From assembly GCA_963575745.1 (NCBI GenBank), contig CAUYUJ010000271.1:1-64000 (forward strand): a DNA stretch of 64,000 bases, written 5' to 3'. This stretch comes from Prorocentrum cordatum. Its lineage: Eukaryota. A model generated the notes under the pieces. It saw only the letters and a program-made list of their open reading frames with translations, made no database searches and was not told the origin of the DNA. The translations under genes and the position numbers were made by a program. Numbering within the stretch: position 1 is the stretch's first letter; every line of letters starts with the position of its first letter. This document shows, piece by piece, positions 1 through 64,000 of this stretch.

Positions 1-8
1 TACTACCC

Positions 9-75
<67 letters not shown>

Positions 76-105
76 GACTACGACTACGACTACTACTACT
101 ACTAC

Positions 106-172
<67 letters not shown>

Positions 173-240
173 CACTACTACCACTGCTACCACCACCACC
201 ACCACCACCACCGCCACCGCCACAACTGCTACCACTATAA
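1..240. repeat. (ACT)n microsatellite grading into (ACC)n
   Basis: Visible tactactac... tract. Confidence 0.95.
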
Positions 241-323
241 ACGCTACCGCTGCCGCCGCCGCTGCCACTGCCACCGCCACCGCCGCTGCAGCAGGGGGTG
301 GGGGGGGGTTTTCGCCGCTCGAC

Positions 324-767
324 CTAGTCGGAGTCGCTGCCCAGGACGTCCGACTCCGAGGCCTGCGCCTGGGCCCTCTCGGCCTTCCTCCCCCCGGGGC
401 GCGAAATGTCGGGGGCGCGCAGGGCCGGGCGCGACGGACAGAATGCGACCCCCCTTTCCCAGCCCCCCCCCAAAAAAAAAAAAAAAAAGGACTGACAAAC
501 GAACAAACAAACAAACAAAAACAATTCTGATTGGGGCGTTCGTCCTGTCCGCGGTGTCCCCCCCGTCGGCCCCCCCTTTCGCGCCTCCGATGCTCCTGGC
601 GCCGCTGGTACTCCGCGCTGCCCCTGCCGCGGGGGGCGCGGCGCGGCCGTTTCCACGGCCGCTGGGGCGCCCGAAAGCGGGGCGGGCGCGCGCGCGCACG
701 CACGCGCGCACACGCACACACACGCGCACGCACGCGCACGCACGCGCACACACGCGCACGCACACGC

Positions 768-804
<37 letters not shown>

Positions 805-1463
805 CACGCGCGCACGCGCGCACACGCGCACGCGCACACGCGCACGCGCACGCGTACACACACACACACACACGCACGCACGCACGCACGTGCGCACGCG
901 CGCGCACGCGCACGCACGACGCGCACGCCGACACGCACACAGCGCGCACGCACGCGCACACCAAACACAGCACGCCCAACACGCGCACACTCGCCACGCA
1001 CACACACACACACACACACACGCCATCGCGGAACGCACACACCGCACACGCACACGCACAGCACACACACAACACACGCACACACACACACACACACGCA
1101 CACGCACACGAACGCACGCACACACACAACACACACACACACGCACGCGCACAACGCACACACACACACACACGCACACACAACACACACACGCACACAC
1201 ACACCACGCGCACAACACACGCAACGCACACAAACGCACACAACACACCGCACGCACAACACACACACACGCACCACACACACACGCACGCACTCACACA
1301 CGCACACACACGCACACACCCACACACGCACCACACACACACACACGCACACACAACACACACACAACACACACGCAACGCGCACACACCACACACACAC
1401 AAACACACACACACCCACGCACACACACACACACGCAAACACACACGCACACACACACACCCG

Positions 1464-1505
<42 letters not shown>

Positions 1506-2128
1506 CACACACACACACACGCGCACACACACACGCACACACACGCACACACGCGCGCACGCGCGCGCTCGCACGGCGCCCCCCCGTTCCGGGCGCCCCG
1601 ATGTGGCGGCGGCGGCGGCTCCCCGCAGCCCTCGCACTTCACGGAGAAGTGCGAGCCGCACGCGCAGCGGACGGCGCCGCTGGCGCACGTCTCGCGCGCC
1701 CGCCGCACGGCCAGCTCGCCTCGGCGCGGCGCCCGCGCCGCCGCCCACGCCTGCTCCGCCGCGGGCGCGGCAGCCTCCAGGGCCGCGACCGCCGCCTCGG
1801 CCCCCCCGGCCCTCTTGGCAGCTCTTAGCCGCGCCGCTGCGGTCCTCCGTGCGGCCTTCAGCAGCGCCTCCGCCGAGGCCGCGCCGTCGGCGTCGGAGGC
1901 CGCAGCGGCGGCGGCCGCAGGGGGGGCGGCCCCGGCGGCGCCCTCGGCGGCGCCTTCGGCGGCGCCCGCGGGCGCGGCCCCGTCGGCGGGCTCAGCGCCC
2001 GCGGCGCCCGCGCTAGCCCGCTCGGCGCGATAGAGGGCGAGCTCCGCGGCGAGCTCGCCCTCTATCTCCCCCAGGCGCCCCAGCAGCGCCGCGCGCTCCT
2101 CGCGCAGCGCGCCCACGCGCTTCGCGGC
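324..2128 (-). CDS. 3' exons of an unknown spliced gene (predicted 2128-1619, 661-596, 383-324); Ala-rich coiled-coil plus Cys cluster
   Basis: Reads AAKRVGALREERAALLGRLGEIEGELAAELALYRAE...CACGSHFSVKCEGCGE / RPWKRPRRAPRGRGSAEYQRRQ / AERAQAQASESDVLGSDSD*. AG precedes each exon, GA donor at 595, exon lengths are multiples of 3. The donor after 1619 is uncertain. Confidence 0.55.
690..1570. repeat. (CA)n/(CGCA)n compound microsatellite (intronic)
   Basis: Visible tract. Confidence 0.95.
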
Positions 2129-2339
2129 CTCCCAGGGGGGGCGCAACGGCGCACACCAGAAACATAACACAAGATGTGCTCCGAAACTAAGCGAAACGAA
2201 ACTAACTAAACTAAACTCGTGCTCCCACTGCGGCGCGGGCCTCATTTTCGGATCGGTGTTTGGCCTCCGTCGTTCAGGATGGCGCTCTCGCCCCAGCGCG
2301 GGCCCCTTTCTCCCGCGCCCATCCGCCCGCCACCACCGC

Positions 2340-2746
2340 GCCGCACCACCGCCACCACCACCACCACCACCACCACCACCACCACCACCACCATCACAAC
2401 CACCACCAGCACCAGCACCACCACCACCACCACCACCAGCACGAGCACGAGCACCAGCACCAGCACCAGCACCAGCACCAGCACCACCACAACCACGCAC
2501 ACACGCACGCCCGCACGCACGCACGTGCACCACCACCCACCACGCACGCGCGCGCGGAGCCACAGGTCCGCTACGACACGCGTCCGCGGATAGAGAAAAT
2601 CAACGCCATGGTAAGGGATGGGAGGGAAGGGTAGGACGTCAGATATGACGCGAGCCCACCTAGCTTGTCCCCCTCCCCCTCCTCCTCCTCCTCCGCCTCC
2701 TCCTCCCCCTCCGCCTCCTGCTTCCTCCTTTTCCTCGCATTCATAT

Positions 2747-2786
<40 letters not shown>

Positions 2787-3155
2787 CCTCCTCCTCCTCC
2801 TCCGCCTCCTCCTCCTCCTCCTGCTCCGAATACCATCTTCCTCCTCTACCTCTCGCTCCTCCACCGCCTCTTCCTCCTCGCCCTCCTCCTCCTCCTGCTC
2901 CGCCTCCCGTTTCCCCCCTTTCCTCCTGTTCCCCTTCCTTTTCCTCATCCTTTTCCTGCTCCTCCTCCTCCTCCTCCACCTCCTCCTTTTCCTCCGCCTC
3001 CTCATCGTCATCCTCCTCCTCCTCCTCCTTGGCCTCCTCCTCATCGTCATCCTCCTCCTCCTCCTTTGCCTCCTGCTTCCCCCGTTCCTCGCATTCCTCT
3101 TCCTCCTCCTCCTCCTCCTCCTCCTCCTCCTCCTCCTCCTCCTCATCCCCCTCCT
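2340..3155. repeat. (ACC)n and (CCT)n microsatellites
   Basis: Tracts at ~2340-2500 and ~2670-3155. Confidence 0.9.
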
Positions 3156-4189
3156 CACGCGCAACGATGCTGAGCGGAACCCCTCTGTGGCTTCCAGAAA
3201 AGCCTGGGCGACCGAGAAGGGCCAGAGGAACAACCGCGGAAGGACGACTGGAACATCGAGCCCCTTCCGAATCCAACGCGTTCCTCATTTCAGCGTCTAG
3301 GCTGCGCGCACCCCTCAAGTAAAAATGCCGATTCACTGCGCGGCCCCGCCGATGCACGGCCCGGCGCGCCCCGGGAAAGGCTTGACAGCGCGCAAAAAAA
3401 AAAGAGTTACCCCCACGCTGTCGTCTCCGCTTCCCCCCCCCCGCCCCCCGTCTGCGCGGAGCCCAGTGGGGCGCCCTGCACGTTGCCAAGTAACGCCTTC
3501 TGGAATGAGCCCTGACATGTTTTCTTTGCTGGAAAGAACCCAGCGGGGGCTCCTGCAAGGGGCCAGCCCAATAGGGCCACCTGCGAGTGGAGCCCGTCTA
3601 TGCCTTCTGCGTGGACCCCGCCAAGGCCCGTGGATGGGGCCGACCATGGCCTCGTGCGAGGAGCCCAGGAAAGCCTGCTGCAAGGGGCCAAGGACGCCCC
3701 GTGCACAGCATGCCTCAAGGTCCTTGAAGGCTCCGAGGGTTCTAGCAACTTCGGCCCTAGATTCTTTGGGAAGCCGCGGGGGCAGCGAGGCCCTGGCGCC
3801 TGGGGCCCTGGGGGCCGTGGGAGCGCCCAGGCGCCCCGAGCCCTGGAAGACCCTGGCCTCTAGAGGGACATCGCGCGGGCCCGGGGGGCCGCGGGCCCGC
3901 GGGCGCCCGAGCCCGCGGGAGGAAAGGCGCGGGGCACATTTTTGGGGGAAAGGCGGGGGGCGCGCGGGCGAGCCAAGCAGCCAGGCTGCGCGGCCCTTCA
4001 CTGGGGCGGCATCGGGAAAAATGGCGCAGGGAGGGGGGCGGCCGCGTGCCTGGGGCAGGCGCCTGCCTGCCCCGTTCGACCCGAGCGGGGCGGGGCTTCG
4101 CCGCTGGGGCGCGCCTGGGGCAGGCACCTGCCTGCCCCGCCCCGTCCGCGCAAGGGGAACTTGCGGCCGCGAAGAAGGGGATAGAGGGG

Positions 4190-4203
4190 GATAGAGAGAG
4201 AGA

Positions 4204-4287
<84 letters not shown>

Positions 4288-4406
4288 AAGAAAAAGAGAA
4301 AGAGAAAGAGAAAGAGAAAGAGAAAGAGAAAGAGAAATATAAAGAGAAATAGAAATAGAAATAGAAAGAGAAAGAGAAAGAGAAAAAGAGAGAGAGAGAG
4401 AGAGAA

Positions 4407-4447
<41 letters not shown>

Positions 4448-4668
4448 GAGAGAAAGAGAGAAAGAGAGAAAGAGAGAAAGAGAGTAAGAGAGTAAGAGAG
4501 AAAGAGAGAAAGAGAGTAAGAGAGAAAGAGAGAAAGAGAGAAAGAGAGAAAGAGAGAAAGAGAGAAAGAGAGAAAGAGAGAAAGAGAGAAAGAGAGAAAG
4601 AGAGAAAGAGAGAAAGAGAGAGAGAAAGAGAAAGAGAAAGAGAAAGAGAAAGAGAAAGAGAAAGAGAA

Positions 4669-4702
<34 letters not shown>
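4190..4702. repeat. (AG)n/(AGAGAAAG)n polypurine tract
   Basis: Visible tract. Confidence 0.95.
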
Positions 4703-5363
4703 GGCAATAACACAACAGCAGTACCAGCGCAGGGCCTGCCAGCTTGAACGTGCAAACGGGGGCACGAATAGAGACGTCACCTGTGCCTGCAGAGGCCCCC
4801 CCGGATTTACAGACAAGGAAAAAACATACCGGGGCTGCAGACACGCCCCCGTCGCCTCGCCGCAGAGAAACGCTCTGCGCTCGGCCGAATTGGGGAGAAG
4901 GACTGGAGGCTCTCCAGGGGCGAGGGATAATGGTGAGAGGTGGGGGCATTGAGCGCTTCACGGGCTTCCGATAGAAGGGGGAGAGAGAAGGGGTGGAGAC
5001 ACCGAACGCTCCGTGTGCTACCCCGCTCGTCCTTAGGCAGGGCCCAAAGCTACTTGATCCTGCGCATCACAGCTTCATGTCGGCCCCCTTACTTCCCCTC
5101 CTCCTGCGATCCCCGACCCCGATCACTGGCTTTGGACCCACCGAGCATCTGGCAGACGCCGGCATTGCTGTCGACGCCCGCGCTCGTATCCTAAAGCTTC
5201 GCGACGCTCCAAAGCGCGTCATCCCCCTTCGGGGGCTGGTGCATATTGTTTATATGTTTTAGATTATTATGGCCGGCTCGTGAAACAGTGAAACAAGGGA
5301 CAGCGAGAAGCGATGGTGAAAAAAGGGCCAGGTGGCCAGGCGCACAAAGGACGAAAGTCTAGC

Positions 5364-8357
5364 TCAAGCGAACGCCCCGCCACTCGGGGGGGACGTTGCC
5401 GCCGAGCACGGCCAGGTCTCCGCGCTGCCACGGCGGGTGTCTGGGCTGCGGGGGGGCCGCCGGGGCGGGCGGCTCCGGCGCGCGCTGGGCCCGCTCCTCC
5501 ACGACGAGGTGATGGAAGCGCGACCGCGCGTTCCACATTGGGTCCCGTCGCGGGTCGGGGGCGCCAGGCGGCAGACCCAGGCGCTGGCCTGGGGCGGCGC
5601 GCAGCGCGCCGAGCGCCGAAGCCGCCGGAAGGGGGGCGGGGCTTCGGGGGGCGGCGCAGGGGCCGGCCGCCGCCGCTTCGCGGCGGACGCGCTGGCTGCC
5701 GTCCTGGCCTTCGTCCGCGCGCGCGCGCGGCGGGCGGCGCGCTCGGCCGCCAGGGCGAGCAGCCTGTCCCGCCGGGCGTAGCCGTCGCCCGCGGGGGCCC
5801 CTGGTGGGGCTGGGCCCACCAGCGCGAGGTCGGCCTGGCGCCTCCGCCGCAGCTCCCGCAGCGTCTCGCCCAGGTAGCTGAGCAGGCTGGCGGAGGGCCC
5901 GGCCAGGTAGGCCCACTGGTGGACGAGGACCGCCTGGAACACCGCATCCGCCAGGGACGTGTTCACGCCCCTGTGGGAACCGCCCCGACGGAGGTTGCGC
6001 CAGTGCCCGTCGACGGTTTGGGTGCCCCCCTTCCGCCACGTCCACTCGCCCAGCTGCCCGTCGGGGCCGCCCCACTGGCCCGCGCGCGGGTCCGCCTGCG
6101 CCACCGCCGCCGAGTCCTCGGGGTGGACGTGCACCAGCCGCATGGCCACGAACTCGCGCTCCACGCGGCCAGCCAGCTTCCGCGAGTGGCACACCGAGGT
6201 GTGGCACAGGCGCAAGTGGCGGTACTGGGCCGCCCACTCCTCCGAGCGGTCGCGCCAGCCCCGTCTCTCGGCGGCGCACCCGGCCAGGCACTCGCGAAAA
6301 GTTTCGCGGCGCCACACGCCTGGCCACAGGATGCTGGCGGTCACCGCGTCCTCCGCGGAAGGGGCTGGCGGGGCGTCGTGCGCCTCCCGCCAGTCCAAGC
6401 TCCGGTACGCCCTGGCGTCGTCCGTGTGGACGATCGCCCCGGGGCGGAGCAGGGGCGGGGCGTCCGTGCCGGGGCGGAGGATGAACTCGCGGATCTCCTC
6501 GTGGGACAGGGCGCCGCCGCCGCCCTGGCCCTGCCCCGAGGCGAACCGCGGGGGCAGCGCCTGGAGCACCAGCGGGCCCCCGTGGCGCTCGTGGGCCGCG
6601 ATGTACCTGTGCCACTCGCGGCCCCAGGCGCCGCCATCGCCCAACGCCCACCGCGCGCGGAAGCAGATCTCGTCGATCTCGACCTCCACACCAGGCCCCC
6701 CGAGCTACACGGTGCCGTTGCGCCAGGACTGGAAGTCGGCCACGGTGCACCGGGCGTCCTTGAGCCAGCCCGAGACGAGGCGCTTGTGGTCGAGCCAGCA
6801 ATCCAGCGCCAGCTCCTCGCTCGAGGGCTCCAAGCTCTTCGCCCACCGGCAAAGAAGCCCGGCATTCTGGCGCAGGGAATATTTCCCGCACCAGATCTCG
6901 GCGTCGAGCCCGACGGCGCGGGTGCCCTGGCACCGCCCGCACCGGTAGGTCGCCGTTTCGTGGCGCACGCGAACCTCCCGGCCCCCGATGTTCACGGCCT
7001 GCGGCCCTGCGCCGCGCCCCGCCCCCCGCGGGGCCTCAGCGCGGGCCGCGCGCGTGCCCGCCCGGACGCGCACGTCCTGCTGCGCCCCCGGCGCGCCGCA
7101 GTCGGGCGCGTCGCAGGCGGCCTTCTCGGGGAGGATGCCGCAGTCCTCCAGGACCTCCACGACGTTGCGGCCCTCCATGTCGGAAAGGACCTGCAGGCAC
7201 AAAGCCCGGGCGCGCAGCCCCGAACGCGCCAGGTGGCGATGGCGCACGCGCCCCTCGGCCGCCGGCCCGCCGTACGGCACCTTGTCCGCGTGCGGGCGGA
7301 TGAGCCGGCGGGGCTCGATGGACGCGCGGGCGGCCTCCACCGCCGCCCGGTGCTCGTCGGGCACGGCATCGGCCGGCTTGTCGAGCAGCGCGACCACCTC
7401 CAGGGGGATGGCATCGTCGGGGTGGACTTCGCCTTGGCCCTCGTCCAGCCCCTCGGCCTCCTCCCCCACGAGCGCTGCCCGCCGCTTCTGGGCCCCCCTC
7501 CAGCCGCCCTGGCCGCTGTGGCGGGGCAAGGCGGCGGCGGCCTCGCCCCACGCGGCAGCAATGTCGGCCAGGGCGTCGTCGCCGCTGTCCTCGTCGAGGC
7601 CGCCCGCCGGCCCCCCCGCCGCCGCCGCCTCGCGAGCGGACGGCCCGATCTCGAGGACGTCGTCCTCGCGACTGGCGCCTGTGCGCGCCGGCCGGTCCAG
7701 CGGCCTCCGCCCGCTCATGGCCCCGCGGGCTCGGCCCTTCTCGGCGGCGGCGAGGCCCCGGCGGAGGCGGCGCCGATGCGGCGGGGTTGCGGCCGCGGCG
7801 CCAGCCTTGGCCCTGGCTCTGGCCTTTGCCTCGGCCTTCGCCTTGGCCGTGGCCTTCGGCGCCGCCGCGCTCGGCGCCGCGCCCGGGCCGTCCGCGCCCA
7901 GGTCGTCTGCGGGGCTGAAGTCGCCGAAGACGTCGGCCATCGGATCGACCTCTGCCACGGCGGCGGCCGCCGCCGCCACGTCCACGGCCGACGGCCGGCC
8001 CTCCAGGCCATCCGCCGCCCCATCCTCCGTGGTTGCCTGTGGCGCGGGGTCGTCGGCCATGTCGACGGCCTCCCGCACCGCCAGCGGCAGCGGCAGGCTG
8101 TCGCTGTCGCTGGCCGCGGGCGCGGCGCCGGGCGGCGCGGCGGCAAAGTCCACGGCGGCAGCCGCGCAGCCGCGGTACATCAGCGCCCCGCAGGGCTCGC
8201 AGTGCTGCAGCCAGCCGCCCCTGGCCCTCTCGTGGCACTTGCCGCAGGCCTCCCTGGAAGAGGTCCGCACCGCGCGGAGCGGGCGCTGGCATGCTGGGCA
8301 GGCCAGCGAAGCCCCCGAGGCCGCTGGGCTCCCCCGGCCGCACTGATGCCCAGACAT
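5364..8357 (-). pseudogene. Merlin (IS1595/ISXO2-like) DDE transposase, intronless, one in-frame TAG at 6707-6705
   Basis: Track ORFs 6705..8546 and 5364..6689 are one frame: NGTV*LGGPGVEVEIDEICF. Motifs GGPGxxVEIDE, IVHTDDARAYRSL, HTSVCHS, GTQTVDGHWRNL. Upstream CDAPDC...YRCGRC Zn ribbon and an N-terminal Cys cluster (CPAC, CGKC, CEPC). First ATG at 8357. Confidence 0.88.
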
Positions 8358-8426
8358 GAGGCCCAGGATAGCAGCGCGCGAGGTCACCGAGAGCGCGAGC
8401 GGGGAGACGACCCCCGCCGCGCGAGC

Positions 8427-8448
8427 CCGGAGCCAAGATGGGCACGGA
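8427..8448 (-). other. Relict dinoflagellate spliced leader
   Basis: Minus strand TCCGTGCCCATCTTGGCTCCGG vs DinoSL DCCGTAGCCATTTTGGCTCAAG: 17/22 ungapped, sense to the transposase, 69 nt before its ATG. Confidence 0.7.
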
Positions 8449-8924
8449 AAAGCGATGGTGATGGCGATCGCCAAGTCGGCTGCGCAGTGCAAAGCAATGC
8501 CAACAACCCCGAGCAATGCTACGCAATGCAGAGCAATCAAACGCAATCACGAACACAGAGGCGCAAAACAGGCGCCTCGCAGCAGCGCGACGACACGCAA
8601 GGCGGCGCAGTCAAGTGAGTCCGAACGCGCGGGCGCGAGGGGCGCTTATTCTGGGGGAATCTAAGGCCCGCGCATGCCCCCAGCCTGGGCCTCTGCGCAG
8701 TTTTGGCCACGGCCTCGGGCCCGCGCAGAAGTCGAGAAGCCAGGCCTCGGACGGGGGCCCAGGTGCGGGCTCAGAGCTAGTAGGACGCCTGCGCGGTAGA
8801 CGGCGGCGGGCCTGGGGCAGGCCTGGGCAAGGGGCAAGCCAAAGGGCAGGCCCACGGGGGCCCACTGGCAAGGCCACGGTAGGCTTGGACGGGAAAGCCC
8901 TGCTGCAGGCCCCTGGGTGAGCCT

Positions 8925-8973
8925 AGAAGTAGTAGCAGTAGTAGCAGTAGTAGTGGTAGTGGTGCTAGTAGTT

Positions 8974-9040
<67 letters not shown>

Positions 9041-9086
9041 TAGTAGTAGCAATAGTAGTAGTAGTAGTAGTAGTAGTAGTAGCTGC

Positions 9087-9133
<47 letters not shown>

Positions 9134-9167
9134 CAGTAGTAGTAGTAGTTGTAGTAGTAGTAGTGGC

Positions 9168-9205
<38 letters not shown>

Positions 9206-9490
9206 CGGTAGTAGTAGCAGTAGAAGTACTAGTAGTAGTGGCGGCAGTGGTGGTAGAAGTAGTAGTGGTGGTAGTGGCAGGAGTAGTAGAAGTAGTAGTG
9301 GTAGTAGTGGCAGTAGTGGCGGCGGTGGTAGTAGTAGTAGTGGTGGCAGTGGCGGCGCAGTGGCAGTGGTAGTAGTAGTAGCAGCAGTCGCAGTGGTAGT
9401 AGTAGTGGCAGTAGTCGCAACAGCGGCGGCGGCAGTGTTAGTAGTGGTAGCGGGGGTGGCAGCCGCGGCATCAGTAGTAGCAGTAACAGC
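8925..9490. repeat. (GTA)n microsatellite degenerating to GTG/GCA
   Basis: Visible tract. Confidence 0.95.
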
Positions 9491-9953
9491 GGTCGTGGAA
9501 GCAGCAGGGGCGGCCGCTGCAGTGGCAAAAAGCGGCAGCGGAGGCGGACCTTGGTCAGAGTGGCGGTGGCGGCGGCGGTGGTCGTGCTCGCGGTGGCGGC
9601 GGTGGTGGCAGTGGCATGGCGCATTCGTGGATGCACTGGCGGTCGCAGCGGCAGCGGCGGCGGCAGCTGTGGGCCTGCGAGCCCTCGCGCAGCCCCAGGC
9701 GGGGGGCGCCCGCAGCAGCGGTACCCCCAGCAGCGCTGCCCCCAGCCATCCCGGGCTGGCTCGCGCGGGCGCGCCTTCTGTGGAGGCAGGGGTCGCCTCC
9801 ACGGGGGCCAGGGCCACAAAATGCAAGATATCGACGGGGCGATATAATCTTCTGGACTGTATGGCCTGACCGATAAGGCGTTAGGACAGAATCTGCACTT
9901 CACAGGATCAAATCCCAGGAGTACTTCACGCAGGTCTCAGTTGAAAAAACATT

Positions 9954-10200
9954 GAGCTAATCTCCTTGAAAAACTGCGGGCATTTTTTTGTCAGCCCGCA
10001 CTTCGAAGGAGGGCGGGCATTTTTTTTCCGGCCCGCAGAGCTAATCTCGTTGAAAAACTGCGGGCAGTTTTTTTCCTGCCCGCATTTCGATTGCCCAGAG
10101 GTGGCAGGGGGGCGCGGGCACTTTTTTTCCAGCCCACAGAGCTAAACTCCTTGAAAACTGCGGGCATTTTTTTTCGCGCCCGCAGTTCGATTGCCCTGAG
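9954..10200. repeat. Three tandem units with GCGGGC-T-run-GCCCGC hairpins
   Basis: gagctaa(t/a)ctc(c/g)ttgaaaa(a)ctgcgggca at 9954, 10038, 10139. Confidence 0.85.
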
Positions 10201-10389
10201 GGGATTGGGGCGTCTGCGCCCCTGTGGCCTCCATAGAGCCAGGGCCTTGGCGGATTTGCGGCTTGCGAGGAGGCCCTGGGGCGATGGCGCCAGGGCGCTT
10301 AGGGCCTCATGGCCTTCACTCCTGGGAATTTGCCGGGAGCCTGTTTCTCGGAATCTGCTGGTAATGTAATGAAATGACACAATTCAGTG

Positions 10390-10536
10390 GAATGGAGCAG
10401 GCGAAATATGCCCAACCCTCCCTGATAAAATAGTGGTAATGTAGTGAAATGGGGCATCCTCATTCTCACAATCTGACCTTCTTGGGTTCAATTCCTGGCG
10501 GGGCCTGAGCAGCTTGCTTGGGAGGAAGTGTTCTAG
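10390..10536 (+). other. tRNA-like repeat (Pol III A/B box), copy 1
   Basis: TAGTGAAATGG at 10442-10452 and GGTTCAATTCC at 10485-10495; no complete cloverleaf; homologous copy near 11.3 kb. Confidence 0.45.
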
Positions 10537-11303
10537 TATTGCCATTGTCATTGCAGGGGAAATCACTGTAGAAAGGATTATGTGCAAGTAAGGCCGTTTA
10601 CATGTGTTTAGAGCTTTGCATACTGAGGAATTCTGAAATTTAGAATTGCCTTCGCCCCCATTGCGAAAGCCACCGCCACTGCTGCCGCCGCGGCCGCCAA
10701 CCCTGCCGCTGCCTCTGGTATTGCCAACCAGGCCCACCACCGCCGCCGCTGCTGCGCCGAAAGCCACCACCCCCGCCGCACCCCCCCCCAGCGCGACCCA
10801 GCCACCCACCGCCACTATCCAGCAAGCAAGCAAACGCGCCTGCCCCAGGCACGCCGCAGCCAATACCATCACCGCGGCCACCGCCCCCCCCCGCCCCCCG
10901 CCCAGCATTGCCCCACCACTATCGTTGTCCCCGTCGCTGCTGTTGCCGCCCCCACCAAAGGCACCGCCGCCCACACCACGCTCACTCCCACTGCCACTGG
11001 CTGCCCAGCCGCCACCGCCCCGGCCGCTGCTTGCTTGACGCACCCAACGCCGCGGCTGCCAAGACCTTTTCAGCCCCCACAGCGGCCGCGCTCGCCGCCG
11101 CCGCTGTTGTCGCCACTGCCACCGCCCATGCAAAGTCACTACCAACACTACGACGACCACAGCCGCCGCCCCCCCCCCACTTCCCCCCCTCACGGTTGCG
11201 CTCACCGCTGCCGCCGCACTGCCACCGCTACCCCCGCCACCACCACCACCACAACGACGACGACGACCACCACCACCACTACTAGAATAGGGGACGTGCC
11301 ATA

Positions 11304-11446
11304 GAATAGGGCAACGATATGCCCTCCTTCCTGTGCATGTGCTGGAATTGTAGTAAAATGGGGAACACCCCTTCCCACAATCTGACTTTCTTGGGTTCAA
11401 TTCCTAATGGTGCCTTTGGGGCCTGCTTGGGGGTAGGGTTTCCAGC
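11304..11446 (+). other. tRNA-like repeat (Pol III A/B box), copy 2
   Basis: TAGTAAAATGG...cacaatctgactttcttGGGTTCAATTCC, colinear with copy 1 including flanks. Confidence 0.45.
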
Positions 11447-11949
11447 GAGCTGCGGATTGCCCGTGCACCTCCCGCCCCCTGGGGGAAACCGGAGCTTCGT
11501 GGGGGCTGGGCTGGCTCTGGTGGGGCGGGGCCTGCAGGGGCTGGGCGCGGCCCTGAGGCAGCTGCGGGGCCAGCCACGCATCTGGAAGCGGAAGCGGGGG
11601 CAACGCAAACAAAAGACAAAAAAACATCGAACAGCCGGGCTTGTAAGACCACGCCCGGCTATAATTTGCCCTGGCTCTTGCACGAAGGAGCTGCGAAGGA
11701 CAGGAGGCCTCCGCTTTCGTCTTTCAAGAGGACTTTGCGAAGAACCAGAAAGAAAGTGGAGGAGGAGGACGAGGACGACGACGACGACGAGGACAACAAC
11801 GACGAAGACGACGACCACGACAGTCGTCGGCGGCGCCACGCCGCGCAGCTCTCCGCCCGCGGTCGCCCGGCGGCGCCGCCGCGGGGGGGGAGAGCAGTCC
11901 GGGGAGGCTCGGGAGAGGGGAGGTCACGGCCCAGGGGAGCCAGAGGGGG

Positions 11950-12911
11950 CCCAGGTGGACGAACCACAACGACGAAAATAAACGAGTTCGAGCTCTAGAA
12001 CACATTTTTGCAAGAGAATAAACGGTTCCGTAGCCCAGAGGGGGCTGGCTGCCCTGGGAGGCTCGGGAGGGGGCCCGGGGCAGGGGGATCCTGGGAGGCT
12101 CGGGGGAGGAGGGTGGTCCAGGGACGACGAACCACGAACGAACCACGAAAATAAAGGCTTCGGTGGCCCAGGGACTGCCCTGGGAAGCTCGGTGGAAGGC
12201 TCGGGGCAGGGGGATCCTGGGAGGTTCGGGGGAGGGGCGGGATCCAGGAACGACGAACCACGAACGAACCACGAAAATAAAGGCTTCGGCGGCCCAGGGG
12301 GGCGCCACGAAAATAAAGGCTTTGGCGGCCCAGGGGGGCTGCCCTGGGAGGCCCTGGGAGGCTCGGGGGAGCTGCCCTGGGAGGCTCGGGGGGAAGCTCA
12401 GCGGCCTAGGAAGGCTGCTCTGGGAGGCTCGGGAGAGCTGCCTTGGGAAGCTCGGGAGGGGGCTCCGGGCAGGGGGATCCGGGAGAGGAGAGGGGTCCAG
12501 GGACGGCGAACCACGAACGAACCAGGAAAATAAAGGCTTCGGCGGCCCAGGGGGGCTGCCCTGGGAAGCTCGGTGGGAGGCTCGGGGCAGGGGGATCCTG
12601 GGAGGCTCGGGAGAGGAGGGGGGTCCAGGGACGACGAACCACGAACGAACCACGAAAATACAAGCTTCGGCGGCCCAGGGGGGCCTCGGGGGGAAGCTCG
12701 GGGCAGGGGGATCCTGGGAGGCTCGGGAGAGAGGCGGGTGTCCAGGGACGACGAACCACGATCGAACCACGAAAATAAAGGCTTCGGCGGCCCAGGGGGG
12801 CCGGGGAGGCTCGGGGGAGGAGGGGGTCCAGGGACGACGAACCACGAACAAACCACGAAAATAAAGAGGTCCGAACTCTAGAGCACAGCTGTACAAGAGA
12901 ATAAACAATTC
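11950..12911. repeat. Variable-length tandem satellite (~60-130 bp) with GACGACGAACCACGAACGAACCACGAAAATAAAGGCTTCGG core
   Basis: About 7 core copies separated by related ctgggaggctcgg linkers; similar ctctaga...caagagaataaac motifs at both ends. Confidence 0.9.
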
Positions 12912-14120
12912 AACGTTCAAAATTTCTTCCCTTCCTGCCTCAAAATTACGTTTCAATTCCAATCAATTTGCAAAATTCTGTTTCTCTCGCATGTGTTCCC
13001 ATTCGCAAATAAAGAAACGAATTTTTACATACGTATTTCAGTTAATCACAATTTCGCGGTGGCGGCGGGAAAAAATACTAAGGTTGATTCAATATTTCTT
13101 CTTCCGGATAATGTCAAATCCATGTATTGATGGTATGTTGTCAAGTTGTACGTATCCAAAAAAACATTTCAAAATTATATGCGTACATGTGTGTTCAATG
13201 CTTTCATGAATCAAAATTTGTTTGGTCAATGTTTTGTGTTGCATGCGTTTTTGCAGTCTACCGACGCGCATCCAGCCAAAACCTTTATGTATAGTAAGTT
13301 TGTTTGTGGGCGTCGAGTAATCGTTTGTGAGACATTTCGGGGGGGGGAATCTGAGAAAATGATTTTGTTTTAAGAAGTTCTACGCACCTAATCTCTATGT
13401 AATGTATTTTCCCCGGTGGGCTTATTCATTAAAATTAATGATACAGATTTCTGCTGTAAAACATATACACGGCCATGAGCACCACGTATCAAAAATCATC
13501 ACAAAAAGATATATGATAATGATATTTGAGACCCGTATTGGATCCCACGGGGAATTTATTCTGAAATATTTGTTGCGTCAACGGTAATTTCAACAAATTT
13601 GCAATAATGACAATAATGAAACAAGCCCGGTATATTCCGCCGCCGACGTACATAACGTCTGGATGGGTATCTCACACGGTTGCCCAAAAAAACGCAGCCT
13701 CACAATCTTGCGTACGTCCACTTCTATGCTCCATCGTGATAAATACCATAAAATCATCCGGAACGGATTCCCGAATTCGTTTTTCCCCTCCACGCATAAT
13801 TGTGTGGCACTGCTTCTCCCGATGCTCACGGTTCGGACCGCACATACATTCAGAATTGTTTTCAGTTTGTATTTCAGAAATACGCATTATATTGAACGAC
13901 ATGAGATGATTTACCAGCGCTGCCTGCTGCAAGTTCGATGCCCGTTCCGTTTAGGGGGATATTATTTAAAATAATTTTGCGCAGACAGCTCACGCCGCAT
14001 ATGGGCGAAATAATAATTGCGTAAAGCCCTTCCTGGTCTTCATCACCGATCCCGAGCTTCCCCCATGGCACGCTAAAAAGTCTGAAATTAGACCAGCACG
14101 TCTCATTAAATTGTGTTACA

Positions 14121-14121
<1 letters not shown>

Positions 14122-14153
<32 letters not shown>
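14122..14153 (+). repeat. Poly(A) tract (~32 nt) in an AT-rich island
   Basis: Visible. Confidence 0.9.
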
Positions 14154-14155
<2 letters not shown>

Positions 14156-14849
14156 AGTGCAAATACGAATTTCACGTGTCGATTCTTCAGGAAAAATGTT
14201 TAATATGAGTTGGAACTGTGTCTTTCCCGCGAAGTTCACGTGCGAACGTTGCACTTACAAAGAAAAGTCGGTTACTGTTTGGAAAAATCTTTGCGCGATT
14301 ACATGACGCATAATATGTCTACGAATTGTTGCACCGTTGTGTCCGAATGATTTTTGTGTGTGTGCAATGCGCAAATGGTTGGATATTGCAATTGTGTTCG
14401 ATTGTCCAGTCCAAGCTTGGTTCTAAGGACGGGAGACGGCTCACTACAAGACATGCGGGAGTTTTGGTTGGTTGGGACCAAATGAGGGTCGAAGATGGAG
14501 GGACCATCCCAGACTGTCTTAGCTGACAATCAACGACGTCCTCATACAGCTTGGTTTCTGTCGCTCCCAGCCCTCTGTTACATTGTGATGTGACAATTGT
14601 ACCATCTGACACATGCAGGGGCCGAGAACATAGACACCGACCACGAGGCATACGAAAATATATTGGGTCGGTTTCTGTGCTTAGGTGTACGGGAAATGAA
14701 GGTCACAACCTGTTGAATTAGTGGCAATTCTGGCGCGAAAGCAAAAACACACGAGGTTTACACGGTCGCGTCCGTAGAGGAGCAGCGTCAATACAGTTGT
14801 ATCAATGATAAGAGAATTTGGGCACGACCTTACAGAAGGCCGTTGCCAG

Positions 14850-17800
14850 CGCAGTTTTTCACGCGGCTGGGGATCTCCCAACCACGCTCCTCGAGCCGCC
14901 GTGACTGGTGGATGACCTGGAATGCGTTGGCCTGGAATGCGTTTGATCAATGTGGGTTCCTCTTCCTCGAAGCTGCTTGGCTTGCAACGCCGCGTCTATA
15001 TTGCCTTGCCTGGTGCCGTTTGCGTGGGCGCACCTTCGATGCTGTATGAATTCAACGTGGCAAATCGTCCATCAAACATTGAAATATCGGCATTAGTTCT
15101 CTTGTTGCCACGGTTACTTTTGCACCAACCGTCCAGTCTGGAACTGGCGTTGTAGTTTGACGATGGCCACTAAGAGAAATTCTTGGACTCGGCCGGTATG
15201 GCTATACCAAAATCAACTGCTAAACGTTGCAACCACGTCCTGAAAACAAAAAATAGACTAAATCTTGCGGCTAGTACTACTCGGCACATTAAGCCATGCT
15301 GCTCGCTTGAGATCTCATAATGGTATAACTCTCGACACCGACGCTACGCTACAAAAATTTACACATCCGCGCCTTCGACCACAACAGCATGTTCAAGCTT
15401 ACCCTGCCGACCTACAAACATTCCAGCTTGTCACGTTGGTGGAGTTGGATCGCAACACTTTCGAGAATGTATTAACTCCAGCAAGCTAGACGTGGGTTAT
15501 CTGCAGGTTCGTGGGGCATTACAAAATATGCCTAGAGCGGTATGTTGCTCTGAAGCCTTTTGTGCTGCTGCTGAGTGAGTCGGCCGTGCACAACTGCCCG
15601 AACCCATTCTGAAAAACATGCACCATGCACGTCGCATCCATTACCGCACTCAAGAAGCCGAACAACAAAAGCAGAGAAATATCTTCTGGCGACTCCTTTC
15701 GGCGATTGGTGGCGAAAACAATAGCACGGCAATACCAATAATATTTCTGCACCGTTGTTTCTTTCACCTTTGAACTTATGCAACAAAAGCGACACGGATA
15801 CAGCAATGCACCTCGGTATCTATCACAAGCATACCCACACAAAATGATCATGAGTATCGACAGAACGGGTGCCTTCGATCACGTCCGCAGGGCTGCGATG
15901 TTCGAACAACTGTTGGGCGTGCCAGTCGGAGATTTTATGGACGGATGACAACCGAAAAAGCGCACACCATCACACAAGCAGATGGCGGAGAACAAGGAAA
16001 CAGGCTCATGCCCGCACTGTTCTGCCTTGCCCTCCACCCAGCACTCACTCAAATCCGACACCACCTCCCCCCAGATATTGAAATGATGGCATGTCTTGAC
16101 GACTTTTGCATTGTGCGCGAACCAGAATAGTGTGCAGATTTGTTGGGCTACGTCAAACAAATGCTGTGGGACTATTGCCGCATCAACACGAACTTGGGGA
16201 AACTGGTGGTGTGGGGTGCGACGCCGGCCGCGTGCCCAAACGACCTTCGAGCATGTGCGCCGGACGCTTGGCGGTCCGATCAGCCGCTCCCGGAACGCGG
16301 GATGAAGATATCGGGGTCGCCTGCTGGGAGCGCTGCCTACATTATCCTCCTCCTCCTCCCCCTCCTCCTCCTCCTGCTCCTCCTCCTCCGCCTCCTCCTC
16401 CTCCTCCTCCCCTCCGCTCCCGGAACGCGGGATGAAGATGTCGGGGTCGCCTTCTGGGAGCGCTGCCTACATTGATACTTCTGGGGCCGCGCTGGCTGAA
16501 ACGAGGACGAAGCTGCTTCACTATTTACCCAAGTTCACCTTGTTGCAAGTCATTTGGCTCTTACTGTATTTTTGTGCCGCGCCCAGAATGATGCACGTGC
16601 TCCGCACCACTCCACCGGCGCTCGCATACCTTAGCCGAGACACACGACACGACCATCTTACGTACTTTTCCCGAAATCTTCAACATACCGCCAGAGGATT
16701 CGTGGAGGACAGAATTTCACGGGATTGTATACGACACTTGGTTGGAACAAGCGAGGTTGCCTTTGAGGCTGGCAGTTGCGGGCTTACGTGACGCGCGTTG
16801 GACAAGTCCAGGCGCATACTGGGCAAGCTGGGCAGAAGCACTACCGGAACTCTTGCGCAGATTCCCGACTGTTGCGGATCACGTCTTATTCCACCGCACC
16901 ACGCTTTCCAGAGATGCCCGCGACGCAGCCCTGAGCAGCCTTACGTGTTTGAGTGCCGCTGAACAAGCCGTCCACCTCTGCGAAGACGCTAGTTGTAGCA
17001 CTCGCCCTACTTGGTTGGAAGTGGCATCTGGCATTCAACCCACTACTGTGGACGACTGTGTAATGCTGGAGGAGTGGAAACATGGCTGGCAATACCACGC
17101 CTCCAACGCTCGGGAACTGGCCGCCCACAGGCGTCTCCTTCGCAACTTAGCCCCTCCAGGTGCACGCTCGAACGCAGCATCCCAAGGGAAAGCCAGGGTT
17201 CACTCTAGTATGGGTCCATTCGCAGCGGCATTGCCACTGATGGGTCCTACTACGCTAGCGCTTCGTTCCAAAACGCGGATATGCGGTGTGAAATGTGTCG
17301 ACGACTAGGGGTAGCAGTGTCCTTCGATGGCCCAAATCCACATGGGTACGCTCGCTTAGTGGAAGGACTGGGCGGCCGGTTGCACACCCGCCACAGAGAA
17401 ATGCCGCATAGAGGCAAGTGCTACAGATCAGAATGCGGAGCGGCTTTTTACAACAACAAATATCCCGGTACCTCCAGACGATCTGCGCCGATTGGATCTG
17501 GCAGTTCCTGGCTTACGCAGTCGCCAGGGGCTCCCACTATTCTGCGATGCCACAGCGGTCAGCCATGATTATATCTGGGACCGGCACGCTGCGATCAGGA
17601 ACCAGCAACCAGGGTGGATAATTAGTGCAACGGGCAGAAACTAGGACTAGGAACGACAACGACTACCCAGAAGTACTTTCTAGTGTGTTGGGTGTGCTCT
17701 TGTGCCTCGACACGGAAATCAGCCGATCCAGCGTGTGAGTTTCAAAGGCCCTCAGAACAGCCTGAGCCTCAATTCCTGAGCTTCAGCTCCACTGGGGGGT

Positions 17801-19030
17801 GGGTGCCGGTGTGGCTCTGCCGGGGCAGGGGGGCGGGGGGGGTGATTCGATGTAATTCCCGGGCCGGAATCGGAGCTCCAGCTCACTCCGGGACGGCCCC
17901 CTCGCCCAGGAGGGCCCCAACATGGGCCAAGAGGACCCCGAGTCGCCGAACGCTCGCTACAATACGCCCAAGATGTCCCCAAGACGGCTCCAGAAGCCTC
18001 TATGATGCCCTCAGAAGCCCTGAAAAAAAAGGCCTCCAAAAGAAGGCCCAAAAAGCAAAAAGTCTCGCATTCCCTAAGGAAAACATGCAATGTAAGCATA
18101 TTCGCCTCCTGGGTCTTCAGAGCGTTGCTGACGCCCCAGGAGAGCTCCAAAACCGCCCAAGAAGCCGCCAAGAGGGCTCCAAAACGGCCCAAGAAGGGCC
18201 CAAGACGGCCCAGGAGGCCCCCAGAAAGGCCCAAGAGGGCCCCAGGACGGGCCCAAGAAGCGCCAAGACGGCGGAAGAAGTGCCGAAGACGGCCCAAGAA
18301 GCCCCCAGCAGGCCCCCAGAGGCCCCCAAGAGGCCTGAAGAGGCCCCAAAACGCTTCCAACTGGCCCTGAAGCGGCCCCCTGAAGTCCCCGAAAGGCCCC
18401 CGAGAGTCTCAAACAATGCATCCAAGACGCCTTCTAGAGGCCTCCAAGCTGCCTCCAGGAAACCCCCGAGAAGCCAAAAAACAGGCCCCGATGCTTACCC
18501 ATCCTCGTCATGCTCCTCCTTCTCCCCCTCCCCTTCTTCCACTTCCCGCTTCCTCCTGCTCCTCCTCATCCTCAGCATCATGCTACTCCTGCCCCTCCCC
18601 CCTCCACCCCCCTCCACCTCATCATGATCCTCCTCCTCCTCCTCCTCCTCCTCCTCCTCCTCCTCCTCCTCCTCCTCCTCCTCCTCATCACACCCCGTTG
18701 TCTCCATTCCAAATTCTCATCATCATCACCGCTCGCCGTCGTCGCCGGTCATGACCGCCATCGTGCGCTTCCGGCAGCACAGGCCGGAGGCCACTACACT
18801 ATGCGGGCGATGGGGCGCCAGGCAATTCATTCTGTGCCGGAACTGGCTTCTGCCCGCGTGGAAGGTATGCACAAAAGGGGGTCTACAACATCGCTGGTGG
18901 GGAATATCGGGGTGGCATTGCAAGCAGCTGTCGCCCGGGCCGTGCGACATGACGCTGCAGATCTGCTAGTCACTCAACTGGAGCCGTCGCCCCCCTCGGG
19001 CACCTGGAGGTTAGCCAGCAGTGAGTGAGG
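14850..19030 (+). mobile_element. Degenerate non-LTR retrotransposon, CRE-like, RT plus restriction-like endonuclease
   Basis: Fragments in order: LLLPRLLLH; ITALKKPNNKSREISSGDSFRRLVAKTIARQ; SIDRTGAFDHVRRAAM; QADGGEQGNRLMPALF; ACLDD; LPLRLAVAGLRD...AYWASW; GWQYHAS; DLRRLDLAVPG...LFCDATAVS; YPEV; and after an insertion GRWG, RWWGI, VALQAAVARAV. Many stops and frameshifts; 5' limit approximate. Confidence 0.88.
17719..18801 (+). mobile_element. Non-autonomous CCAAGA-rich element, Helitron-like ends, nested in the retrotransposon
   Basis: A|TCAGCC...CTACACTA|T; hairpin tccggc-agcacag-gccgga at 18770-18788; splits the endonuclease region. Confidence 0.65.
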
Positions 19031-19736
19031 TGGTGCTCTCCTCCTCCTCCTCCTCCTCCTCCTCCTCCTCCTCCTCCTCCTCCTCCTCCTGACGTGGCCT
19101 CAGGTCACGTTTGAAGTCGGCTTAAGGCGACCCTTGCGCCCTCTGTTGCTAGATAGGCCCACACCAGGGGCGAGGCTTGGCGCCGTCCTGGCGTTCTCTA
19201 CGCCAGGAGTAGCTGTGCCTCGTCATCCTGGCATCGCCACGTGACTATCTCGTGCGTGTGCATGTGCGTGCGCGCGCTGTGTCTGCACGTGTGTCAGGCA
19301 CCCCGCCTCAGGGGGAAGGTCGTTCTCCCGGACAAGGCCCTTCATTGCCCTTTTCAGCGTCGGCAGCGATCTGCCGTCTCTGTGGCTCTGGCTCTGCCTC
19401 GGCCGCAGTGGATCAGATAAGTGGTTCAGCGCCACGAGGTTTCGGATTAGGGTCGGGTCAGACAACCCTTAGCCTCCCTCATCATCCAAATGATGGTCCT
19501 CCTCCTCCTCCTCCTTCTACTCCTCCTCCTCCTCCTCCTCTTTCTCCTCCTCCTCCTCCTCCTCCTCCCGTTACTCTGCTTAGCCGTGCGCTCTGGCTTC
19601 ACAGTGCTTCACCCTGTGCTGGTTTGCGGGGCGGCGCTTAGAGAAGCGGGATCGATGCTGCGGTCGCCGCGGAACAAAGAACAAACTCTGGTCGTGTGGC
19701 TTACGCGTTGTGCCGCAAATGGTTTCTAAGTGTTTG

Positions 19737-19900
19737 ACTACCTACCAGACCACCCCAACCCAACCCGAAGACCCGAATTTCGGGTTGGGGGGCTTAAGGG
19801 TTCCACCTGTGTTTTTTCGATGTTTCGCGACACCCCCACCACTGGAAATCGAGGGTAAATCTGAACCTTCGGGTTGGGTTGGGGTGGTTTGGTGGGTGGT
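19737..19900. mobile_element. MITE with ~34-bp TIRs
   Basis: actacctaccagaccaccccaacccaacccgaag ... cttcgggttgggttggggtggtttggtgggtggt. Confidence 0.8.
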
Positions 19901-22342
19901 GAGATTTTTGGCTCAACTTGCGGCCTTCTGATCCCGCTTACCCTCCTAATCCTCCTCCGAACAGCCCCGTGCGTGAGCACCTCCTGCTTGTCGGACGCGG
20001 TTGGAGGCCATGCAACTCCACATGGGGATGTCCACATCGGGATGGCCGAAATGACGGGGGGGGCGGCGACAGGCCGCCACTTTTGCAAGACAACCGACGC
20101 TCAAAACATTACCAAACCACCGTCTCAGCTCAAATTCTAGCTCAATTTGCTTCAACTCGGGCGCAATGGCGCGCGCTTCTAAGATGAACGGGCGGGGGAG
20201 AGCCTCCCGGGTAGCACGGGGTTCGCTTCCCTCCTGGCCCTCGCTTCCAAGGTCACGAAAGGGAAAGCGCGTGGTCCTTTTGTGGGGTTCCGCTCGCAGG
20301 CTGAGGGCCACCCCGCTGCGGACGCCCGTCGCATCATCGAGGGTGGGGCTAGGGCACCTGTCAGCCGCTGCCCACAGAGCTGGCCACCAGCTAGCCACGC
20401 TCAACATGCGGCGCGTGCTGCGCACCGCCTGCTAAGCCCGGAAGTGCGGCGGCTGGTGCTGCCCCTACGGGCTCGGGGGTTCCAACCGCCCAACCCACGC
20501 AGGTAGCCAGCCTCCGATTTGGCTGGCCGCGCCCGCCATGGCAGTGTGAAACCATGCGCGGTCCATATCATGCGGCCACGGGGCGCGCTTCAGACCTCCT
20601 GCAGGGCAACCGCAGCACTTGGTTCGAGTTTCGCGGGGCTGGGAGGCGAAGATTGCGGAGCCACCCGGAAAACCGCTTCGACTGAACCTACAGTCTAAGA
20701 TACACAAGCTACATGGTAGCCAGCGCGGCACCTAAACAATATACGTGTGTTCTAACACGTTATGGTTTGCCATGCATGTTGTAGTATGTGAAGTACAATG
20801 AGAGGTGCAATGCGTATTGTGCATTGTGCGTCGTGCAATATATGTGGTGCAATCTGTATTATGCAATCTATGGTATGCAAAATATGTTGTTCACTGTATC
20901 GGCGCTGCCCAATCTATATTGTGCAGTCTGTGTGGTGCGCATTGTATACGTTGCAATCGATGTGGTGCAGAGTAATTGGTGCAACCCGTGTTGTGCATTC
21001 AATGCCGTGCACAGACGTGGTGCAAGATGGGTTGTCCAATCTATACTATACGATGTACGCTGAGCAATCTACCAACGCCCAAATTGATGTTCACAACTCC
21101 ACCGCTCGCGCAACCATCCCGAGCACCCACCACAACTTGGTTCGAAAACGCCATGCGGAGGCGATTGCCATGATTGCTTGCTTGGTATTGGCTGGTGCAT
21201 CTCTGCGGCCGCGCCAGCCCGCGCATGCACGCGCGCGCAACGGCCGGGGCGGCGGTGACCACTGGGCATACCCCAGCGGGCACTTCAATGCGAGTCGGCG
21301 AGTCGAGCGGGCGCGGTATCATGGCAACGTCGACAACGGTAGCCACGATGATGATAGCAACGATGCTGGTGGCGATGTTGACAGCGACGACGGCACGGCC
21401 AGTGACGGCACCGATGCTGATCACGCCGACGACGATGACGGCGTCCTCGCGTCGGTGATGAAGGTTTTCGAAGGAGTTCGACATGCGCGCAAGGCCGACG
21501 CGCGAGAGCGGCCTGCATGGTGTAATTTGGCACGGATCGTGCCCCCCCGAACACGCGCGCAAGGGCGTTCGAATAGTTTCGGCATGCGGCGCGAGTCCCG
21601 TTTGGCAGGAATTAATGAACAGGTTAAACAACCTAAAGATTCGCAAGAGCGCGGGCGCAGGTCTTTTGGAAAACTGCTGTTGGGGATGTCTTGCTCTAAA
21701 ACGAAACAATCGGGACGCTGGAGTTTGACATCCTTACGCAAACTGGGGTTTTTGATGGGCTTCGGCATGCGCGCGCGCGAGGACGCGCGGGTGTGCACTT
21801 TGTCCCGTTTTTTGTACAAGGATCCTTGTGACAGCACGCGCGCAAGGGCGCATGAACGATTTTGACATGCGCGCGCGAAACCCTTTGTGGTAGCATTCTA
21901 TGAAAATGAAAGAATGCGCAAAGAGCGCGAGCGCGAGCTTTCGTAAACAGCACTTTTTGAAACCATGTGCTGGGGGGCAAACTTGCGACATTGCCCGGAG
22001 TTCGCCAGTCGAGCCTCCGGGCTGCTGGACGGCCACCCGTCGGGGGCTCTGCCCGCAGAGCCTCCTGATCCCATCGGAGCGGCGGCCACAATGCTTTCGG
22101 TGGTGCTTGTATGTTTTTGTCCCCCCTCCCCCCGCGCTTTGCATGTGTACTGGGCGGTCCTGCGTTATGCTTCTGTGCCCTCGGGCTTCTGCCCAGGCGT
22201 CGTTTCCCGACCGTTAACTCTTGTCCCAGGCTCCCATGCTGGAGTGGTCCTCTGTCCCGGGTAGCCGCCGTTGCCACTCCCACCTGCGCCTCGCATGTCA
22301 AGTGGTACTGCCGCAGTGTTTCGTCATTCCCTCCTTTGTCTC

Positions 22343-22501
22343 TTACCAGCCTGGAACATATCCCTATCCCTATGCTGGGCACCTCCTCATCACGATGCCA
22401 ACCTTAGGGATTCCCTTATTTTTTGAGGGCGGATCCCTAAGATTGTCATCGCCTTTCGGCGTGTCATATCTTAGGGATAGGGATACGTTCGAGGCTGGTA
22501 A
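22343..22501. mobile_element. MITE with ~30-bp TIRs and 5-bp TSD GTCTC
   Basis: gtctc|ttaccagcctggaacatatccctatcccta...tagggatagggatacgttcgaggctggtaa|gtctc. Confidence 0.8.
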
Positions 22502-23135
22502 GTCTCCTGGTCTTTCCCTCTTTTTCCCCCGTCTGTCCCCTCACGGTTGCCCCCCCCCTGTGAATGTCGCTGGCGATCGATCCCCTGATGGGTGGATCCA
22601 GCGTCTCCCCGCAGCGTGGAGTGGGCCGGCCCGCGCGCTTCCTCGACCCTCTCTACGCCGCGACACCGTGCGACGGCAAAATGTGTGTATGTGCGTGTGT
22701 CCCTTGAGGGGCAGGCAGCGTGCGCGTCTCTCGTTTGGGGACGTTCTCCGCCTCGTCGCTGCACACGGGGCCGCGATCGCCAAAAAGTGTGTGTGTATAC
22801 ATATATATATATATATATAGATGTGTGTGTATGTATATGTGTGTGGACTTGCCCTACGCTGTGTGTAATGGCGTCCAACTGCATCGACCTTTGCATCTGT
22901 ACCGCTCGACTGGTGTCTCGTCGGGCCGCTGACGCGAAATGTGTGCACTGAGGAGGAGGAGGACTCGAGCTCCAATGACTCCACCGAGAAAACGAAGGAG
23001 CGACGACTTAACATGAAAAAAAGCGGTAGTCTAGAGCCGCGTGGGATGTCACCGCTTAGGGGGATCCCAGTTCGAGGGTGGCCTGCGAAGCGGGGGACGA
23101 GGGAGAGGGAAAGCAGGAAGGGGGGGCATCATCAT

Positions 23136-23305
23136 CGGGGACGAACTGCCGACATAAACATGCGCTCTTCCGAAGGCCCGCGCGGATGCCCTGGATCGGT
23201 GCTGGACCCCCCTCCCTGGCGCGCGCAACGCGCAAAAAGGCCAGCGCCGGAGGCGCTGCCACGGAGCTCCGGCGCCGACCCGAGAAATCCGCGCGGACCT
23301 CCGCC
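23136..23305. mobile_element. Diverged, truncated copy of the 36036-36238 MITE family
   Basis: gacataaac...ccgcgcgga...gatcgg...ccgagaaatccgcgcggacctccg, then runs into (CCT)n. Confidence 0.65.
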
Positions 23306-23520
23306 TCCTCCTCCTCCTCCTCCTCCTCCTCCTCCTCCTCCTCCTCCGCCATGCCGCTGATCCCCGGCCTCGCCAGGGGTGCGTCTGGACGCGGACTTCG
23401 AGGCGACTCCGGCCGCGTCGACGAGAGCCTGCCAGGAGGCCCCGGAGGAGCGAAGCCGGGGGAAGAGCCGCGGAAACGACGACGAGGGCAAGTTGAGCAG
23501 GGGCCGACCGTCCCAGCACT

Positions 23521-23697
23521 CCTATAGTCCTACCACGAAATGTTCTTAGAACCCAAAGATGTTACAAGAACAAGAACAGTGTCCTCAGAGCATTCACCCG
23601 ATGTCTTAAAACAAAACGCTCCCAGCCAGAAATGCTCTAAGAACATGTTGTGGAAGCCTCAAAAGGTTCTTAGAACATTGCTTGGTAGGGCTACAGG
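23521..23697. mobile_element. MITE-like element with inverted ends
   Basis: cctatagtcctacca ... tggtagggctacagg; gttcttagaac near both ends. Confidence 0.7.
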
Positions 23698-24134
23698 CGA
23701 GCCAGGACGCTTCGCCACTGCTTGATGGCGAGGGAGCCGGACAGGGGGAGGGCGAGGCGGGCGCCCAGGTGACCCCCGGAGCCCGCGGGCGCACGCGACG
23801 GGCGCACGCGGAGCCGGAGCGGAGGGGGGGGCGAGGAGGAGGAGGAGGCTGAGGAGGAGGAGGAGGAAGAGGAGGCGGAGGGAGGAGGGAGGAGGGAGGA
23901 GGGAGTAGGGAGGAGGGAGGGAGGAGGAGGAGGAGGCGGAGGAGGAGGAGGAGGAGGAGGAGGCGGAGGAGGAGGAGGAGGCCGTCTGGGCGAGGCCGCG
24001 CGCAGCCACGCGTGCGGGGCGTCACGACTGGCTCTCCCACTGCTCCTCCCAGGGAGGGAACGGCCCAGGCGCCATCCACAGCAAGTTAGGAGGCAGCTGC
24101 TGGGAGGTTTTCGTCGGGAGGACTAGGGAGGATG

Positions 24135-24215
24135 CCGGATTAGACGGGATTAAGTGGGATTAAGCCGGATGAAGCGGGATAAAGCGGGATTAAGCCGGAT
24201 TAAACGGGATTCCGG
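24135..24215. repeat. 10-bp minisatellite (GGATTAAGCG-like)
   Basis: About 8 copies visible. Confidence 0.85.
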
Positions 24216-24241
24216 ACAAGGGCTAAATCAGAATTTGACCT

Positions 24242-25690
24242 CCAAGGACTTGCATCCGAAAGCAAGGATGCAAGATGAGGGAAAAGGCCATCAGAAGTCC
24301 CGGTTGCGATTGGCAGTTCCTCGGATATCAGCATGGGCCCGGGTGGGCCGAAGAGGCAAGGATGCAGGGTAGTCTTGATGAAGCAGCACCTCCTTAACAT
24401 GGATTTTGACTGTAGGGGGGACCAGCTCAGAGGGGGAAGCATCGAACGGGAATCGGCGATACATCGCCGATAGATCGGCGACAGGCCCCCGATGGCGAAT
24501 CCGCTCGCTCCTGGGCGGGGTGGGCGATCGGGGCCCCATCGGCGATGAGTTATTGGGGGTCGATGCATCTCCCCCTCCTCCTCCTCCTCCTCCTCCTCCT
24601 CCTCCTCCTCCTCCTCCTCCTCCTGCTCCTCCTCCTCCTCCTCCTCCTCCTCCCCCTGAGCCGATCCCTCCCAACGTTGCCCCTGACCTCCACACGGGCC
24701 CTCTTCTTGATCTGCGTCCAGAACACGACGGCCACGGGGTAGGACAACATGAAGAACAGCGCCGCCCCGAACAGAGCGGGGTCCTCTCAGGGATACGCCA
24801 AAGAGTGGGGGGGGGTCAGCGAATCAGCCGCGCGCAGCTGCTCTCCCCGCCGCCTCCAGCGCCTCAGGGCGGCTACGGATCGAGGAAGCTGCCTGGCGGC
24901 AGAGCCAGAACCAGCTGCGCGCAACAACGTTCGTAACACTCCCTCCGTTTCCTCCCCCCCTCTTTCGTCCACCCCGATCCTTTCTGACGAAGCCCATCAG
25001 AGCTTCGGATCCGCCCTCCACGAACTTGAAGTGGCAGCCAGCCGCTGCAGCGACCGCGACGTACTCGAAAACCCGCAGCCCGACCAGGAAGTTGGCGAAT
25101 TCCTCTCGCTCCTCGTCGCGCTGAAAGAAGTTTACGTTCACCATCAGGGAGACAACCGCGAGGGAGAGGCACGCGAGAAGCCTCGTGGCCACACCCGTCA
25201 GCCTCGCCAAGGCCGCCGTGCAAACGAAATCTGCCAATGCCACGGCCGGAACCACGAAGATCCCTGCGTCGCCCAGCTCATCCCGGCAGAACTCGTGCAG
25301 GAGCAAGCCGCAGAGCAGACGTGCAGTGATCTCCGTCATCCTGAATATGCCCACCATCTCCTTCCAAACAGGGTTCTGTACCAGCCTGCAAAGCACGGAG
25401 CTTTCGGTGCCATCGAGGCTGGACGCGGCATTGCCTATACATCGAATCGAGCAGATCGCGGACAACAGCCTGCCCCGATAAGCCCAAGTGGTTCTCACCC
25501 TTTCGTTGTCTACAACTAAGGCTAGAGTGGTGATGCCAATGGGTGTGGCCTGCAAGGTCGCATGTATCGTTTTGACGATGCGCAGCTGTTCCAATGCAAG
25601 GTATTTGTTTCGGTATGCAGCATACGCCTTCCATGCAAAAATCCGCTCCCCCATCCAGCGAGGGTTTGCGATGGAAAGGCGGTGCCGCAC
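24242..25690 (-). CDS. Multi-TM region, XK-related-like C-terminal half; predicted exons (25690 or further)-24980, 24783-24656, 24425-24242
   Basis: HATLQATPIGITTLALV; IFRMTEITARLLCGLLL; LVGLRVFEYVAV. GA-AG intron 24979-24784 joins GFVRK to DPALFGAALFFMLSYPVAVVFW in frame. Family call by motif resemblance only. Confidence 0.6.
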
Positions 25691-27050
25691 ATCCCCATCG
25701 ACGTGTGCCTTCTTTCCACGCGTAAGCCCAGATTTGGACCAAAGGTGAGGTGACTGGCGGGATGGGCCTTAGGTGCGTTCCCCCCCGGCCTTCTCTCATT
25801 CCTGGTTGTGCAACACATTTCCCTTCTAGACGTTCCTGCTGTTGTTGCTAACTTCTGAATAGTATGTGTTCGCCTTCTGGTTTTCAAGTTTATCATCCGT
25901 GACGTCGAGAATGCTGAACGCCGTGCGACCCTAACTTTCTAGACGCCTCGAGAGAAACACACACACACACATATTTTAGACAGCAGCGCTCTGAACAGCG
26001 AACCTCCAGGAATCTGCGTGGGGCCCAGGACCAGTCGGATAGACCCATCGCCACTTCCAAGCATCGAACGTGTCGCTTTCGGCAGGCTGAAGCTGGGTGG
26101 TCGGCGCGGCTGTTAGCGACCATCTATGAAGAGAGGCCTTCGGGGTCGGCCCACGTGCCATGCACATGGTCGCCGCGCATTTTGATGTCCCGCGCGGGCA
26201 GAGATAACATTCGAAAGCACGGGTTTACGAAGACGGCTACCATGACCACGTCTTGGGAACTGATGGTTTCGAAGAGGCTACATCACTGCTACACCGCAAG
26301 CAGTAACATCTCGCTCGCTGGGGGGCCGCGACTCCTCTCAGGAGCCCGTTGCCAGAAGCACTACAAAGTAATTCGCCTTCGGCCCGAGCGTCACCAGAGG
26401 GGCTTTTCACTGCCCAGTCGAGCGCGTGGGCGCAGCGGTCCAAGGCGCACCTAGCCGTGAAGACCAGACGCCCCTCCAGGTGCAGTAACTCGAACTCGGC
26501 ACTGTCTGATACATCGATTGGTTTCCGTTCGCAGCGTGCTGGGTGCTGGAGCCAGCCCTGGACGGAGTTTTCGCACGCGGGAACGGCGCGCTTCCCTGAG
26601 ACGCGGACCCTGGCATCCTCGGATCGATGGAAGCCGTGACCTTGCTGTGGGCGCGGTGCGTGGCCGCGGCAACGCGCTCACCTTGCGCAGGAGCCTGGGC
26701 TCGCCGTCCTCACGAGGTCGAAGGCGTCGAGCCCCAGCTCGAAACCTACGACCCCCGCCGACCTGAGATCAGACTCGCGGCCCAGGCTGTGATGTGGTGG
26801 CGTGGCGTATCGGTGGCGTCCGCTGCCGACGGCTTCCTCTGCGAGGTGACGTAGAGAGGCCGAGCGAAAACGGCTTCCCGCGCTCGCGCTGCGCCGCAGC
26901 AACCCTGCGGCGCGCAGGGCAGCCGCGGTGCAGCGGCAGCCACTGACGGGGAGGGGGAGAAGGAGGAGGAGGAGGAGGAGGAGGAGGAGGAGGAGGAGGC
27001 GGAGGACGAGGAGGAGGAGGACGACGAGGAGGAGCAGGAGGAGGAGAAGC

Positions 27051-27084
<34 letters not shown>

Positions 27085-27972
27085 GGAGGAGGGGCCGAGC
27101 GAAAACCGCTGCGCGTCGGCGCAGGCCATCCGAGCAGCCCCGGCTGCCCTTGCCCTGCTCGAGCTGCCGGGGCGGCGCTGCCCCGCGCCGCACTGCCCTG
27201 GGCGAGGCTGCCCGCGCTGGGCCGCCCGCCCCCCGAGCCCCTGCAGGCGGGGGGCGTTGGCAAACGGGCCGGTGGCTGAGGCTGCGTCTCCCCAAGGGTG
27301 CTTCCAAAAAACTGACTTGCAGCGCACGAGTGCGAGGCAAACTCCCCCCGCTCAGAGTTGTGGCGATGTGTCGACGCCTTCGTCGCTCCGATGTAGCACG
27401 CACTGGTGCAAGAAAAAGGCTCTGTCGCCCCGTTCTGGCTTGAAGAGGCCCTTTAGCTACCACCCCGTTTACTAACGCCCCGTCTGCCCGGGCTCGGCCG
27501 CTGGCCCCTCCGCAAGACGCCGCCCCGCCGGCCCACCGCTCCCTCCCAACCGTGGGTGGGCTGGCAGGGGATTCGCCGCGGCGCGGGCGTTGGAAGCTGA
27601 TGCGGGCGGCTCGCGCCCCCGCCGCTCGTCGATCCCGGGCCTCGCCGCCATAGCCCGTGGACGGGCGACGAGACCAGAGCGTCCCAGCACGCCGCCTGCA
27701 AACCGCATGCCGCCTTCAGCAAGCGCGCCTTCGGGAGGGAATGGGACAGGGCAGGGCCGATCAGTAGACGCCCGGAGCTGCTTCTCTGCATGACAGTAGT
27801 AGGGGTCGGCGTGCTGAGTTCCTCCTCGCTCGATGGATGACGGGGTCGACTTGGCGGCGAGCCACGGGGGGGAAGTGAGAAAGCGAATGCCTCCTCAGCA
27901 GGCCGCGGGGCTTCTCAGAAGCCCTCCGGCCTCCTAAAAGGTTTCCTGCGACTTCGGGGAAGGCTAAGAACA

Positions 27973-28228
27973 CGATGGGCCTGTTTCCCACCACCACCAC
28001 CACCATAAATTGGAGGGAGAGGGGGTCCTCCTCCTTCTCCTCCTCCTCCTCCTCCTCCACCTCCTCCTCCTCCACCTCCTCCTCCTTCTCCTCTTCGTCC
28101 CTCCTCCTCCTCCTCCTCCTCCTCCTCCTCCTCCTCCTCCTCCTCCTCCTCCTCCTCCTCCTCCTCCTTCTCCTCCTCCCCCTCCCCCCTCCAATTTATG
28201 GTGGTGGTGGTGGAAAACAAGCCCATCG
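27973..28228. mobile_element. MITE with ~50-bp TIRs around a (CCT)n core
   Basis: cgatgggcctgtttccc(cac)ncataaattggaggg ... ccctccaatttatg(gtg)ngaaaacaagcccatcg. Confidence 0.8.
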
Positions 28229-30728
28229 GAACACTTCTCAGGAGGCGGGGGGACTTCCGAGCCTTCCGAGAAGGCCTTCTCCTGCTCGCCTTCCTCCCCC
28301 CGCACCCGCCGCCGATCGACGTGCGCGGCCGCCTCGGCCTGCGAAACCACGGCCCCGAGCGGGCGAGCGGGGGGGCCTGGGCGCGGCTCGGCTTCCCGCC
28401 GCGTGCTGCCTGGGGCGCGCCGCGGAGCACGCGCCGCGCACGGGGAGGGCCGCGCCTGCGTGGCGAGCAGCCCCTCCCCTGGAGGCAACCGCTGCCCCTG
28501 ATGGCTGGCCCTCGAGCAGCCACGAAGTCGCCCAGGGACGCGCAAAAGGAACACCCACAAGTCACAGGGCCCCCACATCTTCCGACATCTCTTTGGGGTC
28601 GCCGTCGTCCCCCCACTTCCCGTGTTTTCTCATACTTTCCGGGGGGTCGACGACTCATTTTGTCCGTGTGTTTTGTCCTCTCCTGAGATCAAGGCCTGCG
28701 CGCACGATGCGCCGACGCCTGTTAAATGAGGGGCGGCGCCGCCGATTGAAGATGGAGACGTGGGTCCGATTCAGGTAGGTCTGCGGGGATAGGTGCACCA
28801 GTACTTGCCATAGTGAGCGCCTAGATGCAACTATCTGCGCGCTGAATGCAATAGCTGCGCGCGGATGCAAGTGTTAGTCTTTTTGTTCGCGCGCCTCGCC
28901 TGTCGCCCGTGCAATACTTCGCGCCCCCCCCCGCAGTAGTTGCGCACTGTTGCACGCCACCCTGCATCATTGCCAGACTATTGCGCCTCTCGCCGCCGAC
29001 CCATCTGCGCCAGACCCCCTTATCGGGGATTCCCAAAACCGCACAGTGACAGACCGTGCGCTGAGCTCAAGATAGCAGTCGCCCGAGGCATCCTGGGAGA
29101 ACGGCCCGAGTCCCCACATCGCACGGTGACCTCGGATCCCCGCTGGCTCACCACGCGGCGTGGTCACCACGCTGGTTGGGGCCCCCCGGCACTGCCCCAG
29201 CTTATAACCAGGGCGGGCCGCCGCCCAGAGGCTCAGCTCGCGCGAGGCGCGTGCGCGCGGCGGGCGCGCGTTACTCGGCGCCCCGCGTGAACGGTGGCGG
29301 GCCGCGGCAGCGGTGTTCGCCGCGCGCGCGCGCCTCTGCATGCTGGCGGTGCTCGTGCGCTCGCCTTGCCGATCCCTTTCTGGTGCGCACAGCTCGCGCG
29401 GGGTGGGCGCAACAACCACCGCGCAGATCGCTTCTGCATGGATCGTCGCCAGTTCGCCCGCGGCTATCATCAGGAACTATCTGCGCGGGCGTGGGTGAGA
29501 GCAACACCCAGACATGTTGTGTCCAGATTTTTCCATTGCCCCCAAATCGCACAGCGATTTGGGGGGCAGGAAAATCTTCAGGAAGGCCTTTGTGGGCCTC
29601 TCGGCAGCTTTGCCTACTGGCTTCTTGACCTCTCACAGCCTGGGCTGGGCGCCTGTGGCGCGGCGGGCACCTCACGGCCGTGCGCTGCAGCGTGGCAGGC
29701 GGGTTCTCACGGCCGTGCGCTGCATATTGCAGCAGGTGGTTCTCGTGGCCGTGCGCTGCAGGGCAGCAGGCGGTTCCTCCCTCCTCCCCCCGCTGGCTAT
29801 TGGATTGCTTGGCGTGCAGGGTGCACTGTGGGCTCCGCTGCCGTGTTGCGGTCTGGCCGGTTGGTTGGATGGCCGGTCGCCGCGGATGCTGGATTGGCTC
29901 CGAACGGCGGTGTCGCAGGGGCTGTGCCACGCAAGTCCCCGGCACTGCAGCTATTTCCCGGGGTGCGTGCTGCGGGGCAGGGCCTGCGCTTGGATTGGCT
30001 CGAAACCCGCCCTCTTCCGCCCTCGCTGCTTGTGCAATTGCTGGGCGGCGCCCTTGCCAGGCTGGGCCCCTGGTGGATTCCAGTCTGGGCCAGCCTGGCT
30101 GCGCCAGGTGATTCATCTCGCCCAATGTTGGCGCGAGGGCGTCGCCCAACTTCGCGGTCGAACGGCCGTGCGTAGGAGATTTTCGATGCACGGTCTCCGG
30201 AAGTCCCGACCCCTTCCCAGGGGCCAGTGTCTCACCCTGGACCGTTGTTTGCTGGGCCCGGAGCGCAGCGAGGGCCCTCAGAGGCCAAAAAGCTGGCAGA
30301 AACCTCCCGCCCGGATGTGTTTACACGGCGCGAGCACGTCTGGGCACGATCTGCTCTCTCGCGGGCTGCTTTGGCGGGCAGAGCAGCGCACGCCGCGCCC
30401 ATGGCAGGAGCGTAACCTGCCTGACGAGTGCGCGCCGCGTCGTGGGCGCGAGCAGCGCAGCTGCGCTCTGGCGCGCTGCCCCGCTGCCGACGGGATGAGC
30501 GGGCGAAGAGCAGAGGCATCGCCGGAGCGGCAGCGCTGCTCTTGGGGGAGACTTGCGGCGCCGAGACGGAAGGGACAAGGGGGTGGAGGGAGGGGGGAGG
30601 GCTTCTTAGAAGGAGGCTGCTTCTTAGAAGGCGCCATTCTTACATCTGTAGGTAAGGCCCGCGCCTTCTAAGAAGCAGGGGTGTTTCTAAGCAGCCCTCC
30701 CCCCTCCCCCCACCCCCCTCTGCGCGTG

Positions 30729-30882
30729 TAGGGGGCCACACGTGAAGCCTACCCCTGCCCCCCACGATTTCTGAGGGGGAGGGTGGGGTTCACTTCGACT
30801 GGGAGCTCCCAAACGAAGTGAACCCCACCCTCCTCCTCAGAAATCGTGGGGGGCAGGGGTAGGGTTCGCATGTGGCCCCCTA
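30729..30882. mobile_element. 154-bp near-perfect palindrome with TA ends
   Basis: Symmetric about gggagctccc (30801-30810). Confidence 0.88.
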
Positions 30883-31470
30883 AGACGACTGCTCGGTGCC
30901 CGAGGGAACAGGCCATAAGCACCGAGGAACCAAGACCAGTAACCGGAGGAGCAATACGCAGCAAGGAACCGAGGAACCAATGCCAGGGAGCCAAGGAACC
31001 AGGACCAACGAACCCTGGCAACGCCCAAGGAAACAAGACCAAGGAACCCCAAGGAAAACCCTGGCAAGGAAACAAAAATAAGGAACCCCAGGAAAGGCCA
31101 GCACTAACTGGGGGACGCACCCACCCATTCTTAAAACACGAACACGACACCCTAGACATAACCTCATTGGGGAAGAAACGACACAACTTATGCAATGTTC
31201 CATTTATCCATGCGCGAAATGAGAATGTACAGGTCGTAGTATAGGGGAATAAATGATGTAACGGCACACTTGAGGTCTCTATCAGGGCAAGGGGAGGGCG
31301 CGCGTGGTATAGTAAGAGACAAACGTATGTGAGAGAAACAATGATATTATCATAAGTTCGGAGCAGTACTCGGAACGCGTCAAAGGAGGTGTTGTCAACT
31401 TGGGGTACAAGACATCCGAGCCCTCAGTGCAGGAGGCATGGATGACGAAGCTAGACACATGTGCGTTGCG

Positions 31471-33673
31471 TCAGGGCTCGGGAGAACAGCGGGCCTCTGG
31501 CCGAGGTGCCGCCCACGCTTCGGTGGCCCGAAGCCCGGCGTGGTCCGTTTCTGCAGTGCTCTGTTCCTGACAGGAGCACGCCCCGTTCTCTGCGCCCGTT
31601 CTCTGACTGACTAGCGGTCGAATGTGTGCTTCGATTCTTGAGTCCACGATTGGTGCGAGCTTTCGTGCCCACCACACCCGGGCGTGCTGCTGCAAAGCGC
31701 TGCGAATTAGGTGCAAGAACCCAAAAATTGGGCAGGCCAGCAATCTGAGGCACTGGTTCATCTTCTTCAGATCGTCATCCATCCATGAATAAATCGTTAG
31801 CAGCCACCCAGTCAACGCAATCGAGACTACGTACACTGTGCACGTTTTGATTTGGCCGTTGAGGTATAATGAAGTCGCAACGTAGATGTGCAAACACACG
31901 TCAGCCATATGGCTGACGATGTCCATGCCCAACGAAATAACACTGCTAGTTTCGACTTTCTTCCTACCGATCATAAACCCACGGGCCTCTTCTTTGCGTT
32001 CCTCGTCCTCCTCTGGGTCCTGGGCCCACCACAAGCAAATGCAATTTACCATGTTTGAGTCGTAAAGTAAAATCCGCCACCGTGCCCCCTCGCACGTTGA
32101 GGCGCATTAGGACACCGAGGGCTTCCTGGTAGAATTGCTGCGTTCCTCCAAATGACCCCCTCCTTTCGAATCGCAAAATGTTGCGTGCTCCGCCCCCCCT
32201 TGCCGAAACCACAATCGCCAAGAAAAAACAATGGATTCGCGATCCCGGGTTTCCAAGATGGCCCGAGCCAGAAGCCCCAGGCCTCCAATATGGCTCAAGA
32301 TATCTCCACGACGGCCCAAGATGGCCCCAACGCGGCCTCAAACAGCATCAAATCGGCCCAAGATGCAAGATAAGGGGATCCCCCAGAGGGTCTGAAGATA
32401 CACAAGTAATCGCTTTTACAGGAAACGTAATTTCGGCATTATCGTCGTTTCGGCCCAAGAAGTATCCAAGACGGCCCAGAAAGGCCTCCAGAAGGACCAA
32501 AGACGGCATTCGTCGGCCCTTCGACGGTCAAAGTCGGCGCCAAGATGGCTCCGCGACGGCCCCCAGACGCACCCCATACGGCCAACAGGACCCCAAGACG
32601 GCCCAAGGGAGCACCAAGACGGCCTAAGAGATCCCCAAGACGGCCAAAGACGGCCCGGGAACGACCCCAAGGGACCCCAAAGCATGCCCCGCAGGAGTCC
32701 AAGACAGCCTCAAGACGCCCCAGATGTGGTCCATGAGAGCTCCTCAGAAAGTGAAGACGACAAATGTCACGTGTGATGGCCTTCCTCCCCCTCCTCGTGC
32801 TCCTCCTCCTCCTCCTCCTCTTCCTCCTCCTCCTCCTCCTAATCGCCATCATCGAGGTGTCACACGCGACGGCCTCCCGTGCCTTCTCGAACATCTACCA
32901 CCCAAAATGCCGGGCTGGCACGTTGGCGGGACTCGCCGCAGGCAGCTGGATAGTGATGCTGAATGCTAGGAAAACGTCAAGGGAATAATGGTATCTCGCG
33001 GCGATTGTGGCAAATGACGCTGAAATCGTATATGTCCACGTCAACACTCCGATAACAACACGGATGCACCGCCGGTGCCCATGGCATCGCCCCAGCAGGT
33101 CGTTAATCACGAGGGTGCTCAGCAGGAGAATGAAGCAATGCTTCGAATATATCATGTCACCGCAGTAGCGGCTGCCACCGACTTCCACACTAAGGACCTC
33201 CAGCAACGAGCCCCAGAAATCGTTGCGAAAATCTAGCAACTCCGCGTGGGTGCCCATGTCCTCAATGCCTCTCTTGTTCAACCTTTGCTGGCACTGCTCC
33301 CACCCGCTGGCGTCCGGAACCACTGTGAGGAGGCCACATGCGGCCCTGCCAGAGAGGAGCGCAGCAAAAACAAGCGCTGCCTTGCAGTAAACTAGCTTGT
33401 GCTTGCAGAGGAACATTGCGAGCAAAGCCATCATCGGCAATGGGACCACCGTCACGTCCCAGAACCACTGGGTGACCACCAGCGGCTCTTGCAGCCAGGA
33501 CGCGGTTAAATCCTGGAGCTTCTGCGGGTAGTCGTGGTGATGAGTGCTGATCCACTCCCGATGCAGCGGGTTGGGCAACTGGGCGCTACCCAGACCCCCG
33601 GCAATCCTCGACCCTTCCCTGAGAGTCGGCTGTTCATCCCGAGTCACTCTCTGACGGACAGGGGCCCCAGCGG
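31471..33673 (-). CDS. Sphingomyelin/IPC-synthase-like PAP2 domain continuing into a second TM region (XK N-half-like); interrupted by an 878-bp insertion, possibly a pseudogene
   Basis: GRAACGLLTVVPD, YCGDMIYSKH (cf. CGDxxxSGH) and RYHYSLDVFLA (cf. HYxxDV). Removing 32073-32950 gives in-frame FLAFSIT-ILLYDSNMVNCICLWW...MADVCLHIYVATSLYLNG. Confidence 0.8.
32073..32950 (+). mobile_element. Non-autonomous CCAAGA-rich element, Helitron/Helentron-like ends
   Basis: A|TCCGCCACCGTGCC...GGCACGTTGGCGGGACTCGCCGCAGGCAGCTGGA|T; 5' end is an inverted repeat of a subterminal 3' motif; precise removal restores the host ORF. Confidence 0.8.
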
Positions 33674-36035
33674 CTTCCAGGGGAGTTTTGTGAATCGCAA
33701 GACGAGGAGGGGGAGGAGGACAAGGGGGAGCAGGACGATGGAAGGAGGACGAGGGGGAAGAGGACGCCCTCCCCCTCCTCCTCCTCCTCGTCCTCCTACT
33801 CCTCCTCCTCCGCGTCCTCCTCCCCTCTGTCTATCCTCACTGGTACCATCGCCGGCGCTTCGCGCGCGCGAAGGTTCTAGAGCGGGCGGGGGGGAACCAC
33901 CCACAGCGGCACCTGGTGATCGCGTGGGCAATCTGTGAGCACTGCCCTTGCGATTGTTGCGCTGGTTCTCCGACGCGGGGCGGATTTTTGCGCGGCGGTC
34001 GTACGTTTTGTCAAGAAATTCTGGGGAATTGACGTGGCGCAACCGTCCTGGTGGCGGTTCCCAGCCATTGCGATCAGTGCCTGACTGGGGCAGCGCTCGT
34101 GGGCGCAGTGGTGTGGGGGGGGAGGGCGTTTTGCGCGGTTCAACCTGTGCACGTCGCGCGGTCTTTCTGCGAAGCTGCCGTGCCGACCTTCGGATCCATG
34201 CGGGGGCGTTCCAGTGGCAGTGGCGGGACGTACTCCGAGCAGTTCTCTTCCACGCACCACAAGTTCTCTGTTCAAAATAAGAACAGACTCCACCACTGTC
34301 TCGAGCTCGAGGTTCACGCCCCCCCTGGAATAATTACATTGACATGCACTTCCGCCTTATCGTTCATTCTCCATGTGAAATCGCACCATCTCAGCCAGGC
34401 CGGTATCGAACCCACCGTCATCCCTGTCATACCATGCGCGCACTCGTCTATCTTGAAACAGATTCTCCAGTAGTCCTTTGTAGCAGATGCTATAAAGTCC
34501 AAACGCGAGCGTGCCGAAGTCATATCAAACGCATTCATTTCGCAAGCGTTTCAACATACACATGTTCAACACCATGGGGCTTCCAATGGACATTTTGCAA
34601 GTTCCTACTCGCGCGCTTGATGCTGGTTTTTAGCAATGCCGCACACAACTCACATCCTCATCTCATCACGCGGTGAATGTGCGTTGATCTGGCATGCGCC
34701 CAGTGCTTGAAAACGTAGCGAATAGCTCCATGCGGGCCACACGCGCGCGCAGCCACGCGCGCGTGCCGAAACCCTTCTGGAAACAATGGTGTTCGAAACA
34801 TCTCAAATAATAAGCTCTTCGACAACATGTGAAGCCATATCGTACAACAGGGAACATGCATTTTCTTTTGAAGATCTGCGCGTGCGCACCTTCACATCAC
34901 CCCCACCAGCGCCATCGCACCACCACCGACATCTTCATCGTCAAGCGCCGTCATGACTACCCTCATCGCCACAAACACTCTCATCACCGTCATATGGAGA
35001 TCAGCACCGTCTTCGTCGTTACCAACATCGGCGCCGCCATAGGCCTTGCCGTCGTCGTCATCATCGCCACCGCCATCGTTATTATCGTTGCCACCGTTGT
35101 AGACGTCATCGTGACATGCACCCGACCGAGACACGATCCGCACGGAAGCGCCCGCGCGCCACCACGGCCTTTGAAGCGTGCTGCGGATGGCCCATCGGTA
35201 AGTGCCATCGCGGCCGCATCAGGCGTACCAAGCCACCCAGTCGATCTGCGCACAAGCGTGCGCGCGCCACTGTGGGTAGGTGGGATGCGTGCACGAGCAG
35301 TGGGCTCGACAACTTCAAGACGGTCGAAGGTAAATCTCCTTTTCGGAAAAAACAATAAGCCTTACCTCCGTCTCCCCCCGAAAGACTTTCTGGGCATTTG
35401 TACTTTAAATAAGGTTCGGCCCCGTCGTTCGTTTTGCAAATGACATCCAATGACATCCAACCGTTCTAAACGACCAGGTTTCGACACCCCCCCGTCTCTG
35501 GAAAATAATGCCGTACGCGTGCAGCCGTTCACCTCAAACAACCATTTCGCAATAATCCCTGGCATACTAAAGCTAGCAAATCCACACGCGCGCGCACAAG
35601 CCGAGACCATACCGGGCATGATAATTGGGCAATCCCTTCGACACTTGACATCCACAATCATCTTGCACAATTTCTGCCCGCGCGCCATTGCTGCAATCAT
35701 GGGGGAACCACATGACTGTAGCAACGTGCTGAAACCGCAAGCTGGTTCCAAACTCACTTTCTCATCCCACCACGCGGCGCGCTGCGTTGATCTAGCATGC
35801 GCCCACTGCAGAACTCCGCATCACATGGCACCGTGCGGGCCACGTGCGCGCAGCGCCACGCCCGCGTCCAACTCCTTGCAGGAAGCACTGGCCCTCGAAG
35901 CGTTTCGGTAAACGGGCGTAAGCCACGCTGACGAAGCCATGTGGCGAGCGCCGTGTCCTGCAGGCTGCGCGGAGCGAGCCACTTTGTGAAAGCCACCCAC
36001 GGGCGGCCACGGGCGTGCTCCAGGCAAGCCCTTGC

Positions 36036-36238
36036 TAGGGGAACAAAAAGTGACATAAACATAAAAACTCGGAGGTCCGCGCGAATTTCTCGGATCGGCG
36101 CTGGGGCCCCCCGGCGGGGCCTCCGGCGCCGCCCCCGCCGCGCTCCGCGCGCCAGGGCGGGGGGGGGGCCAGGCGCCGATCCGAGAGATCCGCGCGGACC
36201 TCCGAGCTTTTGTGTTTATGTCGCCGTTTGTTCCCCTA
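36036..36238. mobile_element. MITE with long TIRs and TA ends (Tc1/mariner-type TSD)
   Basis: taggggaacaaa..gacataaaca..ctcggaggtccgcgcga ... tccgcgcggacctccgag..tgtttatgtc..tttgttccccta. Confidence 0.85.
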
Positions 36239-36796
36239 CTTGCCCCACTTTTTTTTGGTCGGCGGCCGCGCGACTACGGTCTGGCGGCGACAAGCGTGTC
36301 CGGGACGGCGGTACAGGCGAATTGCACACAAGAGGTGCGGTGCACGTGCGCTGAGCAAGATGCTCCACATTCGCAGTGACGCACCTGGGCGCCGCCCGGT
36401 CCAGAAGAACGAGCGCACACCTACTTGCCCCACGCGAAAGACCGGCATTACCCCCCCAGCGCGGGGCGCCCGCGAGGCGCCCACGGGCGGGCGCCAGGCG
36501 AAGCCTCGGCATACCCCCCCCCCCCCCTGCGCGCGCGGGACGCCCGCGAGGCGCCCACGAGGCGCTCCACGGGCGGCCACCAGCTGGGCACCGGCCGAAG
36601 CCTCAACATACCCATCCAATTACCGTCGGGGCGTTGACCTAAGGAACCCGAAATAAGGAACGAGGCCCCTTCTCCAGAAGTTCAACTTCGACTTCCCATC
36701 GAAAATCCAAGTAAAGAAAGGGGGCGAAATGTGAAACGATGAAGGAACACGGAGCCCCTCCCCAACGAAAAGGGTTCCTTATTCAGAGCCCCGACT

Positions 36797-37000
36797 GTAC
36801 TCTTAAGTCGGGCCTGTGCCCCCACAGGGGGATTGTCGACGAAGCCTAAAAAATACTCCACAAATGCCCCGAAAAGGTAAAAAAAATACTCCACAGATAG
36901 TCCCCAGGCTATGTTTGGACTATGTTTCGATTATCTTTGGGGTCGTTTGTGTTTTGCGACGAAAGCCCCCTGTAGGGGGACACGCCCGACTTGAGAGTAC
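36797..37000. mobile_element. MITE with ~35-bp TIRs
   Basis: gtactcttaagtcgggcctgtgcccccacaggggg ... ccccctgtagggggacacgcccgacttgagagtac. Confidence 0.8.
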
Positions 37001-37181
37001 TCATCAACAGCGCAAGATCCTCTAGCGCAAACGCTGCTTTGGAAAAAGGAGATGCTCCCCCTGCCGAAACTGGACTTATCCCCTCGCCTTTCTTGTTTGG
37101 GGGTGTTGCTGTTGCCACCTGGCAGATTTTGGTAGCTGAATTCTTTAAGCTAAGAAGCCTCCCGACCCGCCACCCTGCACA

Positions 37182-37378
37182 CCGCGGCCGCCAAACCCCC
37201 AAGACCACGGCTGGTCCCGCGGGGATCACTGTGTGGGCCGCCATATACCTCGGCCGCCAGATCCCCATGACCACCCGTGGTCCCGCGGGGATCCCTTTGT
37301 GGATCGCCACATACCGCGGACGCCAGATCCCCAGGCCTACTGGGGATCCAGCGGGGATCCCTTCGTGGGCCGTCACAT
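37182..37378. repeat. 66-bp tandem repeat x3
   Basis: Units start at 37182, 37248, 37314. Confidence 0.85.
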
Positions 37379-39144
37379 AACATAACAAGACAGATGATAA
37401 CTGAGCAGACGGGCGCATACCATGAACCGAACATCGCATAGCACGACATCATAGAAATGCGTATAATACTATGGCAAAAGAGCCGCCGTCAGGCATCATT
37501 TTAAGGCATGGTGGAATAACATATGTTACGACCAACTACTCTATACCAGAGCAGCCAATACTCGAATCGAACTGCATCAAGCCGCACATACGGTAGCGTA
37601 ACACAACGGATCAGCAAATCATGAACCATATCACAACATCAAAGAAGATAAACGAAAACACGATACGATACAAACCATAACATCGCTGGGTCAAAATACC
37701 GCCCCCTCGCCGGGGTCCCGGGGTGGGGGCTCCCAGCAAGGATTCCGGGGGAGGTCCCGCCTTTAGGGTCGGCGGCACCAGCTGTAAGGAATTCGCAATG
37801 AGAAAACCGAAGCGATACGATACAACACATAGTATCGCTTAGCGTAAAGTAAGAATCCAGAAACCAGAACATAGCATTACATAATCGGTGACGTACCGAA
37901 CGTGACAGGGGTCACGACGTCACGCCGGCCCGTCGAGAACAGAACATATAATCCTGGAGTATACATCCATGGAAGATGAATGACCAAACAGGAAATGAAG
38001 ACCAATGAATGCAACAACGACCGACTCACTGCGCCCTACAAAACGCAACGTGCGCGCCAACGTAAGGCCGTGACAAAACAAATTTCCACAACATAATTAC
38101 ATGCACCAGTACAGCAGGGACTATACAATAACATCACACAAAATGTGACGTATCGAACGTGACAGACGTCACGACGTCACGCAGGCCCGCAGCACATAAC
38201 ATACAGTCATATCAATAAGTAGGGCAGAGTGCGGAGCATAGCGTAATACAGTATAAGACAACAGTGATTATAGCATCCTATGAATACACAGCAAGCGCTC
38301 CACGTTCACCCCTTCACACATCCCACGCTTTACGACGTCACGCTGGCCCGGCATTGCCCGAAACGCATCCAGCAAGGTTGCAGTGGGGATCGCTCGAAAC
38401 CATACAATTTGTTGTGTTGTCCACATGCAGCGTGCTGCTCTGCCAACTGGGAGATACGAGTAGCACGTGCGCGCGTATCAACATCATTTTAGAATCATCG
38501 CGCACCCGCCAACTCCGGCAAATGATCTCATGCGGGACGCACTCGCGCGTCTTCGCCCGACCACGGCGAAATCCTTTCCAAACCATTTGGTTTGTCTTAG
38601 CATTTGGACACGGAGCTCTTCATCGTCGCCAGCGACGTCATCATCACCATCATCTCCATCACCACCACCACCGTCATCATCCCCACCGCGGTAATTGGCA
38701 TAGTCATCGACGTCGCCGTAGACGTCGTCAACGCCACATCATCGCTCGCCCGCTGGAGTCTCGGACCTGCACGAGAAGGGCCACTGCGTCACTACGTCAG
38801 ATGGGGTTTGCTAACAAGTTGCGGGATGGTGGTTGGCATATTGGCTTGAGCTTTGGAGTCGGCGACGAGCCTAGGGGGTGGTCACTCGCCGTGGTGGCTA
38901 GTGGACTACTCATACCATACGGATGGCACCACAAGTTTAGGCACATACTGAATGCAACAACGCACTGGTTGTCGTCCACCAGTGGCGACCGCATACCCAT
39001 ACATACAACTTGTTATAGTCCACTGTGGGTACACGTGTAGAAATTGAGATGCACACTCTATTCAATATATATATATGGTTGTTTATGTCTGCTTGTGATC
39101 TGTATATACATAATTGCAAATTAAAAACGCATGCTTTAATGCAC

Positions 39145-39277
39145 CTGCGAAGAAAAGGCCAATCGACTCTTCGATGTGCCGAGGAGGTCTGGGCGCGCCG
39201 CCGCCTGGCTGCCGGCATCACCCAGCAGCTCCTCCAACACCCGCATGTAGCGCACGTAGTACACGGTGGCGAGGCGG
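39145..39277 (-). CDS. Probable upstream exon of the PAP2-domain gene
   Basis: AG acceptor, CAG|GT donor, reads RLATVYYVRYMRVLEELLGDAG...; linkage to the PAP2 exon is inferred. Confidence 0.5.
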
Positions 39278-40935
39278 CTGGAGACCGACTCCTCTCGGAG
39301 GCGCCCCCGCCGCCGCCCACGCCCCGGCTGGCCCCGCGCCCCGCCTCGCCCCCCCCCCGCGCGGGGGCCGAGGAGGGCGGGGGGGGGGAAGGATGAGCGA
39401 CGGGGAAGGGGGGAGGGACGGGAGGGAAGGAGGGGTGAGGATGAGGACGAGGGAGGGAAGGGAAGGGAACGATGAAGGATGAGGGAGGGAAGGGGAGGAG
39501 GGAAGGGAACGATGAAGGAGGGAAGGGGAGGATGAACGACGGGGAAGGGGGAGGGGACGGAGGGAAGGAGGACGAAGGGGGAGGGATAGGAGGATGCAAA
39601 AGAATGCGCGCATCCGCATGACATGACGTTCGAGTCTGATTCAAAAGTGCTGCGCGGCAGATGCTGCTTTTGCAGCAGTTGCGGGTATGTGGTGGATTTC
39701 CGCCACACACGCGCCGCACTGCATCTACACGACTTCGACGTGCACAATCCCTTCCCGTCTAACCCGGGTAAGTCTTCAGTTTTGTTCCCCTCCAATGAGA
39801 AGGGTTCGCATGGCACCGCCGCGCCCAGTTCAGCATACCCCATGCACGCTTCGCGGCCCCATAGGGAGCTCCACAGGAGGCTCCAATGGGAGGGTTCGCA
39901 TGGCACTGCCGCGCCCAATTCGGCGCACCCCATGCACGCTTCCGCGGCCCCATGGGGAGCTCCACCGAAGGCTCCAATGGGAACGTTCGCATGGCGCCAC
40001 CGCGCCCGATTCGGCACGCCCCTCGCACGGTTCGTGCCCGTAGGGAACTAGTCGGCACACCCCTCACACGGTTCGTGGCCTCATAGGGAGCTCCACCGAA
40101 GGCTCCAATGGGAGGTTTGGCATGACACCACCGCGCCCAATTCGGCACACTCGTCAGCGGCTCGTGGCCTCATAAAGGGGGGCTCCACCCAAGGTTCCAG
40201 TGGGGTTCGCATGGCACCACCGCGTCCAATTCTCGCACACCGCGCGCACGGCTCGTGGCCCCATAGGCAGCTCCACCGAAGGTTCCAGCGGATGGGTTCG
40301 CATGGCACCACCGCGCTCAGTTCGGCACACCCCTCACCCGGTTCGTGGCGCGAAGGCTCCAGTGGGGGGGGTTCGCATGGCGCCAGCGCGCCCACTTCGG
40401 CACGCCCCTCGCACGCCTCGTGGCCCCATAGAGAGCTCCACCGAAGGCTCCACTGGGAGGGCTCGCGTGACACCGCCGCGCCCACTTCGGCGCACCCCTC
40501 GCACGGTTCGTGGCCCCATAGGGAGCTCCACCGAAGGCTCGAGTCGGAGGGCTCGCATGGCACCACCGCGCTCGATTTTCGCACACCCCTCGCGCGCGTC
40601 GCGGCCCCATAGCGGGTTCCACCAAAGGCTCCAGTGGGAGGGTTCGCATGGCACCACCGCGCCCAATTCGGGGCACCCCTCACAGGGTTCGTGGCCCCAC
40701 AAGGAACCCCCCGGAAGCGGCGCCAACAATGCAGCTGCATGGGTTGGGTCCCTTTCGTCAGGCGAATCCCACCAGCCCTCTGGGCGTAGGTGGTTCAGGG
40801 AGGTTCCTCTTCCACCTCCCTTCTTCCCCGTCGGGGAAAGGTTTACCCTTTCCCCCTACCCCCTCCCCTGGACATGGACGGGGCCGGTCGCGAGCGGTCA
40901 GGGCGTCCAGAACGGCCTCGGCGAGGAAGCCAAAA

Positions 40936-41652
40936 TCACTGCCCCCCCCTTCTTTGATCAATGTCCTCCACAATGCCCCCAAGAAGCGCCAAGGAGACCC
41001 CAACAGGCCCCATAATGGCCCCAATACGGTTCCAAGCGGCCCCCAAGACGCCCCAGGAGGCCCCCAGGAGAACCCCCAAGCGGCCCCAAAAGGCCCCCAC
41101 GAGGCACCCAAGACGCCCAAGACCGCCCAAAAAAACCCAAGGCGTCCCAAGAGGCCTCCAGGAAGCGCCCAAGAGATACCCCAAGAGGCTCCGAAAAGGC
41201 ATCCAAGAGACCTCTGGCCCTTTTGCTTGCCTTCCTCCTCCTGCTCCTCCTTCCTCCTCCTGCCCCTTCTCCTCCTCCTCCTCCTCTTCCTCCTCCTCCT
41301 CCTCCTCCTCCTCCTCCTTCCTCCTCCTCCTCCTCCTCCTCCTCCTCCTCCTCCTCCTCCTCATCCTCCTCCTATCAACATCGTCATCAGCAGACTCATC
41401 TTCATCAGCAGCAGCAGTATCATCATCATCATCATCATCGTCATCATCATCACCACCATTACCATCATCATCAGCATCATCGTCGTCATCAGCGGATTAT
41501 TATTCCTTCCCTCCACTCCCTCATCCATCCATCAAGCCTCCTCCTTATCCCCCTCCCTCCTTCGCACGGTTCGGCCGTCCACCTCTTTGCTCCCGCACCT
41601 TCCTGATGACCTCAACTCGCATGGACATCGTTTATGGATGGGCTGGTGGGGA
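40936..41652 (+). mobile_element. Third CCAAGA-rich element inserted at A|T
   Basis: A|TCACTGCCC...GGGCTGGTGGGGA|T; removal gives minus-strand open reading ALAVFKKY-FGFLAEAVLDALTARDR. Confidence 0.6.
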
Positions 41653-41776
41653 TACTTTTTAAAAACCGCAAGCGCACTGGAAGACGCCGGGCGCCGTCAG
41701 AACGAAGCGTCAATGCAACGGCCTAAATTACGCACCGGAGCGCTCAGGAGTGGGCTACGCTGCGGCTCAGGAAACG

Positions 41777-41997
41777 CTGAGGACCAGGCAGGGCCACAGG
41801 TCGACGTGCAGCGCCAAAATGGCGAAGAGCAAGTAGCCGACGAACTCGAAGACCGCCGTGACGCAGCCGAAGAAGGCGACGAACAGGGCGTGCAGGCGCT
41901 CAACGGAGAAGCTCCAGATCGCCAAGAGCAGGGGCGTGGAAGCGGCGGAAGCGCCACCACGGCGTGGGAACAGGAGAAGCCATGGCCAGGGCGGCAC
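41777..41997 (-). CDS. Hydrophobic (TM) exon, probably the same minus-strand gene
   Basis: LLLAIWSFSVERLHALFVAFFGCVTAVFEFVGYLLFAILALHVDLWPCLVL, non-repetitive; boundaries uncertain. Confidence 0.45.
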
Positions 41998-44900
41998 AGG
42001 AGCAGCAGAGGCGGGGAACCAGCGGAAGAAGGTCGCAGTCCTGCGCTAGAGGCAGCGCGAGCCAAAGCCAGGGATAATAGCCGACCTTGGGGTGGCGACG
42101 TGGGGGAGGACCGGGCGTCCGCCAACGCCGTGCGGGCAGAGGCAGCGGACTCCAGGCGAGTCGCAGGCCCGGGAGCCCAGGGGCGCCCCGAACTGGAAGG
42201 GCAAGCAGGCGAGCCTCAGGGGCGCCCATCGTGGCCGCGAGGAGAGGACGGCCTACAGCCCAGCGTCCAGGGTCGGGGGGGCTTCCCAGCGACCTCATGC
42301 GCAAGGCTGGGGCGGCGGGAAGGACAGTGACAGGCCGACGCAGTGCGGCAGTGCCCCACCTGCGGAGCCTACCCACAGAAAGCGAAGGGGCTCACCCCTG
42401 ACGGGCCGAGGGGGCTTCCCTGCGGCCTCGCACGCAAGAGCGGTGCCGCCGAGCACCGACCGCGACGACCCCGACCAGCGGACAACGCGGAGCGTCTAGA
42501 ACCTGTTCTTCCCAGCAGTCCTGTGGTGCTGGGTCCTCGTTTTGAAGAGACAGCGCCCCGCGTTCTCCTCCCGTCTCCCCCCTCCTCCCATCCCTGCCCC
42601 TGCCCTCCGCACGTCCACCATTCCGGCGCACCCCTCACGCGTGTCGTGGCCCCATAGGGGGATCCACCGAAGGCCCCAATGGGAGGGTTCGCATGGCACC
42701 GCCGCGCCCAATTCGGCACACCTCTCTCACAGTTCGTGGTCCCATCGGGAGCTCCACCGAAGGCTCCAATGGATGGGTTCGCATGACACCGCCGCATCCA
42801 ATCTGACTTACCCCTCGCGCGGTTCGTGGCCCCGCAGGGAGCTCCACCGAAGGCTCCAGTGGGGGGGGGTGCATGGAACCACCGCGCCCATTTCGGCGCA
42901 TCTCTCGCGCGTCTCGTGGCCCCATAAGGAGCTCCACTGAAGGCTCCAGTGGAAGGGTTCGCATGGCACCGCCGCGCCCAATTCGGCGCACCCCTAACAC
43001 AGTTCGTGGCCCCATCGGGAGCTCCACCGAAGGCTTCAATGGGAGGGCTCGCATGGCAATGGCACCACCGCGCCCAATTCGGCACACACCTCGCGCGGTT
43101 CGTGGCTCCATAGGGAGCTCCGCCGAAGGCCCCAATGGGAGGGTTCGCATGACGCGCCGCACCTAAGTCGGCGCGCCCCTCACGCGGTTCGTGGCCCCAC
43201 AGGGAGGTTCGCCGAGGGCTCCAGTGGGGGGTTCGCATGGCGTCACCGCACCCAATTCGGCACACCCCTCACACGGTTCGTGGCCCCATCGGGAGCGCCA
43301 CCGAAGTCTCCAGTGGGAAGGTTCGCATGGCACCGCCGCACCCAAGTCGGCACACCCCGCACACGGTTCGTTCGTGGCCCCATAGGGAGCTCCGCCGAAG
43401 GCCCCAGTGGGAGTGTTCGCATGACGCCACCACGCCCAACTCGGTACATCCATCACACGTTTCGCGGCCCCATAGGGAGCTCCACCGAAGGCTCCAGTGG
43501 ATGGGTTCGCATGGCACCACCGCGCTCACTTCGACGCACCCCTCACACGCGCTCACTTCGACGCACCCCCTCACACGCCTCGTGGCGCCATAGGGAGCTC
43601 CACCGAAAGCTCCAGCGGAGGGTTCGCATGGCGTCACCGCACCCATTTCGGCACACCCCTCACAGGGTTCGTGGCCCCATAGGGAGCTCCACCGAAGGCT
43701 CCAGTGGGAGGGTTCGCATGGCACCACCGCGCCCACTTCGGCACACCCCTCACACGGTTCGTGGCCCCATAAGGAGCTCCACCGAATGCGGCACCCACAA
43801 CTCGGCACTCGCAGCTGGATATAATTGGGCCATTCGCCAGGCGAAGTTTACAACCATCTGGCGGTGTTGGGCATTCGCTTTCAAGAGACAACGCCCCGCG
43901 TTCCTCCTCCTCCTCCTCCTCCTCCTCCTCCTTCCGCTGCTTCCGCCCATCCTCCCATCCCTGCCTCTGCCCTCCGCACCAGTCAAAAATTTCAGCTCAC
44001 TCATCACGCGCTTCGTGGCCCCATAGGGAGCTCCACCGAAGGCCCCAGTGGCTGCCCTTGCATAACGCCACCGCACACATTTCAGCACACCCCTCCCACG
44101 CTTCCTGGCCTCAGGAGCGCCATCGAGGGCCCCAATGGCTGCGCTCGTATGGCACCGCCGCGTTCGTGGCCCAGTAGGGAGCTCCACCGAGGGCCCCAGT
44201 GGGTGCGCCCGCATGGCACCACCGCGCCCATGTCGGTACACCCCTCGCAAGTTTCGTGGCCCCACAGGGGACTCCACCGAGGGCCCCAGTGGCTGCCCTC
44301 GCGTAACGCCACCGCGCACATTTCAGCACACCTCTCACTCGCTTCCTGGCCTCATAGGGAGCTCCATCGAGGGCCCCAATGGCTGCGCTCGTATGGCATC
44401 ACCGCGCCAAATTCGGTACACACATGTTGGTTCCCCATAGGGAGCTTCACCGAGGGCCCCAGTGCCTGCGCTCGCAGGGCATCAGGGCGCTCGAGTGGCT
44501 GCGCTCGCACGGCATCAGGGCGCATGGCCATCAGAGCGCATGGCATCAGGGCGCCCCTTGCACGCTTCGTGGCCTCATAGTGAGCTCCACCGAAAGCCCC
44601 AATGGCCGCGCTCGCATGGCACCGCCGCACCCAAGTCGGCACACCCCTCACTGGCATCGTCACGCCCATGTTGGCACACTCCTCACACGGTTCGTGGCCC
44701 CATAGGGAGCTCTACCGAAAGCTCCGCGCCAATTTCGGCACCCCACACGTTTCGTGGCCACACAGGGAGATCCACCGATGGCCCCAGTGGCTGCGCGCAC
44801 CACCGCGCCCATGTCGGCACACCCCTCACACGGCTCGTGGCCCCATAGGGAGCTCCACCGAAAACCCCAATGATTGCGTTCGCATGGCGCTACCGAGCCC

Positions 44901-46046
44901 ACGTCGACACTCCCCTCACACGCTTCGTGGCCCCATAGGGAGATCCACCGAGGGCCCCAGTGGCTGCGCTCGCATAGCACCACCGTGCCCATGTCGGCAC
45001 ACCACTCACACGCGTTCGCATGCGCCCACCGCGCCCATTCCGGTACATCCCTCATACTTTGCGTGGCCTCATCGGGAACTCCATCGAAAACGATACTCAC
45101 AACTGCGTTACCAACAACTGGGTATGGCTGGGTCTTTCGCCAGACTGATTTTTCATTCCGCGGGCCCCCCGAGGGCTCGGACACCCTCCCCGTGGAACGG
45201 CTTGGCACTCCGTGCCGCTTCTTGACGGCACCCGGGGGCCCTGGAACCTCGATCCTTGAGTTCTCGGAGGTCTGGGCATCGCGAGAGGGAAGCCAAGAGG
45301 TCCAGGGCCCCCTAAGTCCGGACATGCTAGACCAGGACATCCAAGATACCTCGGCTACGATTTGTCCCCACGGCGGCACGAACAACAGAACGACGGCACG
45401 GACAAACAACTGCACTGCCACATTCCTGGAATAAACCCGGATAGAGGCCATGAAAGCCTGCACAGCCTCCACTAGAACCGGTCAAAGACCCGAATCCTGC
45501 AGTGCAGCAACAGACAATGCACTGGACGACCAAGTGCAGCAACACAACATTTTCACTGGAAGACCTAAATCTGACTTTGGCAGGGAAGGATGTCGTTTTT
45601 CCGGCTTGCCAATGGCTAGTCCTTCTCCTGGTCTTGGGGTGGCTGGGAAGTGCTAACACCGCCCATCCCCGGACCTCTTCCAAGGGCGCCTTCTGACCAG
45701 CACTTCGAAGCGAATCCGGCCGTGGCGACGAGGGCCTTCCGGGAGGCCCAAGGAGGCGAGCACGAGGGCGGGCTGGCGGTATGGATACCTTCGCCCCCTC
45801 TGATGCTCCTGGTGGTGGCGGCCGTCCTCCGAGACAGGATGGTCAGTCGAGACAGCGACGGCTCTCCCGCCCAGCCCAAATCCGGTCGAAATCGGCCCCT
45901 CGCCCAAAGGCTCATCCTGACCCGTGCGTCGACGCGGATCCGGCTGTGGCGACGAGAAGCCTCCAGGAGGCCCAGAGAGGACGAGAACGAGAGAATGGCA
46001 GCGGCATGGTCCTCGGTGCATGTTTCATCCTCGCTCCCCTGCTTCG

Positions 46047-46306
46047 GATGATGATGATGCTGATGCTGCTGCTGATGATGATGACGATGATGATGATGAT
46101 GATGAAGATGATGATGGTGATGATGAGGATGACGGTGATGACGATGATGCTGAAGATGCTGATGATAATGACGATGATGCTGCTGATGCTCCTGATGCTG
46201 CTGCTGATGATGATGATGAAGGGGGGAAGAGGAGGGTAAGGACGAGCATATCTGCCAGCCCAGAGCTTTGTGGTGGGCCCCCCCCCCGCAGCTGTCGAGA
46301 CCCTCA
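46047..46306 (-). repeat. Dispersed short element with (ATC)n tail, copy 1
   Basis: gggggaagaggagggtaagga...tatctgccagcccagag...ccgcagctgtcgagaccctc next to (GAT)n. Confidence 0.75.
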
Positions 46307-48429
46307 CTCCTCGCGCCTCGCCGGCGGCGAGAGCAGCGCCCGACGGGGCTGCCCCTGCGGGGCGCCGCGCCCGAGGCGGGTGAGGGCCCTGGGCAGGGCC
46401 TCGGCAGGCCCAGGCCTGCTCCACGCGTGCCGCGACAGGGAGCGGGCCTCACGCGAGATGACACCGGTTTCCTCCTCCTCCTCCTCCTCCTCCTCCTCCT
46501 CCTCCTCCTCCTCCTCCTCCTCCTCGACCCTCTGCGGTGGACCATCTGCTGAAGGGGCCCTGGGACACACAAGTAAATACACACGGATGTAAGGGATTCT
46601 CCATATTTTCCCATATCTTCTGGGTTTCTGTCTTCCCCCCCACTGCCCATATTTTCCCACATTTCCGGGGGAGTGCACGATTCATTGTGTCTGTGTTTTT
46701 CCCATCCTGACTCACGCGAGATGACACCAGCGACCCTACGCGGTGGCCTGCGCGGGCCGCGGGCCCGGCGCGCTGCGTTGGCAACGAGGGCGCTCCGCCG
46801 CGACCTCGCGCGAGCAGCTTGCGCGCCAACATCGGTGAAGACGGCCCCTCTTTTGTTTTGCGTCGCTTAGGATGATCGCCTCAGAGGGTCTCTCATACCC
46901 CCAAAAGATGGGAACATATGTTTGCGCGGGATTCTTGACGGACGGGGACCCCAACAACACTGGAACGACAAGTATTCCCCCGCGACGGCCACCGCTGATT
47001 ATCGGGGGGGGGGGAGGACCCCTGATGATGATGATGATGATGACGATGATGATCATTTTTCTACCCCCGCGGGACCGATGGCGGCGGGCGATGACAACGT
47101 GAGGAAGTCCGTAAAAGAAGGAAAATACAAGTCCTGTGTGCGAGCCCCAGAGGAGGGGAGGGAGAAGGACCACGATCAGCAATTAAGCCAGTGACCACCA
47201 TCTCGAATCTTTTCATGGCCCCTGGGCCATGGGACGCAAGAGGCACACGGCACAAAAGAGAGGGTGCCTTGCTGTACTTCAACGGAAACCTGCGGTTGGC
47301 AGGGAATACGGCAGAGGCAAACGGAGAGCATGGCAATGTACACCCTGGCTTGCACAGGATGGACAGAGATCCATGCCGTCCACAAAAGACGGAAGGACCC
47401 TTGCTAATCCACAGACGAATTCATCGAGAAGCAGACAGAGAGAGGCTTTCGGGGAACCTTAGGCCGAGGCCGCACCCCGCCCGCAAGCCGGCGGCGCGCG
47501 GCAGCAGCGGTGCAGAGAGGGGCAGAGAGGCAGACAGACAAAAGAGAGAGCAAACACAGAGACAGTCGATCGTCTAGCATTCTCGATGTGTCTGCAAGGT
47601 GATGTTGCAGCATCTTCCGGATATCCACAGCACTCGCCGTGCCTATCCATGAGGCCAGGCTTCCTGAATCTTAGGGTGCCTTCTACAGTGAAGACGAATA
47701 CGGGCTTTAAAGAAGTCTTTTGCGGGGAGACCAGGGCCCTCCCTCACACACGCTTGGACAAATATTAACCATCAAGGAGTGAGACACACAGCAGTTTCAA
47801 ACTCGGGAACGGAGGAGGGGCAATAAGAGCTGAACAACGGAACCAGGACTCTTCGCTAAAAAAGGAAGGAGGCAGGGAACGAGGTCTAAACTCAGTCGGC
47901 GGAATTCAGGACATACCGCATAGTGTTCCATAGAGTCAGAAGCTCCAGGGCCCCCGCAGTTCCAACAACATCGTTCAGGTCCACGGTGGAAACGGGCACT
48001 GGTGCATACACCTCGGGAAAGTACTCGTAGAAAAGACCCAGATACAGAGAACTATCTTTGGTAACCTAGCGGGTCGCCTGAATAACACCTGAGATCTGGG
48101 CAACAGAAACACCTGGGAGCCAACAGCGCACCCGCACCGACAGGCAACTTTTGGGGGGAACAGGGGCGGGGCGGGCACGCAGACGGTTGAACAGTTTCCT
48201 TTGGAATCCCTTAGCCTGCAGGAAATCCGAACAGGGATCAATATTATCTGCCTAGGTCGAGACCAATGTGCGAGCGAACGAGTGGTGCCACCACGGATAC
48301 CTGATCCGCCCAGGGTGGAAGTCGTCTTGTGCAACTAGATCCTCGAGCAGCAGCTTCATTCTGGAGAAGGCATTAGAGTGATGAGCCAGTCGCACCTGTG
48401 TAGCAATACTCACTAGTTCCAGATCATGC

Positions 48430-48636
<207 letters not shown>

Positions 48637-48879
48637 GAGGTCAGCGGCGTCGGGGCCTTGCCCTCCTCTGAGCAAAGGCCGCCCGGCGCTCCAAGAACGA
48701 ACGCTGCGAGGAAAGCCTCGGGCAAAAAACGGCGGCCCGACCGCTGGTAGCGGTAGGGCCGCTGCCAGAAAAGAACCGGAGAACTAGGGCATGGTAGCGG
48801 CATCGGTGCCTTTTTGTCCCTCCCCTCGGCGATGCCCCCCCCCCCCCCGGCGCTCCGACAGCATGCTGGCTGCGACCAG

Positions 48880-48992
48880 GGCGGCCGGCAGCAGCAGCTG
48901 CGCCAGCCTCCACGATGCGCCCCGGAAAGTGCGGCGCAGTGCGCGGGCCTCGCTCACGAAGTTGGCCAGGCCAGCGAGGGCGTCGTCCTCGT
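48880..48992 (-). CDS. Probable isolated exon, unknown protein
   Basis: DEDDALAGLANFVSEARALRRTFRGASWRLAQLLLPAAL; GC3-rich, ccAG before and GT after. Confidence 0.4.
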
Positions 48993-50809
48993 CTGGCGCA
49001 GGGGGGGAGGATCCGAGGGGAACCACCTGACCTTCGGAGCTCGGAATTTTCGAAGGTGTTCGTCGGTTCTCGGCGGTCTTCCAGCCTCGGGGGGCTCTCC
49101 AGCAACTGCGCCTCGCCGAAGGGCGTCCGGGGCTGCCCGGATCGTCCGGAGCGGCGGCCAGAGACCCGAGCTATGGCCCGGAAGCTGGACGACGAGGATC
49201 ACTTGGGGGGACTGGCTCGAGGAGGAATATTTGACCCGGAATCGGCGACACATCGCTGATAGATCAGCGATAGGCACCCGACACCGAAACCCAACGCTCC
49301 CAGGCGGGGAAGGGATCCCAGGCCCCAATTGGCGAAGAATTGGCGATTGGTGGTCGCCGCTGTCCACCCCGAGCCTATCCCCCCTATCATTGCCCTGAGG
49401 ATCGAGGCCTCTGGGGGGGGCCGAGGCCCGCAGTTGGGAGGCCTTTTGGGATGGGGGACTTTGGGAGGCATCTGGGGGCCTCCAAAATTTTCTCTTGGCT
49501 GGTGTGTTGAGGGAGGAACGGGGGTCGAGGCTTCGAAGTTTCGAAGTCTGATTTGTGCTTTTCAAGCTTGAGAACGGTCTTGGCCGTCGGGTAGACTTGG
49601 AAGCATCTGCTCTTGAGCCTCTGAAGGCGTCCAGGCGACGAGCAGCCGACGCAACCGAGCGAGCGAGGACTCCGCAGTCGTCAGGCCCTGTCGTCCGCAG
49701 TCGCCAGGTCCTGTCGCCATGCAGACGCAGCGCGAGGTCCTGTCCACAGCGGCCTCGTCCACCTTGACCACTGTCCAATGCCTCAGCTACGACCTGACCT
49801 GTTCAAGTCGACGACGTTGGGACTCTGGAGGCCTCTAGGGACCCCGCAGACCTGTACAAAAGACCTCCGTTCAAGGAGGAATGGCGGCCATGCCAGATGC
49901 GGTTTCCCTTGCGCCGACGTCCCCGAGAGTGATCGAGGTTCGAGAGGGGACCCAGGGCGAGGAGGCAGCTGAAGCAGCCTATCGCGAGACAGCGAAATGG
50001 AAGACGAGGCAGCGGCCAGCAAGAAGGCGGGCGGAGGACAGGCAATATTTTCCCAGTCAGCGCACACTTACCCCCAGAGCCGCGGCGAAACGAGCCTCGA
50101 AGCTGCGAGGGGTCGACATTTGACTGTGCCCTTTGGGTCTCCAGACGCCTCTGGACGCTGCCCAGGGCACCCAGAGACCTCCGGCGACGTGCGGGGACGG
50201 AGGAAGGCGATGGAGGAGGCTGACGAGGACCTGGACCTGCGACGTCGCGCTTTTCAGCGCCGACGCTTCTTCTCGATGTCGGCCTCTGGAGGCACGGTGT
50301 CTGGGGGCCATCCCTCCCGCGGCAGAGGACGAGCGGCCCGGGGGCCACGTGGTGACGTCAATCACGGCGTCGGGGGTCTGGGGACGGTCGAGGGTGAAGA
50401 GGAGGAAGCCGGATCGCTAAACCCGAAGACCGTCCCTGCCTGTCCTTGGCCGCGATGGCCTTCTGCATCCCCAGCTCGTAGTACCCCTCACACCCGCAGC
50501 CGCCTGGCTCCTGCGCATCTTTGGGCGACTTCGGCTCGACAGGATCCTTGGCTACGCCCGCGTCTGGGAGCTCCTCGCAAGCGTCCTCGCTCCCAGCGGG
50601 GGGGGGGACGGGAGAAGGAGGGAAGGAGTGCAGAGGGATCAGAAGGGGCGAAAGAGGGGGCCTGATTCGTTGGCCTGGCATCGGCGGCACGTCGCCGATG
50701 GGTCGGCGATGCGCCCTGCGACGGCGAAGCCGCGCGCAGCGGAAGGGCGGTGGTGTTCCCTCTCCGCCGCCCCTGCCCCCGGAGCCGATGCCTCCGTCTC
50801 GCTGCCTCC

Positions 50810-50930
50810 GGGAGGAGGCGGAGGAGGTCCTCGCGGCCGGTCACGAAGATGGCGTGTCCCATTCGCTCGTCGCCGACTCGCATCTGGACGTTGCAGCCGT
50901 AGCTGGGCCCGTCCACCTCCCGGTCGCCGG
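50810..50930 (-). CDS. Probable isolated exon, unknown protein
   Basis: GDREVDGPSYGCNVQMRVGDERMGHAIFVTGREDLLRLLPE; boundaries approximate. Confidence 0.4.
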
Positions 50931-50999
50931 CTGGCAGCAGGAGGGTGGGGGGGAGGGGGGAATTGCGGGGGGGCGGGCGCGAGGATGTTTTTGACCTGA

Positions 51000-51009
51000 T
51001 CAAACACGC

Positions 51010-51042
<33 letters not shown>

Positions 51043-51388
51043 ACACACACACACACAACACACACACAGCACACACACACACACAACACACACACGCACA
51101 CGCACACGCACGCACACACGCACACGCACACGCACACGCACACGCACACGCACACACGCGGACACACTCACACAGACACACACACACAGACACAGACGCA
51201 GACACAGACACAGACACACATACAGACACACGCAGACATGCACAGACAGACATACAGACAAACAAACAAACAGACACACACACAAGCACACACACACACA
51301 CACACGCACGCACGCAGCTCGCAGACACACACACACACACACACACACAACACACACAACGCACTCTACACAACAACACACAAACACA

Positions 51389-51419
<31 letters not shown>

Positions 51420-52171
51420 GCGCCACGCACGCACGCCACCACGCAACTCACGCACTCACACACACACACACACACACACCACAAACACAACCACCACACG
51501 CACGCAAGCACGCAAGCACGCAAGCACGCGCACACAAAAACTCCGCACGCACGCACGCACGCACTTGCGCACGCACGCACGCACGCACACAACCCAACAC
51601 ACACCCACACACACAACCCCCACACACACGACACACACACACAACACACAACACACAACACACCACACACAACACGCCCACCACACACACACACACACAA
51701 TCACACACACAACAACACACACACCACACCCAGCCACACAACACACAACACACACCAATTCACCACCCACACACCACAGACACCCACACACACACACACA
51801 ACACACACACAGCACACAACACACACAACACACAACACACACACACACACACGACACACAAAACACACACACACACAACACGCCCAACACACAATACACA
51901 CCACACAACACACACAATACACACAACACACAACACACACACACATCAATACACACTACACACAACACACACAACACACATACACAACACACACACACAA
52001 CACACACACACTCAACACACAACACACACACACACAACACATAACACACATTACACACACACACACACACACACGCGCGCATTACACACAACAAACACAA
52101 CACACAACACACACAACACACACACACACACAACACACACACACACACGACACACACAACACACACACACA

Positions 52172-52222
<51 letters not shown>
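51000..52222. repeat. Degenerate (CA)n tract, ~1.2 kb
   Basis: Visible tract. Confidence 0.95.
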
Positions 52223-55200
52223 TCAGCACCCCAGAGGCGGGATGAGAAAGGAGACTGGGCTTGGGATGGGGGAAGGTGAGGGTGGGATTGGGGCATGGGC
52301 GGCGCGATCATCGGAGCACCGACTGAACCCAAGCCTGGAAGCCCGAAACGCTGTCGCGCTCTGCCGTGGTTGGCCCAGAGGCGACAGAGCGGCTGAAGCG
52401 GCAGGCCCCCTTGCACCTGTCGGTCCCACGAGCCTTGCGGCGAGGGGGGCGGGCGCCAGCCCGTGATGAGCAGGTCTGTGGTTCGGTGCTACAGCTCGCC
52501 AGGTACACCTTGCTTCTGCAAGCCGTCTCTGAATGGTATGAGCGGGCGGGCACACCAAAGAGGTGCCTCGAACCCGCTCGCAGCTCAGTCCAGAAGCCTC
52601 CGTTAGCAGGCGTTGCACTCCCATTGGAAGAGAGAGCGGCGCACGCCTCGCCAAGGCTTCACGCTAGTACAGGTGACTGCATCGGCGCAGGGGCGAGCAG
52701 CGATACTCGGCCGTGGGGTTGGCAGGGGTGGTGAGCAGGGGGGAGGGTCAGGAGGAAAAGGAACGGGAAGATGACGGTGCGGCCGCGCTTCGGCCCGTGG
52801 CCTTCCAGTTGTCGGCCAGCATGCAAATGTCCCACGGCCCGAGCTTCTTCTTGACCTTTTCCAGATTCCTCTTCACCTGGGGTTCCCAGCTGCGCTCCCC
52901 TCTCCTTCTGCTTCTCCTCCTCCGTTTCTTTCACCATTGCCCTCTCTTCTTTTCCTCCGTCTCCTGATCCTCTTCCGCCGACTGCTCGTGATGTTTTTCC
53001 TCCTCCTCCTCCTTCTCCTCCTCCTCATCTTTCTCCTCCTCCTTCTCCTCCTACTCTTCCTCCCCCTCCTCATCCTCCTCCTCCTCCTCCTCCTCCTCCT
53101 CCTCCTCCTCCTCCTCCTCCTCCTCCTCTTGACGAGCTGAAGCGCTGAATACGATGCAGCCCGTCGAGCGTTGCCCTCCCCCCCAGGGCCCGTTGGCCTT
53201 GGGGTTTGATCTAACGACTGAAACAGGTGGGTTCCCCCACTGGCTGGGTGAACAATAACAACAAAAAAAGACGAGAACCTATGGAACGCAAGAACTCATA
53301 ACCTCGATGGGGGGTAAACAGTAGGGGCGCCGAGGTAGCGTGGCGGCATGCGGCGTGGCGGTGCGAGGCAGCGCTGAACGGGCATGTGGCGTTGGCTGCG
53401 GCAACGGAGCGTGGCCAGGCCACACCCGCAAAAACGGAAGGCACCAGGGGCTCCCGCCCTACCCAGGAGAAGCCCCGAACGACGGCTCAGGCCCGCCGCG
53501 CCCGCCAAGGCAGGCGCAGGTGTCCCGAGGCAGGGACTGGAGGCCGCCGTGGGGTTTACACCGGGTGTGGGCGAGGTTTGTGCCTTCCGCGGCGGCGGCC
53601 GTGTAGCGGCGGCGGTGGTGCCAGCAGCCGCCCTGGCCATCGCCATGGCAGCCAGCGGCTCTTCCCTTCCATCCCTCTCAAATCCCTTCCACTACCTGGT
53701 AGAAGTCTGCCAGGTGGGAAAGAGGTGGCGGGCGGCGTGTGGCAGTGCAGCGGCCGGCTACATACGCCAAAGTGGAAGGCGCACAGGCGTCTCCCCATGC
53801 CGGTAGGAATCCCCAATAGGTGTCCACCATTCTTACGACGGGGGCCCTCGCGCGCAAGCAGGCGTAGGAGTCCCCAGCGGAGGACTGATGGCCGCCTGTG
53901 GGGCTTCGTGTCGGCACGGGGGAGGTCTGCGCCTTCCGTGGCGGCGGCCGCGGGAGAAAGCGTGGCGTTGGCGGTGGGGCATCGCTGGCAATGGGAGGCG
54001 GTGGCTTGCGGCGCTGCTGACAGCGGCCGCCCTGGCCATCGCCTGGGCAGCCAGCGCCGGCGCGCGGCTCCGCGCCCCGCGCTAGCCCCCCCACCACACC
54101 TGTGACCCCCAGAGGTAGGAGCTGAGGACGCTGGGTGGTTAAAGCACGCTGAATTGGTTAGCGAGATATCGGGAGAGGTAGCCACCGTTCCCTCGGCGTT
54201 GTGGACTGCGCCGCTGGTTTTTCCAAGGTAGCCGTCGGCGTGTCTGCAACTGTTTCAGTTGCTGCTGAGCCACACTGGCGCAGGTTGAGGAGGTCGCAAA
54301 CGAGAAGAATGGAACGGAGGGACACACGGCGTACGACGAAGGAGAAAGGGAGAAGGAGAACGTGCTGCCAACAGCAACGCGCCCACGGCTCCTTTCAGCT
54401 GGCATCGACCTGTCGTCTTGTTTTGCTTGACGATCCGTTTCGGCGGAAGAAAGAGGAGGGAGGGAAGGAGGGACACCCACGGCGGACGACGGAAAGGAGG
54501 GAGAAGGGGGAACGCATGCTAGAAGCGGCAAGCCCGCAACTCTGGCTGGCATCAGGGCGCCGCTGTTCCAGAGCGCGCCCGCGACAGCTCCGAAAACGTA
54601 GCTGGCAGAACAGACGAGAGAGCTGGCAGAATAACATCGTGAATGCTCACCAAAAATGCGGTCGTCCTGAGATGCAGAAGGGCGAACGAAGCTAGCGGGA
54701 AAACGGGACATGCGTATGCATGGTGATCCTTTGCACGCCAATGGTTCACGTCCAAATCTGCGCTGCGTCGTGCAGCTGGGTTGCCCGGAGGTGGCCGCGC
54801 ACGGTTTCCCGAAGAGCATGCTTCATGGCTTCCGCCGCAGCGGGGCCACGGCGGAGGCGGCCGCGCCTGCACCGGCAACGGGCCCTGTAAGCCGCAGCCG
54901 CCCGCAAGGCCGCGAGGGCCGCCGCGTCGGCGTCGGCCTGCGCGCCGAATTCAACCCCGAGGAAGTTCGCCGGGCGAGCCGCCGGTGCCCCCAGCGGCGG
55001 CAGCCCGAGCTCCGCCGCGGCCACCGCGCTCGCGCAGCGGCAGCCCGCGCAGTGTCCCAGCGAGTCGGCCGCGTCCGTGGCGCATAAAAGTATGCAACCG
55101 GGAAGGCCCTCGCGGCCCCGAGTACGACGGGCTGCCGGTCACCCGTTCCACATGGCTCGCCAGACCGCCGCCCACACGCGAGGCGGAACCCGCTTGCCCA

Positions 55201-55802
55201 GGGTTCGGAGGTAGCGGGTGCCGTGCGCAGTGCGCGCCTGAGGGGGCCGCTCCACCCGCCAACGTCCCAGCTCGTGCCAGACGCGGGGTTCCAGATCCCC
55301 TTGCCGCGCCAACCGTACCCACGCTGCGGCATGGCGTTGGAACTGTCGCCGGACGCGTCGATCCTCAAGCCGCGTGAGCGGTCTCGCGATGATGCCTCTC
55401 AGGATGCGTGCTTCCGCTCATGGCGCTGGCATTGTGGAAGCGTGGGGAAGATGTCCTGGTGGTTGTTGTGCGCTGTGGTGTGTTTCGAAATGTTCTCGTG
55501 CAGCTGCGATTTTGAGCAGCGTGCGTCCTGCTGCTCGTTCTCGACGTTCACGTCGGTGCCACGCTGGCTTCCAGGTGGAAGTCGTGGTGCTGCTGCGTAC
55601 CGATGTCGGAGTCGATGCCACCTGAACCTGAGCGTGCCAGAAATAACGAAAGAGGTAGATACTTATCCTGCGACGTACCCGACCCTTTCTACACAAGTGG
55701 CAAGTGCATTCAGGACCACTCAATACCGAAGGACATTTCGGCGCCATGGTATAATGGTGATCTGCGTAGGACGTACCTCCGCTGAGCCTCCCAGAAGCCC
55801 AT

Positions 55803-57037
55803 GCGCGCCAGGTGAGCCAAACGCGCCAGGTGCGCCAGGTGCGCCAGTGGCGCGCCAGTTGCGCCAGGTGCGCCAGGTGCGCCAGGTGCGCCAGGCGCGC
55901 CACGTGAGCCAGGTGCGCCAGGTGTGCGCCAGGTGTGCGCCAGGTGCGCCTAGCGCGCCAGGTGCGCCAGGTGTGCGCCAGGTGTGCGCCAGGTGTGCGC
56001 CAGGTGTGCGCCAGGTGCGCCAGATGCGCAAGGTGCGCCAGGTGCGCCAGGTGTGCGCCAGGTGCGCGCCAGGCGCGCCAGGTGCGCCAGGTGCGCCAGT
56101 TGCGCCAGGCGCGCCAGTTGTGCCATACGCGCCAGGCGCGCCAGGTGCGCCAGGTGCGCCAGGTGTGCCAGGTGCGTCAGGTGCGCCCAGCGCGCCAGGT
56201 GCACCAGGTGCGCGCCAGGTGCTCCCAGCGCGCCAGGTGCGCCAGGTGCGCCCAGCGCGTCAGGTGCGCGCCAGGTGCGCGCCAGGTGCGCGCCAGGCGC
56301 GCGCCAGGTGCGCCAGGTGCGGCAGGTGTGCGCCACGTGTGCGCCAGGTGCGCGCCAGGTGCGCCAGGTGCGCCAGGTGCGCCAGGTGTGCCAGGTGCGC
56401 CAGTTGCGCCAGGCGCGCCAGGCGAGCCAGGTGCGCCATGTGCGCCAGGTGCGACAGGTGCGCCAGGTGCGCCAGGTGCGCCAGGTGCGACAGGCGCGCC
56501 AGGTGCGCCAGGTCTGCGCTAGGTGTGGCAGGTGCGCCAGGTGCGCCCAGCGCGCCAGGTGCGCCAGGTGCGCCAGATGCACCAGGTGTGCCAGGTGTGC
56601 GCTAGGTGTGCGCCAGGTGCGCGCCAGGCGCGCCAGGTGCGTCAGTTGCACCAGGCGCGCCAGGCGCGTCAGGTGCGCCAGGTGCGCCAGATGCGGCAGG
56701 TGCGACAGGTGCGTCAGGTGCGCCCAGCGCGCCAGGTGCGCGCCAGGTGCGCCCAGCGCGTCAGGTGCGCCAGGTGCGCCCAGCGCGCCAGGTGCGCGCC
56801 AGGTGCGCGCCAGGTGCGCGCCAGGTGCACGCCAGGGGTGCGCCAGGTGCGCCAGGTGCGCGCCAGGTGCGCCACGTGCGCCAGGTGCGCGCCAGGTGCG
56901 CCAGGTGCGACAGGTGCGACAGGTGCGCGCCAGGTGCGCGCCAGGTGCGCCCAGCGCGTCAGGTGCGTCAGGTGCGCCCAGCGCGCCAGGTGCGCGCCAG
57001 GTGCGCCAGGTGCGCCAGGTGCGCGCCAGGTGCGCCA
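55803..57037. repeat. GCGCCAGGT 9/11-bp minisatellite array, ~1.2 kb
   Basis: Over 100 variant copies of gcgccaggt / gcgcgccaggt. Confidence 0.95.
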
Positions 57038-57548
57038 AGGGGACAGGGAGGCCTCAGAGTGGTCTGCGTAAGACGCACCTCCGCTGGGCCTCCCAGGAAC
57101 CCACGAAAGTGGCGACAGTTGCGCAGATCGCAGCCCCGCAGGGGACAGGGAGGCCTCAAAGTGGTCTGCGTAAGACGTACCTCCGCTGGGCCTCCCAGGA
57201 ACCCACGAAAGTGGCGACAGTTGCGCAGATCGCAGCCCCGCAGGGGACAGGGAGGCCTCAAAGTGATCTGCGTAAGCCGCACCCCCGCTGGGCCTCTCAG
57301 GAGCCCACGAAAGTGTCGACAGTTGCGCAGATCGCAGCCCCCCAGGGGACAGGGAGGCCTCCAAGTGATCTGCGTAAGACGCACCTCCGCTGGGCCTCCC
57401 AGGAACCCACGAAAGTGGCGACAGTTGCGCAGATCGCAGCCCCGCAGGGGACAGGGAGGCCCCAAAGTGATCTGCGTAAGACGTACCTCCGCTGGGCCTC
57501 CACCCAGGAACCCAAGAAGTGGCGACGTGGCGCAGCATCGCAGCCCCC
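57038..57548. repeat. 102-bp tandem repeat x5
   Basis: aggggacagggaggcc at 57038, 57140, 57242, 57344, 57446. Confidence 0.95.
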
Positions 57549-58506
57549 CGAGCCCCCCCAGGCTCACCGCGAACACAGGAGAAGAAGAAGAGGAAGAGGG
57601 CGGGAGGTAGATACACAGCCTTCTATTTCCAAAACATACCTAACAGCAAGGAGGGTTGGAAACATTAATGTAGCGCAAATGTAATGTAGCAGTTTATGTC
57701 CTAGTTGCTGGTGCGCAGGGACGCCCCCCTGAGGGCGGGTACCCGCGCTGGCTGCCGCCCGAATTGCCTTCGGGCACGCGGCTCTCCTCCTCCTCTCTCC
57801 TCCTCCTCCTCCCCTCCTCCTCCTCCTCCTCCTCCTCCTCCTCCTCCTCCTCCTCCTCTCCTCCTCCTCCTCCCCTCCTCCTCCTCCTCCTCCTCCTCCT
57901 CCTCCTCTCCTCTCCTCCTCCTCCTCCTCCTCCTCCTCCTTCCTCCTCCTCCTCCTCCTCCTCCTCCTCCTCCTCCTCCTCCTCCCTCTCCTCCTCTTCC
58001 TCCTCCTCCTCCTCACTTTCCTCCTCTTCCTCGTGACGCTTTCCCTCCATTCACTCATGCGCTCTTCGCGCGCTGATGCGAGTGGGCCGCCGCAAACGAC
58101 GACCAGCTGGCCGAACGCATCAGGACAACCGTGCTTGTCGCGAGCCCCGGCCGAGCGAATCGCAGCTGGCAAACCCAGGTCCGCGGAGGGAGGGTGGGCG
58201 GGGTCGGCTCCACGTGCCCCCCAAATCTGGGTCAGCCAGAGGCGCTCAGAGGAGATCGACTGACCCCCCAGGAGCGGCTTAGCGCTGACCCCTGTTACGT
58301 GACCTCGGCTACGCGACAGAGTGACCCTGCGCAAGAGTGACCTCTGGCGCGCGGTTTTCGGGGGCCGCGGGGAGGCCGAGCCCGACCGCACTCGCCGCTG
58401 TCGCACCGCACCAGCTGCTGCCGCATCGCGCCCAGCGATCGGGGGGCCCCTGGGCCCGCACCCAAGGTCACTCTGGCGAAGGGCCACTCTCACGAGCAGC
58501 CGATGA

Positions 58507-58692
58507 TGACGAACGAGCAACACACACCCATACCCATAGGGGGGTCGTTGGGAGGAGGACTGGCTACGGGTATGGGTGCGGGTTGTCGGACCCTGGGGAA
58601 CGCTCCCGTTCGAGCGGGGACCCCCCTCCGACAACACGCACCCATAGCCCTCTCCGATCCCCCTATGGGTATGGGTGTGTGTTGGTTCGTCA
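58507..58692. mobile_element. Nested-palindrome MITE with 5-bp TSD GATGA
   Basis: gatga|tgacgaac..acacacccatacccataggggg ... ccccctatgggtatgggtgtgtgttggttcgtca|gatga; inner arms tatgggtgcgggttgtcgga / tccgacaacacgcacccata. Confidence 0.82.
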
Positions 58693-60296
58693 GATGAGCT
58701 CCGACCCGCCAGCGACGCTCCAGGCCCGGTGCCGCGCCCCCGCCGGCCAGCAGCCGGCCGCCGCAGGGCGCCCGCCGCCGCGGGCCGCCCGTCGGGCCTC
58801 CGCCGCGCCCCCCGGGCCTGTCGGCAGCCCTGCCGCGGAGCGCGGCCGCCCCGCCTGCGCGCGCCGGCGCGCGCCTGCGCGCAGCGGCCCGCCGGGCGCG
58901 CCGCCTCCCCGCGGCCCACTCGAGGGTGCCCGAACGGCCCCGCGGGGGCGGACCCCGGCCACTTCGCGAGGAGGGAAAGTTTCTCTGCCCCGGAGGAGGA
59001 AGGAGGGGAGAGGAGGAGGAGGCGGAGGAGGAGGAGGAGGAGGAGGAGAGGAGGAGGAGGAGGAGGAGGAGGAGGAGGAGGAGGAGAGGAGGAGGAGTAG
59101 GAGGAGGAGAGGAGGAGGAGGAGGAGGAGGATGAGGAGGAGGCGGAGGGAGGAGGAGGAGGAGGAGGGAGGAGGAGGAGGAGGCGCGCTCGGTGGGCCGC
59201 CCTCGAGGGCGCTCTGGGCCCGCGGGGGGCGCGCCGCGCCGCCCGGGAGGCCGCGCCCTGGGCAGCGGCGGGCCCCCGCTCGCCCGCCGCCGGCCCGCCC
59301 TCCTCGGCGGGGCGCACGGCGGGGCTGCGGGCGTCCCGGCGGCCCCTCGGTGGAGGGGCGCTGCTCCTCCTCGCCCTGCTGCGCCTCCCTCCTTCGCAGG
59401 CCTAGAGATTGACACCAACACCAATTTCGGCGGTGTGCCTCCACCGAAGGAAGAAGATCCCGATCTCGGTGATGGTGGTCATATTCTGGCTTCCAAGGTG
59501 GCCGAACTATTACCACCAACACCGAAAATCTAGGATCACCTTCCCCCTGTGGAGGCAACCCCCTGTCTTGGTGTTGGTGCCAATTTCCAGGCCTCCGACT
59601 CCTCCCTCCTCCCCGGCCCGTCGCCGTCCAGCTCCTGGAGGTCCCGCGGAGGCCTCCTGGAGGCCCCGGCCCAGAGATCCAACGCACTGAAAAGATCAAG
59701 ACGGAGGTGTTTCGTATTTTTCGGCCTCGAGGAACCCTCGCCGGGCCCCGGGACCGTCAAAAAACGACTCAGGATGAGAAACCGGTCCTGGGGAATGGGT
59801 CGAGACTTCTGGGGACCCCCGATTGAAAAAATCACGACATCGGATCTCTGGCAGATGGAGCCAAGCAACCTCCCAGATGCGCCCCAGAAACGTCCCGCCC
59901 GGCCCCGGCCTGCTCAAAACTGGCCCCTCGGACCCCTCCCTGGGCCCGTTCTAATCAGTTCCTCGAGCCGCAGCGACGAGGAGGCCCTCCGAGGGCCCAA
60001 GCCCGAGGCACTGAGGAGGGCCGCTGACGTCTCGCTTGGCCCTCCTCCGGAGGAGCGGCGCAGGGCAGGCAGGCGCTCGAGCCAGCGGGGCCGCGGGCCG
60101 CGAGGGGGCGGTGGCCTCCTCGTGGGTCGCGAGCCGCCAGTCCGCGGGGAGCGCCGTGCGACTGCTCTCCTCGAAGCCGCGCACCTGGAGGGAAGGGAGT
60201 GGCGGTCGGGAGCGGCGAGGAGGTTTGGTTCAAGAAGGGTGATGCCGACGTTCTGTTGTATCCTCGGGGGACCTTGTCTGTCCCGTCGCGGCCCCG

Positions 60297-60405
60297 TCCG
60301 CGTCGAATCCGCGTCGAATCCATGTCGGACGCGTCAGATCCGTGCCGAATCCGTATCGAATCCGCGTCGAATCCACGCCAAATCCGCGTCGAGTCCGCAT
60401 CGAGC
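60297..60405. repeat. 11-bp minisatellite (CCGCGTCGAAT)
   Basis: About 9 variant copies. Confidence 0.85.
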
Positions 60406-62689
60406 ACGCGTCGGGCCCCCAAAAAGACACCAATGTTGGGGACAGGCGAGGCCCCCCGAAGATGCAACAGAACCGACGGCTGCTGGGCGCGGGCCTCGGC
60501 TCTGGCGAGACGAGCCTTGTCCCACGAGCTATCCTCTGGCAGCCTCCGAGGCGGAGGAGGGCAAGGGGCGAAGAGGGTCGTTCTTGCCGACGCCTCTGAT
60601 CACTTACCGTGACAGGCCAAGAACACGAAAGACGGCCCTGCATCACGGATCACGGCGAGAGGGGAACGTGTATCGATGAAGAAGCTCGGGCACGCTTGAC
60701 GAGGAGGGTCGAGGAGAGCGGGGGGTCGAGTTGCGCGCAGACAGCCCCCCGAGGTAGTCCCGGCTGGCCTCACCAGGCCCCCCGAATGGTCCACGGGCGG
60801 TCTCGCTCCCGGGGCGCGGCCGAAAGCGGCGCCATGGTGGCGACAGCACTGCACTACTCGGGGGTCCTGCTGAGGCCAGCCGGGACTACATGGAGGGCTG
60901 CCTGCGCGCAGCCCGAAGCCTTGCTGGTCGAAGATCATGGCTCTTGGAACATGTTCTCACTTCTTGGGGGTCTCCAGGAGGCTTCTCGTCGCCATTGCTG
61001 TATCTGCCTCGAACTGCTGGTCGAAGCGCGCCTCAGTCTGGAGGTGTCCACGCGCTTTGAAGGACTGTCGGCCCAGGGGGGGGGGCAGAGGCAGAAGGGG
61101 CGGGCCTCCCAAGAGGGCTCGGAAAGCCTCCGGCCTCCTGGAACGCTTTCGAAACCTCCTCCGAAACTGCAGAGGCTTTCTCAGAGAGTCGGAGGGCTTT
61201 CAGGATGATGGGTCGACTGTCCACCACCACTACCAGAGGTAGGAGGAGGAGGAGGAGGAGGAGGAGGAGGAGGAGGAGGGGAGTAGGAGGAGGAGGAAGG
61301 AGGAGGGGAAGGGTAGCGGAGGGGGAGGATGAGTAGAGGAGGGCGAGGGAGGAGGAGGAGGGGGGAGGGTGTGAGGAGGAGAGGAGCGAGGAGTCGAGAG
61401 TAGGATTAGTCTTATTAGGCGTAGGAGGAGGAGGCTTATTAGATGAATAGGTATGAGGAGAGGTGAAAGGAGGAGGAGGAGGAGGAGGAGGGGGCAAACC
61501 CGACTCAACTCTGGGTGGAGGGCCCACGCCGTGAGGAGGCGCCGCCGGACGAGAGCCAGCTGGCGGGGCCCTCGCGGTCTGCCTCGGGCTCGCTCTCTCG
61601 GGCAGGCCGCGGGCGGGCCTGGGCAGAAGCAGCCGGCGAGCTCGGGCCACTGAGGACCTGCTCCTCCTCCTCCTCCTCCTCCTCTTCCTCCTCCTCCTCC
61701 GCCTCCTCCTCCTTCTCGTCCTCCTCCTCCTCCGCCTCCTCCTCCTCCTCCTCCTCCCCCTCCTCCTCCTCCTCCTCCTCGGGCCCCAGCCCAGGAGTCT
61801 CGAGGGCGGCTCGGGAGCAGAGGCTCGAAGCGCTGGCCCTTTCGCCCTCGGACTCGTGGCCGTGGAAGCCGGCGTCGGGCTCCCGGGGCCGGCGGAGAAA
61901 ACTGCTCACGGTGAGGTGCTGGCCCAGGTGAGGGGGTCGAGGGCTTCGAGGCTCCGCGTCCACGCAAGAAGCCAGACCGAGCTACTAGACCAGATGCCGA
62001 TCTCAGGATAGGGAAATGTTCTTCGCAAGGTTCCCATGGGGGCGTCGTAGGTAACAACGAATACGCCTATATGACGCGTTCTGGCGCTGCACCCGGCCGA
62101 TCCTCTTGCCAGACGCTGTGCTGGCTGAGCCTCTATGCCTCCAGGCCCGACCGCAGGAAGTGCGCCTGCCGTATGCAGCCGAAGTGTCCAGAGACTGAGG
62201 AGCTACGCAAACACGGTTCCGGATCACACAGCATGCCGCCAGTCGAGGTGGTCCCACAGACGCGGATGGCGATGGTGACCAGCCCTGAGTGGGCCGAGCG
62301 GGTCCGACAGGTGCACTTCTCTGAATCTGTCTTGGGCCCGCATGCCAGCCTAACATGCATCGGCAACAGCACCTGCAATTTCCCGTACTGTGGGAAGGGA
62401 GGAGGAAGACCAGACTCCGTCGACCGCCGCTTGCTGGGATTTAGGAGGCGTGTGAGGCTTGGCTGTTTCGCCGGCCTGAAGATGGCCCAAGAAGCTCCGA
62501 AAACGTTCCAAGAGGGTTCCAAGGAGGATCCCCAAGAGACACTCAAGAGGCACGACACATTGATGTTACGGAGTTGTTTCCCCACATCTTGAATGGGGTT
62601 CTTGTCTTCCCGAACCATCCTCCTGATCCTCCTCTTCCTCCTTCTCCTCCTCCTCCTCCTCCTCCTCATCATCATCCTCATCCTACGCC

Positions 62690-63600
62690 TCCCCCTCCTC
62701 CCATTCTCCTTCGCTCCTCCTGCATGCGCTGATCGTGCGACTCCCACCATTATGCTTCTCCTTCGTGCCATTCCCACCCCTGCACGATTCTCACTCAATG
62801 ATGCCCCACCAGCCCCACCAACCATCAACTACAGGAATCCCACCAGTATCCCGACAATCCTCCCAATCTTCTGGCCCCACCAGTACCATGTTTCCCCCTC
62901 CAAGGAGGCCGCGTCGGAACGCACGGGCTGTGTAGGTGCCGTGTTATCGATCAGGGGTCGTGCCCGTCCCGCTCCACTGGCCCGACCAGTAACATGTTTC
63001 CCCTCCAAAATGGCGGCGTCGAAAAGTGCGGGCTATGCAAATATTGGGTTCGTTCCCACATCCCGACTGGGCCTCTTGTTCCCCACATCCCGATTGAGAT
63101 GCCACATCCCGATTGAGATGCTTGCTTTCCCTAAGCAGCCTCTCTATACTTCTCCTCCTCCTCCTCCTCCTCCTCCTCCTCCTCCTCCTCCTCCTCCTCC
63201 TCCTCCTCCTCCCGCTCATCCTCCCATCCTCATTCACTCATCCTGCATGTACTGATCGTGCCATTCGCACCATTCTCATCCTCGTTCACTCCTCCTGCGT
63301 GCGCTAATCGTAACGTTCTCATTGCTGCACGATTCCCACTCCACGATCACCCACCAGCTCCATACACCACCAGCTCCAGGAATGCCACTAACACTCCAAT
63401 AGTCCTTCCAACCCGCCAGTGCCACCAATACCACGCTTCCATCTCCAATGAGGCCGCACCGGACCACAAGTGCTATGCGGATACTGTGTTATTGATCCAG
63501 GCTCGCATCCTTCCCAGTCCACCAGCCCCACCAATATCACGTTTCTTCCTCCAGGGTGGCCGCTTCGGACTGCACAGGCTGTGCGGATACCCTGTTATGT
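62690..63600. repeat. Diverged ~360-390-bp duplication separated by (CCT)n
   Basis: 62690-63050 is colinear with 63210-63600. Confidence 0.7.
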
Positions 63601-64000
63601 ATCAGGGGTGGAGGAAGGTCGAGACTCTTGGGCATCTTTGCCTCGTGATACCTCCAGGAGACCTCTGGAGGAGAGGGATGAAGGAAAAAAGGGGGATAAA
63701 GAACTGATGAAGCTGGCAGGCCACATGGAGGCCTCCAGGAGCCCAGCAGGGGCCAAACACATCCAAAGGCATGAATCCTAGAAGCTCCTCCTGCTGGCAC
63801 TCTTCCCTCCTCCTCCTCCTCCTCCTCCTCCTCCTCCTCCTCCTCCTCCTCCTCCTCCTCCTCCTCCTCCTCCGCCTCCGCCTCCGCCTCCGCCTCCTCC
63901 TCCCCTCCGCCTCCTCGCCCCTCCCTCCTCCTCCTCCTCCTCCTCCTCCTCCTCCTCCTCCTCCTCCTCCTCCTCCTCCTCCTCCCCTCTCCTCCTCGGG

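What the first reader, a model, noticed from the sequence alone, without database searches (positions are those of the whole stretch)
5308..8461. A Merlin DNA-transposase gene apparently moved as a trans-spliced mRNA retrocopy
Seen: the transposase ORF is intronless over ~3 kb in an intron-rich window. A 17/22 match to the full dinoflagellate SL lies at 8448-8427, 69 nt before the ATG. An exact 12-bp direct repeat AAGCGATGGTGA lies 1 nt beyond the SL (8450-8461) and 44 nt past the stop (5308-5319). I found no TIRs. Known: Merlin elements normally have TIRs and 8-9-bp TSDs, and dinoflagellates recycle SL-capped mRNAs into the genome. Inference: a class II transposase was expressed, trans-spliced, reverse transcribed and inserted, leaving an immobile TIR-less gene, a route to domestication or to a trans-acting source for MITEs. 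Caveat: there is no poly(A) inside the repeat; an A-rich tract (minus strand, 5270-5244) lies just outside it and is an alternative 3' end.
Basis: partly seen in the sequence, partly recalled or inferred. Interest (0 to 1): 0.85.

Follow-up and report, generated by a model that had tools for sequence, protein, structure and literature searches.

The report
Dead retrocopy of a dinoflagellate transposase gene
A broken, intron-free copy of an IS1595/Merlin-like transposase gene in a Prorocentrum-like dinoflagellate probably arrived as a reverse-transcribed, spliced-leader-capped mRNA, which is an ordinary way for genes to move in these algae but an unusual one for a DNA-transposon gene.

Summary
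The sequence facts hold. There is a 17/22 DinoSL-like site at 8448..8427, 69 nt before the ATG. An exact 12-mer lies at 8450-8461 and 5308-5319. I found no TIRs and no poly(A). Two points were missed or overstated. The "ORF" is broken by an in-frame TAG (6705-6707, Q in most relatives) and by a frameshift near 5598-5610. "Merlin" rests on remote homology only: Pfam PF12762 E=0.15, NCBIfam IS1595 in 31 of 59 relatives, and an integrase/transposase-like predicted fold. A neighbouring multi-exon gene is 97% identical to a Prorocentrum cordatum protein, so spliced-leader biology applies.

Best reading (about 0.55): a processed, SL-tagged retrocopy flanked by a 12-bp target-site duplication, now a pseudogene. 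Chance is an unlikely cause. An SL-like site this good within 500 nt upstream arose in 13 of 20,000 simulations. A 12-mer repeat abutting it arose in 1 of 3,000.

Three things weaken this reading. There is no poly(A). The SL is 23% diverged while the duplication is perfect. At least one diverged copy in public contigs stays homologous 33 nt or more beyond the 12-mer. No genome was held, so neither a parent copy nor an empty site could be sought. This is a new member of a known kind, of moderate interest.

The parts
8450..8461 (-). 5' copy of the exact 12-mer (sense TCACCATCGCTT); proposed target-site duplication
8449..8449 (-). single unexplained T between the 12-mer and the SL-like site
8427..8448 (-). 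DinoSL-like 22-mer, 17/22; the 5 differences are A>G, G>C, T>C, A>C, A>G
8358..8426 (-). 69-nt GC-rich leader (GC 0.77) between the SL-like site and the first ATG
6708..8357 (-). first 550 codons: Cys-rich start, low-complexity Ala/Gly-rich stretch, then a conserved region with CxxC...CxxC upstream of the catalytic core (ESM lead to Zn_ribbon_IS1595, 0.89-0.90)
6705..6707 (-). in-frame TAG (codon 551) where 10 of 13 aligned relatives have Q, 2 have R and 1 has E
5790..6704 (-). DDE/D catalytic core (VEIDE D562, HTDD D646, TVDGHW D783); predicted RNase H-like integrase/transposase fold
5598..5610 (-). zone of a frameshift relative to the closest relative P0162
   Evidence: read
5359..5597 (-). 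C-terminal tail conserved with P0162 but in a different frame from the core; ends at TAG 5361..5359
5320..5358 (-). short 3' untranslated stretch ending in TTTTT; no poly(A)
5308..5319 (-). 3' copy of the exact 12-mer
8462..8547 (.). 5' flank: degenerate GCAAT-type short repeats (GC 0.55); public contigs of other copies diverge only at 8547
5242..5270 (-).

Best explanation
This is a processed pseudogene. An mRNA of an IS1595/Merlin-like DDE-transposase family gene was trans-spliced to the dinoflagellate spliced leader. It was then reverse transcribed and inserted into a repeat-rich intergenic spot of a Prorocentrum cordatum-like genome. The insertion used a staggered break that was filled in to give a 12-bp target-site duplication. 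The inserted unit (8449..5320, 3130 nt) therefore begins with the SL, carries a 69-nt leader and an intron-free coding region, and ends after a ~40-nt 3' UTR without a poly(A) tail. It has since acquired a nonsense codon and a frameshift and is dead.

Shown: the anatomy, the homology, the breaks and the host group. Inferred: the RNA intermediate, the reading of the 12-mers as a TSD, and the order of events. Later DNA-level duplication of the whole locus is inferred from contigs that share the 5' flank.
For: Host: a neighbouring multi-exon gene is 97% identical to a named P. cordatum protein. Dinoflagellates cap mRNAs with DinoSL, and more than 20% of Symbiodinium genes carry relict DinoSLs upstream, best conserved at -50 to -100 (PMC5585692, passages).

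SL-like site: 17/22 on the sense strand, ending 69 nt before the ATG. It arose by chance in 500 nt upstream in 13 of 20,000 simulations. With reward +1 and penalty -1 its local score is 12, above the 9-mer-equivalent floor of Song et al. (my arithmetic's method).

12-mer: exact, present only twice in 64 kb. It brackets SL-to-3'UTR to within 1 nt. Chance gave this in 1 of 3,000 simulations.

No similarity between the flanks and the unit ends beyond the repeat, and no TIRs.

Intron-free collinear homology to relatives over about 3 kb. In contrast, the relative in L001 is interrupted by two intron-like gaps, one of them GT..AG, and the neighbouring gene has long introns.

Composition steps at the proposed ends: unit 0.74-0.80 GC against 0.52-0.57 in the 3' UTR and immediate flanks.

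Protein identity: 194 relatives at E<=1e-3. NCBIfam IS1595 was hit by 31 of 59 relatives, best 6e-7. PF12762 was hit by 8 of 59. 28 of 30 ESM neighbours are IS1595 clusters. The AF2 core has pLDDT 88, and its 29 best structural rows (Z 8.8-6.1) are all integrases or DDE transposases.
Against: There is no poly(A) and no A run of 4 or more anywhere in the unit; it ends in T5.

The SL-like site has 5 of 22 changes while the two 12-mers are identical. Under one neutral rate, the joint probability of these two facts peaks at about 0.005. Either the SL was already decayed when copied, or it mutated faster (4 of 5 changes are AT>GC), or the two features do not date from one event.

Window-wide, the SL-like site alone is not significant: 0.18 expected. 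Its 3' end (..CTCCGG against ..CTCAAG) would fail the stricter published filter that a hit must reach within 2 nt of the DinoSL 3' end (PMC9651163, passages).

Other copies share the flank. In run X3 a contig about 87% alike runs from 7973 through the ATG, the SL and the 12-mer to 8494. Five contigs of X1 and one of X4 diverge only at 8547 (only 32 of 178 pieces were displayed).

Intron-free ORFs are also normal for autonomous transposons, and many relatives are long uninterrupted ORFs on metagenome contigs.

No parent copy and no empty site were seen. None of the 8 joints listed bridges 5307 to 8462.
Confidence: 0.55

Rival explanations
1. The SL relict is real but older than this locus. An ancestor of this copy was retroposed once. 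The present copy, with some flank, arrived by DNA-level segmental or dispersed duplication. The 12-mer is then either carried along with the duplicated block or is a coincidence.
For: A diverged copy shares 33 nt or more beyond the 12-mer, and several contigs diverge only at 8547. 64.8% of P. cordatum genes are dispersed duplicates (PMC10666404, passages). This reading resolves the mismatch between a decayed SL and perfect 12-mers if the 12-mers come from a later event.
Against: A 12-mer abutting the SL to within 1 nt and closing 44 nt after the stop arose by chance in 1 of 3,000 simulations. A duplicated block that includes both 12-mers is the same first event as in the best explanation, followed by duplication.
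Confidence: 0.2
2. This is a decayed DNA-level copy of a Merlin/IS1595-type transposon or transposase-derived gene. Its ends have eroded. The SL-like site and the 12-mer are both chance matches in GC-rich, repeat-rich DNA.
For: The SL-like site is not significant window-wide (0.18 expected). There is no poly(A). Merlin-related ORFs without TIRs or TSDs are already described in Symbiodinium (PMC8101967, passages). Other copies share the flank.
Against: The joint placement is very unlikely by chance: 13 of 20,000 for the SL-like site upstream times 1 of 3,000 for the abutting repeat. The base rate of relict DinoSLs upstream of dinoflagellate genes is high, above 20%. No TIRs were found, and 12 bp is not the 8-9 bp Merlin TSD.
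Confidence: 0.2
3. This is a live gene. The TAG and the frameshift are assembly errors or are corrected at the RNA level, so the locus encodes a working transposase-derived protein of about 1000 aa.
For: The catalytic D, D, D positions are intact in this copy. Only two lesions occur in 3 kb. Nuclear mRNA editing is reported in dinoflagellates (PMC10666404, Background passage).
Against: Long open frames mean little at 77% GC; the antisense strand has an 1101-codon ORF. Near-identical public contigs cover 6458-6894, but the displayed tables do not show position 6707 either way, so this is untested rather than supported.
Confidence: 0.05

Closest known systems
DinoSL-tagged retrogenes and retrocopies of dinoflagellates (Slamovits & Keeling 2008, recalled; Song et al. 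2017, PMC5585692; review PMC6050394)
   Same: A relict spliced leader lies on the sense strand 50-100 nt upstream of the start codon. The copy is intron-free. It sits in a dinoflagellate genome among same-strand genes.
   Different: The cargo is a DDE transposase-family gene. I found no such case in print; the searches were made, and those papers were seen as passages only. The relict is more decayed than the perfect 12-bp flanking repeat. The papers I read describe no TSD or poly(A) rule and state that the mechanism is unknown (PMC6050394, section 7). This copy is dead, whereas the literature stresses high retrogene survival.
Merlin superfamily / bacterial IS1595 family transposases (Feschotte 2004, as summarised in PMC8101967)
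   Same: Remote sequence affinity to DDE_Tnp_IS1595 / NF033547. The motif order is VE-D-E ... HTD..A.AY ... H..V.H ... GTQ.VDG.W. The predicted catalytic core has an RNase H-like fold. TIR-less Merlin-related ORFs are already reported in Symbiodinium.
   Different: The match is below the curated cutoffs. The protein is about 1000 aa with a 550-aa N-terminal extension. The third catalytic position is D rather than E in this family. A possible IS1595-type zinc ribbon is present, which Merlin and IS1016 lack. There are no TIRs. The flanking repeat is 12 bp, not 8-9 bp.
LINE-mediated processed pseudogenes of animals (target-primed reverse transcription; recalled textbook knowledge)
   Same: An intron-free mRNA copy starts at the mRNA 5' end and is flanked by a direct repeat of variable length in the 7-20 bp range. 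It was dead on or soon after arrival.
   Different: There is no poly(A) tail, and the repeat does not begin A-rich. The reverse transcriptase responsible in dinoflagellates is unknown; the review favours LTR elements, which would give 4-6 bp duplications.

Membership tests
Dinoflagellate SL-tagged retrocopy | DinoSL or its relict on the sense strand within 500 bp upstream of the ORF (Song et al. 2017 criterion: at least the score of an exact 9-mer) | tested here: met
   16/21 (17/22) at 8448..8427, 69 nt before the ATG; local +1/-1 score 12; chance 13 of 20,000 (criterion)
Dinoflagellate SL-tagged retrocopy | Stricter filter: the hit reaches within 5 nt of the DinoSL 5' end and within 2 nt of its 3' end (Benites et al. 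2022, after Stephens et al. 2020) | tested here: not met
   The last three positions read CGG against AAG, so a local alignment stops 3 nt short of the 3' end
Dinoflagellate SL-tagged retrocopy | A parent gene with introns and fewer DinoSLs in the same genome | not testable with these tools
   No genome is held. Only a 52%-identical relative from a metagenome contig (L001) shows intron-like gaps
Dinoflagellate SL-tagged retrocopy | Family transcripts carry a trans-spliced DinoSL | not testable with these tools
   No RNA run was available to lay
Processed pseudogene made by target-primed reverse transcription | Target-site duplication bracketing the whole cDNA | tested here: met
   Exact 12-mer at 8450-8461 and 5308-5319, unique pair in the window; chance 1 of 3,000
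Processed pseudogene made by target-primed reverse transcription | 3' poly(A) tail inside the duplication | tested here: not met
   No A run of 4 or more in 3130 nt; the unit ends in T5
Merlin / IS1595 superfamily | DDE_Tnp_IS1595 domain (the inclusion rule used in PMC8101967) | tested here: inconclusive
   Window protein: PF12762 E=0.15 (cutoff 27 bits, score 12.5) and NF033547 E=0.12. Relatives: 8 of 59 (Pfam, best 0.014) and 31 of 59 (NCBIfam, best 6e-7). 0 of 25 relatives at E<=0.01 in Pfam. ESM: 28 of 30 neighbours are IS1595, score 0.92, 169 shared features
Merlin / IS1595 superfamily | Catalytic DDE triad | tested here: inconclusive
   D562 and D783 are kept in 90% or more of 14 sequences and D646 in all 14. 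They fall on strand 1, just after strand 4 and on a helix of the model. The third residue is D, and no direct alignment to a bona fide Merlin E was made
Merlin / IS1595 superfamily | Terminal inverted repeats (24-462 bp, terminal GG) | tested here: not met
   No arm pair at or near the unit ends
Merlin / IS1595 superfamily | 8-9 bp target-site duplication | tested here: not met
   The only flanking repeat is 12 bp
RNase H-like DDE transposase / retroviral integrase fold | Catalytic core superimposes on solved integrase or transposase cores | tested here: met
   AF2 pLDDT 88.2, pTM 0.84. The 29 best VIA-align rows (Z 8.8-6.1, 125-159 aligned residues) are all integrases or DDE transposases. Foldseek alone gave no match at E<=0.001

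The most novel reading that the evidence does not exclude
In dinoflagellates the IS1595/Merlin-like transposase family spreads largely as SL-capped mRNA retrocopies rather than by cut-and-paste. This would explain why most 'Merlin-related' ORFs reported in Symbiodinium lack TIRs and TSDs. This locus would also preserve the footprint of the still-unknown dinoflagellate retroposition machinery: a 12-bp staggered-break duplication with no poly(A). That footprint points away from LTR-integrase-type insertion and from poly(A)-primed LINE insertion.
Probability: 0.2. Interest if true: 0.65.

Novelty: new member of a known kind. Interest (0 to 1): 0.4.

Why it matters
If the reading holds, a class II transposase gene has been moved by the class I (RNA) route in a group where mRNA recycling is rampant. 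That offers a simple explanation for the TIR-less Merlin-like genes already noted in dinoflagellates. Reviews say the enzyme and mode of dinoflagellate retroposition are unknown. A locus with a sharp 12-bp duplication, an SL at one end and no poly(A) at the other is a concrete footprint that a genome-wide survey could test. For this locus itself nothing functional follows, because the copy is broken.

Tried and rejected
- Whole-genome search: no genome is held for this window, so paralog ends, a parent copy and an empty site could not be sought directly.
- Related DNA: the metagenome scan gave 1 locus (L001) out of 591 or more pattern matches. The viral-contig scan confirmed 0 of 122 pattern matches. 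The genome-contig scan confirmed 0 of 599.
- L001 has no DinoSL-like site of 14/21 or better on either strand.
- Sequencing runs: no RNA holder was listed, so expression and SL-primed transcripts were not examined.
- Contigs laid: none of the 8 joints listed bridges the unit as an empty site would. Only 32 of 178 pieces and part of the difference tables were displayed. I therefore could not see whether other copies carry the TAG or the frameshift.
- TIR search over 1-5400 against 8351-13000 found only microsatellite matches and a dispersed 19-nt motif far from the unit ends.
- Rfam: 0 matches at E<=0.1 in 4000-10500.
- Foldseek against the PDB: 0 matches at E<=0.001.
- Pfam on the two ORF halves: only sub-threshold zinc-ribbon-type hits on the N-terminal half.
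- The idea that the 3' flank is a second degenerate unit (a tandem array) is rejected. The best local alignments between the flanks and the unit ends score 14 and 11, with no extended similarity.
- The A/T-rich tract at 5270..5242 as a decayed poly(A) is not favoured. It lies outside the 12-mer and no matching repeat follows it.
- Earlier findings of this scan: nothing by place, sequence or words.
- Literature: I found no report of a DinoSL-tagged transposase retrocopy. Searches were 'Merlin + dinoflagellate + transposase' (5 papers) and 'DinoSL + transposase' (3 papers). I read passages only, and no supplements.
Full report
**What is at the coordinates.** Read on the minus strand, the region runs in this order:
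- TCACCATCGCTT (8461..8450)
- a single T (8449)
- TCCGTGCCCATCTTGGCTCCGG (8448..8427)
- a 69-nt GC-rich leader
- ATG at 8357
- a 997-codon frame ending at TGA 5366..5364
- 44 nt
- TCACCATCGCTT again (5319..5308)

The 12-mer occurs only at these two places in the 64-kb window and never on the other strand. With mismatches the similarity extends to 18 of 22 (5298-5319 against 8440-8461). The 22-mer matches the dinoflagellate spliced leader DCCGTAGCCATTTTGGCTCAAG at 17 of 22 positions. The leader sequence is quoted in PMC5585692, PMC12014239 and PMC6050394 (passages). The five differences are A>G, G>C, T>C, A>C and A>G. I found no inverted repeats at or near the ends. The unit has no A run of 4 or more on its sense strand and ends in TTTTT.

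The frame is not intact.
- Codon 551 is an in-frame TAG (6707..6705). It sits five codons before the first catalytic motif. In an alignment with 13 relatives, that column is Q in 10, R in 2 and E in 1, and Q in the closest relative P0162. This fits a nonsense change of a Gln codon.
- tblastn with P0162 (747 aa, 74-77% identical over the core) aligns the body in one frame (7469..5433). It aligns the last ~80 residues (…LGLPPGAPDP…GDLxVLGGxxPPEWRG) in another frame (HSP 5895..5374 in frame -2, of which only the part from about 5600 to 5374 aligns well, ending at TAG 5361..5359).
- Reading the DNA against that alignment puts the frame change at about 5598-5610.

Long open frames carry little weight here. 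The unit is 74-80% GC, and the antisense strand has an 1101-codon ORF. The copy is best called a pseudogene, unless both lesions are assembly errors, which I could not check.

**Which organism.** No genome is held for the window. A neighbouring gene for a sphingomyelin-synthase-like protein (Pfam PAP2_C) matches a protein that NCBI names 'unnamed protein product [Prorocentrum cordatum]' at 97% identity. Its pieces lie on the minus strand between 50931 and 31967, so it has several long introns. The window therefore comes from P. cordatum or a close relative. This is a dinoflagellate with a GC-rich genome, and spliced-leader trans-splicing applies (PMC10666404, passages). The 'intron-rich window' statement holds for that gene.

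**What the protein is.** Pfam finds nothing above threshold. The only relevant hit is DDE_Tnp_IS1595 at E=0.15, over the HTDD motif. An exhaustive phmmer search gave these numbers:

| E-value cut | relatives found |
|---|---|
| <=1e-3 | 194 |
| <=1e-10 | 98 |
| <=1e-30 | 23 |

All ten relatives I looked up are unnamed or 'hypothetical' metagenome proteins. A profile search found named members only in Symbiodinium genomes, labelled 'timm16' or 'unnamed protein product'. The family-level evidence is as follows.
- None of 25 relatives reached E<=0.01 for PF12762.
- Scanning 59 family members one by one, IS1595 is the only recurrent family. NCBIfam NF033547 was hit by 31 of 59 (best 6e-7). PF12762 was hit by 8 of 59 (best 0.014).
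- ESM-Atlas neighbours of the core are IS1595 clusters in 28 of 30 hits (best 0.92).
- The region upstream of the core (CxxC…CxxC) has leads to Zn_ribbon_IS1595 at 0.89-0.90.
- An AlphaFold model of the core (305 aa, 59-row alignment) has pLDDT 88.2.
- Foldseek found nothing at E<=0.001. In the exhaustive structural comparison, however, the 29 best rows (Z 8.8 to 6.1) are all retroviral or retrotransposon integrases or DDE transposases.
- The conserved acidic residues lie on strand 1, just after strand 4 and on a helix, as in that fold. They are D562 in VEIDE, D646 in HTDD and D783 in TVDGHW.

I accept 'DDE transposase of IS1595/Merlin affinity'. I do not accept 'Merlin element'. The match is below curated cutoffs, the third residue is D, a zinc ribbon that Merlin lacks may be present, there are no TIRs, and the flanking repeat is 12 bp rather than 8-9 bp. 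The Merlin features are taken from PMC8101967 (passages). That paper already reports Merlin-related ORFs in Symbiodinium, most without TIRs or TSDs. It proposes domestication and does not mention spliced leaders or introns (0 occurrences of 'spliced' or 'intron').

**Is the SL-plus-repeat anatomy more than chance?**
- Window-wide, the SL-like site is unremarkable. 0.18 sites of 16/21 or better are expected per 64 kb on both strands (300 simulations; 0.27 from 30), and 1 was observed.
- Its place is what counts. A site this good within 500 nt upstream on the sense strand arose in 13 of 20,000 simulations with local composition.
- It lies in the -50 to -100 zone where relict DinoSLs are best conserved in Symbiodinium, where more than 20% of genes have one.
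- An exact repeat of 12 nt or more between the 40 nt just upstream of the site and the 400 nt after the stop arose in 1 of 3,000 simulations, and in 4 of 600 for 300 x 400 nt.
- The flanks show no other similarity to the unit's ends.
- GC drops from 0.74-0.80 inside the unit to 0.52-0.57 in the 3' UTR and immediate flanks.

Two independent chance events in exactly the arrangement expected of a capped-mRNA insertion are very unlikely. This is my main reason for keeping the retrocopy reading.

**Introns.** The one related DNA locus I could fetch is L001, a 9.3-kb metagenome contig whose product is 52% identical. The homologous gene there is interrupted three times:
- a 275-bp MITE-like insertion with 38-nt inverted ends and a TATGG duplication (5211-5485);
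- a gap of about 320 nt bounded by a repeated GTGGCCAC;
- a 246-nt GT..AG gap.

Intron-bearing family members therefore exist. L001 is from another organism, and dinoflagellates gain introns through introner elements (cited in PMC10666404). Many relatives are uninterrupted ORFs of 700-1150 aa. Intron absence is thus consistent with retroposition but does not prove it.

**What speaks against a simple story.**
1. There is no poly(A).
2. The SL-like site has changed at 5 of 22 positions while 24 duplication sites have not changed at all. Under one neutral rate, the joint probability peaks at about 0.005. The leader may have been decayed already in the template. It may have mutated faster (4 of 5 changes are AT>GC, inside a 77% GC unit). 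Or the two features may come from different events.
3. By the stricter published filter the relict fails, because its last three bases differ.
4. Public contigs show other copies. In run X1 (a single labelled organism) near-identical pieces at depth about 15 coexist with a collinear copy about 87% alike at depth 30 (6865-8220). In run X3 one diverged contig runs from 7973 through the ATG, the SL and the 12-mer to 8494. Five contigs of X1 and one of X4 diverge only at 8547, inside a GCAAT-type repeat. At least some copies therefore share the 5' flank, which independent retropositions would not do.

The simplest reconciliation is retroposition once, followed by DNA-level duplication of the locus. 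P. cordatum has 64.8% dispersed duplicates. A larger repeat unit cannot be excluded. Near-identical contigs in three marine or unlabelled metagenome runs span the 5' junction (X3: 8416-8572, no differing letters and one 1-nt gap) and the 3' 12-mer (X3: 5145-5326; X4: 5167-5326). None shows an empty site. Only 32 of 178 pieces were displayed.

**Mechanism, as far as it can be stated.**
- Shown: the anatomy, the host group, the protein family, and the two lesions.
- Inferred: a family mRNA was trans-spliced, reverse transcribed and inserted at a staggered break whose fill-in produced the 12-bp duplication. The copy lacked or lost a poly(A) tail. It then decayed and was probably duplicated with its flanks.

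Reviews state that the enzyme behind dinoflagellate retroposition is unknown and favour LTR elements (PMC6050394, section 7 read in full). A 12-bp duplication fits a LINE-type staggered nick better than an integrase, which gives 4-6 bp (recalled). The missing poly(A) fits neither classical route.

**Comparison and novelty.** The closest known kind is the DinoSL-tagged retrogene or retrocopy. This is one more member with an unusual cargo. In the library I found no report of a DNA-transposase gene copied this way. The searches were made; I read passages only and did not open supplements, and the S3/S4 tables of PMC8101967 may list related Symbiodinium sequences. The claim of a route to domestication or a MITE-mobilising source is not supported at this locus, because the copy is broken.

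**Verdict.**

| Reading | Confidence |
|---|---|
| Processed, SL-tagged retrocopy with a 12-bp TSD, now a pseudogene | 0.55 |
| Real SL relict but arrival by DNA duplication | 0.20 |
| Chance features on a decayed DNA copy | 0.20 |
| Live gene with assembly or editing artefacts | 0.05 |

Interest is 0.4. It is a tidy, testable example rather than a surprise in a lineage where mRNA recycling is pervasive. It has some added value as a possible footprint of the unknown insertion mechanism and as an explanation for TIR-less Merlin-like genes.

Noticed in passing
window 31967-50931 (minus strand): A multi-exon sphingomyelin-synthase-like gene (Pfam PAP2_C) is 97% identical to a named Prorocentrum cordatum protein. 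Its 6 tblastn pieces are spread over about 19 kb, so its introns reach several kb.
   Followed up: partly
window 31474-32106 (minus strand): An open frame has a Pfam XK-related hit (E 4e-7) just downstream of the PAP2_C exons. It may be part of the same gene model or a neighbour.
   Followed up: no
window 4044-4062, 4106-4125, 8805-8822, 10836-10854: A short GC-rich, hairpin-prone motif (core GCCTGGGGCAGGC) recurs in both orientations around the unit. One pair is a perfect 19-nt inverted match (E 8e-5 in that search). It is far from the unit ends and looks like a dispersed motif, not TIRs.
   Followed up: partly
window 1-237, 709-1566, 2668-3156, 4183-4702, 8924-9415, 12049-12866: Dense microsatellites and minisatellites surround the unit: (TAC)n, (CA)n, (TCCTCC)n, (AGAGAGAG)n, (TAG)n and 86-126-nt tandem units. 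The (TAC)n at 41-237 and the (TAG)n array at 9125-9317 form an inverted simple-repeat pair.
   Followed up: no
window 5313-8618 (plus strand): An 1101-codon antisense ORF runs across the whole unit. It is a by-product of 77% GC and shows that ORF length is no evidence of coding here.
   Followed up: yes
L001 5211-5485: A 275-bp MITE-like insertion with nested palindromes, 38-nt terminal inverted repeats (89% complementary) and a TATGG duplication sits inside an exon of the related gene. Removing it restores the reading frame.
   Followed up: partly
L001 1434-2956: An array of about 12 copies of a 120-bp tandem repeat lies upstream of the related gene.
   Followed up: no
window 55088-56602 (plus strand): Open frames have Pfam collagen-triple-helix repeat hits (E about 1e-7). 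These are probably Gly-rich, GC-driven low complexity.
   Followed up: no
window 10013-10201: A 100-nt unit is duplicated in tandem (87% match) and contains T7 runs, in otherwise GC-rich DNA.
   Followed up: no
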